In this document: positions 1 to 64,000 of the stretch, piece by piece
Numbering within the stretch: the first letter of the stretch is position 1
Layout: every line of letters starts with the position of its first letter
From: a virus
Direction: 5' to 3' (one strand)
IMG/VR virus record: IMGVR_UViG_3300021963_000034
Location: 32,001 to 96,000 of that record
DNA length: 64,000 nucleotides
Position numbers and translations under genes: made by a program
The notes under the pieces: model-generated
Told to the model about the DNA's origin: nothing
Databases searched by the model: none
What the model saw: only the letters and a program-made list of their open reading frames with translations

Positions 1-29
1 GTTACGAACCCTAACGGATCTGTAACATT

Positions 30-136
30 GTCCACTCCCATTAACCGAGACCTATGGGGAGTATAAAAACGTCTCTCATACCCACAGTGGAGGGTGCTGT
101 GGGGTATAATTGTATCAGTTCGTCCCCCCGAACTTT
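30..136 (+). ncRNA. Structured psbA 5' leader, PhotoRC-II-like motif
   Basis: ACTCCCAT(34-41)/ATGGGGAGT(54-62) crossed by GAGAC(47-51)/GTCTC(71-75) gives a pseudoknot; hairpins ATACCCACAG(78-87)/CTGTGGGGTAT(97-107) and AGTTCG/CGAACT(117-134); directly upstream of phage psbA. Confidence 0.75.
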
Positions 137-156
137 TAACTAACTCTCTTAAAAAA

Positions 157-1239
157 ATGACTGCTACAATTTCACGTCAACAATCACAATCGAATATTTG
201 GGAACAGTTTTGTAACTGGGTAACTTCAACCGACAACCGCCTCTATGTGGGTTGGTTCGGCGTTTTGATGATTCCCTGCTTGCTTGCTGCTACTACTTGC
301 TTCATCATCGCATTCATCGGTGCTCCCCCAGTGGACATTGATGGTATCCGTGAACCAGTTGCTGGTTCTTTGATGTACGGAAACAACATCATCTCTGGTG
401 CTGTTATTCCTTCGTCCAATGCAATTGGACTGCACTTTTATCCTATCTGGGAAGCTGCCTCTCTTGATGAGTGGCTATATAATGGCGGTCCTTTCCAACT
501 TGTAGTGTTCCACTTCCTCATCGGTATCTATGCCTATATGGGTCGTGAGTGGGAACTTTCCTACCGCCTGGGTATGCGTCCTTGGATCTGCGTTGCTTAC
601 TCTGCACCTGTTGCTGCTGCAAGCGCAGTGTTCCTGGTCTATCCTTTCGGTCAAGGTTCTTTCTCTGATGCAATGCCTCTTGGCATCTCTGGTACGTTCA
701 ACTACATGCTTGTGTTCCAGGCAGAGCACAACATCCTGATGCACCCCTTCCACATGCTTGGAGTTGCTGGTGTGTTCGGTGGTTCTCTGTTCAGTGCTAT
801 GCACGGTTCTCTGGTTACTTCCTCGCTGGTTCGTGAAACCACCGAGAACGAGTCACAGAACTATGGTTACAAGTTCGGTCAAGAAGAAGAGACCTATAAC
901 ATCGTTGCTGCTCACGGTTATTTCGGACGCCTTATTTTTCAATATGCTTCCTTTAATAACTCCCGTTCGCTGCACTTCTTCCTGGCTGCCTGGCCTGTGG
1001 TTGGCATCTGGTTCACTGCTCTTGGTGTAAGCACGATGGCTTTTAATCTCAACGGTCTGAATTTTAACCAGAGCATTCTGGATAGTCAGGGTCGTGTGCT
1101 CAATACTTGGGCAGATGTCCTTAACCGTGCTGGACTGGGAATGGAGGTAATGCACGAGCGCAATGCTCATAACTTCCCTCTGGACCTTGCTACTGCACAG
1201 AACACTCCTGTTGCTCTGACTGCTCCTGCAATCGGTTGA
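157..1239 (+). CDS. psbA: Photosystem II D1 protein (E130, D1:2-like), intronless
   Basis: [45 protein letters not shown]; ATG at 157 preferred over GTG at 94. Confidence 0.99.
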
Positions 1240-1258
1240 TAAAAACTCAATAGTTTTT

Positions 1259-1285
1259 AAGACCTCCTTCGAGAGGTCTTTTTTT
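1259..1285 (+). terminator. Intrinsic terminator after psbA
   Basis: AAGACCTC-cttcga-GAGGTCTT followed by a T tract. Confidence 0.85.
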
Positions 1286-1293
1286 GTGACTAC

Positions 1294-1331
1294 TTGACTA
1301 AATACTTAAAGTTATGCTATAATAACTTTAA
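1294..1331 (+). promoter_or_regulatory. Sigma70-like promoter with overlapping late TAAATA and a 10-bp inverted repeat
   Basis: TTGACT(1294)-18 nt-TATAAT(1318) with TGn; TTAAAGTTAT(1306-1315)/ATAACTTTAA(1322-1331). Confidence 0.65.
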
Positions 1332-1349
1332 CAACTTAATCAAAGGACT

Positions 1350-1790
1350 ATGAAAACCTGTAAAATTTGCAACGAATTAAAACCACTTACAGAATTTTAC
1401 CAGACAGTAAGGAATGGAACTCCTTATGGACATCATGGTAAATGTAAAAAATGTTATGTAAAAAAGCAACAAGAAAACTATGACCCTATAAAAAAGAGAG
1501 ATGAAAACTTGAAAAGGGTTTATGGTATTGGTATTGAAGAGTATAATAATCTTCTAGAAAAACAAGGACATAAATGTGCTGTCTGTGGTTCTACTGACCC
1601 GAAAGGTAGAAAATCTGGTAGAGGTGGTGGTGTAGATGTTTTCTATGTTGACCATAACCATAAAACTGGTAAGGTAAGAGGTCTACTCTGTAATGTCTGC
1701 AATAGAACTATTGGATATGTAAATGAGGATGTTGATTTGATTAGGAATATGATAGAATATGTTAAAAAGCATAAAACCAATGTCTCATAA
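1350..1790 (+). CDS. Endonuclease VII-family free-standing homing endonuclease (F-CphI-like)
   Basis: N-terminal CxxC...CxxC; YGIGIEEY..LLEKQGHKCAVC; VDHNHKTGKVRGLLCNVCN; directly downstream of psbA. Confidence 0.9.
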   Translation: MKTCKICNELKPLTEFYQTVRNGTPYGHHGKCKKCYVKKQQENYDPIKKRDENLKRVYGIGIEEYNNLLEKQGHKCAVCGSTDPKGRKSGRGGGVDVFYVDHNHKTGKVRGLLCNVCNRTIGYVNEDVDLIRNMIEYVKKHKTNVS

Positions 1791-1902
1791 TAATCAACAT
1801 CATCCTATGGAACCCTGGATTATCTGGGCAGGTGTAGGTATGATGGGATTCACAATCATTGTGTTTGTCGTATTCACTCTTTCGGTAATTTATTGGGGAT
1901 GA
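1780..1902 (+). CDS. Small single-TM membrane protein (40 aa)
   Basis: MSHNNQHHPMEPWIIWAGVGMMGFTIIVFVVFTLSVIYWG*; overlaps the upstream stop. Confidence 0.6.
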   Translation: MSHNNQHHPMEPWIIWAGVGMMGFTIIVFVVFTLSVIYWG

Positions 1903-1970
1903 GCACAAACACTCATTGACTTCTTTGTTAAGCAATGTTAAGATAAATATGAGAAACGATATAGGAGGCT

Positions 1971-2042
1971 ATGACTTCTTCAACTCTTTCACCGCCCATT
2001 TCTCAGAGAGGTTGGTTCGATGTCCTGGATGACTGGAAATAA
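1971..2042 (+). pseudogene. psbD: Truncated psbD 5' remnant (23 aa)
   Basis: [23 protein letters not shown], preceded by AGGAGGCT-ATG like the intact psbD at 3424. Confidence 0.9.
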
Positions 2043-2189
2043 ACAAAACCTCTTAGCTTCCGTGAGGACTTCTGTATGACCTTTTTGGGACTATATCTTA
2101 TCTTTCTTGGTGTGAGTGGATTGTTTAGAGATTTACAGAGATACAGAGAACAAACTGACGATAGGTAGACACTAAAAAAATCGGCACAG

Positions 2190-2224
2190 GGGCACTTGAA
2201 AACAGGTGCCCTTTCTGGTATGAT
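2190..2224 (+). promoter_or_regulatory. Early sigma70-like promoter with -35 in a stem-loop
   Basis: GGGCACTTG-aaaa-CAGGTGCCC; TTGAAA(2196)-17 nt-TATGAT(2219). Confidence 0.65.
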
Positions 2225-2245
2225 ACTCTTATATACAAATGACTG

Positions 2246-2437
2246 ATGACCAACAACAAAGAAGTAGCACAAAAAGTTTATGAAGCATTCTGGAAAGATG
2301 AACCACATCCCTGTAATGTTGATGGATATGAGATTGCTAATGCTCTCCGTGAAGTAATCAACCAACTCCAACAATCTCCTGGTGTGATTTCTTGTCCCGA
2401 CCTCCTTGAACTTTGCGATGAGTTGGAAAATCTATGA
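2246..2437 (+). CDS. Hypothetical early protein
   Basis: 63-aa ORF downstream of early promoter. Confidence 0.6.
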   Translation: MTNNKEVAQKVYEAFWKDEPHPCNVDGYEIANALREVINQLQQSPGVISCPDLLELCDELENL

Positions 2438-2610
2438 CTGAAATCAAATACCGACTTACTTGGAAATCAGACACTCAACGCACTCGTAAAGAAGCATACT
2501 TTCCTACACGCACGATGGCTGAAAAGTGGTATGATGAGAAACTAACAGAAGGTAAAAAACCACAACTCTGGATGGAAGAAACCACCACTATCCTTTATAA
2601 ACTGAAATGA
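2434..2610 (+). CDS. Hypothetical protein (58 aa)
   Basis: MTEIKYRLTWKSDTQRTRKEAYF...LYKLK*; ATGA coupling to upstream ORF. Confidence 0.6.
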   Translation: MTEIKYRLTWKSDTQRTRKEAYFPTRTMAEKWYDEKLTEGKKPQLWMEETTTILYKLK

Positions 2611-2741
2611 GTCGTTTTACTAAAAACCCAGACGAAGAATATATGGTATCTATTGATGAGAACTATTGAAGAACTGGAAACTAAAAAGTAGAAATATTCA
2701 TTTGTATAAATATTTATGTAGTCAATACAGTAGCAGTAAGA

Positions 2742-3323
2742 ATGAAGCATAAACATCATATTGTTCCAAGACATATGGGTGGAACTGACGACCCTTCTAA
2801 TCTTATTGAACTGACTGTGGAAGAACACGCAGAGGCACACAGAAAGTTATGGGAACAATATGGTAATATCAAAGATTACTGTGCTTGGAAAGGTTTAGAA
2901 GGAACTATTGGTAAAGAAGAGATTGTAAGATTGCTGATGGACCCAACTGGAAGAGTTCATACAGAAGAGACCAAACAGAAAATGAGTGAGGCACATAAAG
3001 GTAAGTCAAAACATACAAAGGAAAGTAAAGAAAAGATAAGTGAAGCAAGAAAAGGAAAGCCTTTGAGTGAAGAGCACAGGGCAAAAATATCAAAAAGTTT
3101 AGAAGGAAATACCCGTATGGTGGGTAAAAAATTGAGTGATGAGACAAAGAAAAAAATAAGTGAGGCAGGTAAAGGTAATAAGAGAGCATCTGGTCCTCAT
3201 AATGTTAGTGAAGAAGCAAAAAGAAATAGGATTGAAGCAACAAAAGAAAGGTGGAGGAAATACAGGGAGGCAAAAGGACTTGACCCAAATAAACCTATTG
3301 ATAGTAGATACTCCAAGATATAG
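2742..3323 (+). CDS. HNH homing endonuclease with NUMOD3 repeats
   Basis: HKHHIVPRHMGGTDDPSNLIELTVEEHAEAH; repeated HTEETKQKMS/LSEEHRAKIS/LSDETKKKIS; late TATAAATA at about 2705. Confidence 0.92.
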   Translation: MKHKHHIVPRHMGGTDDPSNLIELTVEEHAEAHRKLWEQYGNIKDYCAWKGLEGTIGKEEIVRLLMDPTGRVHTEETKQKMSEAHKGKSKHTKESKEKISEARKGKPLSEEHRAKISKSLEGNTRMVGKKLSDETKKKISEAGKGNKRASGPHNVSEEAKRNRIEATKERWRKYREAKGLDPNKPIDSRYSKI

Positions 3324-3423
3324 TGCCCGCAAGGGCACCTGCCGAAGGCAGTAAGTATAAATACACTTCCCTCCTTACTTGATTTGCCCTATAATAAATA
3401 TGTAAAGTAATGTAAAGGAGGCT

Positions 3424-4488
3424 ATGACTTCTTCTGTTTTACAGACACCCTCCCAATCGCAGCGTGGATGGTTTGATGTCCTTGACGATTGGTTGAAAAG
3501 GGATAGATTTGTGTTCGTAGGTTGGTCTGGCCTGCTTTTATTTCCAACAGCATACCTCGCACTTGGGGGGTGGTTGACTGGAACTACATTTGTTTCAGCG
3601 TGGTATACACACGGTTTAGCATCAAGTTATTTGGAAGGTTGTAATTTTTTGACCGCAGCGGTAAGTAGCCCCGCAGACGCTCTTGGACATTCCTTACTTC
3701 TTCTATGGGGTCCAGAAGCTCAGGGAGATTTCGTCCGCTGGGTCCAACTTGGGGGACTATGGACTTTTGTGGCGCTCCACGGGGCTTTCAGCCTGATTGG
3801 ATTTATGCTCCGCCAGTTTGAGATTGCCCGTCTTGTAGGCATCCGCCCTTACAACGCAATCGCGTTCTCTGGTCCCATTGCGGTGTTCGTCAGCGTTTTC
3901 CTGATGTACCCTCTGGGTCAATCCAGTTGGTTCTTCGCACCATCCTTTGGTGTCGCAGCAATCTTCAGATTCCTTCTGTTCTTACAAGGATTCCATAACT
4001 GGACCCTCAACCCTTTCCATATGATGGGAGTTGCTGGTATACTGGGAGGAGCACTTCTCTGTGCAATCCATGGAGCAACTGTAGAAAATACTCTATTTGA
4101 AGATGGTGATCAAGCAAATACATTCAAGGCATTTGAACCGACTCAAGAGGAAGAAACCTATTCAATGGTTACTGCGAACCGCTTCTGGTCGCAGATTTTT
4201 GGAATTGCTTTTTCCAATAAGCGTTGGTTACATTTTTTCATGCTTTTTGTTCCCGTTATGGGTCTCTGGACTAGTTCTATTGGGATTATTGGTCTCGCTC
4301 TCAATCTTCGTGCTTATGATTTTGTAAGTCAAGAAGTAAGAGCAGCAGAAGACCCAAGTTACGAAACTTTCTACACAAAAAATATCTTATTAAACGAAGG
4401 GCTTCGTGCTTGGTTAGCACCAGTTGATCAACCACACGAATCGTTTGTTTTTCCTGAGGAGGTATTGCCTCGCGGAAACGCACTTTGA
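3424..4488 (+). CDS. psbD: Photosystem II D2 protein
   Basis: [23 protein letters not shown] ... [13 protein letters not shown] ... [10 protein letters not shown]. Confidence 0.99.
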
Positions 4489-4492
4489 TTTT

Positions 4493-4519
4493 AAAGACCT
4501 CATTGTTGGGGTCTTTTTT
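4493..4519 (+). terminator. Intrinsic terminator after psbD
   Basis: AAAGACCTC-attgtt-GGGGTCTTT plus T tract. Confidence 0.75.
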
Positions 4520-4581
4520 ATTTACATAAGAACCAAAATATGATATTATATAAATAATAATAGATATTCATATTCAGGATA

Positions 4582-5163
4582 ATGCCTTTAAATAATAAAT
4601 CAAAACCTTGTGGTGCTTTGGTTGGTGAAAAGTTTGGAAAACTTACCGTTTTAAAAGAAGAAGTTATTTTTAAAAGTGGAAAGAATAGAGTATACACAAC
4701 TTGTAAGTGCGAATGTGGTGGGCAAAAAACCTGTGAAAGATATGGTTTAGTGTCTGGAAGAACTACTAGTTGTGGGTGTGTATTAACAGAACGAACTATT
4801 GCTTTTAATAAAACCAAAAAGAAACCAAAAGGTAGCAAAAAAGCAGATGATAGAAGATATAAGATGTTTCATAATGCTCAACATAGAGCAAAAAGAAAAG
4901 GCATTCCATTCAGTATAACTATAGATGATATTATTATTCCAGAAACTTGTCCTTTACTTGGAATACCTCTTATATCTACTAATGATAAGAGTGATCCAAG
5001 AAATCCAAGTCTGGATCAAAAGGTTCCCGGTAAAGGATATACTCCAGATAATATTTGGGTTATATCTTCAAGAGCAAATGCTTTAAAGTGGGACGCATCC
5101 CTACAAGAACTAGAACTCCTAGTAGAAAACCTAAAATGTTTCTCATCCTCTTCTCATTCATAG
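4582..5163 (+). CDS. HNH-type homing endonuclease
   Basis: GEKFGKLTV..CKCECG..SGRTTSCGC N-domain; IPETCPLLG..PSLDQKVPGKGYTPDNIWVISSRANALK; late TATAAATA upstream. Confidence 0.88.
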   Translation: MPLNNKSKPCGALVGEKFGKLTVLKEEVIFKSGKNRVYTTCKCECGGQKTCERYGLVSGRTTSCGCVLTERTIAFNKTKKKPKGSKKADDRRYKMFHNAQHRAKRKGIPFSITIDDIIIPETCPLLGIPLISTNDKSDPRNPSLDQKVPGKGYTPDNIWVISSRANALKWDASLQELELLVENLKCFSSSSHS

Positions 5164-5318
5164 CGTTTGGAATTCTAATGTTTATATTATCTGTTATGCA
5201 AGACTTATGATAACTTCAACTACACCATACAAACTCGCAGAAATCATTAGAGATACTTGGCCTGGACTTTACAGACCACCAGTAAAGAGTTATAATCAAG
5301 CAAAAGCACCAGAAAAAA

Positions 5319-5603
5319 ATGTATGATTATTGGGTGGTCACAGATAAAACCACAGGTAGGGTAATCGCTCATTGTGGCGAAGAAAATGATGCATTGATGT
5401 TAGTTGGATTCGATAAAGACAAAAGAACTTATCGAAAGCAAAAGTTTATTATGGATCAAGTGATTACAATAACATCAACAACAGATAAACAACTTCTTGG
5501 TCAACAAGGATTGCCTGCTGCAAAAGAAGAACTTCCTCCAATAGAACTTCAACAACAAGTATGGTTACCTGAAGGACAAGGAATTCCAGTTAACGCTAAA
5601 TAA
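5319..5603 (+). CDS. Hypothetical cyanophage protein
   Basis: 94-aa ORF in a tightly packed operon. Confidence 0.7.
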   Translation: MYDYWVVTDKTTGRVIAHCGEENDALMLVGFDKDKRTYRKQKFIMDQVITITSTTDKQLLGQQGLPAAKEELPPIELQQQVWLPEGQGIPVNAK

Positions 5604-5623
5604 CTTTCAGTTTTATAAGAATT

Positions 5624-5860
5624 ATGAAGTTTACAGTTTATTCAAAAGACGGTTGCCCATATTGCACAAAAGTCCAACAGGTGTTAGAGTTGGCACAACT
5701 ACAGCATGTAGTCTACAAATTGAATACTGATTTTACTCGCGATGAGTTTTATGCTGAGTTTGGAGAAGGTTCTACCTTTCCCCAAGTGATTGTCAATGAT
5801 CAACACATTGGTGGTTGTTCTGACACAGTTCAATATCTACAGGAGCAAAAACTAGTTTAA
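5624..5860 (+). CDS. nrdC: Glutaredoxin
   Basis: CPYC active site, TFPQV, IGG. Confidence 0.95.
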   Translation: MKFTVYSKDGCPYCTKVQQVLELAQLQHVVYKLNTDFTRDEFYAEFGEGSTFPQVIVNDQHIGGCSDTVQYLQEQKLV

Positions 5861-6219
5861 TGGATAATAATCTTTACGAAGTTTGTAACGATGTTGAAAA
5901 AGCAATTGATTATGCTTTTAATGGTCAATTTGTTTTGAGTTTTTATGATTATTTAAAAGTTCGTGGAACTAAAAAAGTAGAAGTTGAACAGTTTATTGAA
6001 AGTAATACAGCACATGAACTGAGTAATCTTGTAATGGATTTGGATGACTATCTTGAAGGTGGGTCTGATGAGATGCATAAACAACTTCGTGAAGGATATG
6101 GTCATATTCCAAAGCCACAAGCAAGAAAAATAAGAAATTACCTATATGGTATTCTTGAAGATGCATGGAGATATAGTAATGACAAAAAACCGGGAAGGCG
6201 AAAGAAGCAAACTAAATAA
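5860..6219 (+). CDS. Conserved cyanophage hypothetical protein
   Basis: LREGYGHIPKPQARKIRNYL; coupled to glutaredoxin. Confidence 0.75.
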   Translation: MDNNLYEVCNDVEKAIDYAFNGQFVLSFYDYLKVRGTKKVEVEQFIESNTAHELSNLVMDLDDYLEGGSDEMHKQLREGYGHIPKPQARKIRNYLYGILEDAWRYSNDKKPGRRKKQTK

Positions 6220-6403
6220 GTCAGAACCTCAAATTAATCGAGGTGTTGAATTATTACTTAGGAATAAAAGGAGGAGAGAATCAAAACCAAAAACCTTTCA
6301 AGTGAAGTTTGGTAAAATGATTTCTCTCTTTCGCAGAGAGTTTCACTTTTTTATAGAATTTCATTTTGATGTTAGAAAAAAATAAACTCTCTGGAGAAAA
6401 CAA

Positions 6404-6637
6404 ATGGAAACGGCATACGTAGTAACATTTATTACAATGTTTACCTTGCTCTTTTTTATGGTAGGAGGTATAATAGGTTGGTTAACTTATAAACATCTAC
6501 TGGAATCAAAACCTCCATATTTGCATCCAGAGTTTTTTGATGAAAATGGTCAGATTATTCCTGACGAAATAGTATCTGTACGATTTGAAAACGATTACGA
6601 TTATGACTACGACGAAGATGAAGAAAGCGACGATTGA
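6404..6637 (+). CDS. Small membrane protein
   Basis: GGAG RBS; N-terminal TM helix; HPEFFDENG; acidic tail. Confidence 0.75.
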   Translation: METAYVVTFITMFTLLFFMVGGIIGWLTYKHLLESKPPYLHPEFFDENGQIIPDEIVSVRFENDYDYDYDEDEESDD

Positions 6638-7178
6638 AAAACCTATTGAAACTCTTCCAACAAACCCCTTTGTATTTGAGATTCTAGAACTTGCCTCAAA
6701 GCAAAGAAGCAATGCAAAGAAAGTAGAAGTTCTTAAGACATATGAACACGATTCTCTAAAAGCAATTTTTATTTGGAACTTTGATGAGTCTGTTATTTCC
6801 CTTCTTCCCGAAGGTCAAGTTCCATATGCCAGTACAGGAGAGCAAACATCCTATAGTGGAACTCTAAGTGGAAAAATTGAAGACGCAGTATCTAAGATGC
6901 AAGAGTTAAACTCAAATTCTCTTGGATCAATGGATCAAGGAAAATCTTCCATCAGAAAAGAATATCATATGTTTTATAATTTCCTAAAAGGTGGTAATGA
7001 TGGATTGAGTTCTCTACGTAGAGAAACTATGTTTATTAATATTCTTCAGGGACTTCATCCTCTTGAGGCAGAAATTCTTTGTTTGGTAAAAGATAAAAAA
7101 CTTTCCAATAAATATAAGATATCTTTTGAAAATGTTAAAGAAGCATACCCCGATATTCAATGGGGTGGTCGTTCATGA
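6603..7178 (+). CDS. Conserved T4-like cyanophage protein (start uncertain)
   Basis: WNFDESVISLLPEG; RRETMFINILQGLHPLEAEIL. Confidence 0.75.
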   Translation: MTTTKMKKATIEKPIETLPTNPFVFEILELASKQRSNAKKVEVLKTYEHDSLKAIFIWNFDESVISLLPEGQVPYASTGEQTSYSGTLSGKIEDAVSKMQELNSNSLGSMDQGKSSIRKEYHMFYNFLKGGNDGLSSLRRETMFINILQGLHPLEAEILCLVKDKKLSNKYKISFENVKEAYPDIQWGGRS

Positions 7179-7513
7179 GTGCAGTAGTAGGAGAAAAGAA
7201 AAAAATGGCAGAAAATAAAACCAAGATTAATAAAGTTCTGCCACATGAATATGGATGCGAAATTCTTTTAGAAAAAACTACTGTAGAAAAAGCAAAAGAT
7301 TCTTCACTCCCAAATGATGCATATTTAATTTGGTATATCGTTGATGATGAAGAATGTATTGATCTAACTCGTTGCCCCAAACGAGTAAATCTTTTTGATA
7401 TGTACTACGATAAGTATGGTCCTGGTGCTGTTAAAAAAATTGATTTTGGGTATGGTAGAACTAATCCAAAACTTTGGGGATATAAACAACCAGAGAAAAA
7501 GAAAAGAAAATGA
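7175..7513 (+). CDS. Conserved cyanophage hypothetical protein
   Basis: FDMYYDKYG...GYGRTNPKLWG. Confidence 0.7.
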   Translation: MSAVVGEKKKMAENKTKINKVLPHEYGCEILLEKTTVEKAKDSSLPNDAYLIWYIVDDEECIDLTRCPKRVNLFDMYYDKYGPGAVKKIDFGYGRTNPKLWGYKQPEKKKRK

Positions 7514-7689
7514 GTTCAGGATTTGATGTAGAAATTGAAATGCCGAAGTCTGATATTGACAAACTTCTTAAGCAGTATAAAAAAATAAAAAAGTATCAAA
7601 AATCATCTCTGTATGCTATCAAAACAATGGACGGCACAGAAGATATTGTGAGTTCATTGATAAAGGAAGCGGAGGAGAATCCACTGTAA
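7510..7689 (+). CDS. Hypothetical protein (59 aa)
   Basis: MSSGFDVEIEMPKSDIDKLL...; fills the gap before speD. Confidence 0.6.
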   Translation: MSSGFDVEIEMPKSDIDKLLKQYKKIKKYQKSSLYAIKTMDGTEDIVSSLIKEAEENPL

Positions 7690-8016
7690 ATGGGAAAGCA
7701 TTATCTACTTAACTTGTATGGATGCTCGTTTGTCCTTTTGGACGACGAGCGTTGTCTTATAGACTTACTAGAAAACGCAGCAGTAGCAAGTGGTGCTACT
7801 GTGGTTCAAACTATCTCAAAAAAGTTTGAACCACAGGGAGTTACTGTTATTTGTTTATTGTCTGAAAGTCATATTAGTATTCATACTTGGCCTGAAGAAG
7901 GTAAGGCAGCAGTGGACGTTTATACCTGTGGTGATTGTAATCCAAAGATTGGGTGTGATATGATTATCGAACAACTCTTTGCACAGAACCATACATTAAG
8001 TTATATTGAACGGTAA
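7690..8016 (+). CDS. speD: S-adenosylmethionine decarboxylase proenzyme
   Basis: FEPQGVT..LSESHISIHTWPE..AAVDVYTCG, with pyruvoyl E-S cleavage site. Confidence 0.95.
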   Translation: MGKHYLLNLYGCSFVLLDDERCLIDLLENAAVASGATVVQTISKKFEPQGVTVICLLSESHISIHTWPEEGKAAVDVYTCGDCNPKIGCDMIIEQLFAQNHTLSYIER

Positions 8017-8064
8017 CAAAAGTTACAAAAGTACTTGTATAGATAATGTAACTAGAGGTATAAT
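8013..8064 (+). promoter_or_regulatory. NtcA-type box plus sigma70-like promoter
   Basis: GTA-ACAAAAGT-TAC (8013-8026); TTGTAT(8035)-18 nt-TATAAT(8059). Confidence 0.6.
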
Positions 8065-8073
8065 AATCCTCTA

Positions 8074-8377
8074 CCGTTCATCCTATGACTAAAGCACTCT
8101 TGCTTTTAGCATGGGTTCCTTTCCTCTTTGTTTCAGCGCCACAAGCATCTAGCATCCAACAGGTTGCAGTTTCTTGTGACACCGCGATGGAACTAATGGA
8201 CATCGTTAAAAACGGCGATGTAGTATCACAAAAGACAGAGGACCGATTGTTATTAGAACTCCGAAAGGATTTTATAGTAAAGTGCTAAAACCTAATAGGA
8301 CGGAAGTAAGCCGACGCGGAACGGATCGTTCATTCGCTATTCGCAAATAGCGAACGCAAACGCCGACTGAAGGAACG
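8074..8377 (+). ncRNA. Tandem glutamine riboswitch aptamers (glnA / Downstream-peptide class)
   Basis: Aptamer 1: CCGTTCA-TCCTAT...ATAGGA-CGGAAGTAAGCCGACGCGGAACGG. Aptamer 2: ATCGTTCA-TTCGCTATT-cgca-AATAGCGAA-CGCAAACGCCGACTGAAGGAACGC. Upstream of a YRGVxY peptide gene. Confidence 0.8.
8085..8288 (+). CDS. Small protein with signal-peptide-like N-terminus, nested in the aptamer P2 loop
   Basis: MTKALLLLAWVPFLFVSAPQA hydrophobic leader; two Cys. Confidence 0.65.
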   Translation: MTKALLLLAWVPFLFVSAPQASSIQQVAVSCDTAMELMDIVKNGDVVSQKTEDRLLLELRKDFIVKC

Positions 8378-8408
8378 CTCTTTAACCTAAAAAACTAAGG
8401 AGAACCCA

Positions 8409-8546
8409 ATGTCTAGAGTAGTATATCGTGGTGTTGAGTATGACACCCAAAAGCGTCTTGAGTATCAACAACAAATGATGCAGCAACCCCAACAATACAA
8501 CGAAACCTATCGTGGTGTTAAGTTTGTAAAGGAGGGGCATAAATGA
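8409..8546 (+). CDS. DUF4278-family peptide
   Basis: MSRVVYRGVEY...TYRGVKF; AAGGAG RBS; follows the riboswitch. Confidence 0.85.
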   Translation: MSRVVYRGVEYDTQKRLEYQQQMMQQPQQYNETYRGVKFVKEGHK

Positions 8547-8641
8547 AGAAACTAAACTTCCTTCAACTCATTAAAGAGCAAAAACAAAAAGAAGAGAGGC
8601 GTCAAAAAGCATCTCTTGCTACTTTAGTAGCAGCAAAATAA
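8543..8641 (+). CDS. Short basic helical peptide (32 aa)
   Basis: MKKLNFLQLIKEQKQKEERRQKASLATLVAAK*; GGAGG RBS and ATGA coupling. Confidence 0.65.
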   Translation: MKKLNFLQLIKEQKQKEERRQKASLATLVAAK

Positions 8642-8644
8642 TTT

Positions 8645-8683
8645 AGAGAGGGACTTGACTCCCTCTCTTTTTTTATGTATAAT
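8645..8683 (+). terminator. Terminator fused with a sigma70 promoter
   Basis: AGAGAGGGA-cttgac-TCCCTCTCT plus T tract; TTGACT(8655)-17 nt-TATAAT(8678). Confidence 0.75.
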
Positions 8684-8706
8684 TACCTTTGTCGAGGTTA
8701 ATAAAC

Positions 8707-8892
8707 ATGGATCAAGAAAAGCTTAAGCTAATTGTCAGAAACCTTGAATCTCTGGTAGAATGTTTAAAGTCAGAGATTAGTTCTGATGAGGATTCTTTTA
8801 AACCAGAATTACAATATGAGGAAATTAAAAACTTTCTAAATGATTACGACGAAGTATTTTATGACGAGGAAGATGAATACAATGTTCGATGA
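8707..8892 (+). CDS. Hypothetical acidic protein
   Basis: MDQEKLKLIVRNLESLVECLKSEI; GAGG RBS. Confidence 0.7.
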   Translation: MDQEKLKLIVRNLESLVECLKSEISSDEDSFKPELQYEEIKNFLNDYDEVFYDEEDEYNVR

Positions 8893-9592
8893 TTTTGAAT
8901 TTATGAAACCAGAAGTAAAACTAATTAGTGTTACTCCTGACGCAGAAAAGCATATGGCATATTGTGCTCGCGTAAGTAACCCTGCAAATCAGGAGAATGA
9001 AAAGTTCTCTGGACTACTCAAGTATTGTATTCAACATCAGCACTGGAGCATCTTTGAGCAAGCAAGTATGACTGTAGAAATTAATACTACAAGAGGTATC
9101 GCAGCTCAGATTTTACGTCATAGGTCATTTACATATCAAGAATTTTCGCAACGATATGCTGATGCTAATCTTCTGAATAATACTATTCCTCTTCCTGAAC
9201 TTCGTCGTCAGGATACAAAGAATCGTCAGAATAGTATCGATGATATTCCGGACTATCTGCGTCTAACTTTGACAGAAGATGTCCGCGTCCATTTTGAGAG
9301 TGCTCTACGCCTCTACAACCGCCTTCTGGAGAAAGGAGTGGCAAAGGAGTGTGCAAGGTTTGTACTGCCCTTAGCAACGCCTACAAGACTCTATATGACC
9401 GGTTCTGTAAGGTCATGGATCCATTATATTGATCTTCGTTCTGCACATGGTACACAGAAAGAACATATGGAGATTGCAGAACTTGTTCGCTGTATCTTTA
9501 CCTGCCAGTTCCCTGCGGTATCTGAAGCACTTGGTTGGACTCGTGAGGGATGTGTAGAATGTGTTGATCCACCTTCAGTCACTATTGAATAA
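8882..9592 (+). CDS. thyX: Flavin-dependent thymidylate synthase
   Basis: HWSIFEQ, RHRSFTYQEFSQRY ThyX motif. Confidence 0.97.
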   Translation: MFDDFEFMKPEVKLISVTPDAEKHMAYCARVSNPANQENEKFSGLLKYCIQHQHWSIFEQASMTVEINTTRGIAAQILRHRSFTYQEFSQRYADANLLNNTIPLPELRRQDTKNRQNSIDDIPDYLRLTLTEDVRVHFESALRLYNRLLEKGVAKECARFVLPLATPTRLYMTGSVRSWIHYIDLRSAHGTQKEHMEIAELVRCIFTCQFPAVSEALGWTREGCVECVDPPSVTIE

Positions 9593-9621
9593 ATATCCTT
9601 ACATACTATGGAGGTGTAACA

Positions 9622-9870
9622 TTGGCAACGTATCCAGTTTATAATAAAGTTACTGGTGAACAAAAAGAAGTTGTTCTCAGTGTTCATGATTGGGATCAGT
9701 GGAAAAAAGATAATCCAGATTGGGATAGAGATTGGTCTGATCCATCAACTTGTCCTGCATCTGGAGAAGTTGGTGAGATTTATGATCGACTTATAAAATC
9801 TCATCCAGGATGGAATGATGTTCTTCATAAAGCATCAAAAGCACCAGGATCAAAAGTAAAACCAATTTAA
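9622..9870 (+). CDS. Conserved T4-like cyanophage protein (TTG start)
   Basis: GGAGG RBS; MATYPVYNKVTGE...HPGWNDVL. Confidence 0.75.
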   Translation: MATYPVYNKVTGEQKEVVLSVHDWDQWKKDNPDWDRDWSDPSTCPASGEVGEIYDRLIKSHPGWNDVLHKASKAPGSKVKPI

Positions 9871-9877
9871 TCATTCT

Positions 9878-10630
9878 ATGGCAAGAAGAAGAAAAGAAGA
9901 CCAACCAATTGGTGTTGGGATGACTGCTAAGCAGATGAAGCGTAAAAAACCAATCAATCTAGATTTAATTAGAGAGATTGAACCACTAACAGATAATCAA
10001 AAACTTTTATATCAAGCATACGAAAAGGGACAAAATATCGTTGCATATGGATGCGCAGGAACAGGTAAGACATTCATCACGCTTTATAACGCTCTTCAAG
10101 ACGTACTTGATGAAAGATCTCCTTACGAAAAGATTTATATCGTTAGGTCTCTTGTTGCTACCCGTGAAATTGGTTTTCTTCCTGGTGATCATGAAGACAA
10201 GTCATCACTTTATCAAATTCCCTATAAGAATATGGTGAAGTATATGTTTCAGATGCCAGATGATGCGTCGTTTGAAATGCTTTATGGAAATCTAAAACTT
10301 CAAGGAACAATTAGTTTTTGGTCTACTTCCTTTATTCGTGGAACTACTCTGGATAATGCAATCATCATTGTCGATGAATTTCAAAACTTGAATTTTCATG
10401 AACTTGATAGTATCATTACTCGTGTAGGTGAAAATAGTAAGATTATGTTCTGTGGAGATGCTACTCAAAGCGATCTTATTAAAACGAACGAAAAGAATGG
10501 AATTATCGATTTTATGAAAGTTCTTCGCGTGATGCCTTCAATTGATATTATTGAATTTGGAGTTGATGATATCGTCCGCTCTGGATTTGTGAAGGAATAT
10601 ATTCTTGCTAAAATGGAAGTCGGTGTATGA
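9878..10630 (+). CDS. phoH: PhoH-like ATPase
   Basis: GCAGTGKT, EIGFLPG, RGTTLDNAIIIVDEFQN, GDATQSD. Confidence 0.96.
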   Translation: MARRRKEDQPIGVGMTAKQMKRKKPINLDLIREIEPLTDNQKLLYQAYEKGQNIVAYGCAGTGKTFITLYNALQDVLDERSPYEKIYIVRSLVATREIGFLPGDHEDKSSLYQIPYKNMVKYMFQMPDDASFEMLYGNLKLQGTISFWSTSFIRGTTLDNAIIIVDEFQNLNFHELDSIITRVGENSKIMFCGDATQSDLIKTNEKNGIIDFMKVLRVMPSIDIIEFGVDDIVRSGFVKEYILAKMEVGV

Positions 10631-11307
10631 GTTTTATTCATTGTAATTACTTAGGTGATCTTGAATTAGAAAAGAAAGAAACAAATGGCATCCGCTTGTA
10701 TAATCTTCCTGATGGTCAGTGGGTGCCATCAATTACATCTGTGACTTCTTTTTATAATCGCGATATCTTTATTAAGTGGAGAAAAAGAGTAGGACTGGAA
10801 GAGGCAAATCGAATTACTAAAAGAGCCACTGCAAGAGGAACCGATTTTCACCAAGTCTGTCAAGATTATTTGGAAAACAAAGAACTTGATTGGAATGATT
10901 ATCAACCAATGACAAAGATAATGTTTTCTTACGCAAAACCTTATCTTAATAAGATAAATAATATTCATGCAATTGAAAGGACACTTTATTCTGAATATTT
11001 GGGACTTGCTGGAAGAGTAGATTGTATTGCAGAATACGAAGGAGAACTAGCAGTAATAGATTTTAAAACATCTGAGAAGATTAAACCCGAGGAGTGGATT
11101 GAAAATTATTTTGTTCAAGAAACTTTTTATGCTGCAGCATATTACGAACTCACTGGTCAGGTTGTTAAGAAACTTATTACACTCATGGTAACTCCTGGTG
11201 GAGAAGTGAAAGTATTTGACAAAAGAAACAAAGGCGACTATATTAAACTATTAGTTCGTTATATTAAAGAATTTGTACATCACAATACTAGGTCAGATGG
11301 AGAATGA
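10627..11307 (+). CDS. PD-(D/E)XK (Cas4-like) exonuclease
   Basis: PSITSV, RGTDFH, LAGRVDCI, IDFKTS. Confidence 0.9.
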   Translation: MSFIHCNYLGDLELEKKETNGIRLYNLPDGQWVPSITSVTSFYNRDIFIKWRKRVGLEEANRITKRATARGTDFHQVCQDYLENKELDWNDYQPMTKIMFSYAKPYLNKINNIHAIERTLYSEYLGLAGRVDCIAEYEGELAVIDFKTSEKIKPEEWIENYFVQETFYAAAYYELTGQVVKKLITLMVTPGGEVKVFDKRNKGDYIKLLVRYIKEFVHHNTRSDGE

Positions 11308-11554
11308 ATTAGAGAAAGCATTAGAAAGTAAGTTTTTTTGTCCCTCTAAATTCGCACAAGAAATCGAAAATCTTGTACAAGTTAATGTTGAAATGAACTA
11401 TATCGATGCCATTGTTTATTTTTGTGAACAAAATAACATCGATATAGAGTCAGTGCCAAAACTTATTTCAAAACCATTGAAAGAGAAAATTAAGTATGAA
11501 GCAATGGAACTTAATTTTTTAAAGAAAACATCTCGTGCTAAATTAGTTTTTTGA
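11297..11554 (+). CDS. gp33: Late transcription coactivator gp33
   Basis: NYIDAIVYFCEQNNIDIESVPKLISKPLKEKI. Confidence 0.92.
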   Translation: MENELEKALESKFFCPSKFAQEIENLVQVNVEMNYIDAIVYFCEQNNIDIESVPKLISKPLKEKIKYEAMELNFLKKTSRAKLVF

Positions 11555-12151
11555 ATGATTCCTTTTGATGCTTATAAATGTTATTTGTCTTTGAAAAATC
11601 ATTTTACCAAAGACAATTATGATTACCATAAGTATTGTGGTAAAAGTAGAGCAACTCTTCAATCTTTTTATAGAAGAAAAGATAGGATGTGGTTTGAAAA
11701 AGTTTCCAGACAAAAATCTGATAAAGAGGTAGAAGAGTTTTTCGTCGCCAATTTCGTATCATGCAATGATCCAGAAACTCTCTGGATTGGAGAAATGATT
11801 AAAGATGGTGAAGGAAGATATACTGAATGGAAAAAGAAAATACAATCTCTTTCATATATCTTTAAACAAGAAACAGAAAATTTATTTTCTGAAAACAAAT
11901 TTGAGGATGTTTTTAAGTGTTCTAAGGGACATCCTCCAATCTTAAAAAAGTTCCTGAACGGTAATATTAGCCTAGAAACTCTAGTCATATATGATAAAAT
12001 ATTCCTGTTCGGGAATGACTTTGATAAGAAACTTCAAGACCCGGTATGGCAAACCGTCAGTCGTAGGATTAAAAAATATAATCCATTTCTAAATATTGAT
12101 GTATTTCGTTACCGAAAAATTTTAAAGGAAGTAGTTCTAGGAGAAAGATGA
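11555..12151 (+). CDS. gp59: Helicase loader gp59
   Basis: YKCYLSLKNHF..YDYHKYCGK; ISLETLV; synteny with gp33 and gp32. Confidence 0.9.
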   Translation: MIPFDAYKCYLSLKNHFTKDNYDYHKYCGKSRATLQSFYRRKDRMWFEKVSRQKSDKEVEEFFVANFVSCNDPETLWIGEMIKDGEGRYTEWKKKIQSLSYIFKQETENLFSENKFEDVFKCSKGHPPILKKFLNGNISLETLVIYDKIFLFGNDFDKKLQDPVWQTVSRRIKKYNPFLNIDVFRYRKILKEVVLGER

Positions 12152-12492
12152 GTTTTTTTAATTCTGAAGTTGTACGTGCTGAGATGGTAGAAATATCTGA
12201 ACTTCAAGAGGAAATTTATGGAAGTGTCTTTAAATTTCCAGCTATGACGAAAGAAGATAAAATTAAGCATGTTGATCTTTTAGAAAAACTTTTGAATAAG
12301 CAACAAATTCTTTATACTCGTTTAAGTTTATCTGATGATCCTGAAGCTCAGGAAATGAAAAAACGGATAACAGAATCTGCTTCTATGATGGGTCTTCCTT
12401 CTGGAGTGGACATGAATATCATCTTTGGTAATATGACTAAGATGCTTGAAGTGATGAGGAAACAGATTGACAAGACTGGTTCCGACCTGTAG
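12148..12492 (+). CDS. DUF1825-like protein
   Basis: MSFFNSEVVR...YTRLSLSDDPEA. Confidence 0.75.
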   Translation: MSFFNSEVVRAEMVEISELQEEIYGSVFKFPAMTKEDKIKHVDLLEKLLNKQQILYTRLSLSDDPEAQEMKKRITESASMMGLPSGVDMNIIFGNMTKMLEVMRKQIDKTGSDL

Positions 12493-12495
12493 AAT
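12467..12495 (+). promoter_or_regulatory. Sigma70 promoter for gp32
   Basis: TTGACA-17 nt-TAGAAT. Confidence 0.7.
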
Positions 12496-12539
12496 AACGA
12501 AGTACACAAAGGCCAAATCTCAACAAATAAGAGGTACAA

Positions 12540-13493
12540 ATGTCTAATTTTGCAAATCTTAAAAAGCAATCTTCGCTTGGTTCATTGACTGAGAAACTAG
12601 TGAAGCAAGTCGAGAAGATGAATACCACTTCTGGTGGTGCTGATGAACGTCTCTGGAAACCTGAGATGGATAAAACTGGAGTAGGTTCTGCAGTTGTTCG
12701 TTTCCTGCCTGCTCCTGATGGCGAAGATGTTCCTTGGGTAAAGATGTATACTCACGCTTTCCAAGGTCCTGGTGGTTGGTATATTGAAAACAGTTTGACT
12801 ACGATTGGTCAAAAAGATCCTGTTAGTGAATACAATCGTGGTCTCTGGAATAGTGGTAGCGAGAAAGATAAGGAAACTGTTCGTAAGCAAAAGCGTAAAC
12901 TTTCTTACTACAGCAACATTTATGTTGTAAAGGATCCTGCTAATCCATCTAACGAAGGTAAAGTATTTCTCTTTAAGTATGGTAAGAAGATCTTTGATAA
13001 GATTCTGAATGCTATGCAACCTGAGTTTGATGATGAAGATCCGATCAATCCTTTTGACTTCTGGCAAGGTGCAAACTTCAAGATCAAGATCGTGAAGAAA
13101 GATGGTTATTGGAACTATGATAAGTCTGAATTTGATCGTGTTGCTCCTCTTCTGGATGATGATGACGCACTTGAAGCACTTTGGAAGAAAGAGTATTCTC
13201 TGACTGCAATCACTGCTCCAGATCAGTTTAAGACTTATGAAGAACTTGAGAAGCGTATGAATTACGTTCTTGGTGTTGGTGGAACTAATACACCCACTCA
13301 GTCTCGTGCAGTAGTTGAACAGGAAGATGTATACGAGTCTTACAGTTCTCCCGTAACCCGTGAGGATAAAGTTATGGAAGAACTTGAGCAGTCTTATACT
13401 CGTTCTAAGTCTCCTTCACTTCCAGTTATCTCTCAAGATACTGATGATGAAGATGACGCTCTTTCTTATTTCCAGCGACTTGCTGAAGATTGA
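12540..13493 (+). CDS. gp32: Single-stranded DNA-binding protein gp32
   Basis: DERLWKP, AVVRFLPAP, WYIENSLTT, YGKKIFDKI, acidic tail. Confidence 0.97.
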   Translation: MSNFANLKKQSSLGSLTEKLVKQVEKMNTTSGGADERLWKPEMDKTGVGSAVVRFLPAPDGEDVPWVKMYTHAFQGPGGWYIENSLTTIGQKDPVSEYNRGLWNSGSEKDKETVRKQKRKLSYYSNIYVVKDPANPSNEGKVFLFKYGKKIFDKILNAMQPEFDDEDPINPFDFWQGANFKIKIVKKDGYWNYDKSEFDRVAPLLDDDDALEALWKKEYSLTAITAPDQFKTYEELEKRMNYVLGVGGTNTPTQSRAVVEQEDVYESYSSPVTREDKVMEELEQSYTRSKSPSLPVISQDTDDEDDALSYFQRLAED

Positions 13494-14504
13494 TTATTCA
13501 GAAAGTTTAATATTGTGCGCTTTCTTTAGGGTATCACTCACATACTGGGTGCTACCCTTTTTATATGGCATAATATCTTCTAAGTCATTAAACATTACGT
13601 TCAGATAACTTGGTTTTAGTATAAAGATATTTCTTTTTCTATTTTCAATTTCAGATTCATATTCAAAATTTGTAACTGATCTTAAAATTGATGATGAAGG
13701 TAATAATGAGTAATAGTTTAGTCCTGCATCATAAAATTCGTAGTAGTATGAATTTCCTCCAGTTCCCACTTGAAAAATAACTTCCTCGCTGCCATTTGTA
13801 CTTAAAGTTGGTGTTGCGGAAATTGGTGTTCTTGGTAATTCATATGTAAATGAAACTGCAATGTCATCGAATGGAACATACGCGGAGGTAACTTCAAATC
13901 TACCATTGAATATTCTTTCTGAAATATTGTTGATATTAACTTCAGAACCAACGTTTAATCCTTTTATGCCGTTGTTTAATGTTATGGTTACTGTTTTTGA
14001 TGGTGTTCTGCCATCTCCAGAAAATATTTGAGTAATTTTTGAGTTATTCACTTCAATAAAATTACCGCTAGTCTTCCATGTATTTGGCATTTTTAATCCA
14101 GCAGGTAAGACAACAGCACCTCTAGAATCTGTAGTTCCTATAGTTTCATAGTGATGAACACCAGAGTATAAGTTTTCATATGATCCATATTTGTTTAGGA
14201 GAACTTCATCAAATACTGATAGTGGCAAAGGCCATTCTGTTTGAACACTGAGAATATTATTGGACAACAATACCACCCAATCTAGAGTTTCATCTCCGTA
14301 GACTTTATAAGCAACATTGTCTGGTCTATCACCTCCTTGGATTTGATATTTTTCAAAGAAAGAAAGATTTCCAAAAATGTCTTCTCTAAGTTTCCCTCTC
14401 TTGAATAAATTTTTTACAGGAACACTGTCTGTAATTGAACTATATTGAGTAGTTCTATCTACATATTCGAAGTTTGGTACTTGTCTGAAATATGGTTTTG
14501 CCAT
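13494..14504 (-). CDS. gp53: Baseplate wedge protein gp53
   Basis: YFRQVPNFEY, GDRPDNVAYKVYG..LDWVVLLSNNI..EWP, HHYET. Confidence 0.9.
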   Translation of the reverse strand: MAKPYFRQVPNFEYVDRTTQYSSITDSVPVKNLFKRGKLREDIFGNLSFFEKYQIQGGDRPDNVAYKVYGDETLDWVVLLSNNILSVQTEWPLPLSVFDEVLLNKYGSYENLYSGVHHYETIGTTDSRGAVVLPAGLKMPNTWKTSGNFIEVNNSKITQIFSGDGRTPSKTVTITLNNGIKGLNVGSEVNINNISERIFNGRFEVTSAYVPFDDIAVSFTYELPRTPISATPTLSTNGSEEVIFQVGTGGNSYYYEFYDAGLNYYSLLPSSSILRSVTNFEYESEIENRKRNIFILKPSYLNVMFNDLEDIMPYKKGSTQYVSDTLKKAHNIKLSE

Positions 14505-14507
14505 TTT

Positions 14508-15758
14508 TTAGTAACCTATTGGGTGATCTGTGTAGTCTGTACTGTATATTGGTTCTAGTTCTTGGAATGATAATGTCATTGTATATGCAACCATAGTTCC
14601 ATCATCATAAGTCATGTAGGTTCCCAGTGGCGTATAGTCAACCGCACAGTTTAGAAGAGCACATTCTTTAATTTGATTTATGCCAGTGTGGGTTGTTTCT
14701 CCTCCTTTAAGTTTATATTCGATGAAAAAAGTTTTTGGAGCCTTAAGGAAGATATTATCATCTGTTTTTCTTGGTGCCATATTTTCCTTGAAAAACTTGA
14801 TAATTTTTTTGATGTTATTCGCTTCTCTCTTTTCTCTTGCTGACATTTTAAATGTAAAGTCAAAAGGTCTTAGTTGTGGACCAGTAAAGAGAAGTTCTAA
14901 GTTTGGGTTCAATACTGAACCAAATCTTCCAAGTAGGTTTTGAATACCTACTGCTTCTCCTGCAAGGGCAACTCTTACTTCGTCTCCATACTTAACGACA
15001 TTTGCCAGTGCCTTATTGCCACTCTGCTCAAAAGCTGTACCTAAATCTTTGGTTGTTTGTGCTTTCATAGCATTGAGAGACAAGTTCACAAGTTCTCTGT
15101 CAACTACATTTAAACTTGCACCTTGCCAATCAACTGAGTTTGAATCTGTAATAGAGGCTTGAATTGGTAAAAATACATGTGGACCAGATCTAGTCTTTGT
15201 TCTGTTTGGAGAACTGAGACCAGATGATAAATTTCCACTTGCTTGATATTCAACTGCAGTAAATTTAATTCTATCTTGATCTGTCCCTCTCATTCCAAGT
15301 GGGTAAATTAATACGCCATCATCTTGTGGTTTTTGTTGTTGTATTTGTTGAGTTGGATTACTTCCACTCTGCTGGTCTGGAGTTCCAGCAGTACTAGCAG
15401 TATTTCCACTTCCACCACCAATCTGACTTAACGTTGATTGTTGTATTGGAGTGCCGATAGGTTCAAAGAAAGTTTTTTCAGTTGATCTTACTTGATCTCT
15501 TCTAACTTGATTTAAAGTTGAGTTTGGATTTGCAAGAAGTTTTTGTTCTTCTGCGGAAGCGTTGACTGTGTTTATTGATCTAGCAACAGGACCACCACCA
15601 GCTGGAGTTGCGTAACCCGCAATAGGTACATCGTTTTTTCCTTGAGAATCTGTTCGAAATAAAGTAGTACTAAAAGTACCATCTCCTTGATCGGTTACTT
15701 GTGTTCTATAAAAATTGTTACCTACTTTATTGACACCGCTTACTGCAATTTTTGCCAT
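14508..15758 (-). CDS. gp48: Baseplate tail-tube cap gp48
   Basis: NPNLELLFTGPQLRPFDFTFKM; CAL..CAVDYTP; LSFQELEP. Confidence 0.88.
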   Translation of the reverse strand: MAKIAVSGVNKVGNNFYRTQVTDQGDGTFSTTLFRTDSQGKNDVPIAGYATPAGGGPVARSINTVNASAEEQKLLANPNSTLNQVRRDQVRSTEKTFFEPIGTPIQQSTLSQIGGGSGNTASTAGTPDQQSGSNPTQQIQQQKPQDDGVLIYPLGMRGTDQDRIKFTAVEYQASGNLSSGLSSPNRTKTRSGPHVFLPIQASITDSNSVDWQGASLNVVDRELVNLSLNAMKAQTTKDLGTAFEQSGNKALANVVKYGDEVRVALAGEAVGIQNLLGRFGSVLNPNLELLFTGPQLRPFDFTFKMSAREKREANNIKKIIKFFKENMAPRKTDDNIFLKAPKTFFIEYKLKGGETTHTGINQIKECALLNCAVDYTPLGTYMTYDDGTMVAYTMTLSFQELEPIYSTDYTDHPIGY

Positions 15759-15773
15759 TAGACACAGCGTTTT

Positions 15774-16172
15774 TTATTTATTTAGACGGAATTTTGCATA
15801 AGGTATAGAAAGCATTTCATCAAGTTCTTCATATTTAACAGTATATAATTTTCCCGCAACTTCTTCCCAAGTATAATTTCTATATTTTTCCCAATGAAAA
15901 TTGATTCCTCTGAATCCCCAATTTTTAAGATCTACGCAAGCAATTAAAGGATGTTGATCGTATTCAATATCTGGAGTTTTTGGATTATATACAAATGTAT
16001 AAAATTTTCCTATTTCTGGATATAATGCATCTTCTTTTAATACTTCCATAATAATTAGCATTAAATCTTCTGGGTCGTTAGTTCCTGCATCAATAATTTT
16101 TTTTCTAAGTTCTCTCATTCTTGGTGGAACGTTAGAATACTGATTAGAATACTGACCAAAACCCTCTGCCAT
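15774..16172 (-). CDS. DNA end-protector gp2-like protein
   Basis: GKFYTFVYNPKTP..YDQHPLI..GFRGINFHW; adjacent to gp4. Confidence 0.65.
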   Translation of the reverse strand: MAEGFGQYSNQYSNVPPRMRELRKKIIDAGTNDPEDLMLIIMEVLKEDALYPEIGKFYTFVYNPKTPDIEYDQHPLIACVDLKNWGFRGINFHWEKYRNYTWEEVAGKLYTVKYEELDEMLSIPYAKFRLNK

Positions 16173-16624
16173 TATTTGATACCTAATTCGTTTTCTGTAA
16201 TTATGAGGAACTTAATCATTCTGTCTTCGCACCATTCTCGAATAGAATTCCATTTAGATTGATTAACAGCATATGTATTTACTTCATTAATATATGTTTT
16301 TGTTTTCTTATTTCCTTGAACTGGTGGTATAGTTTGTTTTCTTGGTTTTATTTCTATAACATATTTCTGTGTTTTTCCGTTACTTTCTAATACTTCAATA
16401 ATAAAATCTGGAAAGTATCTACATACTCGTTGTTTTACTGGATTATAATATGGAATACAAAATTCTTCTGAACCATATTTCAAAATATTAGAAGACCTAT
16501 CACACCATTGCATAAATTTAAGTTCCCATCCACTACGATATACTATGTTTTGAGGATCTCCAATATATTTTTCTGGATTTCTTGGATGGAAATACCCTTG
16601 ATGATACTTTGGTTCACGACGCAT
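16172..16624 (-). CDS. gp4: Head completion nuclease gp4
   Basis: PEKYIGD..IVYRSGWE, GSEEF.IPY, YFPDF, IEIKP, ITENEL. Confidence 0.93.
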   Translation of the reverse strand: MRREPKYHQGYFHPRNPEKYIGDPQNIVYRSGWELKFMQWCDRSSNILKYGSEEFCIPYYNPVKQRVCRYFPDFIIEVLESNGKTQKYVIEIKPRKQTIPPVQGNKKTKTYINEVNTYAVNQSKWNSIREWCEDRMIKFLIITENELGIK

Positions 16625-16973
16625 TTTTCCAACCTTTATGCGATTTTCTCTTTCTAGATAAAAGTTCTGATAGGTGACCCGTACTTAAATTTAATTCTTT
16701 TGCTGCTTTAGTAATACAATCAAATTCAAAAATTTTTCCATCTTTTATAATTTTTCCACCCTTATGTAAATGTGGTTTACTTTTTTGTGCAGATAAACTC
16801 ATTTTCTTTTTAGTTTTTTCTGAATGTTTTTTTCCTAACATTCCAGGAAAATGATATCCGCTTTGAGTGTATTCAAAAGTTTCTTCATATGTTGTAGCAC
16901 CATCTACATTAAAAAGTTCGCATAATTTTGTTGTATCAAATTTATACATATATGTTTTAATACTTTCTGCCAT
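16614..16973 (-). CDS. NUMOD3/NUMOD1 DNA-binding protein with no evident nuclease domain
   Basis: GKKHSEKTKKKMS; FDCITKAAKELNLSTGHLSELL..RKSHKGW. Confidence 0.75.
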   Translation of the reverse strand: MAESIKTYMYKFDTTKLCELFNVDGATTYEETFEYTQSGYHFPGMLGKKHSEKTKKKMSLSAQKSKPHLHKGGKIIKDGKIFEFDCITKAAKELNLSTGHLSELLSRKRKSHKGWKNAS

Positions 16974-17012
16974 TTTCCAGCATACATAATATAATAGTAA
17001 AAGTATTTATAA

Positions 17013-17942
17013 ATGCCTGGAAGAGAGGACTTAATCCAAAGAAATATAACCAGAGCAGCAGCACAAGGACAACCTCCTGTGCCCGGAGTTCCACTACCTT
17101 CGAATAATTTTACTTCAGGATCAGGAAGTAGTCCGGGAAATGCCAATCCATCTATGAATTCAACGGCAGAGGTTCCTTCTGGACCAAAACCACAAAGAGT
17201 TCCTAATTATGAAATAAAATCAAAGTTATTAAGACCTGCATTAACTTCACATTTTCAATGCATTTTTAATCCACCCAATGTAGATACCATAAGAAGATAC
17301 TATCTGGAAGGTGGAAAAATAATTACTTTATTGTGCAGTGAAGCCTCTTTACCAGGTTCATCCGTTCTTACTAATGAAATCAATGATGATTATACTGGCG
17401 TAACCGAGAGAATAGGTTATCGTAAACAGTATGATGATAGAGCAGACTTTACTTTTTATGTTGATCAAGGAACTCAGAATGGTGGTTATAATGTAATTAG
17501 ATTGTTTGAAGAATGGATAAGATATGCTATGGGTGAAAAGGAGACAACTGGTGCAAATTATAGTTATAGAGTGAGATTTCCAGACGAACCTGGAAGTGGA
17601 TATAGGACTGATATGTTCATTCAAAAATTTGAAAAAGATTTTGGTGGAAATTATTTGGAGTATGTTTTCGTAAAGGCATATCCAATTAGTATTGCATCTA
17701 TGCCAGTTTCTTACGATTCTTCTCAATTACTAAAATGTACAGTTTCTTTTACTTACAATCGTTATGTTCTTAGATTACGTCAGAATGTGCAAGAAAAAGA
17801 ACCACAACCATCAACACCACCAGGAGTTCCAAAAAAACCAGAATATTATGGACCTGGATTGCCTGGAGAACAAGCAAACGAACTTCGAAGAGGTCTCCTT
17901 GAAGACTTTATTGTAAGACAGCAAAATAATCCTCTTTTTTAA
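17013..17942 (+). CDS. Baseplate tail-tube initiator (gp54/gp19-like)
   Basis: LLCSEASLPGS, FTFYVD, AYPISIASMPVSY, CTVSFTY. Confidence 0.8.
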   Translation: MPGREDLIQRNITRAAAQGQPPVPGVPLPSNNFTSGSGSSPGNANPSMNSTAEVPSGPKPQRVPNYEIKSKLLRPALTSHFQCIFNPPNVDTIRRYYLEGGKIITLLCSEASLPGSSVLTNEINDDYTGVTERIGYRKQYDDRADFTFYVDQGTQNGGYNVIRLFEEWIRYAMGEKETTGANYSYRVRFPDEPGSGYRTDMFIQKFEKDFGGNYLEYVFVKAYPISIASMPVSYDSSQLLKCTVSFTYNRYVLRLRQNVQEKEPQPSTPPGVPKKPEYYGPGLPGEQANELRRGLLEDFIVRQQNNPLF

Positions 17943-17991
17943 TATCTAATAAAAACAATAAATAATCACACTGAAACTTCTATAGGACATT

Positions 17992-18711
17992 ATGCCTTTA
18001 CCTAAGATCTCTACGCCAACTTATGAACTTGAGTTGCCATCTACAGGACAATTAATTAAGTATAGACCTTTTCTAGTAAGAGAAGAAAAACTTTTAGTTC
18101 TTGCTCTAGAATCTGAAGATACCAAACAGATTACCACAGCAATTAAAACTGTTATTAAAAATTGTATAGAAACAAAAAATGTTAAGGTAGAATTGTTACC
18201 TACATTTGATATTGAATTTATCTTTTTAAATATTAGAGGTAAGTCAGTCGGTGAAGAAATTGAGGTAAATATTATCTGCCCAGATGATGGTGAAACGACA
18301 GTACCTATTAAAATAAATGTAGATGATATTCGGGTTCAAAAAAATCCTGAGCATAGTAAGAGAATTAAAGTCGATAACTCTATCATGATGGAAATGCGGT
18401 ATCCATCTCTGGATCAATTTATTAAGAGTAACTTCGATTTCTCTGCAGATAATACAATGGATCAATCTTTTGAATTAATCTCTTCATGTATTGACAAAAT
18501 TTTTACAGAAGAAGAAGTATGGTCTGCCTCTGATGTAACCAAAAAAGAACTTATGGAATTCCTAGATCAAATGAATTCTAGTCAATTTAAAGAGATTGAG
18601 AAGTTCTTTGAAACAATGCCTAAACTTTCGCATACAATTAAGGTCACAAATCCAAATACTGAAATTGAAAGTGAAGTAGTTCTAGAAGGGTTATCAAGTT
18701 TTTTCGCATAG
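17992..18711 (+). CDS. gp26: Baseplate hub assembly chaperone gp26
   Basis: MPLPKISTPTYELELPS..YRPFLVREEK; FDIEFIFLNIRGKSVGE; LEGLSSFF. Confidence 0.93.
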   Translation: MPLPKISTPTYELELPSTGQLIKYRPFLVREEKLLVLALESEDTKQITTAIKTVIKNCIETKNVKVELLPTFDIEFIFLNIRGKSVGEEIEVNIICPDDGETTVPIKINVDDIRVQKNPEHSKRIKVDNSIMMEMRYPSLDQFIKSNFDFSADNTMDQSFELISSCIDKIFTEEEVWSASDVTKKELMEFLDQMNSSQFKEIEKFFETMPKLSHTIKVTNPNTEIESEVVLEGLSSFFA

Positions 18712-18713
18712 GT

Positions 18714-18884
18714 ATGTCCCATATGGACTTGGAAAATTATTTCAAACTAAATTTTTCCTTAATACAGTACCATAAATATTCATTAACAGAGATTGAAAAC
18801 TTGATACCTTGGGAAAGGGATGTATACGTTGGATTGTTAAAAAATCATCTGGAAGAAGAAGAACTTAAGCAACAACAACGATAA
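18714..18884 (+). CDS. gp51: Hub assembly catalyst gp51 (56 aa), probably reached by -1 frameshift from gp26
   Basis: MSHMDLENYFKLNFSLIQYHKYSLTEIENLIPWERDVYVGLL; below the ORF-track cut-off. Confidence 0.88.
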   Translation: MSHMDLENYFKLNFSLIQYHKYSLTEIENLIPWERDVYVGLLKNHLEEEELKQQQR

Positions 18885-21374
18885 ATGAACTCAGTATCCG
18901 AAAAAATAGATGAAAGAATTCTGAGGTTACTGGGACTTCAATATACGTTTGACCTTGATTATGATACCTACTTAACTCTCATTAGGGAGGCAATGGTTTC
19001 TGGCGCAGGCAAATTACCACAAGAGGAACTTGCTCTCCTTGCAAATGAAAGAAAGAGAGTAAGAGGAAAGAAGGGTAGATTTAAACCAAAGAAGCAAAAA
19101 ATAACTGCAGGAAAATTTGCAACTACTAAGTTTCTAAAACCAACTGTTCAACCAGTATCTACCCCACTCCTGTCTGGATCAGTTGAACCACAAACTCAGT
19201 TAGTTAATTTATCGCCACTCCAAGGTCCTATTGAATCTATAAAGAAAACATTATCATCTTTCTTTGATTTTAGAAAAGATGCTGGTGAACAGGAGAGAAG
19301 AGACTACGAATTTCAAAAAAGATCTAAAAGAGAGGAGGGTCTTGAGGGCATAAAGAAGGGGATGGGTGCAGTCTCCGATGCCGTACAGAAATTTATTTCT
19401 CCTTTTCAGGGTATTATTGATAGAATTTGGAGATTTATTTACTTTACTTTATTGGGTAGAGCATTTACTCAACTTGTAAATTGGTTTGGTGATTCTAAAA
19501 ATAAAAAGAAGGTTGAAGTTTTAAAGAGATTTTTGAAGGATTGGTGGCCCTCTCTTCTTGCAGCGGCAGGATTCTTTTTTACTCCATTTGGAAAATTTGT
19601 TAGAGGGATTTTATCAATTGTTGGTGGATTAACTGGTAGATTAATATCGTTAATACCAAGAATTTCTGGTGCAGTAAAGGGACTTAGTAGAGTTTTACTT
19701 AATCCTTGGGTTGCTGTTCCTGCAGCAGCAGTTGGATTAGCAGCCGCTGCAAATGAAGTTACTGGACAAAGAAAAGCAGCAGGAGTACAAGCAGAGAACA
19801 AAGCAAGAGCACAGACTGGAAAGGGTCTAGGTGTTCAGGGAACTGACACTATGACAGATAAAGTTCCTAGTGTTGGTAACATGGGTGCTACAACACCTTA
19901 TGGACTCTTACAACAAGCTGCCCGTGGCGGTTCTGTGATGGATGGGTATTATGGTATTGATCATAGTACTGGACAAAGGATATCTGGATTTGGTCCTGAC
20001 ACACAATTAATCGCTGCACAACCTGGTGAAGTTGTTATTAATAAGAAAACTGTAGATGCTGTTGGTGCAGATACATTTTTAAGTTTAAATCATTACTATG
20101 GCGGTAGTGGTGCAAATCAACCTAAGTTTGGTAGATTATTTAATACTGGTGGAATTGTTGGTGGATTATCCCGTGGTGTTACAAAATTAGCAACTCCAAT
20201 CGAGAGAGCTATTAACTTTGCATTTCCGGTGGGAGGAAGAAAACCAACAACTAAAGGGCTTCGTGGCGCTCCTCTTAAAAGAATTATGCATGGCACCTCA
20301 TTTGGAGCACCTGAGTCTATTCGTGCTACAGGATTTAGAGAACAAATGGGAATGCTGGGGAAAGGTGTTTACGGTAGCGTAAAAGGTTGGGTTTCTGATA
20401 CTTATAGAGGTGCTGGTAAATTTAAAGGAATTTTACCTGGACAAGGACCAAGATTGGATATGTTAGTTCCTCAAGGAGCAAGAACATTAAGAGGTGCTAC
20501 AGTTGTTTCTGCCAGACAAGCAAATAGAGGTCTAAGAATTGCTGAAGGTATTATGAGTGGGAGGTATACTGGTGCTAAGGCAAGGTCATTAATGCCACTA
20601 TTGACTAGACAGACACCATCTATGGGTCGTGTATTAACAACAAGTGCTGCCAGACTTGGTGGTAGATTTGTTGGCGCTCTAAATGCGCCGATAATTGGAG
20701 ACATGCTTGACCCTGCAGGTACTGCAATGTACGATCAACTTAGCGGTCCTTATGCATATTACAATGCACCTGGATATAGAGGACCAAAACCACTAAGAAG
20801 GCAAGGTGGTGGAGAGATATCTGGATCAATAACTCCTGAAGAGGGAATGCGTGGATACCAGATGGCTTTAAAGAAAAAAGAACTTCCTGACTGGATAATA
20901 ACTGAATTAGGGAGAGAGATATGGGATGCTAAGTATGGTCCTGCTGCTAGAGGTGGTGCTGCTTTGAAAAAATACTATGGTGGTGGATTAGTTAAAGAAA
21001 ATACTGGAATGAATATTCGTGGTGCAACTGCTGATAGACAAATGACTGCACTTCAACCTGGTGAATATGTTTTACCTGTTGACACAGTTTCTCGTCTTGG
21101 AACTTCTTTGATTGATAAACTTGTAGCATTTACTGACAGCAATTCAAACCCCGCAAAATTAGGTAAGAAAAATATCAATAGACCAAATATTACTCCACTA
21201 TCCAATGGTGGAGGGAGTGGAGTGATTACTCTTCCGCCAATTACACAATCAACCTCTGGAGGATCTGCAGGTTCTCGTGGTGCTGGATCAAGAGTTCCTC
21301 CATTTCCTGCGACTTCTCCAACTGCTATTGAAGTAAGATCTATGAATGCTAGTATCTATGGGATTGTAGGATAA
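18885..21374 (+). CDS. Tape-measure-like / hub protein with an internal ART-like domain
   Basis: Helical Ala/Gly-rich and hydrophobic segments; two xGGxV..D...QPGE.V modules; follows gp26/gp51. Confidence 0.7.
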   Translation: MNSVSEKIDERILRLLGLQYTFDLDYDTYLTLIREAMVSGAGKLPQEELALLANERKRVRGKKGRFKPKKQKITAGKFATTKFLKPTVQPVSTPLLSGSVEPQTQLVNLSPLQGPIESIKKTLSSFFDFRKDAGEQERRDYEFQKRSKREEGLEGIKKGMGAVSDAVQKFISPFQGIIDRIWRFIYFTLLGRAFTQLVNWFGDSKNKKKVEVLKRFLKDWWPSLLAAAGFFFTPFGKFVRGILSIVGGLTGRLISLIPRISGAVKGLSRVLLNPWVAVPAAAVGLAAAANEVTGQRKAAGVQAENKARAQTGKGLGVQGTDTMTDKVPSVGNMGATTPYGLLQQAARGGSVMDGYYGIDHSTGQRISGFGPDTQLIAAQPGEVVINKKTVDAVGADTFLSLNHYYGGSGANQPKFGRLFNTGGIVGGLSRGVTKLATPIERAINFAFPVGGRKPTTKGLRGAPLKRIMHGTSFGAPESIRATGFREQMGMLGKGVYGSVKGWVSDTYRGAGKFKGILPGQGPRLDMLVPQGARTLRGATVVSARQANRGLRIAEGIMSGRYTGAKARSLMPLLTRQTPSMGRVLTTSAARLGGRFVGALNAPIIGDMLDPAGTAMYDQLSGPYAYYNAPGYRGPKPLRRQGGGEISGSITPEEGMRGYQMALKKKELPDWIITELGREIWDAKYGPAARGGAALKKYYGGGLVKENTGMNIRGATADRQMTALQPGEYVLPVDTVSRLGTSLIDKLVAFTDSNSNPAKLGKKNINRPNITPLSNGGGSGVITLPPITQSTSGGSAGSRGAGSRVPPFPATSPTAIEVRSMNASIYGIVG

Positions 21375-24300
21375 TGGCAATTAACACTCAAAAGTTTTTA
21401 CCATCAGCAAAAACTACTGCAATTGCTAAGATTGGTGGATCAAATGCATCATCAAGTATTGTAGGTAAAAAAAGTATAAGTGCCGGTAAATTAATGGCAC
21501 TATCTCAAAAACGCAATGATGAAAGTGTTGATATTGTAAAAAGATCTTTAATTGATGTTGATTCCCTTTTAAGATCTGTTTTAAGTGAAGACAGAAAAAC
21601 AGAAACTGTAAAAAATGTAAGAAAGCAACAAGAAGAAAGTCAAGAAAGAGAGACTAAATTAGAAACTCCTAAAGAATCTAAGAAGTTTAACTTGCCAAAA
21701 GTTTCTCTTCCCGGAATGAGTTTTCTTGATAGAATAAAAAGATTTTTATTTTTCACTGGACTTGGGTGGTTATTTACAAGATTTCAAGAACAACTACCAA
21801 AGTTAACTGCCATTGTTAAAATTATTACTCCAATTTATGGAGTTGTTGAAAATATATTCAAATTCATTTTAGAGTCTGTTGTTAATTTTATAGATCGAGG
21901 ATATCAAACTTATGACAAAATAAGATCTATAGTAAAGAGTGTTGGTGGAGAAAAGGCACAGCAAGACTTTGATAAACTTTCTAGTAAATTAAATGAATAC
22001 ATTAACTATGTTTTTATTGGAGGAATGGCACTCACTGGTGCTATTACAACCTTTACTAAAAATGCAAAAAATTATAAACCACCTAAACCACCAACTCCAA
22101 CTCCACCAAGAGGTCCATTACAGAGAGTAGTTAGACCTGCTCAAGCAGCAGCAATAAAGGCATCTAGAGCAGCTATAGGAAAGCAAGCAACACGTCAATT
22201 ATTGAAACTTGCAAAAGGTCCATTATCAAGACTTCCTATTCTTGGTGGGTTAATTGAATTTGGACTTTCTTGGGCTCTTGGAGATCCTGTAGGTAAAGCA
22301 GCATTTAGAGGAGTTGGAACTTTACTTCTTGGTGCTGTTGGTTCTTTAATTATGCCCGGGTTTGGAACGTTTATTGGTGGTTGGGCTGGCGCAGAACTTG
22401 CTGGAAAATTGTATGAGGTTCTTTTTGAGAATAAAAAACCAGGAGCAACTGTTCAAACTCAAAGACATGGTGGAAAGATTAAACGTTATGCCAAAGGTGG
22501 TCAAGTTCTTGGTTCTAAGGGTAGAACTTTAACAATTCAAAAATCTAAGAAACCATATGTTGCACCACAATCAACTCAACCTGGTAAGGATGTAGGTGGA
22601 AAGAAAAAGATAGAATACTTATATCCAAATCCATCTGGTGGAACATTTTTTAGCAAAAAATTAACTTTAGATGAGTGGTTAAGAACCGGTAGTGGTGGTA
22701 CTTATGAAGACTATTTAAAGGAATATGACAATAGAAAAACTAAACCCAATGCATACAAAGCATTGACTGGTGTTGCTGAAATTTTAAAGGATATTCCTTT
22801 TGGAATTGGTTCTTTGATGGGTGGAGCAGTTGATGTTGCATTGGGTCAAAAATTAGACAGAGGGACTTTGAAAGGTATAAGTTATGGTCTTGAAAATCTT
22901 TTTAGTTCTTTTAGGGCAATATCTGAAAAATCTACACAAGGACTTTATGGTGTTCAGAAAGAAATTTCTACAATGCAGACTGGCGGAGTTATTGGTAGAA
23001 CTTCTGGTATGGGTTCAGTTGAGGTTGACCCCTTAAAAATTATTGGCGTAAGTATAAAGCAAAAAGTTGATGAGGCACTTAGAGAGGTTCAGAAACAAAT
23101 CTCCTTAAAAAAAGAAGAGAAAAAAATCACTCCTGGCGGAGAAACAGGACCATCTGCTCCACCACAAAGAGGGCCTGGAGGTGGAGGTGGAGGTGGACCA
23201 TCTCCAACTGGAGAAAATGGAAGATTGTCAGAATCTGTTCTTAAATCTGTTGGTCAGGGAAGATGTCGTGGTGGATGTAGATTATGGACTCCTGCGGCTA
23301 ATGCCTATTTAAAAATGAAAGCAGATGCTGCAAAAGATAAAATTAATTTTCAATTGGAAAGTGCTTATAGAAGTTATGAACACCAGGCAGAACTTCGTAA
23401 AGATTATGAAGAGGGTAGAGGTCCATTAGCAGCTCTTCCAGGAAAATCGGATCACGGTTTAGGAAAAGCAATTGATTTATATCCAGAAGCGGCGCAAGAT
23501 TGGGTTAGAGCGAACGGAAGAAAATACGGTTGGTATTGGCCTCCAGAAACTGGAGAACCTTGGCACTTTGTTTATGTTGGTGGAGGAAGACTTGAACCAC
23601 AAAAACAACAAACACCAATACCAAAACAACAACCGCAAATACCAGATAATCAAAATTATGGAGTAAAAGATGGTGAGCAAAAAAGAGTCAAATATAATAA
23701 TCAAAACTATGTGATTGCCAGAGACAAAGGTAGGTGGAGAATTTATAAGGTAAATCCAACAACTGGATTACTCGAAGAAGTTGACAGAACAGATCAAAGA
23801 TTCTTAAAGGTGCTTGAAGAGTATAGAAAAACTCAGTCTCCAACTTCGCCCAAACCTTCAGGACAACAACCAAAAGCAAAGAAATCTGGACAAGCTTCTT
23901 GGTATGGTCCTGGATTTCAAGGAGGGAGAACAGCGAGTGGTGAAGTTTATGATATGAATAAATTTACTGCAGCAAGTCCTACTTTGCCATTTGGTACTAA
24001 AGTTACAGTTACTAATAAGGCAAATGGTAAGAGCGTTGTTGTTACAATTAATGATAGAGGTCCATTTGAACCAGATTTAGTTACTCCTCATAGAACAAGG
24101 GTTATCGATCTATCAAAAGCAGCGATGGATAAACTTGGTGGTCTTGGATCTGGTGTAATTAATGTTGATCTTAATTATCAAGGTGGTGGACTTATTCCAA
24201 AACAGTCTCCAAAGAATAGAACATCATCACTCTCAATGTATCCATCATATTCGGAAGGTGGTGTGCGAATTGCTATTCAACCTATGATTATTGAAAAAGT

Positions 24301-24400
24301 AGTTCCTGTTCCTACTCCTTCTGGTGGAAATAGATCAGTAACATTTCCTGTTTCTGCTGGGGTAAATAATAGTAACATGGAAAGTTTAAGTAGAGGATAA
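21374..24400 (+). CDS. Tape-measure-like virion protein with M15 peptidase and RlpA-like lytic transglycosylase domains
   Basis: SAYRSYEHQ..PGKSDHGLGKAIDL..EPWHFVY; ASWYGPGF.GGRTASGE..TLPFGT..INDRGPF..IDLS. Confidence 0.85.
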   Translation: MAINTQKFLPSAKTTAIAKIGGSNASSSIVGKKSISAGKLMALSQKRNDESVDIVKRSLIDVDSLLRSVLSEDRKTETVKNVRKQQEESQERETKLETPKESKKFNLPKVSLPGMSFLDRIKRFLFFTGLGWLFTRFQEQLPKLTAIVKIITPIYGVVENIFKFILESVVNFIDRGYQTYDKIRSIVKSVGGEKAQQDFDKLSSKLNEYINYVFIGGMALTGAITTFTKNAKNYKPPKPPTPTPPRGPLQRVVRPAQAAAIKASRAAIGKQATRQLLKLAKGPLSRLPILGGLIEFGLSWALGDPVGKAAFRGVGTLLLGAVGSLIMPGFGTFIGGWAGAELAGKLYEVLFENKKPGATVQTQRHGGKIKRYAKGGQVLGSKGRTLTIQKSKKPYVAPQSTQPGKDVGGKKKIEYLYPNPSGGTFFSKKLTLDEWLRTGSGGTYEDYLKEYDNRKTKPNAYKALTGVAEILKDIPFGIGSLMGGAVDVALGQKLDRGTLKGISYGLENLFSSFRAISEKSTQGLYGVQKEISTMQTGGVIGRTSGMGSVEVDPLKIIGVSIKQKVDEALREVQKQISLKKEEKKITPGGETGPSAPPQRGPGGGGGGGPSPTGENGRLSESVLKSVGQGRCRGGCRLWTPAANAYLKMKADAAKDKINFQLESAYRSYEHQAELRKDYEEGRGPLAALPGKSDHGLGKAIDLYPEAAQDWVRANGRKYGWYWPPETGEPWHFVYVGGGRLEPQKQQTPIPKQQPQIPDNQNYGVKDGEQKRVKYNNQNYVIARDKGRWRIYKVNPTTGLLEEVDRTDQRFLKVLEEYRKTQSPTSPKPSGQQPKAKKSGQASWYGPGFQGGRTASGEVYDMNKFTAASPTLPFGTKVTVTNKANGKSVVVTINDRGPFEPDLVTPHRTRVIDLSKAAMDKLGGLGSGVINVDLNYQGGGLIPKQSPKNRTSSLSMYPSYSEGGVRIAIQPMIIEKVVPVPTPSGGNRSVTFPVSAGVNNSNMESLSRG

Positions 24401-24401
24401 A

Positions 24402-25727
24402 ATGCCAGCAGCAAATTTTGCCGCTCAGGCGGGAGAAACTCAAATTAAAATGTTTGAATTTTATTCAAACTATGGTAAAACTGTTGATGTGTCGAGTGGT
24501 TGTATTGAATTAAATTATTATGAGAGCATTCTTGATAATACAATTAGAGCGACTGCAACTTTTGCTGATACTGGAAATAGAAGTTCTGGTGAAGGGTCTG
24601 CTTCTGTAGAAAAAGATGACTTAAATTTAACTGTTGGTGAAAAGGTAAATTTAAAAGTAATTGATGGAAATCGAACAAGCCTTGAATTTACTGGCAGCAA
24701 ACAACTAAGAATTAAAGAAACCCGTAATATTGATGAAAGCACTGATAAATTAACGTTTACTGTAGATCTATTTTCAAAAGAATCTATTGATAATGAAATG
24801 GAAGAATTTAGAGTAAAGAAAAGATATGATGGAAAAATTTCAGATACAGTAGATAAAATATTAAAACAGGTTTTGAAAACTTCCAAGAAAATAGAAATCG
24901 ATACAACTCTTAATTCTCTGAGTGTATTGCCTACGACAACTAAACCGTTTTATCAATGTACTTGGTTGGGCCCTAGATCAGTCCCTACCGTTCAAAATGC
25001 AAAAGGAAATCTTGCGGGATTTTTCTTTTATGAAACATATGATGGATTTAAATTTAAATCTATTGATAAACTTTTTGAACAAAAACCTAAGAAAAAACTT
25101 ATCTTTAATAATTTAATTGGAGAAGTTCCTAAGGAATATGATGCAAAAATATTAGACTATTCTTTCGATAGTACAATAGATTTAAAAAATGTTTTGCTTA
25201 CAGGATCTCAATTAAATTCTAAGATGAAAGCAGTCAATTCTTATGAGAGTGCCTATCGAGAAAGTTCATTTGATTCAAAGAAGCAATTTAACACATCTAA
25301 TAATGGTGGAAAAGAGCAACCATTAATTGCAAAAGATCTTGGAATTCAACAAAAAACATCTAGGATATCTTATAAATGGGATGATCCTGGTTTTCTTGTA
25401 GAAGGAAAGTCTCTAAAAGATCAACTTCCAAAATCAACGTATATTAATTACAGTAACGATGAAATCTTGAGACAATCTTACATGAGATATAATAATCTTT
25501 TTGTTATTAAACTTTCGGTTACTATTGCTGGAGATTTAAGTTTAAGAGCAGGTGATTTGGTTCATTGTGATTTTCCTGAGGTTTCATCTAAAAAGAATAC
25601 GATTGTCAGTCAGAAAAAAAGTGGTATATATATGATAGCAGATGTATGTCATCGCGTAACAAAAAACAGTTGTTATACAAGACTAAATTTGATAAGAGAA
25701 TCCATTGGCAGAAAACCATTTAAGTAA
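24402..25727 (+). CDS. Baseplate hub protein (gp27-like)
   Basis: YYESIL, FFFYETYDGFKFKSID, IAGDLSLRAGD, SGIYMI..CH. Confidence 0.75.
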   Translation: MPAANFAAQAGETQIKMFEFYSNYGKTVDVSSGCIELNYYESILDNTIRATATFADTGNRSSGEGSASVEKDDLNLTVGEKVNLKVIDGNRTSLEFTGSKQLRIKETRNIDESTDKLTFTVDLFSKESIDNEMEEFRVKKRYDGKISDTVDKILKQVLKTSKKIEIDTTLNSLSVLPTTTKPFYQCTWLGPRSVPTVQNAKGNLAGFFFYETYDGFKFKSIDKLFEQKPKKKLIFNNLIGEVPKEYDAKILDYSFDSTIDLKNVLLTGSQLNSKMKAVNSYESAYRESSFDSKKQFNTSNNGGKEQPLIAKDLGIQQKTSRISYKWDDPGFLVEGKSLKDQLPKSTYINYSNDEILRQSYMRYNNLFVIKLSVTIAGDLSLRAGDLVHCDFPEVSSKKNTIVSQKKSGIYMIADVCHRVTKNSCYTRLNLIRESIGRKPFK

Positions 25728-25728
25728 C

Positions 25729-25944
25729 ATGGACAGAACACTTCAACAACACATTAATGATGATAAAGATGAGATTGATAATCCTAATATCAGTGGCCAA
25801 CGTCGCCGCCACTTGGAGGATGAACTCGATCACTTAGAAAAATATCAGGTAAATCATCCAGATACTGATCATGATCCAACCGGATTTGAAATGTATTGCG
25901 ATGAACATCCAGATGCTCTAGGATGTAGAGTATACGAAGATTAA
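25729..25944 (+). CDS. cp12: CP12 Calvin-cycle inhibitor
   Basis: C-terminal FEMYCDEHPDALGCRVYED; N-terminal QRRRHLEDEL as in phage CP12. Confidence 0.92.
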   Translation: MDRTLQQHINDDKDEIDNPNISGQRRRHLEDELDHLEKYQVNHPDTDHDPTGFEMYCDEHPDALGCRVYED

Positions 25945-26636
25945 TGAATCCATACTCAGGAAACTTTGATTTAGCGACTGTATCTGCTTTACCTAGATGG
26001 TTTGGTAGAGTAGTCTCTAGTATTTCTTGGCAAGATAATATTGAAGCATCCCATTTTAATCCAAAAAATCAAAAAGGATGGGGTTATCGATATAGAGTAA
26101 GATATTTTGGGTTACATTCTAGTAATACTCAGGAAGTCCCTGATGATCAGTTACCGATGGCAAATGTTGTCATGCCAGTAACTGCTGGTTCTGGTCTTGG
26201 TGGATTTATTGATACTCCAACTATTTCTGCGGGGACAATTGTAACTGGTTTTTTCTTAGATGGAATGGGTGGCCAAGAACCTTATATTGATGGTATCTTA
26301 ATAAACTCAAATAATTCTGTTCCAAAATCTCAACCAAAAGATGAACTTGGTGGACTTCAACTTTTTAATGATACTTATAAAGGAACTAGTCCTCAAACGG
26401 GTGCTTTTGTTCCTGATTTTTTGCAGGCAATTAAACCAGTAAATAGACCTTCAAGTGCTAGTACTCAATATAAAGTAGCACAACAAAGTCCACTCACGAT
26501 TGATCAATTGAGAGCAAGAACTGCTGAAAGGGAAGCAGCAGGACCACAAGTTGGACAAAAAGTTACAGATGCCGAGACATTGAAACTCATAGAACAGGAG
26601 AGGGAGATTGGAAGAACCGGAAGATTTACTAGATAA
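25944..26636 (+). CDS. gp5: gp5 N-terminal OB-fold portion
   Basis: WFGRVV, GWGYRYRVRYFGLH, LPMANVVMPVTAGSG, VTGFFLDG..QEPYIDG. Confidence 0.85.
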   Translation: MNPYSGNFDLATVSALPRWFGRVVSSISWQDNIEASHFNPKNQKGWGYRYRVRYFGLHSSNTQEVPDDQLPMANVVMPVTAGSGLGGFIDTPTISAGTIVTGFFLDGMGGQEPYIDGILINSNNSVPKSQPKDELGGLQLFNDTYKGTSPQTGAFVPDFLQAIKPVNRPSSASTQYKVAQQSPLTIDQLRARTAEREAAGPQVGQKVTDAETLKLIEQEREIGRTGRFTR

Positions 26637-26649
26637 TAATAAGGAGTAG

Positions 26650-27723
26650 TTGAAAAAAATGACAGCGATCACCGCAGGTTCACCATCTACAAGCACCATA
26701 ATTCAATCTGCTGTAGATAAAGCAAGGACAGTTGACTTTACTGAAATTACTAAAGCGGCATGGTCTCAAGATTTTGACTTGAAAAGGGTTTTAGATATTC
26801 AGAGCCCTTGTAAGTCTGATAATAGTTCTATGAAAGGAATTCAAAGAGTTATTAAAAATCTTCAGAATGATCTTGAGAGAATTAAAAGATTTTCAAATGT
26901 CAATTCTGCTTTTGATGCATTAACTAAAGAAGATGTTGAACCTTGGAAATCTATTAAAAAACTTATAAATTTTTCCGCAGATGACATTGCAAGTTATGTA
27001 AAAAATATATTGGGCGGAGTTCGTGGTTGGGTGATGACCACTATACAAAATAAAGTTAAAGAAAAATTACCATTTCTTTTTCCTGGCGAAATGCCATCAT
27101 TCATTGATAAGTTGAATAAAGGATTGAATGGAATTTCTTGTGCCTTTGCCAAGATTGTGAGAGGTCTTGCAAAAACTGTGGGAAATTTGCTTCTTCAAAT
27201 GTTGGATAAATTTATTAACGGTCCAATGTGTTTGGTTGAAAATTTTATTAATAATTTACTTAAGAAAATTTTAGGACCTATAGAATCTGCAATAAAAACT
27301 GCCTTGGGAATAATCGACAAAGCACTTTCCGCTGTTCAAAATCTAGCAGGCAGTTTGTTCAACTTACTAGACTTTATTACAGGTATTCTCAACTTTTTTA
27401 AATGTGATGATGATAAAGCATGTCCATCAGTTCAGGAGATAACATTGTCTGGTGCTGGGCAAAATAATCCTCAAGGTGGAGATGCTGTTGGTCCAAATTC
27501 TTCTTCATCAAGTTCTTCTCCTTTAGATGGTGGAATTACTCCTACTGGACAGTTTACTTCTGGCGTTGCGCAAGGAGATTCGTCTTCTACCCAAGATGCT
27601 AGAACATCATCTCCTAGCGGATCTACTAATTCTAATATTGATAAAACCTTTGGGACAAGTCAAGAAGCAAAAGATTTACTTGCTGGTAAAAAAGTTGACG
27701 GACTTTCTTTTGAGTTGAATTAA
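26650..27723 (+). CDS. Baseplate hub / gp5-associated helical protein
   Basis: AAGGAG RBS; amphipathic helices with Cys motifs. Confidence 0.65.
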   Translation: MKKMTAITAGSPSTSTIIQSAVDKARTVDFTEITKAAWSQDFDLKRVLDIQSPCKSDNSSMKGIQRVIKNLQNDLERIKRFSNVNSAFDALTKEDVEPWKSIKKLINFSADDIASYVKNILGGVRGWVMTTIQNKVKEKLPFLFPGEMPSFIDKLNKGLNGISCAFAKIVRGLAKTVGNLLLQMLDKFINGPMCLVENFINNLLKKILGPIESAIKTALGIIDKALSAVQNLAGSLFNLLDFITGILNFFKCDDDKACPSVQEITLSGAGQNNPQGGDAVGPNSSSSSSSPLDGGITPTGQFTSGVAQGDSSSTQDARTSSPSGSTNSNIDKTFGTSQEAKDLLAGKKVDGLSFELN

Positions 27724-27724
27724 T

Positions 27725-28867
27725 ATGGCAGACCAATATAGAGATACCTGTGTAGACAGGCAAAATAAAACTAGAAAATCTTTTAAAGGAAACCCTCTTG
27801 ATCCAATTAGAATTTCTTTCTATGATAAAGATGGACAAAAGATTAATGATGTAACTAGAAGTGAAGCAAATTGTATTGCAAAAGAAAATCCACAGCAAAA
27901 ATTTTATTATCAAGATGGTGGTGGATATCAAAGAGAGTTACTTATTGGTCAAGTAAATGCTTTATCTATTTTAGATTCTTTACCAAAAGCACCTAATTGT
28001 CCATCAAATCCACAACCTTGTGGTCCACCAAGAGTTCAGTTTTTTGGTGGTATGGGATTGGGAGCAATGGCAAATACAATAATCAGTCCAAATTCTAAAT
28101 CAATTATTGGATTTGATATTGTAAATCCTGGATTCAATTATCTAAATCCTCCTTTTGCAAATCTTGTTGATGAATGTGGAAATGGATCTGGTGGAAATTT
28201 ATTAGTTCAGACTAGACCTTATAGTGGAGGAGATCCTACTAAGGGAGGTCTAGAAATAAAGAACATTGTTATTACTGCTCCTGGAGATGGTTATCTTCCT
28301 GCACCTGACGGGTCTCTAGGTGGAAATGGAAGAGTGTGGAAATATCCTGAGGAAGGATATGTTGAAAGGAGTGATGGAAGCATCTATATAGTTCCTTCCG
28401 GTGCTATACCTGAAAATTTACCAGTTGGAGATAAATTTTATCCACCGGAATTACCGAGAACACAACCCACAATAAATACTTTGCCGACAACATATCCAGT
28501 AGTAGCTCAACTTGATGAAATATTTGTGGCAGATCCTGGATTTGGGTATGAACCTGGCGATACTTTGCAGGTGCTTGCTTCTGATGGTACAACCGGAGGA
28601 GCTGAATTGAGACCTGTTATAAATGACAGAGGAGAAATAATTCAAGTTAAAGTTATAAAACCGGGAATAGGATTTGTTGATCTTCCTGAGATTATTATAG
28701 ATTCTTCTAGAGGTTATAATGCAAAATTAATACCTGTATTAAAAGTAATTCCGTTGAGTCAACTTCCTGATCCAGCAGTAATTCCGCGATCAACTGCAGT
28801 AATTTCTGTTGTTGATTGTGTTGGTAGAATACTACCAAGAGAGACCTTTGATGTAGTACCGAGATGA
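27725..28867 (+). CDS. Baseplate / gp5-associated beta-repeat protein
   Basis: CGPPRVQFFGG; repeated (V/I)xxPGxGY; ISVVDCVG. Confidence 0.7.
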   Translation: MADQYRDTCVDRQNKTRKSFKGNPLDPIRISFYDKDGQKINDVTRSEANCIAKENPQQKFYYQDGGGYQRELLIGQVNALSILDSLPKAPNCPSNPQPCGPPRVQFFGGMGLGAMANTIISPNSKSIIGFDIVNPGFNYLNPPFANLVDECGNGSGGNLLVQTRPYSGGDPTKGGLEIKNIVITAPGDGYLPAPDGSLGGNGRVWKYPEEGYVERSDGSIYIVPSGAIPENLPVGDKFYPPELPRTQPTINTLPTTYPVVAQLDEIFVADPGFGYEPGDTLQVLASDGTTGGAELRPVINDRGEIIQVKVIKPGIGFVDLPEIIIDSSRGYNAKLIPVLKVIPLSQLPDPAVIPRSTAVISVVDCVGRILPRETFDVVPR

Positions 28868-29442
28868 CAAAATCCAAAAATTACGAAACAAAAAGAACAG
28901 GTACAAAAGATGGACAAATATCTTTTGGACATATTCATGGAGATCAAGTAAAGTCTTCTGTTATGGTTCAGGGACAAGAAGCACTTGAATATATTTCTAT
29001 TGATCAAACTGAACCAAGAAAACGCTGGATGACATCAAGATGTCGTGGAAGATATCAAGTTAAATGTGGTGATGATATTCCTAAGGATCAGGTTGGGATG
29101 TGGTTTAATGCGGATAGAAGTGATATACTAATTCAAACCAGAGGTAGACTTAGATTAGAAGCGGAAAATATTGACATAATTGCTCGTGGGCCTGATGCCA
29201 CTAAAGGTGTGGTTAATATTATTTCAAATGAAAGTGTTAATGTTGAAACTAAAAAGTTTACAGTTAATGCAAATGAGACTATCAGTTTATATACTGATGG
29301 AGAAATGCTGCAGAGCGCAATAAATATTATGAAAATGTACGCTGGAAGTATTCAAAAAATGACTTCCATGAGTGCTATAAAGTCTCCTTCTCAACCGATT
29401 TTGAAGAATTTACTTCAGTTAACAAAACAATTCCCAAATTAA
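28864..29442 (+). CDS. gp5 C-terminal beta-helix-like spike protein
   Basis: GRLRLEAENIDIIA; beta-strand repeats. Confidence 0.6.
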   Translation: MTKSKNYETKRTGTKDGQISFGHIHGDQVKSSVMVQGQEALEYISIDQTEPRKRWMTSRCRGRYQVKCGDDIPKDQVGMWFNADRSDILIQTRGRLRLEAENIDIIARGPDATKGVVNIISNESVNVETKKFTVNANETISLYTDGEMLQSAINIMKMYAGSIQKMTSMSAIKSPSQPILKNLLQLTKQFPN

Positions 29443-29448
29443 AAAATT

Positions 29449-30483
29449 ATGTCAAGTTCAAGCGATTTTGAATTAATTCATGGACAACTTCATGTTTGTG
29501 ATCGGGTTAATGATAAACCTTTAACCCCGGAAGCATTAGGTAGAGGTACTTGCAATATTAGAGGTGCTGCCTATTTTCAGTCTCCCACAATTTTGGGAAA
29601 TGATAAGACCTTTGATGCGACTGAAGCGACCGTTATGATAGGTCCTTTGAAAAATTTAGATGCACCTTTTCCTATTGTTTGTGGAAACTTGGAATTCATA
29701 GACAAATGGGAAATTAGTCCCTGCTCAAACGTCGGAGTTGGGAAGGGAATGGAAAAAGGTAAAGAACTTTTGAATCCATATTCTTTAGTTGTTCGTAAAG
29801 GACGACCAATAGTAGAGGGTCCAGAATGTTGTGCTCCAAAATGCGAAGGTCCTAGAAAAGGTCCAGCTGCCGCGATGTTTATTGGTGATGTTGATTTTTA
29901 TGAGAACGTAAGAATTAAAGAAAAATTATCTGTTGTTGATAAAGCAGATTTTTATGATGATATTGTAGTTAGGCAAAATGTCATTACTGGTAAAAATGGA
30001 TGTTTTGGTGGAACTCTAGATGGTACTCCGACAGGAAGATTACTTGCGAGAATTGAAGTAGCAGATGCTAGACCAAAACCATTTGATATGGTTCATCCAT
30101 CACTTGGGAAAGGTCATCGTCTTCGTTATGCTTGTATTGAGGGCCCTGAAGTTGGTGTATATTTTAGAGGTAGAGTAACGAATAAAACTGAGATTGAACT
30201 TCCCTGGTATTGGAAGGACTTGGTGCATACTAGAAGTATTTCTGTTCAACTTCAACCAATAGGATCTCATCAAGATATTATTGTAAAAAGATGGGACGAT
30301 CAAAAAATATATCTTCAGTCAAAGAGTGGAATTCCTATTGATTGTTTTTATCATGTCTATGCAGAAAGGAAAGATGTTAATGCACTTGTTGTTGAATATG
30401 ATGGCAACGAATGGAGTGATTATCCTGATAAAGATTATAACGATCCTCAATATGCGAATAAGGTAAACACTAAGACGTTGTGA
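29449..30483 (+). CDS. Baseplate spike-associated protein with C-terminal chaperone-like domain
   Basis: KPFDMVHPS..LRYACIEGPEVGVYFRG..IELPWYW..CFYHVYAERKD. Confidence 0.7.
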   Translation: MSSSSDFELIHGQLHVCDRVNDKPLTPEALGRGTCNIRGAAYFQSPTILGNDKTFDATEATVMIGPLKNLDAPFPIVCGNLEFIDKWEISPCSNVGVGKGMEKGKELLNPYSLVVRKGRPIVEGPECCAPKCEGPRKGPAAAMFIGDVDFYENVRIKEKLSVVDKADFYDDIVVRQNVITGKNGCFGGTLDGTPTGRLLARIEVADARPKPFDMVHPSLGKGHRLRYACIEGPEVGVYFRGRVTNKTEIELPWYWKDLVHTRSISVQLQPIGSHQDIIVKRWDDQKIYLQSKSGIPIDCFYHVYAERKDVNALVVEYDGNEWSDYPDKDYNDPQYANKVNTKTL

Positions 30484-31046
30484 AAAGATTGATTTATATT
30501 GAGGAAAATTTTTTAGACGCAGTAGCGTGTAAATCGTTTATAGATTTTGCTATTGAAAATAAGGATAAAGAATTGCCATATGGTAATGAAAGTAGAGGTG
30601 GAGATACTTTTATTACTAATTTAGATTGTGGTGGTAACCTTTATCAAGGAGGAGTGCCTGATTGTATAGACTTAAATGGTGTAAAAAATCCAATAATTTC
30701 TTCAATTACAAAAATTTGCAAGTCTTTTGATGAAAATATTAAATTAGACTATGCGACGATCGTGAGATGGCCTGAAGGAACTTTTATGAAACCTCATTAT
30801 GATAACTCCTATCAAGATAATCCTGATGTTTTTGCTGCTCTAGTGTACCTAAATGATTCTTATAGTGGTGGATATACTTGCTTTGAGGACTTTGAAGTGA
30901 AACCACAATTAGGAAAACTAGTTATATTTTCCAACTCCCAATATCTTCATCATGTTACAAAAGTTGAGGACAGCGAAAGATTTGTTCTTTCCCTCTGGTA
31001 CAGTGGGTTGACACGGACCCTTGACCGTGCTATGATACATGGGTAA
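30480..31046 (+). CDS. 2OG-Fe(II) oxygenase
   Basis: PHYDN, LVYLND.YSGG, YLHHVTKV..SERFVL. Confidence 0.9.
   Translation: MKRLIYIEENFLDAVACKSFIDFAIENKDKELPYGNESRGGDTFITNLDCGGNLYQGGVPDCIDLNGVKNPIISSITKICKSFDENIKLDYATIVRWPEGTFMKPHYDNSYQDNPDVFAALVYLNDSYSGGYTCFEDFEVKPQLGKLVIFSNSQYLHHVTKVEDSERFVLSLWYSGLTRTLDRAMIHG
31008..31036 (+). promoter_or_regulatory. Sigma70 early promoter
   Basis: TTGACA-17 nt-TATGAT with TGn; -35 inside GGGT..ACCC stem. Confidence 0.7.
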
Positions 31047-31061
31047 TCAACGGACGACCGA

Positions 31062-31244
31062 ATGCAAGACGAGTACCTCTCACGCTGCGTGGTGGACCCT
31101 ATCAAGCGTACAGTGTATCTGTATTCTAACGAAGGGTCAGAGAAGCAAGTGACCTGTGATACAGTAGAAGAATTTATGAATGTGCTAGAGTTTGTTCGTT
31201 CTGCAGTGGATGAAGAGACTCTCTCATACGCAAATCCACTTTAA
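31062..31244 (+). CDS. Conserved cyanophage hypothetical protein
   Basis: YLYSNEGSEKQVTCDTVEEFMNVL. Confidence 0.7.
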   Translation: MQDEYLSRCVVDPIKRTVYLYSNEGSEKQVTCDTVEEFMNVLEFVRSAVDEETLSYANPL

Positions 31245-31307
31245 TTTCCATTTTTGGTCCAAAAATTTTCCCGGTAAAAATTGCCCTTATTACTTTTTTG
31301 AAAAAGT

Positions 31308-31511
31308 ATGGTTTATAAAATTTCATACAAAGACCTCAAAGAGGAACCAGTCAAAACCACTCCCGAAAATGTAAAAGAGTCAAATGAAGCACTCTTTACA
31401 GCAAAGTGGAATCTCCCTAAAGCAGCAAAGCACTGTGGAATGTCACAAAAAGAAATGAAGTTGACATTCTGGGAATATATCAAGTATAATCCTAGTACTT
31501 ACCAAGCGTAA
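31308..31511 (+). CDS. Small HTH-like protein
   Basis: WNLPKAAKHCGMSQKEMKLTF. Confidence 0.65.
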   Translation: MVYKISYKDLKEEPVKTTPENVKESNEALFTAKWNLPKAAKHCGMSQKEMKLTFWEYIKYNPSTYQA

Positions 31512-31518
31512 GTTTTTT

Positions 31519-31800
31519 GCGAGTATGGTGGAATCGGTAGACACACCAGACTTATGAAAATTGAGCCTCATTTAGGAAACTTTATGAGTGTAATTCCTCA
31601 AATTCGGTGAAACCTGTAAAATGGCAATACCGAGCCAAGCATCGCAAGATGAAGGTGTAGAGACTAGACGGGGAACACCTAAACCAAAAGGTATGGTGAA
31701 GGTATAGTCCAGACCACAAACCGAAAGGGTAGTGAAAACTATAGTGGTACGAAAATCTGTTGGGCGTATGCCCGTGGGAGTTCAAGTCTCCCTACTCGCA
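31519..31800 (+). tRNA. trnL: tRNA-Leu(UAA) interrupted by a group I intron; exons 31519-31553 and 31752-31800
   Basis: Acceptor GCGAGTA/TACTCGC; spliced anticodon arm CAGA-CTTAAAA-TCTG; variable arm GGGC-gtat-GCCC; T-loop TTCAAGT; no encoded CCA. Confidence 0.93.
31554..31751 (+). mobile_element. Group I (IC3-type) intron, 198 nt, no internal ORF
   Basis: Inserted at U^AA; P1 CTT/GAG with U.G; P AATTCGGTGAAA, Q AATACCGAGC, R GTAGAGACTAGA, S GGTATAGTCC; terminal G. Confidence 0.92.
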
Positions 31801-31843
31801 TTAGAGTTCATACTCTAAATAAACAAAAGTAAGGGACTATTCT

Positions 31844-32113
31844 ATGAAATACAGAATAGATGCCAGATATGTTTGGTATAACAAAGGATCAATGGTTGTT
31901 CTTATGTATTTCATAAACCAGATTCCTTTTACTTTTGATGAACTCCCTGACGAATCTATATTTGACTTGGAGTTAGTAGAATTAGCAGACAAAGAAAGAA
32001 GGTTTGAACCAGAAGATCTATACCAGTCTTCTTACTATCTAATGATGGAAGAATGTCATCCTTTATTATACGAACTTGATCTGGAAAATCCTGAAATGTT
32101 GCCTGTTGATTAA
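31844..32113 (+). CDS. Conserved cyanophage hypothetical protein
   Basis: VLMYFINQIPFTFDELP; late TAAATA upstream. Confidence 0.7.
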   Translation: MKYRIDARYVWYNKGSMVVLMYFINQIPFTFDELPDESIFDLELVELADKERRFEPEDLYQSSYYLMMEECHPLLYELDLENPEMLPVD

Positions 32114-32154
32114 GTTTGTAACTATAATAAATAGTTACAAATCATATTTAAAAT

Positions 32155-32511
32155 ATGAAAACCTGTACTAAATGTGGACTATCCAAATCACTAACAGAAT
32201 TTCACTCTGCTGGTATAATAGATGGTAAAAAATATCTTCGTGGTGAATGCAAAGTTTGTCAGAAGAAAGTTGTAAAAGCAAGGACAAAATCTATTAAAGA
32301 AGATTATGTTTCTTGGAAAAAAACTTTGAAGTGTACCAGGTGTGGGTTTTCTGATTATCGTGCCCTCCAATTTCATCATATTGATGAAAAAGAGCATACT
32401 ATTGCAAATATGTTCCGTGGTGGATTTTCTCTAGAAAGTATAAAAAAAGAAGCAAAAAAGTGTGAAGTTCTTTGCGCCAACTGCCACCAAATACACCATT
32501 CGCCCCTATAG
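32155..32511 (+). CDS. HNH endonuclease overlapping tRNA-Thr
   Basis: CTKC..ECKVC; CTRCG..ALQFHH..KCEVLCANCHQIHH. Confidence 0.88.
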   Translation: MKTCTKCGLSKSLTEFHSAGIIDGKKYLRGECKVCQKKVVKARTKSIKEDYVSWKKTLKCTRCGFSDYRALQFHHIDEKEHTIANMFRGGFSLESIKKEAKKCEVLCANCHQIHHSPL

Positions 32512-32574
32512 CATAACGGTTACTGCATCCGCCTTGTAAGCGGAAGATTTTCGGTTCGATTCCGAATGGGGGCT
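32502..32574 (+). tRNA. trnT: tRNA-Thr(UGU)
   Basis: Acceptor GCCCCTA/TGGGGGC; anticodon arm TCCGC-CTTGTAA-GCGGA; T-arm TTCGG-TTCGATT-CCGAA. Confidence 0.88.
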
Positions 32575-32592
32575 CTGAGTTCTATAACTCCA

Positions 32593-32751
32593 ATGTCACT
32601 TATTTCACAACAAGACCGCCAAATGGTCATTGAAGCACTTGAATATTATGTTCAAAAACTTAAGGAAGATAACTGCACTCCTGCCTCTATCAGTGCATTC
32701 CAAACCCTCCTTAACTGGGTCGAACTGGAGCATTTCAAGCATGAAAATTAA
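32593..32751 (+). CDS. Hypothetical protein
   Basis: MSLISQQDRQMVIEALEYY. Confidence 0.6.
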   Translation: MSLISQQDRQMVIEALEYYVQKLKEDNCTPASISAFQTLLNWVELEHFKHEN

Positions 32752-32914
32752 TCTTTGGTATTGTAAAGACATGAAACAGTGGCGTTGGGTTTTAACTGAT
32801 GATAGTAGACCTATTCTTAAACAGGAATCTGGTCAGCAACCATTTCTCCGTGATGCTATGAATGATGTGGCAAATACTGTAGAATATATGTTAGAATGCA
32901 AACAAAGTGAGTAA
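32741..32914 (+). CDS. Hypothetical protein
   Basis: MKINLWYCKDMKQWRWVL; GGAG RBS. Confidence 0.65.
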   Translation: MKINLWYCKDMKQWRWVLTDDSRPILKQESGQQPFLRDAMNDVANTVEYMLECKQSE

Positions 32915-32916
32915 TT

Positions 32917-33004
32917 GGAGGCAGCAACTAGTGTCTTGGCGGATTTAGTTGCGTAAGGCCTCCTTTTATAGTATAATAAATAATAATAGTCAACGCCAAG
33001 ACAC
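32917..33004 (+). promoter_or_regulatory. Hairpin/pseudoknot occluding the endonuclease start, with a late promoter between the partners
   Basis: GGAGGC/GCCTCC and GCAACTA/TAGTTGC stems; loop GTGTCTTGGCG(32931-41) complementary to CGCCAAGACAC(32994-33004); ATAAATA at 32976. Confidence 0.75.
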
Positions 33005-33005
33005 A

Positions 33006-33572
33006 ATGAACGAATACTACACTTACGCATATTTGCGTGAAGACGGAACACCTTACTACATTGGCAAAGGTAAAGGAAGAAGAGTTTATAATAGTCACAT
33101 TAGACAAAACAAAACAAATTTAAAACCTAAAGATAGTAGTAGAATTCTTCTTTTAAAGAAAAATCTTACAGAAGAGGAAGCAAGTAAACACGAAATTTAT
33201 ATGATTTATGTGTTTGGAAGAAAAGATTTAGGAACTGGTATTCTTCGTAATATGACTAATGGTGGAGATGGAATATCTGGATATTCTCATACCGAAGAAA
33301 CTAAAAAACTTCTTTCAGAAAAAACTTCTGGAAAAAATCACACTTGGTATGGGAGGGAACATACCGAAGAATCAAAAAGGAAAATGAGAGAATCTAGTAA
33401 AAATAGAGAAAGAAAACCTCATAGTGAAGAAACAAAAAAGAAAATGAGGGAGTCTGCTAAAAAATATTGGAAAGATGTAGGTAGAAATATTAATGGGGAA
33501 AATAATCCCTTTTATGGAAAATCACACAGTGAAGAAACTAAGAAAAAAATAGGAGATAATGTTAGGAAATGA
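33006..33572 (+). CDS. GIY-YIG-like (Seg-type) homing endonuclease with NUMOD3 repeats
   Basis: YYTYAYLREDGTPYYIGKGKGRR; LRNMTNGGDG; four H(T/S)EE(T/S)K repeats. Confidence 0.9.
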   Translation: MNEYYTYAYLREDGTPYYIGKGKGRRVYNSHIRQNKTNLKPKDSSRILLLKKNLTEEEASKHEIYMIYVFGRKDLGTGILRNMTNGGDGISGYSHTEETKKLLSEKTSGKNHTWYGREHTEESKRKMRESSKNRERKPHSEETKKKMRESAKKYWKDVGRNINGENNPFYGKSHSEETKKKIGDNVRK

Positions 33573-33590
33573 GTACAAATACTTAGTTTT

Positions 33591-34232
33591 ATGAAAAGTG
33601 ACTTCTATATAGAAAGAGTGACCAAAAAGGAACTTGAATCACTCCTTTTAACTTATCATTATCTTAAAGATGAGAGTAAAACATACAAGTCGGGTTTCAA
33701 CTATGGACTTTATAGAAACACTTTCACAGATGTCCTTAGAATTGGCAACTGTCTTGGTGCTTGCATTTTTACTGGTCTCCCAGTTCCAGAAATAGCAAAA
33801 GGAGCATTTGGATTAAATCGTAATGAACAACAAGGACTTTTCGAACTTTCAAGACTTTGCATCGAACCTAGTACGCAGTCACGAGAATATAACATCACTT
33901 CTTGGTTTGTGTCAAAGGCGATTAGACAACTTCGAAAAGATACTGAAGTTAAAGCAATCCTTTCTTATGCTGATTCAAATCACCATTCTGGTACAATTTA
34001 TCGCGCTTGCAACTTTAAGTATTACGGTCTCACGGATCGAAAAAAAGATTTCTATTATTCAGACGGAACTAAACACTCTCGCGGAAAAGTAAAAGGTTCT
34101 GAAGGTGAGTGGAAAGAAAGAAGTAGGAAGCACAGATACTTAATGGTATTTGATAAAAAACTTCAAAAAAGGTTGACTTGGAAAGAAGAGTCGTGGTATA
34201 ATAATCAAGACGATACTGAATCGTTACAGTGA
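33591..34232 (+). CDS. Mom-like GNAT DNA-modification enzyme
   Basis: YHYL, ELSRLC, SWFVSKAIRQL, ILSYAD..HSGTIYRACNF. Confidence 0.8.
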   Translation: MKSDFYIERVTKKELESLLLTYHYLKDESKTYKSGFNYGLYRNTFTDVLRIGNCLGACIFTGLPVPEIAKGAFGLNRNEQQGLFELSRLCIEPSTQSREYNITSWFVSKAIRQLRKDTEVKAILSYADSNHHSGTIYRACNFKYYGLTDRKKDFYYSDGTKHSRGKVKGSEGEWKERSRKHRYLMVFDKKLQKRLTWKEESWYNNQDDTESLQ

Positions 34233-34250
34233 CCCAAAAAGTGTGACTTC

Positions 34251-34275
34251 AAAACCTCCTTTTGGAGGTTTTGTT
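34251..34275 (+). terminator. Intrinsic terminator
   Basis: AAACCTCC-tttt-GGAGGTTT-TGTT. Confidence 0.75.
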
Positions 34276-34317
34276 GTATGATAAATAATCCATAACGGAA
34301 CTATAAGTATTAATAAG

Positions 34318-37300
34318 ATGGGTCTTTCACGTCTCGATAATTTTCTGAAATCAGTACGCGGAACGATTTTATATGTTGATCCAAATAGTATTGACTCTAC
34401 AGATAGCATTGAAAATCAGGGCAATAGTTTAACTAGACCATTTAAAACAATTCAACGCGCACTTATTGAGGCAGCAAGATTCTCATATCAAAGAGGATTG
34501 GATAATGATAGATTTGGAAAAACAACAATTCTTCTTTATCCTGGAGATCATATTGTAGATAATCGTCCTGGATGGATACCATTTGAATCTAATAATTATT
34601 TGCTTAGAAGTGGAGCAACTTCTAATGTATTTCCTCCATTCGATTTAACATCAAATTTTGATTTAACTTCTCAAGATAATCAACTTTATAAATTAAATTC
34701 AATACATGGTGGAGTTATAATCCCAAGAGGAACTTCTATTGTTGGTTTAGATCTTAGAAAAACTAGAATTAGACCACTCTATGTGCCAAATCCTGAAAAT
34801 AATAATATTGAAAGATCTGCAATTTTTAGAGTAACTGGATCTTGTTATTTTTGGCAATTTACTTTCTTAGATGCAGATCCTAATGGTGTATGTTATAAAG
34901 ATTATACTACAAATACTTTTGTTCCTAACTTTTCTCACCATAAATTGACTGCATTTGAATATGCGGATGGTGTAAATTCTGTGAACATTGCAGATGACTT
35001 TTTGATATATTCTGCTGAAAGAACTGACTTGGATATGTATTATGAAAAAGTTGGTCTTGCATATGGACAAGCATCTGGAAGAGAAGTTCAACCAGATTTC
35101 CCTGTTGCTGGAATTAATATTCAGTCAAAAGTTGATGAATATCGTATTGTAGGATCTCGTGGTGCTGAGATTGGTATTTCAAGTATTCGTGCTGGAGATG
35201 GAGTAACTGCAACCACAACTATCACTGTAGACCTACAAGAAGTTCTTCCTGGACTAGACGTAGATACTCCAATTAGAATTGAAGGTGTAGGCGTAGATGG
35301 TTATGATGGACAGTTTGTTATCAGTGAAGTCAATAGTCCAACTCAAATTTTATATAAAGTTCAAAACCCACCATTACAAGCACTTCCTTCCCTCACCAAC
35401 GCAACATTAAATATAACAATTGATACTGTTACTTCAGCATCTCCATATATTTTCAACTGTTCGCTAAGATCCGTTTATGGTATGTGTGGAATGCTTGCTG
35501 ACGGAAGCAAAGCGGATGGATTTAAGAGTATGATTGTCGCCCAGTTTACTGGTGTCGGTCTTCAAAAAGATAATAGAGCGTTTGTAAAATATAATTCTTC
35601 ATCGGGAACATATGAAGACTTCACTGCATTTGGTAACGAAAATATTCAATCTGATAGTCGAGCAGTATATAAACCTTCTTATGAAAATTTTCACATCAAA
35701 TGTCAAAATGATGCATATATCCAAGTAGTATCTGTATTTGCTATTGGATATGCTGGTCAATTTGTTGTAGATACTGGTGGAGATCAATCCATCAATAACT
35801 CAAATTCAAACTTTGGAGCAAAAGCTCTTGTAGCAAAAGGTTTTAGAAATAGTGCATTCTCCAGAGATGATGTTGGATATATTACTCACGTTATTCCTCC
35901 CAAGTTCTTAGAAACTACAGAGGTAAATGTTGAATATGATTCTATCGATGTTAGTAAGACCGTAAGTGTTGGAAATACAAGTAGATTATATCTTTATAAC
36001 CAAAATAATCAAGGCGTTTCTCCAGAAGGTGTTATAGAAGGTTATCGTTTAGGTGCCAAAATTAATGATACTCTTAATGTTTTAATTAACCAAGGAGGAA
36101 GTGCAACTGAGTATTCTTCTAAAATTGTCATGCCAAGCAGTGAAAATACTGCTTCAGAAAAGAAATTTATTGTGGGAAGAAGCACTGTAGGAATTAATAG
36201 TATTGCATCAAATACTATTACATTCACAAAGTATCATACTTTTGAAAATGGAGAAACTGTTCGTGTAATATCTAATACAGGTCAACTTCCAGATGGATTA
36301 GAACCAAATCAAACTTACTATGCAATTACTTCTGGTGTTGGTACTGATAGAATAAAACTGGCAAAAACTCTCAATGATGCAATTAGTTTAAATGCTCTTA
36401 CTATTAATAGTAAAGGTGGAGTTCTAAATGTTATCAGTAGAGTTTCTGATAAAAAACCTGGAGATTATGGACATCCTATTCAATATGACACTACAAACTC
36501 TCAGTGGTATGTAAATGTTTCTTCAGCATCAACCGAAAATACAATTTATCCTACAATTGTTGGGTTGGGAACAACTGTTCTTGGTTCTGCAACTCCTAGA
36601 ACATATATTAAGAGAAATCCTGATACAAGAAGTGTAATTGATACTGCATATAGACTCCGTTATGTAATTCCAGCAGATTCAACTCTCTCCGGTCGTATAC
36701 CAATTGAAGGATATGTAATTCAAGAATCAAATAGTTCTATTGGATCTTTAAACGCAGAAGTTGGATATCAATTCCATCCAACAGGTGCAACACTTTCTAA
36801 TTCTACTCAACTAAGAAATCCAAGAATTATTGCGAATGCAAGTTGGTCTTCTGGTACTGCAAGAATAGTAACAGAACTTCCTCACGACCTTCAGGTTGGA
36901 TCTACTGTTGAAATAGTAAACATTAAGAGTACTAATAATACTGCGGGAATCGCTAATACTGCTTACAATGGCACATTTTCCATTTCTGGAATTAGTAGTG
37001 CAAAACAATTTACTGTGAGCATTCCAAATAATCCAGGAACATTCACAAACGATACCTCAACTAGAACAACATCTCTACCATATTTTAGAAAAAAACAGTT
37101 TAAAAATACTTATATTGTCTATAAGAGTCAGGAAATCCAAAAGTACATTCCTGGTGAAAGGGATGGAATATATCATTTGATTGTTGTTAATGCATCAAAT
37201 TCGCCTTCAATATCTCCATTTGAAAACGAAAAGTTCTTACAACCAATTCAAAATCTATACCCACAAACAAATAGAGATAATCCAAACTCAGATCCAAAAG

Positions 37301-40179
37301 CATCTGTATCATTTGCTCTTCCATCCACAATTGGTCAAGTGGTCATTAATGAACCACAGAATAGCATTACTAAAGAAACTTTAGAAAAAAAATTAGTTGA
37401 TACTAGTGTTGGATTTGGTATTACAAATATTGTTTCTGTTTCTGCTGGCACTGCACATACCTTCTTTACCACAATTGATCATGGTTTAAATCAAGTTACT
37501 AAGGTCAATATTATAAATGGTGGTAGTGGATATGGTGTTGGTAGTGCAAATACTGAATACTATTATAATGCAAGATTAGTTGGTTATGCAGGTTCGACAA
37601 CCGGACAAAATGCTACTGCAAGAGTGACTGTTAGTGCTGCAGGAACTATTTCTAATGTTTTAATTATGGATGGTGGTAGTGCCTATGGGATAGGCAATAC
37701 TATGACGATTGTTGGTATTGCAACAACAACATCATTCTCTGAAGCAACTGTTCAGGTAAGTACTATTAATAGTAACATTGGAGATGTATTAAGTCTATCA
37801 GGTATTATTCTTGATGAATATGAACAATATAATAATCTCTACAAGATTACTGGAATTTCTAGTTCAAAAGAAGTTGTAGTATCATCAGCATCTACTGTTG
37901 GTTCATCTGCAATTTCTGGTATTGGAATAACTGCAGCATCCTTTGCAAATGTTACTCTAACTGGTAAATGTTTAGATGTTTCTTCTATCTCATACAATAG
38001 AATTACTGGTCTTGCGACTGTTACAACAGTTCAAGGTCATGGATTAAATATTAATAATGCAGTTAGGTTCGATGGTGCAGACAATAAGTTTTATAATGGC
38101 ATATTCTTAGTAAAAGAAGTTGTTGGTCTTTCTACTTTTATTACAAACTTTGGAATTAGCACAACAACTCAGTCAACATCTGGAACTATTTCTGTTTATC
38201 CACCTGGTTTTGTTGCTGCGGGTGGAAATGTAACAGCAGAAAATGAAAACCTTGGAGGAAGACTTTCTGCTCAATATGCAGGAATTACGACAACTATTTC
38301 TTCTGCGATTACTGATGAGAATGTAAGTACAATTAATATCTCTAATGTTGGAGATTATAATTTCCAAATAGGAGATTATCTTCAAATCGATGAAGAAATT
38401 CTAAGAATTAAGAGTACTGTCACATCCAATCCAGTTTCTGTTTTTAGAGGATTGTTAGGCACCCGCAAAACAACCCATGTCAATGGATCTGTTATCAGGA
38501 GAATCAAACCACAACCAATAGAACTTCGTAGAAATTCTTTAATTCGTGCATCTGCTCATACATTTGAGTATCTTGGTTTTGGTCCGGGTAACTATTCAAC
38601 TGCTTTCCCTGATAAGCAAGATAGATCTATTACTCCTCAGCAAGAACTATTAGCACAAGCAACTAAAAAAGATGGCGGTGTAGTTGTCTTTACTGGAATG
38701 AATGCTGATGGTAATTTTTACGTTGGTAATAAAAAAGTAAATTCAACAACTGGAGAAGAAGAAACCTTTGATACTCCTATTCCAACTGTTGTTGGCGAAG
38801 ATCCTGGAGTAGGTCTTAATTTTGGATTTAATGTTATCAATCCACTTGAAATTTCTGTAGATCGATCAATTCGTGTTAATGGTGGAGCAGATAATAATAT
38901 TATTTCTAAGTTTGATGGTCCAGTAGTCTTTAATAACAAGATCATATCTACATCAAATAAAGGAATTGAAGCAAATTCAATCTTCCTTCAAGGCAGTGAA
39001 ACGGTTTCTAGAAAATATACTGTTGGAATTTCTACACCAATTCTTGCCGGAAATCCAGGCGATGTTCAGTATAATGCAAATCCTGCAAGTGATGATTATG
39101 TTGGATGGGTATATACTAACAATAATCAATGGGAAAAATTTGGTTATATTGGAGCATTTGAAGATGCTAGAGTTGGAGTTTCTTCTGGCGGAAATTTTGT
39201 TGGAATTTCTACTTTAATTAACTTTGTTGCTGGTGTAGGTGCAACGGTTTCAACTGCTTATAGTTCTACTAGTGGAATTACTACAGTTACTTTCCAGGCA
39301 ACTCCTCTTCAAATTGGAGTTTCTACTGGTTTAGGTTTAAACAAAGTATTCTCTGGTATTGCCACAGAATTAAACTTTGTTGGTTATGGTGTATCAATTA
39401 CTGCTGTTCAAAACGCAGGAATTGCAAGTATAACTTTTGATGCTTCTGTAGGTGGATCCGGTTCTCCAGGAGCTCCATTAAATTCAATTCAGTATAATAA
39501 TAATGGATTTTTTGCAGGTAGTTCTAATTTAGTTTTTGATGGAACAAATTTAATTGTTGCAAACGCTATCGGTATTAATAATCCTCTTCCAATAGCAAAA
39601 CTTGATATTATTTCATCTACAACTGAAGCACTTCATATTAGATCAACGAGTGGTTCTGGAAACATTGTTACTGTTGATAATGTTAATACAGATACTACGC
39701 CATTCATTATTGATGTTAATGGTAATGTTGGTATTAATACTCTAACGGCAAATGCTGCCTTAGATGTTGCGGGTAATGTTGCAGTGGTTGGTTCTTTAAG
39801 ACTTTATGAAACTGATAGGACAAATTATGTTGGACTACAAGCACCAGTTTTAGGAACTAACTACACATTAACATTACCAACAACTGTTGGTGCTGCAAGC
39901 AGCATTCTTCGCACAACAGGATCGGGTGTTCTTGATTGGGTGTCTCCTTCTTCCATAGTTGCCGGTATAGTTACTAATACTGACAATCTTGCTGAGGGTT
40001 CTTCAAACCTATATTTCACGCAAGAAAGAGCGCAGGATTCAATTGCAGCAGCAATCAATGCAGGTATTCAAACTGGAATTAATGTAACTTATGATGATGC
40101 AAATAACAGAATTAATTTCAATAATACTGCATCAACTCCTTATCCATTCACAACTCGTGGATTTAGTATTCCTATCTGA
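34318..40179 (+). CDS. Very large virion structural protein (baseplate wedge/fibre)
   Basis: 1953 aa; late ATAAATA at 34281; PFKTIQRAL, GTSIVGLDLRKT; Gly/Ser/Thr-rich beta repeats. Confidence 0.8.
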   Translation: MGLSRLDNFLKSVRGTILYVDPNSIDSTDSIENQGNSLTRPFKTIQRALIEAARFSYQRGLDNDRFGKTTILLYPGDHIVDNRPGWIPFESNNYLLRSGATSNVFPPFDLTSNFDLTSQDNQLYKLNSIHGGVIIPRGTSIVGLDLRKTRIRPLYVPNPENNNIERSAIFRVTGSCYFWQFTFLDADPNGVCYKDYTTNTFVPNFSHHKLTAFEYADGVNSVNIADDFLIYSAERTDLDMYYEKVGLAYGQASGREVQPDFPVAGINIQSKVDEYRIVGSRGAEIGISSIRAGDGVTATTTITVDLQEVLPGLDVDTPIRIEGVGVDGYDGQFVISEVNSPTQILYKVQNPPLQALPSLTNATLNITIDTVTSASPYIFNCSLRSVYGMCGMLADGSKADGFKSMIVAQFTGVGLQKDNRAFVKYNSSSGTYEDFTAFGNENIQSDSRAVYKPSYENFHIKCQNDAYIQVVSVFAIGYAGQFVVDTGGDQSINNSNSNFGAKALVAKGFRNSAFSRDDVGYITHVIPPKFLETTEVNVEYDSIDVSKTVSVGNTSRLYLYNQNNQGVSPEGVIEGYRLGAKINDTLNVLINQGGSATEYSSKIVMPSSENTASEKKFIVGRSTVGINSIASNTITFTKYHTFENGETVRVISNTGQLPDGLEPNQTYYAITSGVGTDRIKLAKTLNDAISLNALTINSKGGVLNVISRVSDKKPGDYGHPIQYDTTNSQWYVNVSSASTENTIYPTIVGLGTTVLGSATPRTYIKRNPDTRSVIDTAYRLRYVIPADSTLSGRIPIEGYVIQESNSSIGSLNAEVGYQFHPTGATLSNSTQLRNPRIIANASWSSGTARIVTELPHDLQVGSTVEIVNIKSTNNTAGIANTAYNGTFSISGISSAKQFTVSIPNNPGTFTNDTSTRTTSLPYFRKKQFKNTYIVYKSQEIQKYIPGERDGIYHLIVVNASNSPSISPFENEKFLQPIQNLYPQTNRDNPNSDPKASVSFALPSTIGQVVINEPQNSITKETLEKKLVDTSVGFGITNIVSVSAGTAHTFFTTIDHGLNQVTKVNIINGGSGYGVGSANTEYYYNARLVGYAGSTTGQNATARVTVSAAGTISNVLIMDGGSAYGIGNTMTIVGIATTTSFSEATVQVSTINSNIGDVLSLSGIILDEYEQYNNLYKITGISSSKEVVVSSASTVGSSAISGIGITAASFANVTLTGKCLDVSSISYNRITGLATVTTVQGHGLNINNAVRFDGADNKFYNGIFLVKEVVGLSTFITNFGISTTTQSTSGTISVYPPGFVAAGGNVTAENENLGGRLSAQYAGITTTISSAITDENVSTINISNVGDYNFQIGDYLQIDEEILRIKSTVTSNPVSVFRGLLGTRKTTHVNGSVIRRIKPQPIELRRNSLIRASAHTFEYLGFGPGNYSTAFPDKQDRSITPQQELLAQATKKDGGVVVFTGMNADGNFYVGNKKVNSTTGEEETFDTPIPTVVGEDPGVGLNFGFNVINPLEISVDRSIRVNGGADNNIISKFDGPVVFNNKIISTSNKGIEANSIFLQGSETVSRKYTVGISTPILAGNPGDVQYNANPASDDYVGWVYTNNNQWEKFGYIGAFEDARVGVSSGGNFVGISTLINFVAGVGATVSTAYSSTSGITTVTFQATPLQIGVSTGLGLNKVFSGIATELNFVGYGVSITAVQNAGIASITFDASVGGSGSPGAPLNSIQYNNNGFFAGSSNLVFDGTNLIVANAIGINNPLPIAKLDIISSTTEALHIRSTSGSGNIVTVDNVNTDTTPFIIDVNGNVGINTLTANAALDVAGNVAVVGSLRLYETDRTNYVGLQAPVLGTNYTLTLPTTVGAASSILRTTGSGVLDWVSPSSIVAGIVTNTDNLAEGSSNLYFTQERAQDSIAAAINAGIQTGINVTYDDANNRINFNNTASTPYPFTTRGFSIPI

Positions 40180-40509
40180 TTATCCTGCTTCCGGAATAAC
40201 TACTATATTATAAGCAGTAACATTTGTAGCGGAGAACGTTTGCCCTGCCGATATCATAATTTCTGTCGGCAGTGCTGCAGATGTGCCTGTTGTGGCAGAC
40301 GTTGTTGCATTATTTCCGTTAGTGGATGATGCACTTACATAAGCAATATTTCTTCCAATTGCAGTTATGCCAAGCGCACTTACAATAACTGACGCCCAAC
40401 TCATAGAGATATTAGTACCACTCATGTAGTTAATAATAACTCTTACGTTTTGTCCTGTGTTATTCGTATAACTTACATTACTTGAACCGCTTAATACTTG
40501 CGCTGCCAT
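40180..40509 (-). CDS. Small structural/fibre-associated protein
   Basis: MAAQVLSGSSNVSYTNNTGQNVRVIINY; minus-strand TAAATA at about 40532. Confidence 0.7.
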   Translation of the reverse strand: MAAQVLSGSSNVSYTNNTGQNVRVIINYMSGTNISMSWASVIVSALGITAIGRNIAYVSASSTNGNNATTSATTGTSAALPTEIMISAGQTFSATNVTAYNIVVIPEAG

Positions 40510-40578
40510 ATTCCCAAAAAATACTTTTAGTTATTTAGTTTTTATAAATAACTAGAAATAACAAGGGGAGAGTGAACC

Positions 40579-43500
40579 TTGGCTATAAATAAGAATTTTG
40601 TAGTAAAGCACGGGTTAGAAGTAAATACTAATCTTATTCTCGCTAAAGCAGAGACTGGTAGAATTGGTATTGGAACCACAAATCCGTCTTCAAGGTTTAA
40701 CGTATATAATACATCCGAGTCTAAAGTAGTAGTTGAAAGTTTAGAGCAAGAAGCTTCGATTGTAATTGATTCTGGAATTACTTCAACCTCTTATATTGAG
40801 TTCAAGCAAGATGGAACTCTAAAGAGTAATATAACATTCGATTCTGCAAATTCTGATTCTTTAGAAATAAATTCTAGAACAAATAAAAATGTCGTAATCG
40901 CAAGTGGTGGAGGTGAGGTCGGTATTGGGACCACTAATCCATCAGCATTATTTCAAGTAGGTCCTGGACCCTCTTCAGTTGTAATTACGAATTCGAGCGG
41001 TATTGGTTCTGTTGGTATTGGTACAGTAACACCAACGTCTAACTTGCATGTAGTTGGAACTACTTTATTAATTGGCGATACAATCCAAACTTCAGGATCT
41101 GTTGGAATTTCAACTAGAAATCCAATTCAGAGATTTCAAATTGGAACCAGAAATGACTTTGTTCCTGCAGTTTCTGTTGCAGGTTCTATCGGTATTTCGA
41201 CTGATATTATCACTGGTATTGATACCTCAGGTATATTTGTTGGATATGAACTTGTAGGAATAACCACGATCGTTTCTGTTGGAACGACAGTAACTTCTAT
41301 AGGTTCTGGAACTGTAGGTATTGGAACCACAACTTTAAATACTACATCTTCTTTAAGTGGTGTATCATTTACATTTGGATTTAGAGACGACAGTAAAGTA
41401 TTCGTAGTCACTTCTGATGCTAAGACTGGTATTGGGACCACAAATCCAACATCAAAACTTCATGTTGTAGGAGATACTTTAGTAACTGGAGTATCTACAT
41501 TTGTAGGATTTTCAACCTTTAATAATGATGTATATGTCGCAGGATTATCAACTTTTGCAAGCAATGTACATCTTCTTGATAATAAAAAGTTATATCTTGG
41601 TGATGGTAATGATTTAGAAATTTATCATAGTGGAACTGATAGTTATATTAAAGATGCTGGAACTGGAAATTTAATTATTAATTCAAATAATGTTCAAATT
41701 AAAAATGCTGCTGACAATGAAACTCTTGCCTCCTTCATTGAGAATGGTCAAGTAGAACTTTATTATGATAATTCTAAGAAGTTTGAAACAATTGGTACTG
41801 GTATAACAATAACTGGAGACACTTTTACAAATCAACTAAGTGTTTCTGGGGTATCTACATTTGTTAATGGAACAGTATTCATTGGATCTGGTACTACCAC
41901 TGGCACCGAATTACAAACGCTTCAAGTAACAGGTGGTGTATATGTTTCTGAAAATATCGGTATTGGAACAACCAGGCCAACATCAAAACTTCAGGTCGTA
42001 GGTACTTCTTTAGTAACTGGTATTGCAACTTTCAAAGATAGAGTTATTTTTGATAGTAAAAATTCAATACAAATTCCTGCAGGAACAACTGCAGAAAGAG
42101 ATTCTGTAGGAACTGCAGTAACTGGTCAAATTAGATACAATACTGAATACTCAACTTTTGAAGGATTTGGACCTGGTGGATCTTGGGGATCCTTGGGTGG
42201 TGTAAGAGACGTTGACGGAAACACTTACATTGTCCCAGAAACAGCACCTGGAGCAAACGAAAATACCTTATTCTTTGTTACTGACGGTACTGAAAAAGTT
42301 CAGATAAATCCAGTTGGTAATGTTGGTATTGCTACAACAAATCCAACATCAAAACTTCATGTCGTTGGCAATACCTTAATAACTGGAGTATCTACATTCA
42401 ATGATAACGTTGTAATTGCAGGAGAACTAAGAGGACCTGCAAACTTTATTATTGATCCAGCAGCAGTTGGTGATAACACAGGTGCTGTAAGAATTAGAGG
42501 TGATTTATATGTAGATGGTACTCAATTCCAAGTTAATTCTTCCACGATTGAATTAGCTGATCTAAGAGTTGGTATTGCCACAACAGTAGGAACTAATTTA
42601 TTACTGGATGGTGGTGGTATTGGTATTGGTTCTACTAATATTCTAAAATCATTTACTTACAATTATTCAAGTGATGCTTTAAAATCAAGTGAGAATTTAG
42701 ATTTAGCATCTGGAAAAGTATACAAAATTGATGGTACTGAATTACTATCATCTAATCAAGTAACTGTTCCAAATGCAAATATTTCGGGAGTTTCTACTCT
42801 TTCGAATACTGTAGTTGGTGGTGCCACAACTCAGTTAGTTGTAAATGGTGATACTAGAATTACTGGTATCTTAACAATAGGATCATCGAGTGTCACATTA
42901 AATGGTACAACTAATGCAATTAATGTTGGAACAGGTCTTACTTTGACTAGCAATGGTATCAACGCTACAGGCATTGTAACTGCATCTACTTTCTACGGTA
43001 CTGGTGGATTTTTAACTCTAGGTGCTCCCGATGATGGTGCATTGACTAGTTCGGGAGCACTCAATACTCTTTCAAGTAGTTCAAAAATAGTTAATAGTAT
43101 TGATGATTTGAATGAGCTAGCATTTAATATTATCAGAAACACTGCTGTAACCAATGTCGATTTTTCATCAAATAGTGTTGCCGGAGGATCTCCTCTTTCT
43201 ATTACACTTTCAGTTACCAGTTCTGGAAATGCTAACCGTTATGATGTTGATTGGGGAGATGGAACAACAACATCTGACTATAGTTCGGCATCTATTCCTC
43301 ACACATATACTCAACCAGCAGGTGGGCAGTTCTCAATATCACTGGTTGCCAAGAATAATACTGGAGTAGGTGCAGGTAGTAGTTATTCTACGTCTAAGAG
43401 TAGTTATATTACAGTATATACTCCAAACCCAACAGTTTCCTTTGATCTATACAGAACATCTACTGGAGGTTCTGTACTTTCAGGAAATGATCTATATGTA

Positions 43501-45432
43501 ATTGAAGGTCAATCTTTATACTTAGATAATAACACTTCAAATACAAATGGAGCAACCGTTAATTATACAATGAACTGGGGTGATGGATCAACGAATGATT
43601 CTATTGCAAATAATACTGCTGCTGGCGGCGCAGATGTTTCTGCTTCAAGACTACAACATACTTGGTCGGATGGAACAAATAGTTCTACAAGTAGAGATAC
43701 ACTTACTTTAACCTTAAATGCACATAATACTGCAGACCCTGCTGTTATTCCTGCTAACGGAACTGCATTATTAAAAGTTTATGATGATGCTCCCACTGCA
43801 CCTGATGGATTAAGTAGTAAAACATTATCAAATGTTACCAGCACTGGAACAAGTCCAAGACTTGTTTCTGGATTTACTGATAATACTGGAGGTACTACAT
43901 TATCTGCTGGCAATGATGTCAATCGTATAACTGGAGGAACTGCCGAAGCTACAGCAACTGCTTCATTTGCTTATAATGCAAACAGTGGAACTCTTACAGC
44001 ACAGGTGAACGGGTCCTCTGATGGTTCTAGAGTATTGACTAGTGGAGATGATTCTGGAACTTATACAAGTCTAGTAATCACTGAAGAAAGTGATTATCAG
44101 TTATTGAATTCTTCTGGTTCAACTACTACCTTTGCAGCAAGTATCTATTATCCTGGACTGTATAAAGGATTTAAGGCAAAAGTTTCAAAAGCAGTTTCTG
44201 CACTAAATGTTGGTGTGAATAGTATGAGACTGCTTCATAGTGTTACTGGTAACACAAACGCAGTGCAGTTTGTTAAGGATGATGTAACTTCTACACCTGT
44301 TGTAAGTATTTCAACTGCAACACTTACAGAAAACGTTGCTGGTACTTATCGCTATGTTTCTGGTATTCCTTATTACAACAGTGGTTCTCCATCTCTTACT
44401 TTATCTGGACTGACTGTTACAAACCTTACAGGACAAACATATACTAACCAATCCGATATTGTTGAAGTTGATACTGGTACAAACCAAGAGGGAACTTCCA
44501 GTGCAGCTACAACAGATAGTGATTATACATATTCTCAAATTAACGGTCCTTCAAGTATGTTAAGTGGTGGGATACCCATTGCTAACGTTGGTGTTTCTTC
44601 TCCTTACGCTACCGGAAGTCTGACTGTTCCAATCACATCCTCAAGTGTAAGAACTGTCGATCGAGTAAGAGTACGTGCTAAGAATGTAAATGGAACTAGT
44701 AGCTATACAAGTGATATTTCTACTAATATTCAAGTTCATACTGCAGCGCAGAGTGGAATTAGTGAAATTTCAATAGCAGTTCCTTCTGGACTTGGTGATG
44801 GAACTTATACTGATAATGGAAAGAGAATTTATGATTTTGGCCCTGGAGTTACTACAACAACTCCTTCTTATAATGGAGCAACTAATTTCTATACTAACAA
44901 TCCATATTCTGAATCATCTTCTCCAGCAGGAATTACTACAACAGCAGAAGCAGTTGTTAGATTGGGTGCTATCACTCACAATCAAGTGAATTATTCTGCT
45001 GGATATCTTCCAGTCGGTCCAGATTTTTCATCTGGAAGAAGTGGAACTCAGTATTTTACTTTTGCATTTAGAAGAAGAGTTGTTGCTAACTTTGATATTA
45101 ACATTACAAGTTCAACTGGTGTTGCTGGTGTTTGGATTGCTGCTCCAGGAACAAGCATAGATACTACAAGTGGATTAAATGGTTGGTTAAGAGCAGATAC
45201 TGCTTATGGAGGTTCTGGAGTTCCTGGTAGTGGGCCGGGTGGAAATGGTTCTGATGGATGTGCTTTCACTAATGGAGATAGAATTCTTACATCAACATCT
45301 TTAAGTGGTGGTTATACTATGACATTAGGTAGCGAAAACATGAGTAATGCTACTGGTAATGTTGTTCTTATAAGAATTGCTTTGAACTCAGGGCAATCCG
45401 TAACAAGTCTTAGTATAGGAGTTGCAGCGTAA
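40579..45432 (+). CDS. Long tail fibre with GIGTTNP repeats and PKD-like domains
   Basis: TTG start with GGGGAG RBS; NKNFVVKHGLEV; GIGTTNP repeats; DWGDGT and NWGDGS motifs. Confidence 0.85.
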   Translation: MAINKNFVVKHGLEVNTNLILAKAETGRIGIGTTNPSSRFNVYNTSESKVVVESLEQEASIVIDSGITSTSYIEFKQDGTLKSNITFDSANSDSLEINSRTNKNVVIASGGGEVGIGTTNPSALFQVGPGPSSVVITNSSGIGSVGIGTVTPTSNLHVVGTTLLIGDTIQTSGSVGISTRNPIQRFQIGTRNDFVPAVSVAGSIGISTDIITGIDTSGIFVGYELVGITTIVSVGTTVTSIGSGTVGIGTTTLNTTSSLSGVSFTFGFRDDSKVFVVTSDAKTGIGTTNPTSKLHVVGDTLVTGVSTFVGFSTFNNDVYVAGLSTFASNVHLLDNKKLYLGDGNDLEIYHSGTDSYIKDAGTGNLIINSNNVQIKNAADNETLASFIENGQVELYYDNSKKFETIGTGITITGDTFTNQLSVSGVSTFVNGTVFIGSGTTTGTELQTLQVTGGVYVSENIGIGTTRPTSKLQVVGTSLVTGIATFKDRVIFDSKNSIQIPAGTTAERDSVGTAVTGQIRYNTEYSTFEGFGPGGSWGSLGGVRDVDGNTYIVPETAPGANENTLFFVTDGTEKVQINPVGNVGIATTNPTSKLHVVGNTLITGVSTFNDNVVIAGELRGPANFIIDPAAVGDNTGAVRIRGDLYVDGTQFQVNSSTIELADLRVGIATTVGTNLLLDGGGIGIGSTNILKSFTYNYSSDALKSSENLDLASGKVYKIDGTELLSSNQVTVPNANISGVSTLSNTVVGGATTQLVVNGDTRITGILTIGSSSVTLNGTTNAINVGTGLTLTSNGINATGIVTASTFYGTGGFLTLGAPDDGALTSSGALNTLSSSSKIVNSIDDLNELAFNIIRNTAVTNVDFSSNSVAGGSPLSITLSVTSSGNANRYDVDWGDGTTTSDYSSASIPHTYTQPAGGQFSISLVAKNNTGVGAGSSYSTSKSSYITVYTPNPTVSFDLYRTSTGGSVLSGNDLYVIEGQSLYLDNNTSNTNGATVNYTMNWGDGSTNDSIANNTAAGGADVSASRLQHTWSDGTNSSTSRDTLTLTLNAHNTADPAVIPANGTALLKVYDDAPTAPDGLSSKTLSNVTSTGTSPRLVSGFTDNTGGTTLSAGNDVNRITGGTAEATATASFAYNANSGTLTAQVNGSSDGSRVLTSGDDSGTYTSLVITEESDYQLLNSSGSTTTFAASIYYPGLYKGFKAKVSKAVSALNVGVNSMRLLHSVTGNTNAVQFVKDDVTSTPVVSISTATLTENVAGTYRYVSGIPYYNSGSPSLTLSGLTVTNLTGQTYTNQSDIVEVDTGTNQEGTSSAATTDSDYTYSQINGPSSMLSGGIPIANVGVSSPYATGSLTVPITSSSVRTVDRVRVRAKNVNGTSSYTSDISTNIQVHTAAQSGISEISIAVPSGLGDGTYTDNGKRIYDFGPGVTTTTPSYNGATNFYTNNPYSESSSPAGITTTAEAVVRLGAITHNQVNYSAGYLPVGPDFSSGRSGTQYFTFAFRRRVVANFDINITSSTGVAGVWIAAPGTSIDTTSGLNGWLRADTAYGGSGVPGSGPGGNGSDGCAFTNGDRILTSTSLSGGYTMTLGSENMSNATGNVVLIRIALNSGQSVTSLSIGVAA
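42974..45410 (+). repeat. ~2.4 kb diverged direct repeat, second copy about 61559-64000
   Basis: Collinear shared blocks such as TATGATGTTGATTGGGGAGATGGAAC, GATGATTCTGGAACTTATACAAGTCT, AATATTCAAGTTCA. Confidence 0.9.
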
Positions 45433-45433
45433 A

Positions 45434-48106
45434 ATGGCTATTTCAAACGATCAGAAGATAGACTATCTCTGGAAAAAAATTGGTTATGGTAGAGCGAAGA
45501 CTGATACTGCAGCGATTAAGGATGCAGTAAACGAATCAATCTCAAGTGCTTTATTGTTGAGAGGTGATAACGTCTGGGCTCAATCAAATTTAATACCAAC
45601 GACTATTCCCGGTAGCAGTACATCAGTAGTTACTTTATATCCAACATCACTACCCGTCGAATGTACTGCAGATACTACTTCTTCCACAAATAGAACTTGG
45701 AAAACAAACATTACCGATTGGATTCCGCCAGAAATTGGTTCTACTTATCTTGTGAAGGTATACGTTCATACATCAGGCAATGCTGCAACTGCTGCTGCAT
45801 CTGGAACTCAATTAGTCGCTGCGGGTTCTGGTAATAATGATGAGTGGTTCTTCGACTATCAATCAGGAACTTTAAACTTTATTGGAACAAACCTTCCAAG
45901 TGGAGTTAATTTTACTGGCAAGAGTGTTTATATTAGTGGTGCAGTTTATAGTGGAATTAAAGGAGTTCCTGCTGTAGGTTCTGCAAATACCTTTACAAAT
46001 TTAGACTTAACCGGAAACTTAAATGTATCTGGAGTTTCCACATTTGCAGGTGGTATTCGAGGTATTGGCATTCAGTCCGGAAGTGTCAATATAGCAACAG
46101 GGATTATTACTGCGTTAAATTTTGTTGGTTCTGGTAATTCCATTTCATATAATGCAGGAACTAAAGTTGTTGATATTAGTATTGGTGGAGGAAATTGGGA
46201 GTATGAAAATCCAACAAATACCTATCAAAGTGATATTTACCGCTTGAATGGAAATGTTGGCATAGGAACCATAGACCCAACATCAAAACTTGATGTTCGC
46301 GGAAATGTCAATGTTTCTGGAATTGTTACCGCTACTGTTTTTGTTGGTGATGGTTCTGGACTGACTGGCATTACTGCATCTGGATCAGGTATTGTTATTA
46401 AAGATTCTGGATCTCTTGTAGGCACTGCAGGCACAATAGATTTTGGCGATAATTTAACAGTTTCTACAATATCTGCTGGAGTAGTTACTGTCACTTCTTC
46501 TGGCGGTGGAGGATCTTCCCAATGGGAGACAACTGCAGCAGGTATTCATACATTATCTAACGTCGGCATAGGAACCACAAATCCAACAGCAAAACTTCAG
46601 GTTAATGGAAATATAAATTTAAATTATGGAAGCTCAACTACAGCGTCATCTATAACTTGGTCCACCAGTGGCACTGCAAATGTTCTTTTAAAAACTTTTG
46701 GAACATCTAACTCTAATACTTCTATGGTATGGAATAGTGGAAATCTTATTTCCAATCCAACATCTACAAATAGTGTATATATTGGTGCATGGGCATCACC
46801 TAATGCATCAGGAACAAGTAATGTTAGCATTGGATCAGGTTGTGGATACTTACTATCAACTGGGGCTAGCAATGTATTTGTTGGTCAGGGTGCAGCATAT
46901 TTTACAACTGGTTCTAATAATACATTTCTCGGTAGTCAATCTGGAGGTGTAGTTACTAGTGGAAGTAATAATACAATATTAGGTGGGTTTAATGGTAATT
47001 CAGGTGGTTTAGATATAAGAACATCTAATAATAATGTTGTAATTGCTGATGGTAGTGGTAATATAAGATTATATGCAAACTCAACTGGAAATATTGGTAT
47101 AGGAACCACAAATCCAACATCAACCTTTACTGTTGTAGGAAACGCTTTAATATCTGGAGTAACAACTTCCGGTGGATATAACGCAACCACAGGAAATGAT
47201 TATAAAATCAATGAAACTTCAGTTCTTAATGCAACAACTCTAGGTTCTGGAGTTGTTAACTCTTCTCTAACTTCTGTTGGAACTCTAACTTCTCTAAATG
47301 TATCTGGAACAACAACAGCAAATTCTTTTGTAAAGACTGGTGGAACTTCAAATCAATTCTTAAAGGCAGATGGTTCAATTGATACTAATACTTATCTAAC
47401 TTCAGCACTACAAAATGTTGTTGAAGATACTACACCACAACTTGGTGGAAATTTAGACCTTAATAGTAAAAATATTACCGGTACTGGTGATGTTAATATT
47501 ACTGGTGTCGTTACTGCTACTTCATTCTCTGGTTCTGGTGCAAATTTAACTTCTCTAGATGCTTCTAATATTTCTTCGGGAATAGTATCAACTGCTAGAC
47601 TGGCATCAGGAACCGCAGATTCAACGACATATTTAAGAGGAGACCAAACTTGGGCAAGTATTAGTGGCGGTGGTGCAACTCTAAGTAATGACACCACAAC
47701 AGACGCATCTTATTATCCAACATTTTCCAGTGCAACTTCCGGAACATATTCAACTGCTTATGTGTCTGATACGAAATGTACTTTCAATCCATCAACAGGC
47801 ACATTATCAGCGACTCAATTTACATCACTATCGGATAAAACTCAAAAGACCAATATTAGACTCATAGATAATTCAATTGAACTTGTGAAACAACTTGAAG
47901 GAGTTCGTTATGATTGGATAAATAATCAAAAACCTTCAATTGGTGTGATTGCACAAGATATTGAAAAAGTACTTCCAGAAGTAGTTGAAACAAATAGTAA
48001 TGGTTTGAAATCAGTCTCTTATGGAAATATAGTTGGTGTATTAATTGAAGCAATTAAAGAACAACAAATTCGCATTGAAGAGTTGGAGAAAAAGTTAAAT
48101 GCCTAA
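45434..48106 (+). CDS. Tail fibre with C-terminal intramolecular chaperone (peptidase S74)
   Basis: GIGTTNP repeats; [40 protein letters not shown]. Confidence 0.9.
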
Positions 48107-49307
48107 TCAATTTAATTCGCCAGAAGGAGATTTAGAGAATTATTTTGTGAGTGAATATTGGTTAATTGACCAGTGGGTTGGTGATACCTTATGGAATTGG
48201 GGTCGTAATACTCAAGGACAAATAGGAGACAATACAGCAACCCAAAGAAACACTCCAGTCACAACACTTGCTGGTGGCGCAAATTGGAAACAAGTTAGTA
48301 CTGGAAGTAATGGTAGTCATACAGTAGCAATAAAAACGGATGGAACTCTATGGAATTGGGGTAATAATTTTAGTGGAGGACTGGGAGTCAATTCACCATC
48401 CAATAGATCCACTCCAGTCACAACATTCGCAGGAGGAACCAACTGGAAACAAGTTGCTAGTGGAGGAGGCCATACAGTAGCAATCAAAACTGATGGAACC
48501 CTATGGACTTGGGGTTCTAATTCTTCTGGACAATTAGGAACCAATGGACCAACAGGTTTGGGAGTAGCAAAAAGCACTCCAGTCACCACATTCGCAGGAG
48601 GAACTAACTGGAAACAAGTAAGTGCAGGAAATCTACATACATTAGCAATCAAAACTGATGGAACCTTATGGACTTGGGGTGATAATTATTATGGACAACT
48701 AGGAGACAATACAACAACCAATAGATGCACTCCAGTCACCACATTCGCAGGAGGAACCAATTGGAAACAAGTTGCTGGTGGAAGAGATCATACAGCAGCA
48801 ATCAAAACCGATGGAACCTTATGGACTTGTGGTCGTAATGCTTATGGAGGTTTAGGAGACAATACAACAACCAATAGATCCACTCCAGTCACCACATTCG
48901 CAGGAGGAACCAATTGGAAACAAGTTGCTGGTGGAGGTTCTTATACAGCAGCAATCAAAACTGATGGAACCTTATGGACTTGGGGTCTTACTTCTGCTGG
49001 TCAACTAGGAATCAATAGATCAGGTTTTGGAATAGCAATAACCACTCCAGTCACAACATTCGCTGGAGGAACCAACTGGAAACAAGTTGCTGGTGGAAAC
49101 GGTCATATAGCAGCAATCAAGACTGATGGAACCTTATGGACTTGGGGAAGTAATTTTGCTGGACAACTAGGAAACAATACAACAACCACTAGTTCCACTC
49201 CAGTTACAACATTCGCAGGAGGAACCAACTGGAAACAAGTTTCTGGTGGATATGGACATACAGTAGCAGTCACATCAGGAACAGATCCTACCTTCTTTAT
49301 TTCATAA
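48099..49307 (+). CDS. RCC1-repeat 7-bladed beta-propeller #1
   Basis: Seven [31 protein letters not shown] repeats. Confidence 0.92.
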
Positions 49308-49324
49308 ATATTTAAAAAAGACAT

Positions 49325-49969
49325 ATGTACGCACTCGTTAATGGTCAAGAATTAAGATTAGGACCAATTGCATTCAACTATAGAATGATTAATGATGAAC
49401 TAGAAGAACTTGAAGTTGATTTTAGAGTAAAATCTTCTGATTATCAATCAGTTCCTATTTCGGTTACTGATGATATTAAAATTCTTCCTGCGAGATATGA
49501 TAATCCAGAGTATGACCCAAGATTTGAAGGTCTTTCAAATGTATCTCACGAAATCACTGAAACTGAAGTAATTTTTAGACACGATAAGGGTTTTAAATCA
49601 CTTCAACAAATTAAGGATGAATATAAGGCAGCAGTAAAACCAGAAAGACAAAGAAAAGAAAACACTACAATTTCTCTAACTGTAAAAGATACTGAAATTA
49701 CAGTATCAACAAGTAGAGAAAGTAGAATTGAATTGATGTCTAAACTTCTTGGTAATGAAGGTCCTTATAATTTCAAGTTTGCGAATGGTGTATGGGTAGA
49801 AGTGACTAAAGTAGATCTTCAAACTATTATTGCTGCAATTGATGTAAAAGTTCAAGAAGCATATGATTGGGAACTTGCAAAACTTCAAGAAATTGATGCT
49901 TGTGAAACAAAAGAAGCAGTTTATGAAGTTGAAATTACTCCACCTCCAGCAGAAAATCCTGTAGTCTGA
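49325..49969 (+). CDS. DUF4376-like tail fibre assembly protein
   Basis: [31 protein letters not shown]. Confidence 0.7.
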
Positions 49970-49970
49970 T

Positions 49971-51185
49971 ATGCCAAATCCAACCACTAATTTTAAAGAT
50001 GATTATGGTACTGATTTAGGTAATAAATTAATTACCAAAGAATATTTGATGACTGTTTATCCGCAGATTGGTAATCAATTAATCACTCCGGAATTGTGGG
50101 TTTGGGGGCTTAATTCTTATGGACAACTAGGAGACAATACAACATCCAATAGACGCACTCCAGTCACAACACTGGCAGGAGGGTCCAACTGGAAACAAGT
50201 TTCTGGTGGTGGTAATTATATAGCAGCAATCAAAACCGATGGAACTCTATGGACTTGGGGTCGTAATAATCAAGGACAACTAGGAGACAATACAACAACC
50301 AATAGATCCACTCCAGTCACCACATTCGCTGGAGGATCCAATTGGAAACAAGTTGGTGGTGGAAGTTTTCATACAACAGCAATCAAAACCGATGGAACCC
50401 TATGGACTTGGGGTTTTAATTATTATGGACAACTAGGAGACAATACAACAACCAATAGATCCACTCCAGTCACCACATTCGCGGGAGGATCCAATTGGAA
50501 ACAAGTTTCTGGTTCTTTTCAAGGTAATATTACAGCAGCAATCAAAACTGATGGAACTCTATGGACTTGGGGTCGTAATAATCAAGGACAACTAGGAGAC
50601 AATACAACAACCAATAGATCCACTCCAGTCACCACATTCGCTGGAGGATCCAATTGGAAACAAGTTTCTTGTGGAGGTTATTTCATATCAGCAATCAAAA
50701 CAGATGGAACCCTATGGACTTGGGGTTTTAATTCTTCTGGACAACTAGGAGACAATACAACAACCACTAGATCCACTCCAGTCACAACATTCGCTGGAGG
50801 ATCCAATTGGAAACAAGTTTCTGGTGCATCTAGTCATACAGCAGCAATCAAAACTGATGGAACTCTATGGATTTGGGGTGCTGGTACTACTGGACGACTA
50901 GGAAACAATACAACAACCACTAGTTCCACTCCAGTTACAACATTCGCAGGAGGAACCAACTGGAAACAAGTTTTTGCTGGAGTAAATAATACAGTAGCAA
51001 TCAAAACAGATGGAACCTTATGGACTTGGGGTTCTAATTCTTATGGACAAGTAGGAACCAATAATACAACCACTAGTTCCATTCCAGTCACAACATTCGC
51101 AGGAGGAACCAACTGGAAACAAGTTGCTGGTGGTGGTAATCATATAACAGCAATCAAAACCTCTGACGATTTACAAGGAATCTAA
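49971..51185 (+). CDS. RCC1-repeat beta-propeller #2
   Basis: Seven blades; distinct N-terminus. Confidence 0.92.
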
Positions 51186-51209
51186 ATACTTTCAAATACA
51201 ATATTCTAT

Positions 51210-52559
51210 ATGAATCCACTTGAATTGGTTGCAAAGACCTTATATTCATTCAAAGAACAGCAACTAACTTTTGAATTACTTGATGCCTTTGGAAAACAAG
51301 CACAAGTATTTTCACAGTATGATGAAATTGCAAAGATATTTTTTGAACTTAAAAACTTCTCCAAAGCAATTGAATATGGAGAAAAATCTCTTAAACTAGC
51401 ACAAACAAAAGAGGAAAAATATACCACCTCTATGAATTTGATTAATGCTTATAATCAATCAAATCATCCAGAGAAGTCTATTACTCAAATTGAAAAGTGC
51501 AAAAAGATTAATCCGCAAGATACTGAACTTCTTCTGGAAGAAACCTTTGCATATTCTGCACTCAATCAAAAAGAGAAATCAGAAAAACTTCTCTTCAATC
51601 TTCTTCAAAGAAAACTACCAGAAGAGATTGAACGAAAAGCATATCATAATCTATCCGGACATTATTTCCGTAAGGATGATATTCATACAGGACTTCAACA
51701 CTTTCTCAAAGCAGGAGAAGTAGAAGCATATAAAAATCAAAAGCATCCTGATTTTGAGAAGTGGGATGGAACAATTACACCAGGAAGAACTGTAATTATT
51801 GATAATCAATGTGGTGCTGGTGATGAAGTCATTCATATTCGGTTTATGAAACACCTCAAAGACTTGGGAATGAAACCAATTTGGAGTTCTACTCGTAGAG
51901 AACTTGTAGAACTCTTCAAACATAATGGTTATGATGCCGTTTGTATTTGGGACAAACCAGAGTTTCCAAAAGATGCCTGTTGGGTTTATGGTCTTGCACT
52001 TCCTTATTATCTCAATCTCGAATTGAAAGATATTGGAAGAGAACCATATCTCCAAACACTCCCAGAGTATGATAAGAAGTGGGAATGGATGAAAGAAGAT
52101 ACTGGACATAAAGTTGGTATATTCTGGGCATCCAGTTCTGGTTTTGAACAGAACTCTTTCCGTTCGGTGGAACTCAAAGATTATATGAGTGTTCTTGGAA
52201 ACAAAGGATATTCTCTGTATTCACTTCAAACTCATACTGATAACAAAGATGCAAATGATTATCCAGAAATCAAACAATCACTATCAGTTCCTAATAGAGA
52301 GTTTGCTGATACATTCTCAATCATTAAGAACCTGGATTTGGTGGTGACTTCTTGTAGTTTTGTCGCTCACGTTGCAGCATCATTAGGTAAAGAAGTTTGT
52401 GTCTTTGTTCCAATTATGGAATATTATGTTTGGACTTCTTCTACTGGAAAGTGTATGTGGTATGGAGATAACGTTCATCTCTTCCGCCAAAAGAAACCAA
52501 GAACTTGGGATGCACCCATCAAAGAGTTTTGGGAGTTTATGAATGATAGAAGAGTATAA
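51210..52559 (+). CDS. TPR-containing GT-B (GT9-like) glycosyltransferase
   Basis: N-terminal TPR-like helices; WDG..QCGAGDEVIHIRF; VGIFW; YSLQ; FADTFSIIKNLDLVVTSCSFVAHVAASLGK. Confidence 0.85.
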   Translation: MNPLELVAKTLYSFKEQQLTFELLDAFGKQAQVFSQYDEIAKIFFELKNFSKAIEYGEKSLKLAQTKEEKYTTSMNLINAYNQSNHPEKSITQIEKCKKINPQDTELLLEETFAYSALNQKEKSEKLLFNLLQRKLPEEIERKAYHNLSGHYFRKDDIHTGLQHFLKAGEVEAYKNQKHPDFEKWDGTITPGRTVIIDNQCGAGDEVIHIRFMKHLKDLGMKPIWSSTRRELVELFKHNGYDAVCIWDKPEFPKDACWVYGLALPYYLNLELKDIGREPYLQTLPEYDKKWEWMKEDTGHKVGIFWASSSGFEQNSFRSVELKDYMSVLGNKGYSLYSLQTHTDNKDANDYPEIKQSLSVPNREFADTFSIIKNLDLVVTSCSFVAHVAASLGKEVCVFVPIMEYYVWTSSTGKCMWYGDNVHLFRQKKPRTWDAPIKEFWEFMNDRRV

Positions 52560-53001
52560 TTTATCCTTTCTCAACCTCAATTCCATCAAGAACAAACTAC
52601 TACAAATACAAACTGCTTCTCACGGACTTGTAACAAAAGGTGTTTCCACCTATAATCACGGAATGCCTACTTTGATGTATCCAGAACTGACTGGATTAAA
52701 AAATATTTTCAAACAATATGTTAGAATATATTGTAGAAAGTATGAGATTCCACCTTTAAAGTTTATCAATAGTTGGTTTAATATTTCACAACCAGGAAAT
52801 AAACTCAAAGCACATAAGCACGAAGAAAGTGTTGTGAGTGGAGCATTTTATATTTCTGGTGCAACTCCACTTATCTTTCCAGATACATCAATCAAACCAT
52901 ATCCTGGTTTGTTAGTCATCTTTTCAAGTGATTTAGTTCATTACACAGAAGAAGAAACAGAAGAAAGAATTATTATTAGTTTTAATACAGACTACCTATG
53001 A
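52543..53001 (+). CDS. Putative 2OG-Fe(II) oxygenase
   Basis: SWFNI, HKH..VSGAFY, GLLVIFSS.LVH, RIIISFN. Confidence 0.85.
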   Translation: MIEEYNLSFLNLNSIKNKLLQIQTASHGLVTKGVSTYNHGMPTLMYPELTGLKNIFKQYVRIYCRKYEIPPLKFINSWFNISQPGNKLKAHKHEESVVSGAFYISGATPLIFPDTSIKPYPGLLVIFSSDLVHYTEEETEERIIISFNTDYL

Positions 53002-53681
53002 GATTTCATACTTTTTATACCAAAAATCTTTCAGAACAACTGATAGAAGACCATAAGAAAGTCTGTAATCATATTGGCATTGATGTGACTTATCATATTC
53101 AAGATGCAATAGATGATTATGATACTCTTTATACCGCTCACGGAAAGTTTATGACTTCTGTAATGGAGCAGGAAGAGGTTGCTTGTTTTCTTGATATTGA
53201 TTGTCTTCCGCATAATAAAGAACTTCTGGAAAGAGCATACAACTGGGCAATAGAAAATAAATCTTTTGTCGGAAATGCTCAAAACATTTCTCATACGCAA
53301 ATGAGAAATCATATCTATGCTGCTGCTTCTTGTTTAATTGTAACGAAAGATGCCTGGAATACTTTGGGTAATCCAGACTTTTCCTGGTTTATGCAGAATG
53401 AAGTTCAAATAGATACTGCACAACTTCTCACATTAAGAGCAGACCAAATTGGAATGCCCTATCAATTAATGTATCCTGTTGGTTATGATGGTCCAGAAGA
53501 ATATAAACTTTCTGGATATGGAATATATGGAACAGGAACTTTATACCCAGCAACTTGGCATTATTTTAGAATCAGTAAGTTCAAGGATCAAATACCAGAC
53601 CTTTGGACAACTCGTGTAAATAATATATTAGAAGGTCAAAAGATTATTCCAAATTATTCATCGTGTTTTTATGAACTATAA
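52998..53681 (+). CDS. Putative GT-A glycosyltransferase
   Basis: ACFLDIDCLP DxD motif. Confidence 0.6.
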   Translation: MRFHTFYTKNLSEQLIEDHKKVCNHIGIDVTYHIQDAIDDYDTLYTAHGKFMTSVMEQEEVACFLDIDCLPHNKELLERAYNWAIENKSFVGNAQNISHTQMRNHIYAAASCLIVTKDAWNTLGNPDFSWFMQNEVQIDTAQLLTLRADQIGMPYQLMYPVGYDGPEEYKLSGYGIYGTGTLYPATWHYFRISKFKDQIPDLWTTRVNNILEGQKIIPNYSSCFYEL

Positions 53682-54438
53682 GTTTTTGTTTTTAGTTGGG
53701 TCTGCAATTAATCATTTTAAAGAGGATGATTTGAGTGCTTTTAAAGCAGAAGAAAGATTTCAACAGACATTAGATACTATTCAGTCAATTAAGAATAAAG
53801 TTCCAGATGCTTATATTTTAATCTACGAAGGCTCTGAAACTCCTATCAAAGATGAGTATAAAGATATTCTGAGACAGAAATCTGATTTGTTTATTCAGTG
53901 TGGTAGTGACCCTTATATGAAATCTTTGTATGAGAACATTCACAAAGACCCACCAAAGTTCACATTTGTAAAATCTATGCTTGAGTGTAGATGTTTACAG
54001 ATTGTTCTGAATCATATGAGACAGCACAATATCTTTAATGATGTCACAAGAGTGTTTAAGTTGACTGGTCGGTATACTCTTAATGATAACTTTGACATCA
54101 ATGACTACAAGAGTAAATTCTTAATCAATAAGTATGTGATGAAATATTATGACTACAAAGAAAGATTTGAGGAGATGGATGATATCTATGTTTCTCTCTT
54201 TGGATGTAAAGGAACAACCGTAACTGGATTGTGGTCCTTTGACCGATTCTTATTCAATGATATTTTTAATGTTCTTCAGAAGAGTTTTGAATATATGGAA
54301 AGAGCAATTCAGTTAACTTGTGGTATGGACATTGAACATTCTTTCTATCACTTTATCAAGAGAGATGATATCATAAATGTTCCTATTCTTGGTGTTGATG
54401 TAGTTAAAGGTATGGATGGAGACAGATTTTCATTATGA
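53671..54438 (+). CDS. Glycosyltransferase-like hypothetical protein
   Basis: ERFQQTLDTIQSI, RVFKLTGRY, DIEHSFY. Confidence 0.55.
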   Translation: MNYKFLFLVGSAINHFKEDDLSAFKAEERFQQTLDTIQSIKNKVPDAYILIYEGSETPIKDEYKDILRQKSDLFIQCGSDPYMKSLYENIHKDPPKFTFVKSMLECRCLQIVLNHMRQHNIFNDVTRVFKLTGRYTLNDNFDINDYKSKFLINKYVMKYYDYKERFEEMDDIYVSLFGCKGTTVTGLWSFDRFLFNDIFNVLQKSFEYMERAIQLTCGMDIEHSFYHFIKRDDIINVPILGVDVVKGMDGDRFSL

Positions 54439-55091
54439 AACTCGCAATCTTTTATCATACTTTTCAAAATGAAATATCTGCTTTCATTTATCAACAACAA
54501 ATCAATCGTCTTTATGTGACTGGATTAATGAATGCTGTTGATTATATGCATATTGGTGTAAATGGAAATAACGAGTTATTCAATGTTCCATCTAAAGCAA
54601 AAGTTGTATACAATCAAAATCAAAAAGAAGAAACAGAAACATTGATTGCATTAAAAGATTTTGCATACGAAAATCCAGATTATAAAATTTTATATTTTCA
54701 CACTAAAGGTGCAAGTAAGGGAACTTTGATTGCAAATGCTTGGAGATTGATGATGGAGTATTTTGTAATTGATAAGTGGAAAGAGTGTGTGGAAATGTTG
54801 GATGAATATGATTGTGTTGGTTCAAATCTAAATCCCGTGGGAGAAACTTTATGGAGTGATGGCACAACAACTATACCAGTAGAAGGAACTTATAATTTTA
54901 CTGGAAATTTCTGGTGGGCAACTGCGAAACACATTCAATCATTAGATCATAAATTTTTGACAAGTGATTATCGTATAGATAGAGAACTATGGATTGGAAG
55001 TAATCCAAACTCAAATCCCGGAACCATTTATCAACCGGGAGTATATGAGTCCTATGAACATTTCTACATGGAGGAAGATTATGTTTCGTAA
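54435..55091 (+). CDS. Glycosyltransferase-like protein
   Basis: ILYFHTKG, WRLMMEYF, GNFWWA, ELWIG. Confidence 0.6.
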   Translation: MKLAIFYHTFQNEISAFIYQQQINRLYVTGLMNAVDYMHIGVNGNNELFNVPSKAKVVYNQNQKEETETLIALKDFAYENPDYKILYFHTKGASKGTLIANAWRLMMEYFVIDKWKECVEMLDEYDCVGSNLNPVGETLWSDGTTTIPVEGTYNFTGNFWWATAKHIQSLDHKFLTSDYRIDRELWIGSNPNSNPGTIYQPGVYESYEHFYMEEDYVS

Positions 55092-55452
55092 TTGTGGAGA
55101 ATGTACTGCTTGTTGCACTTGGTTACAAGGTTCTGCTTATGGATATGAGTTTGGTGGTGGAAAGTCTTGTAAGTTTTTATGTGAGACTGGGTGTAGTGTT
55201 CATAAGGCAAGACCAAAATTATGTGAGGGATATTTTTGTGCTTGGGCTCAAGAACTCATAACAGAAGAAATGAGACCTGATAAATGTGGTGTTCTTGTTT
55301 CTGTTGAAAATAATGAGAACGGACAATATCTCAAATTGGTTTCTACTCAAGAAGAAATAAATAAAGATATATTAGAATATTTTAGAAATTGGAGTAGTAT
55401 AATGAATACTCCTGTGATTTATTCAAACAATAATTCCTGGGAAGTCCTCTAA
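55081..55452 (+). CDS. CxxCxxCC (YkgJ-like) metal-binding protein
   Basis: CGECTACC..CKFL..GCSVH..RP..C..YFCAW..RPDKCG. Confidence 0.75.
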   Translation: MFRNCGECTACCTWLQGSAYGYEFGGGKSCKFLCETGCSVHKARPKLCEGYFCAWAQELITEEMRPDKCGVLVSVENNENGQYLKLVSTQEEINKDILEYFRNWSSIMNTPVIYSNNNSWEVL

Positions 55453-56627
55453 TGCCTACTTTTTACAATTACACAGAGAATGGTGCAGTATATTCTTTTG
55501 ATGATGTCTTTGTTCCTGCTGATGCTTTTAGGCAGGGGAACTTATGGACTTGGGGTAATAATTCTTCTGGACGACTAGGAGACAATACAGCACCCAATAG
55601 ATCCACTCCAGTCACAACACTTGCTGGCGGAGCAAACTGGAAACAAGTTTTTGCTGGAGTAAATAATACAGTAGCAATCAAAACAGATGGAACCCTATGG
55701 ACTTGGGGTTATAATATTGGTGGACAACTAGGAGACAATACAACAACTGATAGATCCACTCCAGTCACCACATTCGCAGGAGGAACTAACTGGAAACAAG
55801 TAAGTGCAGGAAATCTACATACATTAGCAATCAAAACTGATGGAACCTTATGGACTTGGGGGAGTAATGCTTATGGACAACTAGGAGACAATACATCAAC
55901 CAATAGATCCACTCCAGTCACTACATTCGCAGGAGGAACCAACTGGAAACAAGTTGCTTGTGGTCAAATTCATACAGCAGCAATTAAAACCGATGGAACC
56001 TTATGGACTTGGGGTCGTAATCTTAGTGGGCAAGTAGGAGACAATACAACAACCAGTAGATTCACTCCAGTCACCACATTCGCAGGAGGAACTAACTGGA
56101 AACAAGTAAGTGCAGGAAGTCTACATACATTAGCAATCAAAACTGATGGAACCTTATGGACTTGGGGTCGTAATAATAGTGGACAACTAGGAGACAATGC
56201 AGCAACTGATAGATCCACTCCAGTAACAACATTCGCTGGAGGAAATAATTGGAAACAAGTTGCTTTTAGTGCTAATGGATATCATACTGCAGCAATTAAA
56301 ACCGATGGAACCTTATGGACTTGGGGTCGTAATCTTAGTGGACAACTAGGAGACAATGCAGCAACTGATAGATCCACTCCAGTAACAACATTCGCAGGAG
56401 GAACTAACTGGAAACAAGTTGCTAGTGCTGGCAATTATACAGCAGCAGTCAAAACTGATGGAACCTTATGGACTTGGGGTCGTAATAGTAGTGGACAACT
56501 AGGAGACAATACAACAACCAATAGATCCACTCCAGTAACAACATTCGCAGGAGGAAATAATTGGAAACAAGTTGCTAGTGGATATTCTCATACAGCAGCA
56601 ACAACCTACATAGATGATTATCAGTAA
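55452..56627 (+). CDS. RCC1-repeat beta-propeller #3
   Basis: Seven blades; distinct N-terminus. Confidence 0.92.
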   Translation: MPTFYNYTENGAVYSFDDVFVPADAFRQGNLWTWGNNSSGRLGDNTAPNRSTPVTTLAGGANWKQVFAGVNNTVAIKTDGTLWTWGYNIGGQLGDNTTTDRSTPVTTFAGGTNWKQVSAGNLHTLAIKTDGTLWTWGSNAYGQLGDNTSTNRSTPVTTFAGGTNWKQVACGQIHTAAIKTDGTLWTWGRNLSGQVGDNTTTSRFTPVTTFAGGTNWKQVSAGSLHTLAIKTDGTLWTWGRNNSGQLGDNAATDRSTPVTTFAGGNNWKQVAFSANGYHTAAIKTDGTLWTWGRNLSGQLGDNAATDRSTPVTTFAGGTNWKQVASAGNYTAAVKTDGTLWTWGRNSSGQLGDNTTTNRSTPVTTFAGGNNWKQVASGYSHTAATTYIDDYQ

Positions 56628-56644
56628 AACATTATTTCTTAATT

Positions 56645-57427
56645 ATGAAAACATTATTTTTCCTTTCTGGTCTTCCAAGATCAGGTTCTACTTTACTTGG
56701 ATCAATTCTTTCACAACATCCAAAACTCCAAGCAACTCCAACATCACCACTTGCCGATTTGCTCTGTTGGATTGATGAGGGTTTTTCAAAGATAGACTTA
56801 CAATATACTTACGATAAACAACAGATACAATACAATACATATAATTCAATACTTGAAAACTTCTACAATCACATAGAGAAACCTTGCATTCTTGATAAGC
56901 ATCGTGGTTGGTGTAAGAATGTATCTTCTATTGAAAAGTTTCTCAAACAGAAACCAAAAATCATTGCAACAAACAGAAGAATAAGTGAAGTTCTTGCTTC
57001 TTATATTCTACTCATTCAAAGAAATAATGAAGCAGATAATTTTGTAGATGCACATTTGAGAAGAGAGGGAAAGCTCATTACCACAGATAATCGTATTGAG
57101 TGTTTATGGAAGAATTATGTTTGCGATCCTTATGAGAGTTTGGTTTATGGTTTGACTAATTATAGGGACAATATTCATCTTGTAGATTATAATAATCTTA
57201 CACAAGACCCAGAACAAGAACTTAAAAAGATTTATGAGTTTCTAGAAATAGAAAATCATTCACACGATTTTTCTAATATCTTTAATACTTGTGCCGAAGA
57301 AAAGGACCACGAATGGGGTATTGATAATCTTCATCAAATTCGCACCAAACTTCAAAGAACTTCACCACCACCAGAAGAAGTGATTGGTGAAGAAAATGTA
57401 AAACTTTATGATAAATTTAATCTATGA
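56645..57427 (+). CDS. Sulfotransferase
   Basis: FFLSGLPRSGSTLL..ILSQHP PAPS-binding loop. Confidence 0.92.
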   Translation: MKTLFFLSGLPRSGSTLLGSILSQHPKLQATPTSPLADLLCWIDEGFSKIDLQYTYDKQQIQYNTYNSILENFYNHIEKPCILDKHRGWCKNVSSIEKFLKQKPKIIATNRRISEVLASYILLIQRNNEADNFVDAHLRREGKLITTDNRIECLWKNYVCDPYESLVYGLTNYRDNIHLVDYNNLTQDPEQELKKIYEFLEIENHSHDFSNIFNTCAEEKDHEWGIDNLHQIRTKLQRTSPPPEEVIGEENVKLYDKFNL

Positions 57428-58110
57428 TTGAAGTATTTTTAAGACACTGCTACACATCCAAAGTAAATCTTTCGGGAGCAAATCGTCCAGAGTGGTGGGA
57501 TAAAGAAAAGGTATTTCAAAATTTCAAGAATACCCTCAATCCAGAAACCACTAACTATACAATCATCTTTGATGAGTGTTATGGAAAGCAGAAAGATACA
57601 TTTCTCAAAAATGAGAATGCAGTAACTATTAATTGTGGTAAAGAAAGTGAAAGTTTCTGTAAGACACTGGACCACATTCTTTCACAAGACTTTGATGATG
57701 ATACAATCATTTATTTCCTTGAAGATGATTATGTACATCGTCCAAACTGGGATAGAGCCCTCATAGATGGATTTACTCTACCTGTTCAGTATGTAACCTT
57801 ATATGATCACGGAGATAAGTATCAGGAGATGTATAAGGACTTTATGACGAAAGTTCTTGCAACAAAATATTCTCACTGGATGCCAACTCCATCAACTACA
57901 AATACCTTTGCAATGAAGTTCAAGACACTCAAAGAAGATAAAGAAGTTCATAAACACTTCTCAACTGGTTTTGAACCTTCCGCAGATCACGGTAAATTTT
58001 TAGAACTACATAAGAGAGGAAGAAATTTAATTTCAAGTATTCCTGGTTATTCTACACACGCACATAAAGACTTTTTATCACCTTGTATTGATTGGAGCAC
58101 ATATCTATGA
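57424..58110 (+). CDS. GT-A glycosyltransferase-like protein
   Basis: IYFLEDDYVH, YVTLYDH.DKY, STTNTF, IPGYSTH. Confidence 0.75.
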   Translation: MIEVFLRHCYTSKVNLSGANRPEWWDKEKVFQNFKNTLNPETTNYTIIFDECYGKQKDTFLKNENAVTINCGKESESFCKTLDHILSQDFDDDTIIYFLEDDYVHRPNWDRALIDGFTLPVQYVTLYDHGDKYQEMYKDFMTKVLATKYSHWMPTPSTTNTFAMKFKTLKEDKEVHKHFSTGFEPSADHGKFLELHKRGRNLISSIPGYSTHAHKDFLSPCIDWSTYL

Positions 58111-59072
58111 GAGTAACACTATATGCTATTGCAAAGAACGAAGAAAAGAATATTAAAAAATTTCTTAAAAACTCAAAGAAGTTTGACGATGTAGTTGTAG
58201 TTGATACTGGAAGCACAGACAACACCGTTCAACTACTCAAAGATGCTGGCATTAAAGTCTATGAGCATCCACAAACAAGAGAAGAGTTTGATTTTTCAGT
58301 AGCACGAAATCAGGCACTTTCTTATGTAGAAACTGATTGGGCTTTTGCACTTGACTTTAATGAAGATGTAGATGAGTTTTATCCAGAAGGATTTGGTGTA
58401 ATTGCGGATGAGTTCACTACTTTTAATCATTTGAGATTTGATGATAATGGAAAGGATGAACCAGTCCAATCAAATGAGGTTCACACAAGGTTTCATAGGA
58501 CAAAGAATTATACTTGGATCAATGCAGTTCACGAAGTTCCAAACTTTGTTCCAACAGAAGAATATTTAAATCCATCAAGTGTAGATACAACGATTAAGAT
58601 TACTAAAAAAATTCATAAGACCATAGACAAAGAACTTTTTTACTTCTCAATTTGTGAAAGAGAACACAAGAAAGATCCATCCAACTGGTATTGGATTTGG
58701 TTTATTTTCAATCATTATTTTAATGTGAATAATACAGAGAAAGCACTTGAATATGGTCAAGAATTTTTGAATGTTTCTAAACCATATTTTGATAGTTTTA
58801 GAATCATTGCTTTTATTCGTTGCAGTCAAATTCTACTTTCTATCGGAGATACTCAAAGAGGAATGAATTATGCTTTCCATGCATTGAGTGAAGCAATGAA
58901 TATGGGAGGACATCATTTAACCCAAGCCTTTAGTTATTTCTTTGAACTTTCTAAAATGATGAATAATTCAGATTTAATTGTTTTTGCAACTGCATTCAAT
59001 CCAGAAACTTTAACATCTGAAGAAAGAATAAAAGCAATTAAAAATTTATATAATAATATTGAAAGGGATTGA
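58107..59072 (+). CDS. GT2 glycosyltransferase with C-terminal TPR-like helices (SunS-like architecture)
   Basis: IAKNEEKNI, VVVDTGSTDNT, FDFSVARNQAL, VHE. Confidence 0.88.
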   Translation: MRVTLYAIAKNEEKNIKKFLKNSKKFDDVVVVDTGSTDNTVQLLKDAGIKVYEHPQTREEFDFSVARNQALSYVETDWAFALDFNEDVDEFYPEGFGVIADEFTTFNHLRFDDNGKDEPVQSNEVHTRFHRTKNYTWINAVHEVPNFVPTEEYLNPSSVDTTIKITKKIHKTIDKELFYFSICEREHKKDPSNWYWIWFIFNHYFNVNNTEKALEYGQEFLNVSKPYFDSFRIIAFIRCSQILLSIGDTQRGMNYAFHALSEAMNMGGHHLTQAFSYFFELSKMMNNSDLIVFATAFNPETLTSEERIKAIKNLYNNIERD

Positions 59073-59944
59073 ATATGAAATCAATATGTTTTTTCACAAA
59101 TGGTCATAATGGAGATATTGTTCACAGCAAATCTTTCATTCAAGAAATAACAAAACAACTTGATATACCTTGTCTCTATCATCATCATAATAATTTTAAA
59201 GTTAGTCAAGATCTTTTAGCGATTTCAACACAAATTGCTCCAAATAATTATTATGATAAGTTCATAGAAACTCCAAGTATTTTTTTCGTTAACACTTGGT
59301 TATGGCCATATCTGCTTGATAAATCTTTTGAAGATGTAAATCTCGAAACCAACTATGCGATTTATAAAAATATTTGTGAGGTTATAAATTCTAAGTTTAA
59401 TACAAATATAAAATTAAAAGAAATTGAAAATTACTTTCCTTTTATAAATTTTGATTTAGTTCAAAGAGAAAATATAAATGACTATGTTTTAAATAATAAA
59501 AATAAGAAAGTTTTATTGTGTAATGGTCCTTGTTTATCTGGACAATCTTCTTATAATGAAGATATGTCATCTATTATTGAAAATCTATCTCTGGAATATA
59601 AAAATATTACATTTATAGCAACTCAAAAATTTAATACTACCACAAATAATATTCATTTTACTGATGATATTATTAAAATAAAAGGGTGTGACTTGAATGA
59701 AATTGGATATCTATCTACTTTTTGTAGTTTGATTGTTGGTAAAAATTCAGGACCATTTTGTTATTCTACAACCAAAGATAATTATAATGATCCCGATAAA
59801 ATTTTTTATGCATTTGGGCAAAGGAAGGGTGATTGTTTTCATGGAAATATCAAAATAAAAGCAAAATTTTATTTTGATGGAGCATCTAATGATGTTATGT
59901 TGTATAATTCTATAAATTCTATTATCGAAAAAAATTTAATATGA
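59069..59944 (+). CDS. GT-B-like hypothetical protein
   Basis: HNGDI; DLNEIGYLSTFCSLIVGKNSGP. Confidence 0.6.
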   Translation: MNMKSICFFTNGHNGDIVHSKSFIQEITKQLDIPCLYHHHNNFKVSQDLLAISTQIAPNNYYDKFIETPSIFFVNTWLWPYLLDKSFEDVNLETNYAIYKNICEVINSKFNTNIKLKEIENYFPFINFDLVQRENINDYVLNNKNKKVLLCNGPCLSGQSSYNEDMSSIIENLSLEYKNITFIATQKFNTTTNNIHFTDDIIKIKGCDLNEIGYLSTFCSLIVGKNSGPFCYSTTKDNYNDPDKIFYAFGQRKGDCFHGNIKIKAKFYFDGASNDVMLYNSINSIIEKNLI

Positions 59945-60300
59945 AAATTTCAATCCCAGTATCAGTAGGTGAACTGTTTGATAAGATTTCTATTTTAGAA
60001 ATCAAAGCATTTCTCACAGACGATGAATATGTTCATAAGGAACTTGAAGACCTAAATCAAATCAAAATATTGGCAAGCACTCAATATACTTTGGAGTACG
60101 AAGTTCAATTGAAAAAGGTCAACGAAAAATTATGGAAGATTGAGGACAAACTCAGAAAACTGGAAAAAGAACAACGGTTTGATGATGAATTTATAGAACT
60201 TGCTCGTAGTGTTTATATTACAAATGATGAGCGGGCAAGGATTAAATCAAAAATTAATGAAATAACTAACTCACCTTATAGAGAAATTAAATTGTATTGA
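59941..60300 (+). CDS. DUF6165-like protein
   Basis: IPVSVGELFDKISILEIK..LWKIED..FIELARSVYITNDERARIK. Confidence 0.8.
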   Translation: MKISIPVSVGELFDKISILEIKAFLTDDEYVHKELEDLNQIKILASTQYTLEYEVQLKKVNEKLWKIEDKLRKLEKEQRFDDEFIELARSVYITNDERARIKSKINEITNSPYREIKLY

Positions 60301-60302
60301 TT

Positions 60303-60470
60303 ATGAAACGTGCTCTTATTACTGGTGGTGCTGGATTTATTGCACATCACTTAAATGGTGACAAAATGAAGCAACTGGGTTGGGTTCCTGCAAAATCTGT
60401 AAGAGAACGCATCACCAAAGTCGTAAAGTGGACTCTTGAAAATGAAAGGTGGATTACAAACTTAAGTTAA
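60303..60470 (+). pseudogene. Internally deleted NAD-dependent nucleotide-sugar epimerase/dehydratase
   Basis: MKRALITGGAGFIAHHL joined in frame to C-terminal NGDKMKQLGWVP...VVKWTLENERW. Confidence 0.85.
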
Positions 60471-60500
60471 AAGATAAATACTTAAAAATACCCAAGAAAA

Positions 60501-60836
60501 ATGGCAGTTGCTGAGATTACAAATATAGTCATTGAGAAGGGAACTCACTTTGAGGCAACTTTTAATCTTTTTGATCCTGACCAATCTGCTTCAGTTTTAA
60601 CTGGACTCACAACAACTTATGCATCTATTCGTAAACACGTAACATCCACTTCTTATGAAGAATTTGCAAAAACAATTACTTCTGGTAATGGAACCATAAA
60701 ATTAACATTAACACCAGAACAAACTGCTAACCTGAGTCAGGGAAGAAATTATTTTGATGTTGTGCTTACTTTGAATGGAAAGAGAATTAAAGTTATAAAA
60801 GGTACTGCCATGGTAGAGGAGAGTGTATCAGTATGA
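60501..60836 (+). CDS. Virion structural protein
   Basis: Late TAAATA; IEKGTHF..A.IRKH..LTPEQT..GRNYFDV. Confidence 0.7.
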   Translation: MAVAEITNIVIEKGTHFEATFNLFDPDQSASVLTGLTTTYASIRKHVTSTSYEEFAKTITSGNGTIKLTLTPEQTANLSQGRNYFDVVLTLNGKRIKVIKGTAMVEESVSV

Positions 60837-61138
60837 CTTATAACGTCAAGTTATCTCAACAAAATTACAAAGTAAGTCTTTCATCTAAGATAGAGATCAT
60901 GCCACAAAATTTAAACGAATTAACCGATGTAGAAATTAGTGGTAATAAAGATAAGTATGTTCTAATGTATGATGCTGCTTCTGGTAAGTGGAAGGATGTA
61001 AATCCAGATGAGGTCTTTAATGCAGCAGCATCTACAGAAACAACACAACCAGGTTTTGTTGGTTATGCAACTGCCTTCCTAGATCGTGTAGATGTTGACC
61101 TAGATAATAAAATTAATCTTGATGGTGGAACATTTTAA
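60833..61138 (+). CDS. Small fibre-associated structural protein
   Basis: LNELTDV..VLMYDAASGKW; ends LDGGTF. Confidence 0.7.
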   Translation: MTYNVKLSQQNYKVSLSSKIEIMPQNLNELTDVEISGNKDKYVLMYDAASGKWKDVNPDEVFNAAASTETTQPGFVGYATAFLDRVDVDLDNKINLDGGTF

Positions 61139-61183
61139 GTATTCTAAATAATATTAATTAGGAAACTGCATAAAGGTATTCGG

Positions 61184-64000
61184 ATGGCTTCACCAATCTT
61201 ACAGTTTAAGCGTGGTAATATTGGGGCAGCGGCAACTATTCCTGCTCTTCGTCCAGGTGAACCTGCATTAACACTTGACAAATATGATTTATTCGTAGGA
61301 CTTAATACTTCTGTTCAAGGAAATAAATTCTTCGGTTCTCATCGTTATTGGGGAAGAGAAGATTCAAGCACTTCCCTCCGTTTAAATCTTGTCGATAAAG
61401 ACGGAACAAATCACATTTCTTTCAAAGCACCAAATACACTTTCTGGAATTACAACTTATACATTTCCAGAAAATCCTCTTGGTTCATATTTTTTAAAAAC
61501 AAATCCAAACGGCGAACTTAGTTGGTCTAATCAATTTCCAAGCGTATCTGTATCTGGAGTTGTAACAGCATCAAACTATTATGGCGAAGGTGGTGCATTA
61601 ACTCTAGGAACTCCAACTGATTCGAGTATTACTAATAGTGGAGCACTTAATACATTCACTACATCAACAAAAATAGTTGATAGTATTGATGACTTGAATG
61701 AACTTGCGTTCAATATTATAAAAAATACTGCAGTTACAAATGTAGATTTTTCTGCTAATACTGTCGCAGGAGGTTCTCCACTGGCAGTTACATTAACTGT
61801 TACTAGTTCTGGAAATCCTAATCGCTATGATGTTGATTGGGGAGATGGAACTACAACTTCAGACTATAATTCTTCTTCTATTCCACATACATATAGCAAT
61901 TCCAGTGGTGGATTATATTCAATTACACTGACTGCAAAAAATAACACAGGTGTAGGCGCAGGAAGTTCATTTACAACCTCCAAGTCCGACTACATTACTT
62001 TATATACACCAAATCCTGTAGTTGGATTTTCGTTGTATAGAAATTCTAGTGGTGGAAGTGCTCTCTCAGGAAATGACCTATATGTGGTTGAGGGGCAATC
62101 TTTATACTTAGATAACAATACAACAAATACAAACGGCGCAACTGTCAACTATACGATGAGTTGGGGCGATGGATCATCAAATGATTCAATTGCAAATGAT
62201 TCCGCTTCTGGTGGTGCGGGAGCGGGAGCAGCAAGACTTCAGCATACTTGGAGTCAAGGAACAAATAGTTCAACTACTACAGATACACTTACACTAACTC
62301 TAAACGCACATAATACTGCAAATCCAGGTGTTATTCCTGCTACAGGTACAGTAGCACTCAAAGTTTATGATGATGCTCCAGCAGCACCTAATGGATTAAG
62401 CAGCAAAACTCTACCAAATGTTACTAGCGTAGGTACAAGTCCAAAACTTGCTTATGGGTTTACCGATAATACTGGTGGTGCAGTTTTAAGTGCAGGAAAT
62501 GATGTCAATCGTGTAACAAGTGGAAGTGCAGAAGCAGGTCCAATTAGTACATTTGCTTATAATGCAAATAGTGGAACTCTTACTGCAAATGTAAATGGTT
62601 CTTCAGATGGTTCAACAACATTAACAAGTGGCGATGATTCTGGAACTTATACAAGTCTGGTAATTACATCTGAAAGCGATTATCAGTTACTAGATTCAAC
62701 AGGAGCAACAACTACCTTTGCTGCAAGTACCTACTATCCCGGATTATACAAAGGATTTAAAGCAAAAGTTTCTAAGTTGGTTTCAAATCTGAATACTGGT
62801 TTAAACAGTATGCAGTTACTTCATAGTGTTACTGGTAACACTAACACTGTAGAATTTGTTAAAGATGATATAACAGCAACACCTACGGTTAGTGTTGCTA
62901 GTGCTACTTTATCCGAAAACGTTGCTGGTACTTATCGTTATATTTCAGGTGTTCCATATTATAATACAGGATCTCCAAGTTTAACACTCTCTGGAGTAAC
63001 AGTTACAAATCTAGTTGGGCAAACTTATACCAATCAGTTAAATATTGTAGAAGTTGATAGTGGTACAAATCAAGAAGGAACTTCTAGTGCTGGCACAACT
63101 GATAGTGATTACACCTACTCGCAGATAAATGGTTCTTCGAGTATGCTGACTGGTGGAATTCCAAATGCAAATACTGGAACTTCATCTGCATATACATTAG
63201 GTAACTTAACTGTTCCTATCACATCTTCAAGTGTGAGAACAATTGACAGAGTGAAAGTTCGTGCTAGAAATGTAAACGGAATTAGTGGATATGCCAGCGA
63301 TGTTGCTACTAATATTCAAGTTCACACTGCAGCACAGAGTGGAATTAGTGAAATTGCAATTTCCGTTTCTAGTAGTCTAGGTAATGGAACTTATACTGAC
63401 AACGGTAAGAGAATTTATGATTTTGGACCTGGAATTACTACGGATACTCCGTCATATAATAGTTCAACTAATTTCTATACCAATAACCCATACTCTGAAG
63501 GTTCTGCACCTACAGGAATTACTACAACTAGAGAAGCAGTTGTAAGACTTGGAAATATTACTCACAACCAGGTAAATTATTCAACTGGATATCTACCCAT
63601 TGGTCCAAATTTTTCATCTAACAGAAGTGGAACCCAATATTTTACTTTTGCATTTAGAAGACAAGCAGTTGCTAACATTAATGTTAATATTACATCTTCT
63701 GGTATTACTGGACTTTGGATTGCTGCACCTGGTACAAGTATAGATAGTACTAGCACTCTTAATGGTTGGTTAAGAGCGGATACGGTTTATGCAGGTTCGG
63801 GTGTACCTGGCGCAAATACTGGAGCAGGTGGTAATGGTAGTAATGGTTGTGCGGATACCCCTGGTGATGTTATATCTTCTGGAACCTCTTTGAGTGGAAG
63901 TTATACTTTAACCCTTGGTAGTGAAAACTTAAGTAATGCTACTGGTAATGTTCTTTTAGTCAGAATCGCACTCGCTTCTGGTCAATCAGTAACAAGCCTT
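61184..64000 (+). CDS. Large fibre protein running off the window; C-terminus paralogous to 40579..45432
   Basis: MASPILQFKRG..LRPGEPAL N-terminal attachment motif; absent from the ORF track, consistent with no stop before 64000. Confidence 0.85.
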   Translation, partial: MASPILQFKRGNIGAAATIPALRPGEPALTLDKYDLFVGLNTSVQGNKFFGSHRYWGREDSSTSLRLNLVDKDGTNHISFKAPNTLSGITTYTFPENPLGSYFLKTNPNGELSWSNQFPSVSVSGVVTASNYYGEGGALTLGTPTDSSITNSGALNTFTTSTKIVDSIDDLNELAFNIIKNTAVTNVDFSANTVAGGSPLAVTLTVTSSGNPNRYDVDWGDGTTTSDYNSSSIPHTYSNSSGGLYSITLTAKNNTGVGAGSSFTTSKSDYITLYTPNPVVGFSLYRNSSGGSALSGNDLYVVEGQSLYLDNNTTNTNGATVNYTMSWGDGSSNDSIANDSASGGAGAGAARLQHTWSQGTNSSTTTDTLTLTLNAHNTANPGVIPATGTVALKVYDDAPAAPNGLSSKTLPNVTSVGTSPKLAYGFTDNTGGAVLSAGNDVNRVTSGSAEAGPISTFAYNANSGTLTANVNGSSDGSTTLTSGDDSGTYTSLVITSESDYQLLDSTGATTTFAASTYYPGLYKGFKAKVSKLVSNLNTGLNSMQLLHSVTGNTNTVEFVKDDITATPTVSVASATLSENVAGTYRYISGVPYYNTGSPSLTLSGVTVTNLVGQTYTNQLNIVEVDSGTNQEGTSSAGTTDSDYTYSQINGSSSMLTGGIPNANTGTSSAYTLGNLTVPITSSSVRTIDRVKVRARNVNGISGYASDVATNIQVHTAAQSGISEIAISVSSSLGNGTYTDNGKRIYDFGPGITTDTPSYNSSTNFYTNNPYSEGSAPTGITTTREAVVRLGNITHNQVNYSTGYLPIGPNFSSNRSGTQYFTFAFRRQAVANINVNITSSGITGLWIAAPGTSIDSTSTLNGWLRADTVYAGSGVPGANTGAGGNGSNGCADTPGDVISSGTSLSGSYTLTLGSENLSNATGNVLLVRIALASGQSVTSL

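Follow-up and report, generated by a model that had tools for sequence, protein, structure and literature searches.

A gene nested in the P2 loop of a predicted interlocked double glutamine sensor in a T4-like cyanophage

Riboswitch aptamers are usually regarded as compact, non-coding elements. Group I and group II introns carry homing endonuclease or maturase genes in their peripheral loops, and in leaders of the trp and ermC type the position of the ribosome on an upstream ORF sets the fold of the RNA and the expression of the next gene. For the glutamine class, it has been described that binding of the ligand forms a long-range G-C pair, and this was proposed to free the ribosome-binding site of gifB, making the element an ON switch (Klahn et al. 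2018, PMC6212724). A structure of the type-1 glutamine riboswitch is due to Ren et al. (2015), as cited in PMC6212724, and marine hosts have been reported to use the type-2 aptamer (PMC6212724). A set of 157 glutamine doublets and four triplets was interpreted as pseudo-cooperative tandems (Sherlock et al. 2022, PMC9481103). A survey that counted only two glutamine aptamers in cyanophage genomes came to the conclusion that riboswitches are rarely used by phages (McCown et al. 2017, PMC5473149).

The locus described here shares with the type-1 leader of Synechocystis gifB (IF17; RF01739) the CGUUC/GAACG P1, a P2 hairpin right after CGUUCA, the ACGGAAGUA and GAAG strands, P3 and a long-range G-C linchpin. 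Like that leader, it also has a proposed anti-Shine-Dalgarno (anti-SD) sequence that starts at the linchpin C and is followed by a small DUF4278-like gene. Unlike the RF01739 type, it has a P2 that encloses a 67-codon gene with the AUG in the stem and a P3 loop that accommodates another core in circularly permuted form, and it scores below the gathering threshold, and then only for the inner and 3' part. This type-1-like sensor is found in phages whose marine hosts reportedly use the type-2 aptamer (PMC6212724). The tandems of PMC9481103 and of Weinberg et al. (2010, PMC2864571) likewise have two cores per leader and are common in marine sequence; those, however, are treated as consecutive units, whereas here covariation places one core within the P3 loop of the other, with P3 common to both. 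A coding sequence inside the aptamer is not mentioned in PMC9481103 or PMC2864571. Neither an aptamer-internal coding sequence nor an interlocked fold was found in a literature search that covered, among others, PMC6212724, PMC9481103, PMC2864571 and PMC5473149; an earlier sequence-only reading of this DNA likewise knew of no characterised case of a gene nested in this way. We regard the element as belonging to a known class of riboswitch but as new in its architecture, and among the glutamine doublets published as "tandems" there may be others with cores interlocked in the same way.

As with intron ORFs, a complete ORF occupies a hairpin loop of a functional RNA, at a site that tolerates insertion and in modules that are apparently mobile. 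Intron hosts are ribozymes, whereas the host RNA here is a predicted ligand sensor; the nested protein, in contrast to intron ORF products, has no nuclease or maturase domain (no match in Pfam or NCBIfam); and, unlike in introns, the start codon belongs to the closing stem. As in trp and ermC leaders, the position of the ribosome on the upstream ORF would decide the fold, but in those leaders the peptide is a sensor, whereas in the present locus the product of the upstream ORF is a conserved protein and the competing fold is a predicted metabolite-binding aptamer. A role of the nested ORF as a leader-peptide sensor was considered and rejected, since conservation was seen in the protein itself and not in any stalling motif.

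The window, that is, the whole stretch of 64,000 nucleotides analysed, derives from a T4-like cyanomyovirus, and the element lies in it between speD (7690-8016) and thyX (8840-9592), with phoH at 9878-10630. It is probably the leader of a small cyanophage operon transcribed from about 8071 (Table 1), a start position that we infer from the putative promoter. At the equivalent place the cultured phage S-PM2 has TTGACT-17-TATAAT, and a stricter promoter scan of the window returned only a weaker overlapping site (8040-8067). Upstream, the palindrome GTAACAAAAGTTAC is a perfect NtcA-box-like site 55 nt 5' of the sensor. Of 116 unique related loci, 92 have the same pattern, GTA-N8-TAC, in the 120 nt upstream, where 0.035 would be expected from the background, and it mostly stands 51-55 nt ahead of CGTTCA. 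The box is a candidate for NtcA binding and suggests that transcription is tied to the nitrogen status of the host.

The 45-aa protein encoded after the sensor contains two YRG motifs and matches phrog_5049 with an E-value of 4e-10; its match to Pfam PF14105 (E 0.0032, 18.2 bits) is below the cut-off of 25.3. It is possibly an IF17-like peptide. The 32-aa ORF that follows gave no family in Pfam, PHROGs or NCBIfam. In three related loci (L036, L037 and L038) a small ORF (MNTLNLIRKQ.. or MALILIKQK..) stands directly after the sensor in place of the DUF4278 gene, and its start resembles that of the 32-aa ORF of the window.

Table 1. Predicted features of the leader and the small operon, in coordinates of the window
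Feature	Position	Strand	Basis or remark
NtcA-box-like palindrome GTA-N8-TAC	8013..8026	+	read from sequence; overlaps speD stop codon
Putative sigma-70-type promoter TTGTAT-18 nt-TATAAT	8035..8064	+	read from sequence
Outer P1 5' strand CGUUC	8075..8079	+	pairs with 8373-8377; RNAalifold, linchpin and P3 covariation
P2a 5' strand UCCUAU	8081..8086	+	six pairs with 8295-8300; includes the first two bases (AU) of the nested gene's AUG
Nested gene, 67 aa	8085..8288	+	ORF list; ATG 8085, TAA 8286-88
P2a 3' strand AUAGGA	8295..8300	+	pairs with 8081-8086; covariation
Outer junction CGGAAGUA	8301..8308	+	linchpin G8303, E-loop strand AGUA 8305-08
P3 5' strand	8309..8316	+	pairs with 8361-8368, two internal mismatches; covariation
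Inner P1 hairpin GAACG-GAU-CGUUC	8319..8331	+	RNAalifold; G8324 is the inner linchpin partner
P2b, 8 bp (8333-40/8347-54), 6-nt loop	8333..8354	+	read from sequence; covaries
Inner junction CGCAAA	8355..8360	+	C8357 pairs with G8324
P3 3' strand	8361..8368	+	covariation with 8309-8316
E-loop strand GAAG (8369-72) and outer P1 3' strand GAACG (8373-77)	8369..8377	+	RF01739 consensus GAAGGAACG
Linchpin C8378 and anti-SD CUCUUUA	8378..8384	+	pairs with UAAGGAG 8396-8402
Shine-Dalgarno region UAAGGAG of the DUF4278-like gene	8396..8402	+	read from sequence
Downstream gene, 45 aa, DUF4278-like (YRG repeats)	8409..8546	+	Pfam PF14105, phrog_5049
ORF, 32 aa	8543..8641	+	overlaps stop codon of the DUF4278-like gene (ATGA)
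Intrinsic terminator, closes the small operon	8645..8676	+	9-bp stem, T-run

A scan of the window at Rfam gathering thresholds gave no glutamine riboswitch match. When RF01739 was applied permissively, only 8325-8381 was recovered (33.1 bits, E 3e-5, against a gathering score of 35) and the 208-nt insert was left unbridged; a purpose-built covariance model, R1, reached 74.7 bits over 8281-8380, again leaving the 208-nt insert to the true 5' strands unbridged. Standard scans miss the sensor because the gene sits inside it. Elsewhere in the window, the same gathering scan detected a PhotoRC-II RNA (23-117, 79 bits), a group I intron (31544-31733, 63 bits) and a tRNA (32502-32574, 65 bits).

The outer core consists of P1 (8075-79/8373-77), P2a, the E-loop formed by CGGAAGUA and GAAG, P3 (8309-16/8361-68) and the G8303-C8378 linchpin. 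The inner core is made up of the hairpin 8319-31, P2b (8333-54), CGCAA (8355-59) and the C8357-G8324 linchpin. The outer junction, CGGAAGTA at 8301-08 directly after ATAGGA (8295-8300), matches the RF01739 consensus aCGGAAGUA, and so do the conserved E-loop strands ACGGAAGUA (8300-08) and GAAG (8369-72) that flank P3. Within the CG[X]AAGUA of the first core, the partner of X is the base that follows the 3'-most GGAACG. This linchpin covaried in 117/117 units among the matches listed (C-G in 70, G-C in 47, exceptions 0). Covariation was also observed along P3, with UA 9, GC 8 and AU 3 in columns 41-86 and AU 24, GU 4 and GC 3 in columns 34-94; the lengths of its strands, the segment after AAGUA and the segment before GAAGG, covary too. 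The cores are interlocked because the linchpin of the first pairs past the 3'-most P1 strand and the covarying P3 encloses the second. These comparative sequence data indicated that the element is one interlocked double glnA-type sensor, with a second, circularly permuted core inside the P3 loop, and L-glutamine is its predicted ligand from the features of the glnA-type core.

The nested gene nearly fills the 208-nt loop of P2a (8087-8294), its TAA ending 6 nt 5' of ATAGGA, and no purine-rich Shine-Dalgarno (SD) stretch precedes its ATG in the window sequence. The sequence-only reading had noticed this lack of an SD and had proposed that aptamer folding and translation of the nested ORF exclude each other; with the start codon in the P2a stem, P2 formation and initiation of the nested gene are indeed incompatible. 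The pair probability of P2a in the secondary-structure ensemble is about 0.35-0.46; at about 0.4, around a loop of 208 nt, the stem is marginally stable and therefore poised to respond. At the other end of the leader, the anti-SD helix (8378-84/8396-8402), whose first base is C8378, has a pair probability of 0.93-0.95. Of 89 unique platforms, however, only 36 have a predicted anti-SD that adjoins the linchpin.

To initiate at 8085, a ribosome would need the first ~30 nt single-stranded, which are the 5' strands of outer P1 and P2a, and a ribosome terminating at 8286-88 would cover most of the P2a 3' strand. With such footprints on the P2a and P1 strands, the nested gene could not be translated while the outer core is folded, nor could the outer core fold during translation. 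Glutamine would stabilise the outer core and bury the nested AUG, and the folded outer core would pull C8378 from the anti-SD helix, allowing translation of the DUF4278-like gene. At low glutamine, the 5' end would be open, the nested protein would be made and the downstream SD would stay masked, while ribosomes on the nested gene would themselves block the sensor fold. Since the outer core is wired to the expression platform, the nested and the DUF4278-like genes would respond reciprocally to glutamine, a plausible form of the off/on logic proposed in the sequence-only reading. Both the ribosome footprints and the direction of nested-gene control are what we infer from the layout. The nested AUG is transcribed ~210 nt before its P2a pairing partner; as it emerges so early, the first ribosome may load every time, which may leave control weak or entirely kinetic. 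On balance, we consider it rather probable that the element is a P2a-enclosing double sensor with a nested gene, in which nested translation and outer-core folding exclude each other and give two reciprocal outputs. Should the sensor fold and the ribosomes compete in a functional way, this would be a new route to two opposite outputs from one ligand sensor and would link phage gene expression to host nitrogen status alongside the NtcA-like box.

The distribution of the nested gene was analysed in relatives, which were collected by scanning IMG/VR with the 16-mer that joins the two cores (at least 120 loci). Among the matches listed, there were 110 unique units, with no gene in 37, a gene in the second P2 in 41, in the first P2 in 21 and in both in 11, so that 66% carry a gene in one P2 or the other or in both. 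The lengths of the units in these listed matches are strictly bimodal, 38-62 versus 216-255 nt, and the layout recurs much too regularly for chance. The long coding loops and the P2 covariation that the sequence-only reading had pointed to as a check in relatives were both found: every one of the 92 long loops among the matches listed holds one ORF, of 49-69 codons, and the long-form P2 stems covary (UCCUAU/AUAGGA, UCUUAUG/CAUAAGA, UCCAAU/AUUGGA and UCCGAUG/CAUUGGA, with further compensatory forms UCUAU/AUAGA, UCUUAU/AUAAGA, UCUCAU/AUGGGA and UCCUCA/UGAGGA). The P2b hairpin, which in other phages encloses a gene for 49-69 aa, occurs in 57 long forms with ORFs among the matches listed. In the alignment of 32 short units, all five pairs of the short-form P2a change on both sides, and P2b covaries as well.

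A search that used protein similarity only led back to the same RNA context. In 75 of the 78 whole loci found in this way, the gene is flanked by CGTTCA, no more than 14 nt ahead of the ATG, and by an ACGSAAGTA core downstream. The association between nested gene and sensor is tight, not absolute. Three loci (L130, L131 and L133, around 985-1300) have kept the nested gene and lost the 3' half of the sensor together with the DUF4278-like gene; their 5' strand is mutated (CAGTTCATCCTATG) and the gene runs into a terminator and the next promoter. Because one third of the units are geneless and these three loci are without the sensor 3' half, neither gene nor sensor strictly needs the other. Two further loci (L144 and L145, about 1190-1260) carry the nested gene in the P2 of a canonical glutamine aptamer that stands alone, its P3 being a simple hairpin without an inner core.

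These exceptions bear on a different explanation, according to which the gene is a passenger that sits in a tolerant P2 loop and borrows the promoter, the sensor folds after the ribosomes have gone and no coupling has been selected. The 37 units without a gene and the three loci that retain the gene after loss of the sensor 3' half speak for it. So does the placement of one protein subfamily in the first P2 in L111 and in the second P2 in L103 and L117, from which it follows that a module of P2 plus gene moves between cores, presumably by recombination at the common CGUUCA and ACGCAA flanks. The unit of the window is letter-identical to the short unit of L026 outside P2a, which also suggests recent modular exchange and fits a passenger.

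A passenger, however, would be free to start anywhere in a loop of 200 nt, yet in 91 of the 92 long loops among the matches listed the ATG starts 3-7 nt into the 5' strand of P2 (15 nt in the other). This placement holds across subfamilies with different stems, with compensating changes in the 3' strand. Many of the genes, moreover, run through the P2 3' strand: in several subfamilies the reading frame crosses it and enters the conserved core, where its stop codon is either the UAA within AAGUAA (tail IGRK) or the UGA within CUGAAGG (tail DAKAD), and the changes in these tails track the RNA covariation. Translation of frames that end inside the conserved core must unfold the sensor, and physical competition exists even where it was not selected. 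We therefore regard a mere passenger as a rather unlikely account and prefer the reading in which nested translation and outer-core folding compete.

As a separate observation on the exchange of modules, when the gene occupies the second P2, the first P2 is often a UUCGCUAUU..AAUAGCGAA hairpin (L015, L019, L024, L049, L061, L062, L080 and L103). This hairpin is normally the short second P2, and its placement suggests that entire P2 modules swap between the two cores.

The sequence-only reading had taken the leader for two adjacent independent aptamers, the positions of whose strands it had given exactly (CCGTTC 8074-79, GAACGG 8319-24, TCCTAT 8081-86, ATAGGA 8295-8300, ATG 8085), and it had correctly attributed to the second core an ordinary short P2, of 8 bp with a 6-nt loop. 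Such an arrangement, with aptamers at 8074-8324 and 8325-8381 acting as a pseudo-cooperative tandem, is now very unlikely, as covariation of the linchpin and of P3 shows that the cores are interlocked. It draws on the four identical P1 strands, which make the pairing possible, on the minimum free energy structure, which uses CCGUUC/GAACGG, and on the Rfam score of 33.1 bits for 8325-8381 alone. The P1 proposed earlier (8074-79/8319-24) is thus a possible pairing, and the one preferred by the nearest-neighbour model (probability 0.35 versus 0.06), but covariation assigns its 5' strand to GAACG at 8373-77.

This assignment is indirect because P1 never varies: its strands are invariant in 32/32 aligned relatives, so that covariation of P1 itself supports neither partner. 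RNAalifold, when run on the 32 short units, predicted outer P1 and the inner P1 hairpin unaided. The linchpin is paired in 32/32 rows of the nested model (CG 21, GC 11), whereas the linchpins expected for side-by-side aptamers are paired in 21/32 rows each and fail in 11/32 each, and in 62 of 113 unique units among the matches listed. Among the same matches, the nested model fits 108/113 unique units and the side-by-side model 51/113. In L135, L157 and L159, a C in the loop of inner P1 together with an inner CGGAA makes a compensatory swap that fits the nested model only. Side-by-side aptamers would also leave the first core without the GAAG strand and the second without the GUA strand of the E-loop, and the covarying P3 links both halves. 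In L011, where P2 is short, it is the outer arrangement that reaches the higher score with the Rfam model itself (43.6 bits, the inner core being placed as an insert of 38 nt in the P3 loop). The nested secondary structure lies ~8.6 kcal/mol above the free ensemble in the nearest-neighbour model, a difference that tertiary contacts and ligand would need to make up; the side-by-side P1 fold may be an alternative, ligand-free conformer.

A reading slightly less probable again takes translation as an activator: ribosomes that finish the nested gene would open the downstream structure and, by translational coupling, switch the DUF4278-like gene on, so that both products would rise together. It gains from members in which the stop codons, of the P2b and IGRK types, lie inside the sensor core; P2b-type stops precede the outer P1 3' strand by 5 nt and the anti-SD by ~10 nt, and a ribosome terminating there would unmask the SD. 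The stop of the window, however, at 8286-88, lies 90 nt upstream of the anti-SD, and across this gap a terminating ribosome cannot reach it, which suits this reading to other members better than to the window. For the window, the competition between nested translation and outer-core folding remains the preferred reading.

The coding nature of the insert was assessed on 58 distinct DNA variants of the window-type ORF, which are 198-210 nt long and all multiples of 3. No stop or frameshift was found in any of these 58 variants, and the median dN/dS was 0.27. These values indicated that the nested ORF, which the sequence-only reading had read as a 67-codon frame in the P2 loop of a glnA-type core, is a real gene under purifying selection. 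The protein has a hydrophobic, signal-peptide-like N-terminus, followed by Cys31, two helices and Cys67, and M1, C31, L55 and C67 are its invariant residues. Both cysteines are invariant across subfamilies that are otherwise only 15-20% identical, and a profile comparison with hhalign joined the two main groups Cys to Cys (probability 59%, E 9.5e-5). That the 208-nt insert might be a non-coding structured domain with an accidental ORF, as the somewhat better folding of the whole leader than of shuffled sequences (z -2.5) could suggest, is close to refuted by the uninterrupted variants with indels all in multiples of 3, the dN/dS, the two invariant cysteines and the alignment of subfamilies Cys to Cys.

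The AF2 model of the nested protein places helices at 31-43 and 49-64, with a modest pLDDT of 69.5. Residues 1-23 of the window protein resemble a signal peptide, with K3, a hydrophobic stretch at 5-16 and APQA. This N-terminus occurs only in the window subfamily, the hydrophobic N-termini of the other subfamilies being much shorter, and it is the basis on which the sequence-only reading took the protein to be a putative exported peptide. No informative match was obtained in Pfam, NCBIfam, PDB sequences or the ESM Atlas, and three nested-protein subfamilies are listed in PHROGs as "unknown function". The nested-protein profile, on the other hand, matched 1077 unnamed protein clusters in public data (E<=1e-3), so that about a thousand orphan small-protein clusters become one family tied to nitrogen sensing.

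More specifically, but only tentatively and with more doubt than for the competition as such, the locus may be a two-output device that makes a two-cysteine protein at low host glutamine and an IF17-like inhibitor of glutamine synthetase at high glutamine, with ribosome traffic feeding back on sensing. If the two-output reading is true, this would be the first natural riboswitch in which a translated gene lies within the aptamer and gates it.

Among T4-like cyanophages the sensor is common, and it extends to the laboratory models P-HM1 and P-HM2 and probably P-SSM4. The cultured relatives S-PM2 and S-CREM1 have the same sensor unit with a short first P2, and DSL-LC02 has a 50-codon ORF inside the second P2. 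A tblastn search of cultured phages with the window nested protein gave no match, whereas other subfamilies do match isolates. The IGRK-type nested gene was found in 54 phage records, among them P-HM1, P-HM2, MED4-213, P-RSM4, S-TIM4, P-SSM4 and S-TIM5. In P-SSM4 (L326), a related ORF, PSSM4_169.2, was identified by tblastn in a similar run of small genes. Since laboratory model phages carry nested genes, direct experiments are feasible. In cellular genomes, the scan with the 16-mer gave one real match among those listed, on a 3.7-kb MAG contig, the rest being due to chance.

In P-HM2 (L325, 487-1078), genes occupy both P2 loops (PHM2_179 and PHM2_180) and are followed by the DUF4278-like PHM2_181; the three are annotated as unrelated hypothetical proteins. 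Non-coding expansions were also observed. In L140 (about 1230-1290) the inner P1 hairpin has its loop enlarged by a 36-nt non-coding insert, and in L104 (3763-3884) the second P2 is a 40-nt AT-rich repeat hairpin.

Follow-up and report, generated by a model that had tools for sequence, protein, structure and literature searches.

Why should the repeats of a viral gene family vary at the first two bases of certain codons and yet keep T or C at the third? The question is raised by three genes in the window, the 64,000-nt stretch of freshwater T4-like cyanophage DNA analysed here, which belongs to a contig estimated to be 72% complete. Each of the three genes encodes a seven-bladed RCC1 propeller, and all of them lie beside tail-fibre genes. 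A preliminary description had offered two answers, namely retro-mutagenesis of the DGR type from a template acting in trans, or gene conversion combined with diversifying selection.

Gene A (48099..49307, plus strand) is an ORF of 402 aa with seven blades at 48180-49304, gene B (49971..51185, plus strand) encodes 404 aa with seven blades at 50085-51182, and gene C (55452..56627, plus strand) encodes 391 aa with seven blades at 55533-56624. Pfam RCC1 (PF00415) matched seven stretches in each protein (E 1.7e-64, 1.5e-72 and 1.1e-75 for A, B and C, respectively) at 215-250 bits per protein, compared with a cut-off of 21.7, and WD40_RLD (PF25390) scored 278-336 bits, compared with a cut-off of 150 (E 1.3e-82 for gene A). 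Additionally, the PHROG 'regulator of chromosome condensation' families 7220, 4219 and 16766 were matched at E 1e-49 to 1e-50. With seven tandem repeats of ~51 residues per protein and a propeller fold in the structural model, these proteins belong to the RCC1-like domain family. Copy number differs among relatives: gene A has six blades in phage S-SRM01 and seven here, and the IMG/VR locus L007 holds four propeller genes. The paper on S-SRM01 leaves the propeller genes unmentioned. Among bacterial relatives, at least 600 stretches carried the motif KTDGTLWxW, and only two loci had at least five 51-codon blades, too few to generalise.

The propeller genes belong to a co-oriented block of structural genes. 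The first gene of the block (40579..45432, plus strand) encodes a structural protein of 1617 aa that contains a PKD domain (PKD_4), matches a PHROG virion structural protein and has an S-SRM01 orthologue annotated as a baseplate wedge subunit. A T4-type late promoter, TATAAATA, at position 40543 before this gene was considered and rejected, as the motif count over the whole window equals chance. Directly upstream of gene A lies a tail-fibre-like gene (45422..48106, plus strand; 894 aa), the last codons of which are overlapped by the ATG of gene A by 8 nt. Its product contains a Peptidase_S74 intramolecular chaperone domain (residues 804-855) and matches many PHROG tail-fibre families, and its orthologue in S-SRM01 bears the annotation long tail fiber distal subunit. 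A DUF4376 gene (49325..49969, plus strand; PF14301, 4e-10) separates propellers A and B and matched PHROG 10508 'tail fiber protein' at 6.5e-7.

A script applied to a codon alignment of all 21 blades reproduced the codon counts of the preliminary description. Of the 84 codons that follow the W-G motif (four per blade), 81 ended in T, the exceptions being three CAA codons in blades A1, B2 and B4. Arginine at the first variable codon was always CGT (8/8), while scaffold arginine was AGA in 16 blades. The middle codon of GGA-NNC-AAT ended in C in all 21 blades (GAC, ACC, AAC, GTC and ATC), as did the codon preceding ACT-CCA (TCC, AAC, AGC, TGC, ACC, CGC and TTC). When codon usage in the genome itself (T3 45%, C3 11%) was taken as the null, only 49.7 T endings were expected (P = 1e-20). 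The excess persisted when distinct codons were counted once, with 24 of 25 ending in T (14 expected, P = 5e-7) and, in the NNC columns, 12 of 12 ending in C (1.9 expected, P = 1e-10). The window had the highest T share (0.95) among 44 related loci (median 0.81, minimum 0.29). By contrast, the scaffold, described earlier as nearly invariant even at silent sites, proved otherwise: several scaffold codons had a third-base entropy of 0.7-1.7 bits, and the between-blade scaffold pS of 0.24 was at least as high as the value for the variable codons (0.17).

Such NNT/NNC codon sets, which in the window encode no K, E, M or W, resemble the repertoire derived from AAY codons, as would be seen if a DGR or another template-directed process in trans used an AAY-rich template to rewrite the loop codons in every blade. 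However, the parts of such a system were not found. RVT_1 (PF00078) at E ≤ 1, a search that did give matches in control genomes, had no match in the contig, in the complete 240,842-bp S-SRM01 genome, in three 100%-complete relatives (258, 247 and 224 kb) or in two partial relatives. The RT gene could be missing from a contig that is 72% complete, but the four complete relatives lack it as well, and the T share is nevertheless 0.82-0.90 in the 258- and 247-kb relatives (0.75 in the third, from only 12 codons). Blastn and tblastn searches with the blades matched only the three genes in the contig, with the same outcome in S-SRM01, and an exact degenerate scan for a scaffold 27-mer, which a diverged template would escape, gave 0 matches in the genome_contigs collection of 185,579 prokaryote genomes.

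The blades themselves also speak against adenine mutagenesis. Each 150-site blade contains ~29 near-invariant sense adenines, which contradict such a process, and 18 invariant thymines. The conserved Asn at the second position after W-G keeps its AAT codon in 19 of 21 blades, and the commonest bases at the sites that vary most (C at 3, G at 4, T at 2 and A at 4) show no confinement to adenine. Relatives use TGG, CAA, CAG, AGA, AAA and GAA at variable codons, indicating that the family as a whole uses codons that cannot arise from AAY mutagenesis. Moreover, third-base and non-adenine substitutions are among the recent changes that separate gene C from a gene of locus L007 with 96.8% nucleotide identity, the differences being concentrated in loop codons. 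Logan contigs from 4 of 20 runs containing the stretch (90% likeness) were fragmented and multiply placed over the repeats; the differences listed fell mostly in non-RCC1 genes and were rich in transitions overall, with A>N at ~26%, a spectrum compatible with site-specific mutagenesis and with its absence. In view of the missing parts and the invariant adenines, the DGR reading is already largely refuted, and we regard retro-mutagenesis of any template-directed kind as very improbable.

The third bases have a simpler explanation. Across 364 distinct blades, the third bases of loop codons are as variable as those of the scaffold (entropy 1.0-1.3 bits), and the NNC columns contain T169/C174 and T108/C178/A70. 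Among 17 genomes, the within-genome third-base distance of the scaffold predicts that of the loop codons (r = 0.77, p = 3e-4) and is unrelated to the loop distance at positions 1-2 (r = -0.08). Loop-codon third bases therefore behave neutrally, like the silent sites of the scaffold. In the comparison of the window with S-SRM01, silent identity is 0.78-0.82 in the RCC1 genes and 0.65-0.84 in flanking genes, and identity at positions 1-2 is 0.79-0.84 and 0.90-0.96, respectively. A codon model (omega 3.5, t = 0.145) predicts 14.5% non-T endings, which fits S-SRM01 (8/57, P = 0.55); the 3/63 in the window are low even under this model (P ~0.013, assuming independent blades), but the window was the most extreme of the 44 loci compared. 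Measured against a shared ancestral repeat unit under the codon model, the pattern in the window is not exceptional. The 'fixed third base' is best read as the neutral background of a repeat family that is young and homogenised, and not as a footprint of adenine mutagenesis.

Evidence for homogenisation came from a tree built on the scaffold alone, with 113 blades of eight genomes. Genome labels changed 34 times on this tree, compared with 78.8 ± 2.8 in shuffles, whereas blade positions changed 74 times, compared with 79.2 ± 2.5. The 16 blades of one genome formed a single clade, and the three closest genomes were not yet separated. Blades thus group by genome and not by position, indicating concerted evolution. 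Net silent divergence between blade pools rises to 0.1-0.3 in distant genomes, whereas the within-genome distance stays at 0.18-0.3. Identical loops occur in different blades, also of different genes (B6/C1, A3/C2/C4 and B2/B4), where they are combined with different partner loops. In the comparison of gene C with its 96.8% relative, there are two recent multi-base changes for which other blades within the same genome carry the exact donor sequence. The gene conversion put forward earlier is therefore supported both by clustering and by nameable donors. For several other recent multi-base changes, for example GGT to ACT and the replacement of AGT/TTC by CAA/CAA within 9 nt, none of the sampled blades provides a donor, so that an unsampled donor or rapid stepwise selection must be assumed.

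The donor blades and mosaic loop combinations would also be expected if exchange were faster, with phage recombination acting as an RT-independent generator that shuffles loop cassettes among the 21 blades in each infection, so that a lysate would be a repertoire. The variable number of blades (six or seven in gene A) and genes (three or four) in relatives is compatible with such shuffling. Additionally, metagenome contigs from two or three independent studies link different blades of different genes, for example 49254 to 55930 and 55654 to 48302, but these joints are equally explicable by related strains or by assembly across repeats. If true, with short templated copying between blades frequent enough in each infection for a phage population to carry a standing repertoire of propeller faces, the system would parallel lamprey VLR assembly or the shuffling of fungal HNWD genes. 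However, orthologous propeller genes from different samples are at times 96.8-99.9% identical with intact blade order, which indicates that turnover is slow on the scale of silent divergence. Shuffling in each infection is accordingly unlikely, and the term 'antibody-like' used in the preliminary description is an overstatement, as nothing shows somatic or per-infection diversification.

The diversifying selection proposed together with conversion was supported by the dN/dS analysis. By Nei-Gojobori counts, dN was ~1.0 at nine loop codons, compared with a scaffold dS of 0.29, giving an omega of ~3.5 at the loop codons, whereas scaffold omega was 0.18; these values are from pairwise counts in which recombination is ignored. 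The ~3.5-fold excess of loop dN over scaffold dS was found in both the window and S-SRM01, and between near-identical alleles it was roughly 6-fold, a rough estimate from difference counts. Could the loops instead be simply unconstrained, as surface loops of a rigid scaffold under relaxed selection, with a diversity that is not itself selected? Each loop position accepts 16-19 different residues family-wide, and the confidence of the structural model is low in the loops, as this reading would have it. A dN that exceeds scaffold dS in both phages and between close alleles argues against it, as does a loop repertoire that is not uniform but biased to Y, N, S, F, R, G and D. Moreover, conversion would erase unselected differences, yet the differences persist. 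Relaxed selection is thus an improbable account of the loops.

The location of the loops was examined on an AlphaFold2 model of the gene B protein (pTM 0.76), which shows seven times four strands and low pLDDT in the loops. Foldseek aligned this model to HERC2 RLD2 (TM 0.80) and also to UVR8, RCC1 and BLIP-II, and phmmer found UVR8 at 4e-47. In the model, the two variable loops are alternate loops of the four-strand meander. They align to W94, W198, W250 and W302 of UVR8 and to W-R of its GWRHT motif, residues that lie at the UVR8 dimer interface (PMC7455749). The model suggests that the variable positions lie on one propeller face, aligned with the UVR8 interface face, which agrees with the binding surface proposed earlier; the face was assigned from strand topology and UVR8 homology, not from coordinates.

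What the face binds is suggested by gene context. The variable face may bind a host-surface ligand, with the proteins placed on or near the tail fibres, and receptor binding is therefore a putative function. The same evolutionary mode could serve another job, in which the propellers would be intracellular binders of host proteins, like BLIP-II, or DNA-condensing proteins rather than virion receptor-binders. BLIP-II, to which the fold matches, is a bacterial protein inhibitor, and a DNA-ordering role has been suggested for the eleven RCC1-like proteins of phage phAPEC6 (PMC7247149). On the other hand, the propeller genes are coupled to a tail-fibre gene, interleaved with the fibre-type DUF4376 gene and part of the structural block. 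The loops vary between phages, but each gene keeps its own conserved N- and C-terminal tails, a pattern to be expected of pieces that serve for attachment. A job of this other kind is rather unlikely.

Considering the anatomy of the genes, the absence of an RT and a template from the genomes searched, the clustering by genome, the omega above 1 and the donor blades of some changes, we conclude that blade-to-blade conversion, together with selection for diversity on a probable host-binding face, is the probable origin of the pattern, rather than RT mutagenesis. The 21 blades of the three seven-bladed RCC1-type beta-propellers would descend from one repeat unit, and copying between blades, within and between the three genes, by gene conversion or unequal recombination, would keep them alike. 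Some nine codons per blade, in two loops predicted to lie on the same face, would take amino-acid changes ~3.5 times faster than silent sites change. As a result of this fast change, first and second bases would be near saturation, while third bases would retain the ancestral T or C exactly as silent scaffold sites do.

Runs of NNT/NNC codons at variable sites of repeat proteins are thus expected wherever diversifying selection acts on a repeat family that is young and homogenised. Calling a DGR footprint also needs an RT, a template and adenine specificity, and a tempting false positive is hereby removed. The propellers represent a widespread and so far undescribed cyanophage family, in which a rigid scaffold carries a ring of fast-evolving loops. 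They are candidate host-range determinants for phages of freshwater and estuarine Synechococcus and a natural binder scaffold, the allowed loop repertoire of which can be read from hundreds of blades.

Several known systems share part of these features. DGRs of the Bordetella phage BPP-1 Mtd type are likewise associated with phage tail fibres and focus variation on the first two positions of surface codons. Unlike them, the propellers lack an RT, a template repeat and adenine specificity, retain many invariant adenines, and spread the variation over 21 repeat units of an RCC1 fold instead of one variable region of a C-type lectin. Multi-copy RCC1-repeat genes of large myoviruses are represented by the PHROG families and the eleven proteins of the jumbo coliphage phAPEC6 (PMC7247149), but these sets are known from annotation only, with a speculative DNA-condensation role, and a hypervariable face or concerted evolution is undescribed there. 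The solved propellers UVR8, HERC2 RLD and BLIP-II share the seven-bladed fold, and UVR8 interface residues are homologous to the variable positions, whereas their blades are divergent, a hypervariable ring is absent and their functions are unrelated. In the gp38 adhesins of the T4 superfamily, which are host-recognition proteins, hypervariable segments lie between conserved glycine-rich motifs, and the conserved DNA blocks on either side of these short segments favour recombinational exchange; the fold is unrelated to that of the propellers, without a tandem blade array or a multi-gene repertoire.

The WD40 repeats of the HNWD genes (het-d, het-e and het-r), which encode NLR-like proteins of Podospora anserina (Paoletti, Saupe and Clave 2007; PMC1805685), are also comparable. 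In both systems, beta-propeller repeats have very high internal nucleotide identity and vary in number, and their clustering follows the genome and not the orthologue, a sign of concerted evolution in single genes and across paralogues. Both have a few positively selected codons per repeat, as pairs flanking a conserved residue on the (here predicted) interaction face. HNWD differs in its WD40 fold and fungal origin, in the RIP-type hypermutation that adds to its mutational supply, and in its presumed target, an allelic partner protein instead of the host-cell surface. By-genome grouping, codons with dN above dS on the predicted interaction face, and repeat exchange with variable repeat number, the marks of the HNWD type, were all found in the phage propellers.

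The viral contig (153,555 bases; completeness estimate, 72%), of which positions 32001-96000 are described here, is closest among isolates to Synechococcus phage S-SRM01, a freshwater T4-like cyanomyovirus (Kyanoviridae), with ~82% nucleotide identity and conserved gene order in this region. On the plus strand, genes A (48099-49307), B (49971-51185) and C (55452-56627) code for proteins in which seven RCC1 repeats are flanked by a short N-terminus and a short C-terminal tail, both unique. Pfam detected seven RCC1 stretches in each, and the RCC1-like domain scored far over the cut-off. Additionally, an AlphaFold2 model of the gene B product (pTM 0.76) contained 7 x 4 strands and superposed on HERC2 RLD2, UVR8, RCC1 and BLIP-II. 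Repeat and gene numbers differ between relatives: the gene A counterpart in S-SRM01 (gp335, 345 aa; 8570-9604 of locus L001) has six blades vs seven here, and the related locus L007 carries four RCC1 genes vs three.

Each blade contains about nine fast-changing loop codons within a scaffold. By the Nei-Gojobori method, dN at the nine loop codons was ~1.0 in both the window phage and S-SRM01, and the scaffold dS was 0.29-0.32 with an omega of 0.18-0.25. In the gene B model, the hypervariable loops of each blade are those joining the first to the second strand and the third to the fourth strand, which places both on one predicted side of the four-strand meander, with the conserved FAGG-x-N and TDGT loops opposite. 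In a phmmer alignment to UVR8, the first post-WG codon fell on W94/W198/W250/W302 and the two codons before H-T fell on the W-R of GWRHT, residues belonging to the UVR8 dimer interface (PMC7455749).

The third bases of the variable codons had drawn attention in the preliminary description, and a codon alignment of all 21 blades reproduced its counts exactly: among the 84 post-WG codons (the four after the W-G motif in each blade), T is the last base of 81 and the remaining three are all CAA; the variable-site Arg codon is CGT and that of the scaffold AGA; and the codon in GGA-NNC-AAT and the one before ACT-CCA end in C in 21/21 blades. Genome-wide codon usage predicts 49.7 T-ending codons rather than 81 (P = 1e-20), so it does not explain the T and C endings; the T excess persisted when each distinct codon was counted once (P = 5e-7), and C occupies 11% of third positions genome-wide. 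The supposed near-invariance of the scaffold at silent sites was overstated, with a third-base entropy of 1.0-1.7 bits at several scaffold codons and an inter-blade pS of 0.24. In blade A5, the second Trp of W-x-W-G is replaced by Cys (TGT, 48828-48830); this codon reads TGG in all remaining 20 blades and in 20/20 S-SRM01 blades.

Such endings had suggested, as one of two readings, a diversity-generating retroelement (DGR) copying a blade-sized template. The reverse transcriptase profile RVT_1 (PF00078), which did match the control genomes, had no match at E <= 1 in the contig, in complete S-SRM01 or in three relatives rated 100% complete. The third-base pattern recurs in S-SRM01 and two of these three relatives, at T shares of 0.82-0.90, the third having too few blades to judge. 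No blade-like DNA was found outside the three RCC1 genes in the contig or outside those of S-SRM01, and a degenerate scaffold 27-mer had 0 matches in 185,579 prokaryote species, represented by one genome each. The sense strand of each blade retains ~29 near-invariant adenines and 18 invariant thymines, which makes a blade-sized template incompatible with an adenine-mutagenic reverse transcriptase on either strand; in addition, 19/21 blades retain the canonical WG-x-N codon AAT. In a wider set of 612 distinct blades (67 related loci), 74-82% of post-WG codons ended in T, and codons beyond AAY mutagenesis (AGA, CAA, TGG, TTG, CAG, AAA and GAA) were common. The DGR reading was therefore rejected, given the missing RVT_1 match and template copy, the fixed adenines and the non-AAY codons of relatives.

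Comparison with S-SRM01 located the rapid change at the other two codon positions. Silent identity was 0.78-0.82 for the RCC1 genes, matching the 0.65-0.84 of flanking genes, while first- and second-position identity dropped to 0.79-0.84 from 0.90-0.96 in the flanks; thus rapid change is a property of positions 1 and 2, and the third bases evolve at an ordinary rate. Across 17 genomes, inter-blade third-base distances of loop codons tracked those of the scaffold (r = 0.77, p = 3e-4), and loop distances at positions 1-2 stayed at 0.46-0.68 independently of scaffold distance. In less homogenised genomes (scaffold third-base distance, ~0.5), loop third bases were scrambled to an equal degree, and family-wide (364 distinct blades) the two C-ending columns have eroded to T169/C174 and T108/C178/A70. 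Because third bases track scaffold silent sites, the fixed third base is best read as inheritance from an ancestral repeat unit, eroding at the silent rate. A codon-substitution model with genome third-position base frequencies, an omega of 3.5 and a branch length matched to scaffold dS predicted 14.5% non-T endings, with 65% of codons altered at positions 1-2. S-SRM01 (8/57 non-T) fits this model (P = 0.55), and the window value (3/63) is low (P ~0.013, assuming independent blades); of the 44 loci compared, the window is the most extreme in T-ending share. In addition, the scaffold of the 21 blades is enriched in genome-rare codons (TTC, GAC, ACC, TCC, GTC, ATC and CTA), which in relatives decay towards T and A; this composition points to a repeat unit that probably originated in a different compositional context and then slowly ameliorated.

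The blades evolve in concert. In a tree built from scaffold sites only, covering 113 blades and eight genomes, the genome label changed 34 times vs 78.8 +/- 2.8 for shuffled labels, and blade position was nearly random (74 vs 79.2 +/- 2.5). All 16 blades of one genome formed a single clade; the blade pools of the window, S-SRM01 and L007 have not yet separated (net silent divergence, ~0). Five neighbouring gene B blades have in common a Ser codon and a silent AAT absent from the S-SRM01 orthologue. The same loops recur in separate genes with differing partner loops (B6/C1, A3/C2/C4 and B2/B4), and the related locus L002 holds further combinations. Gene C is 96.8% identical to its L007 counterpart, the differences being mostly multi-base and in loop codons; for two of them, a further blade in that genome carries an exact copy of the new allele together with its linked silent changes, and no donor for the others was present among the sampled blades. 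Identity to L007 (15163-18685) rises from ~81% (47723-54999) to 94-97% (55497-57436), and this jump indicates a recombination mosaic (about 55100-57436) whose breakpoint lies close to where gene C begins. In two to three independent studies, metagenome contigs link blades belonging to different RCC1 genes (joints at 49254/55930, 55654/48302 and elsewhere); such contigs could stem from strains that are related or naturally recombinant, or from assembly running across repeats.

The start of gene A overlaps by 8 nt the 3' end of an 894-aa tail-fibre-like gene with an S74 chaperone domain, and A and B are separated by a DUF4376 fibre-type gene. This coupling to fibre genes, the conservation of gene-specific termini between phages and the single fast-evolving face led us to infer that the propellers would serve as heads on a fibre or baseplate apparatus, presenting the variable face to the host; a role as intracellular binders is a possible alternative. 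Under S-SRM01 annotation names, a TPR protein, a 2OG-Fe(II) oxygenase and hypothetical proteins are encoded between B and C (51210-55452), where a Cys-rich ORF (55093-55452) is among the interleaved genes; a sulfotransferase gene follows C (in 56645-58110), with a glycosyltransferase and an epimerase farther along. Modification-type genes are thus interspersed among the propeller genes, and their target might be a glycan or the propellers themselves. Two T4-late-promoter-like TATAAATA motifs (40543-40550 and 40584-40591) stand at the start of a 1617-aa structural gene, the first of a co-oriented, overlapping block; across the window, TATAAATA is not above chance frequency.

At least 600 bacterial stretches from many phyla contain the blade motif KTDGTLWxW (40-53% identity), and the best 80 of them include no cyanobacterium. 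Five blades of a Streptosporangiaceae MAG show the same pattern (scaffold third-base distance, 0.14; loop positions 1-2, 0.56). Multi-copy sets of RCC1-like genes have been annotated in other large phages, such as the eleven of phAPEC6 (PMC7247149), without such evolutionary analysis; the S-SRM01 paper does not mention its RCC1 genes (gp335, gp337 and gp344). The closest described system is the HNWD WD40 family of Podospora, which evolves in concert within and between genes, varies in repeat number and has, on its interaction surface, four codons in every repeat under positive selection (PMC1805685); the phage propellers resemble it in concerted evolution, selected codons on a predicted interaction face and variable repeat number.
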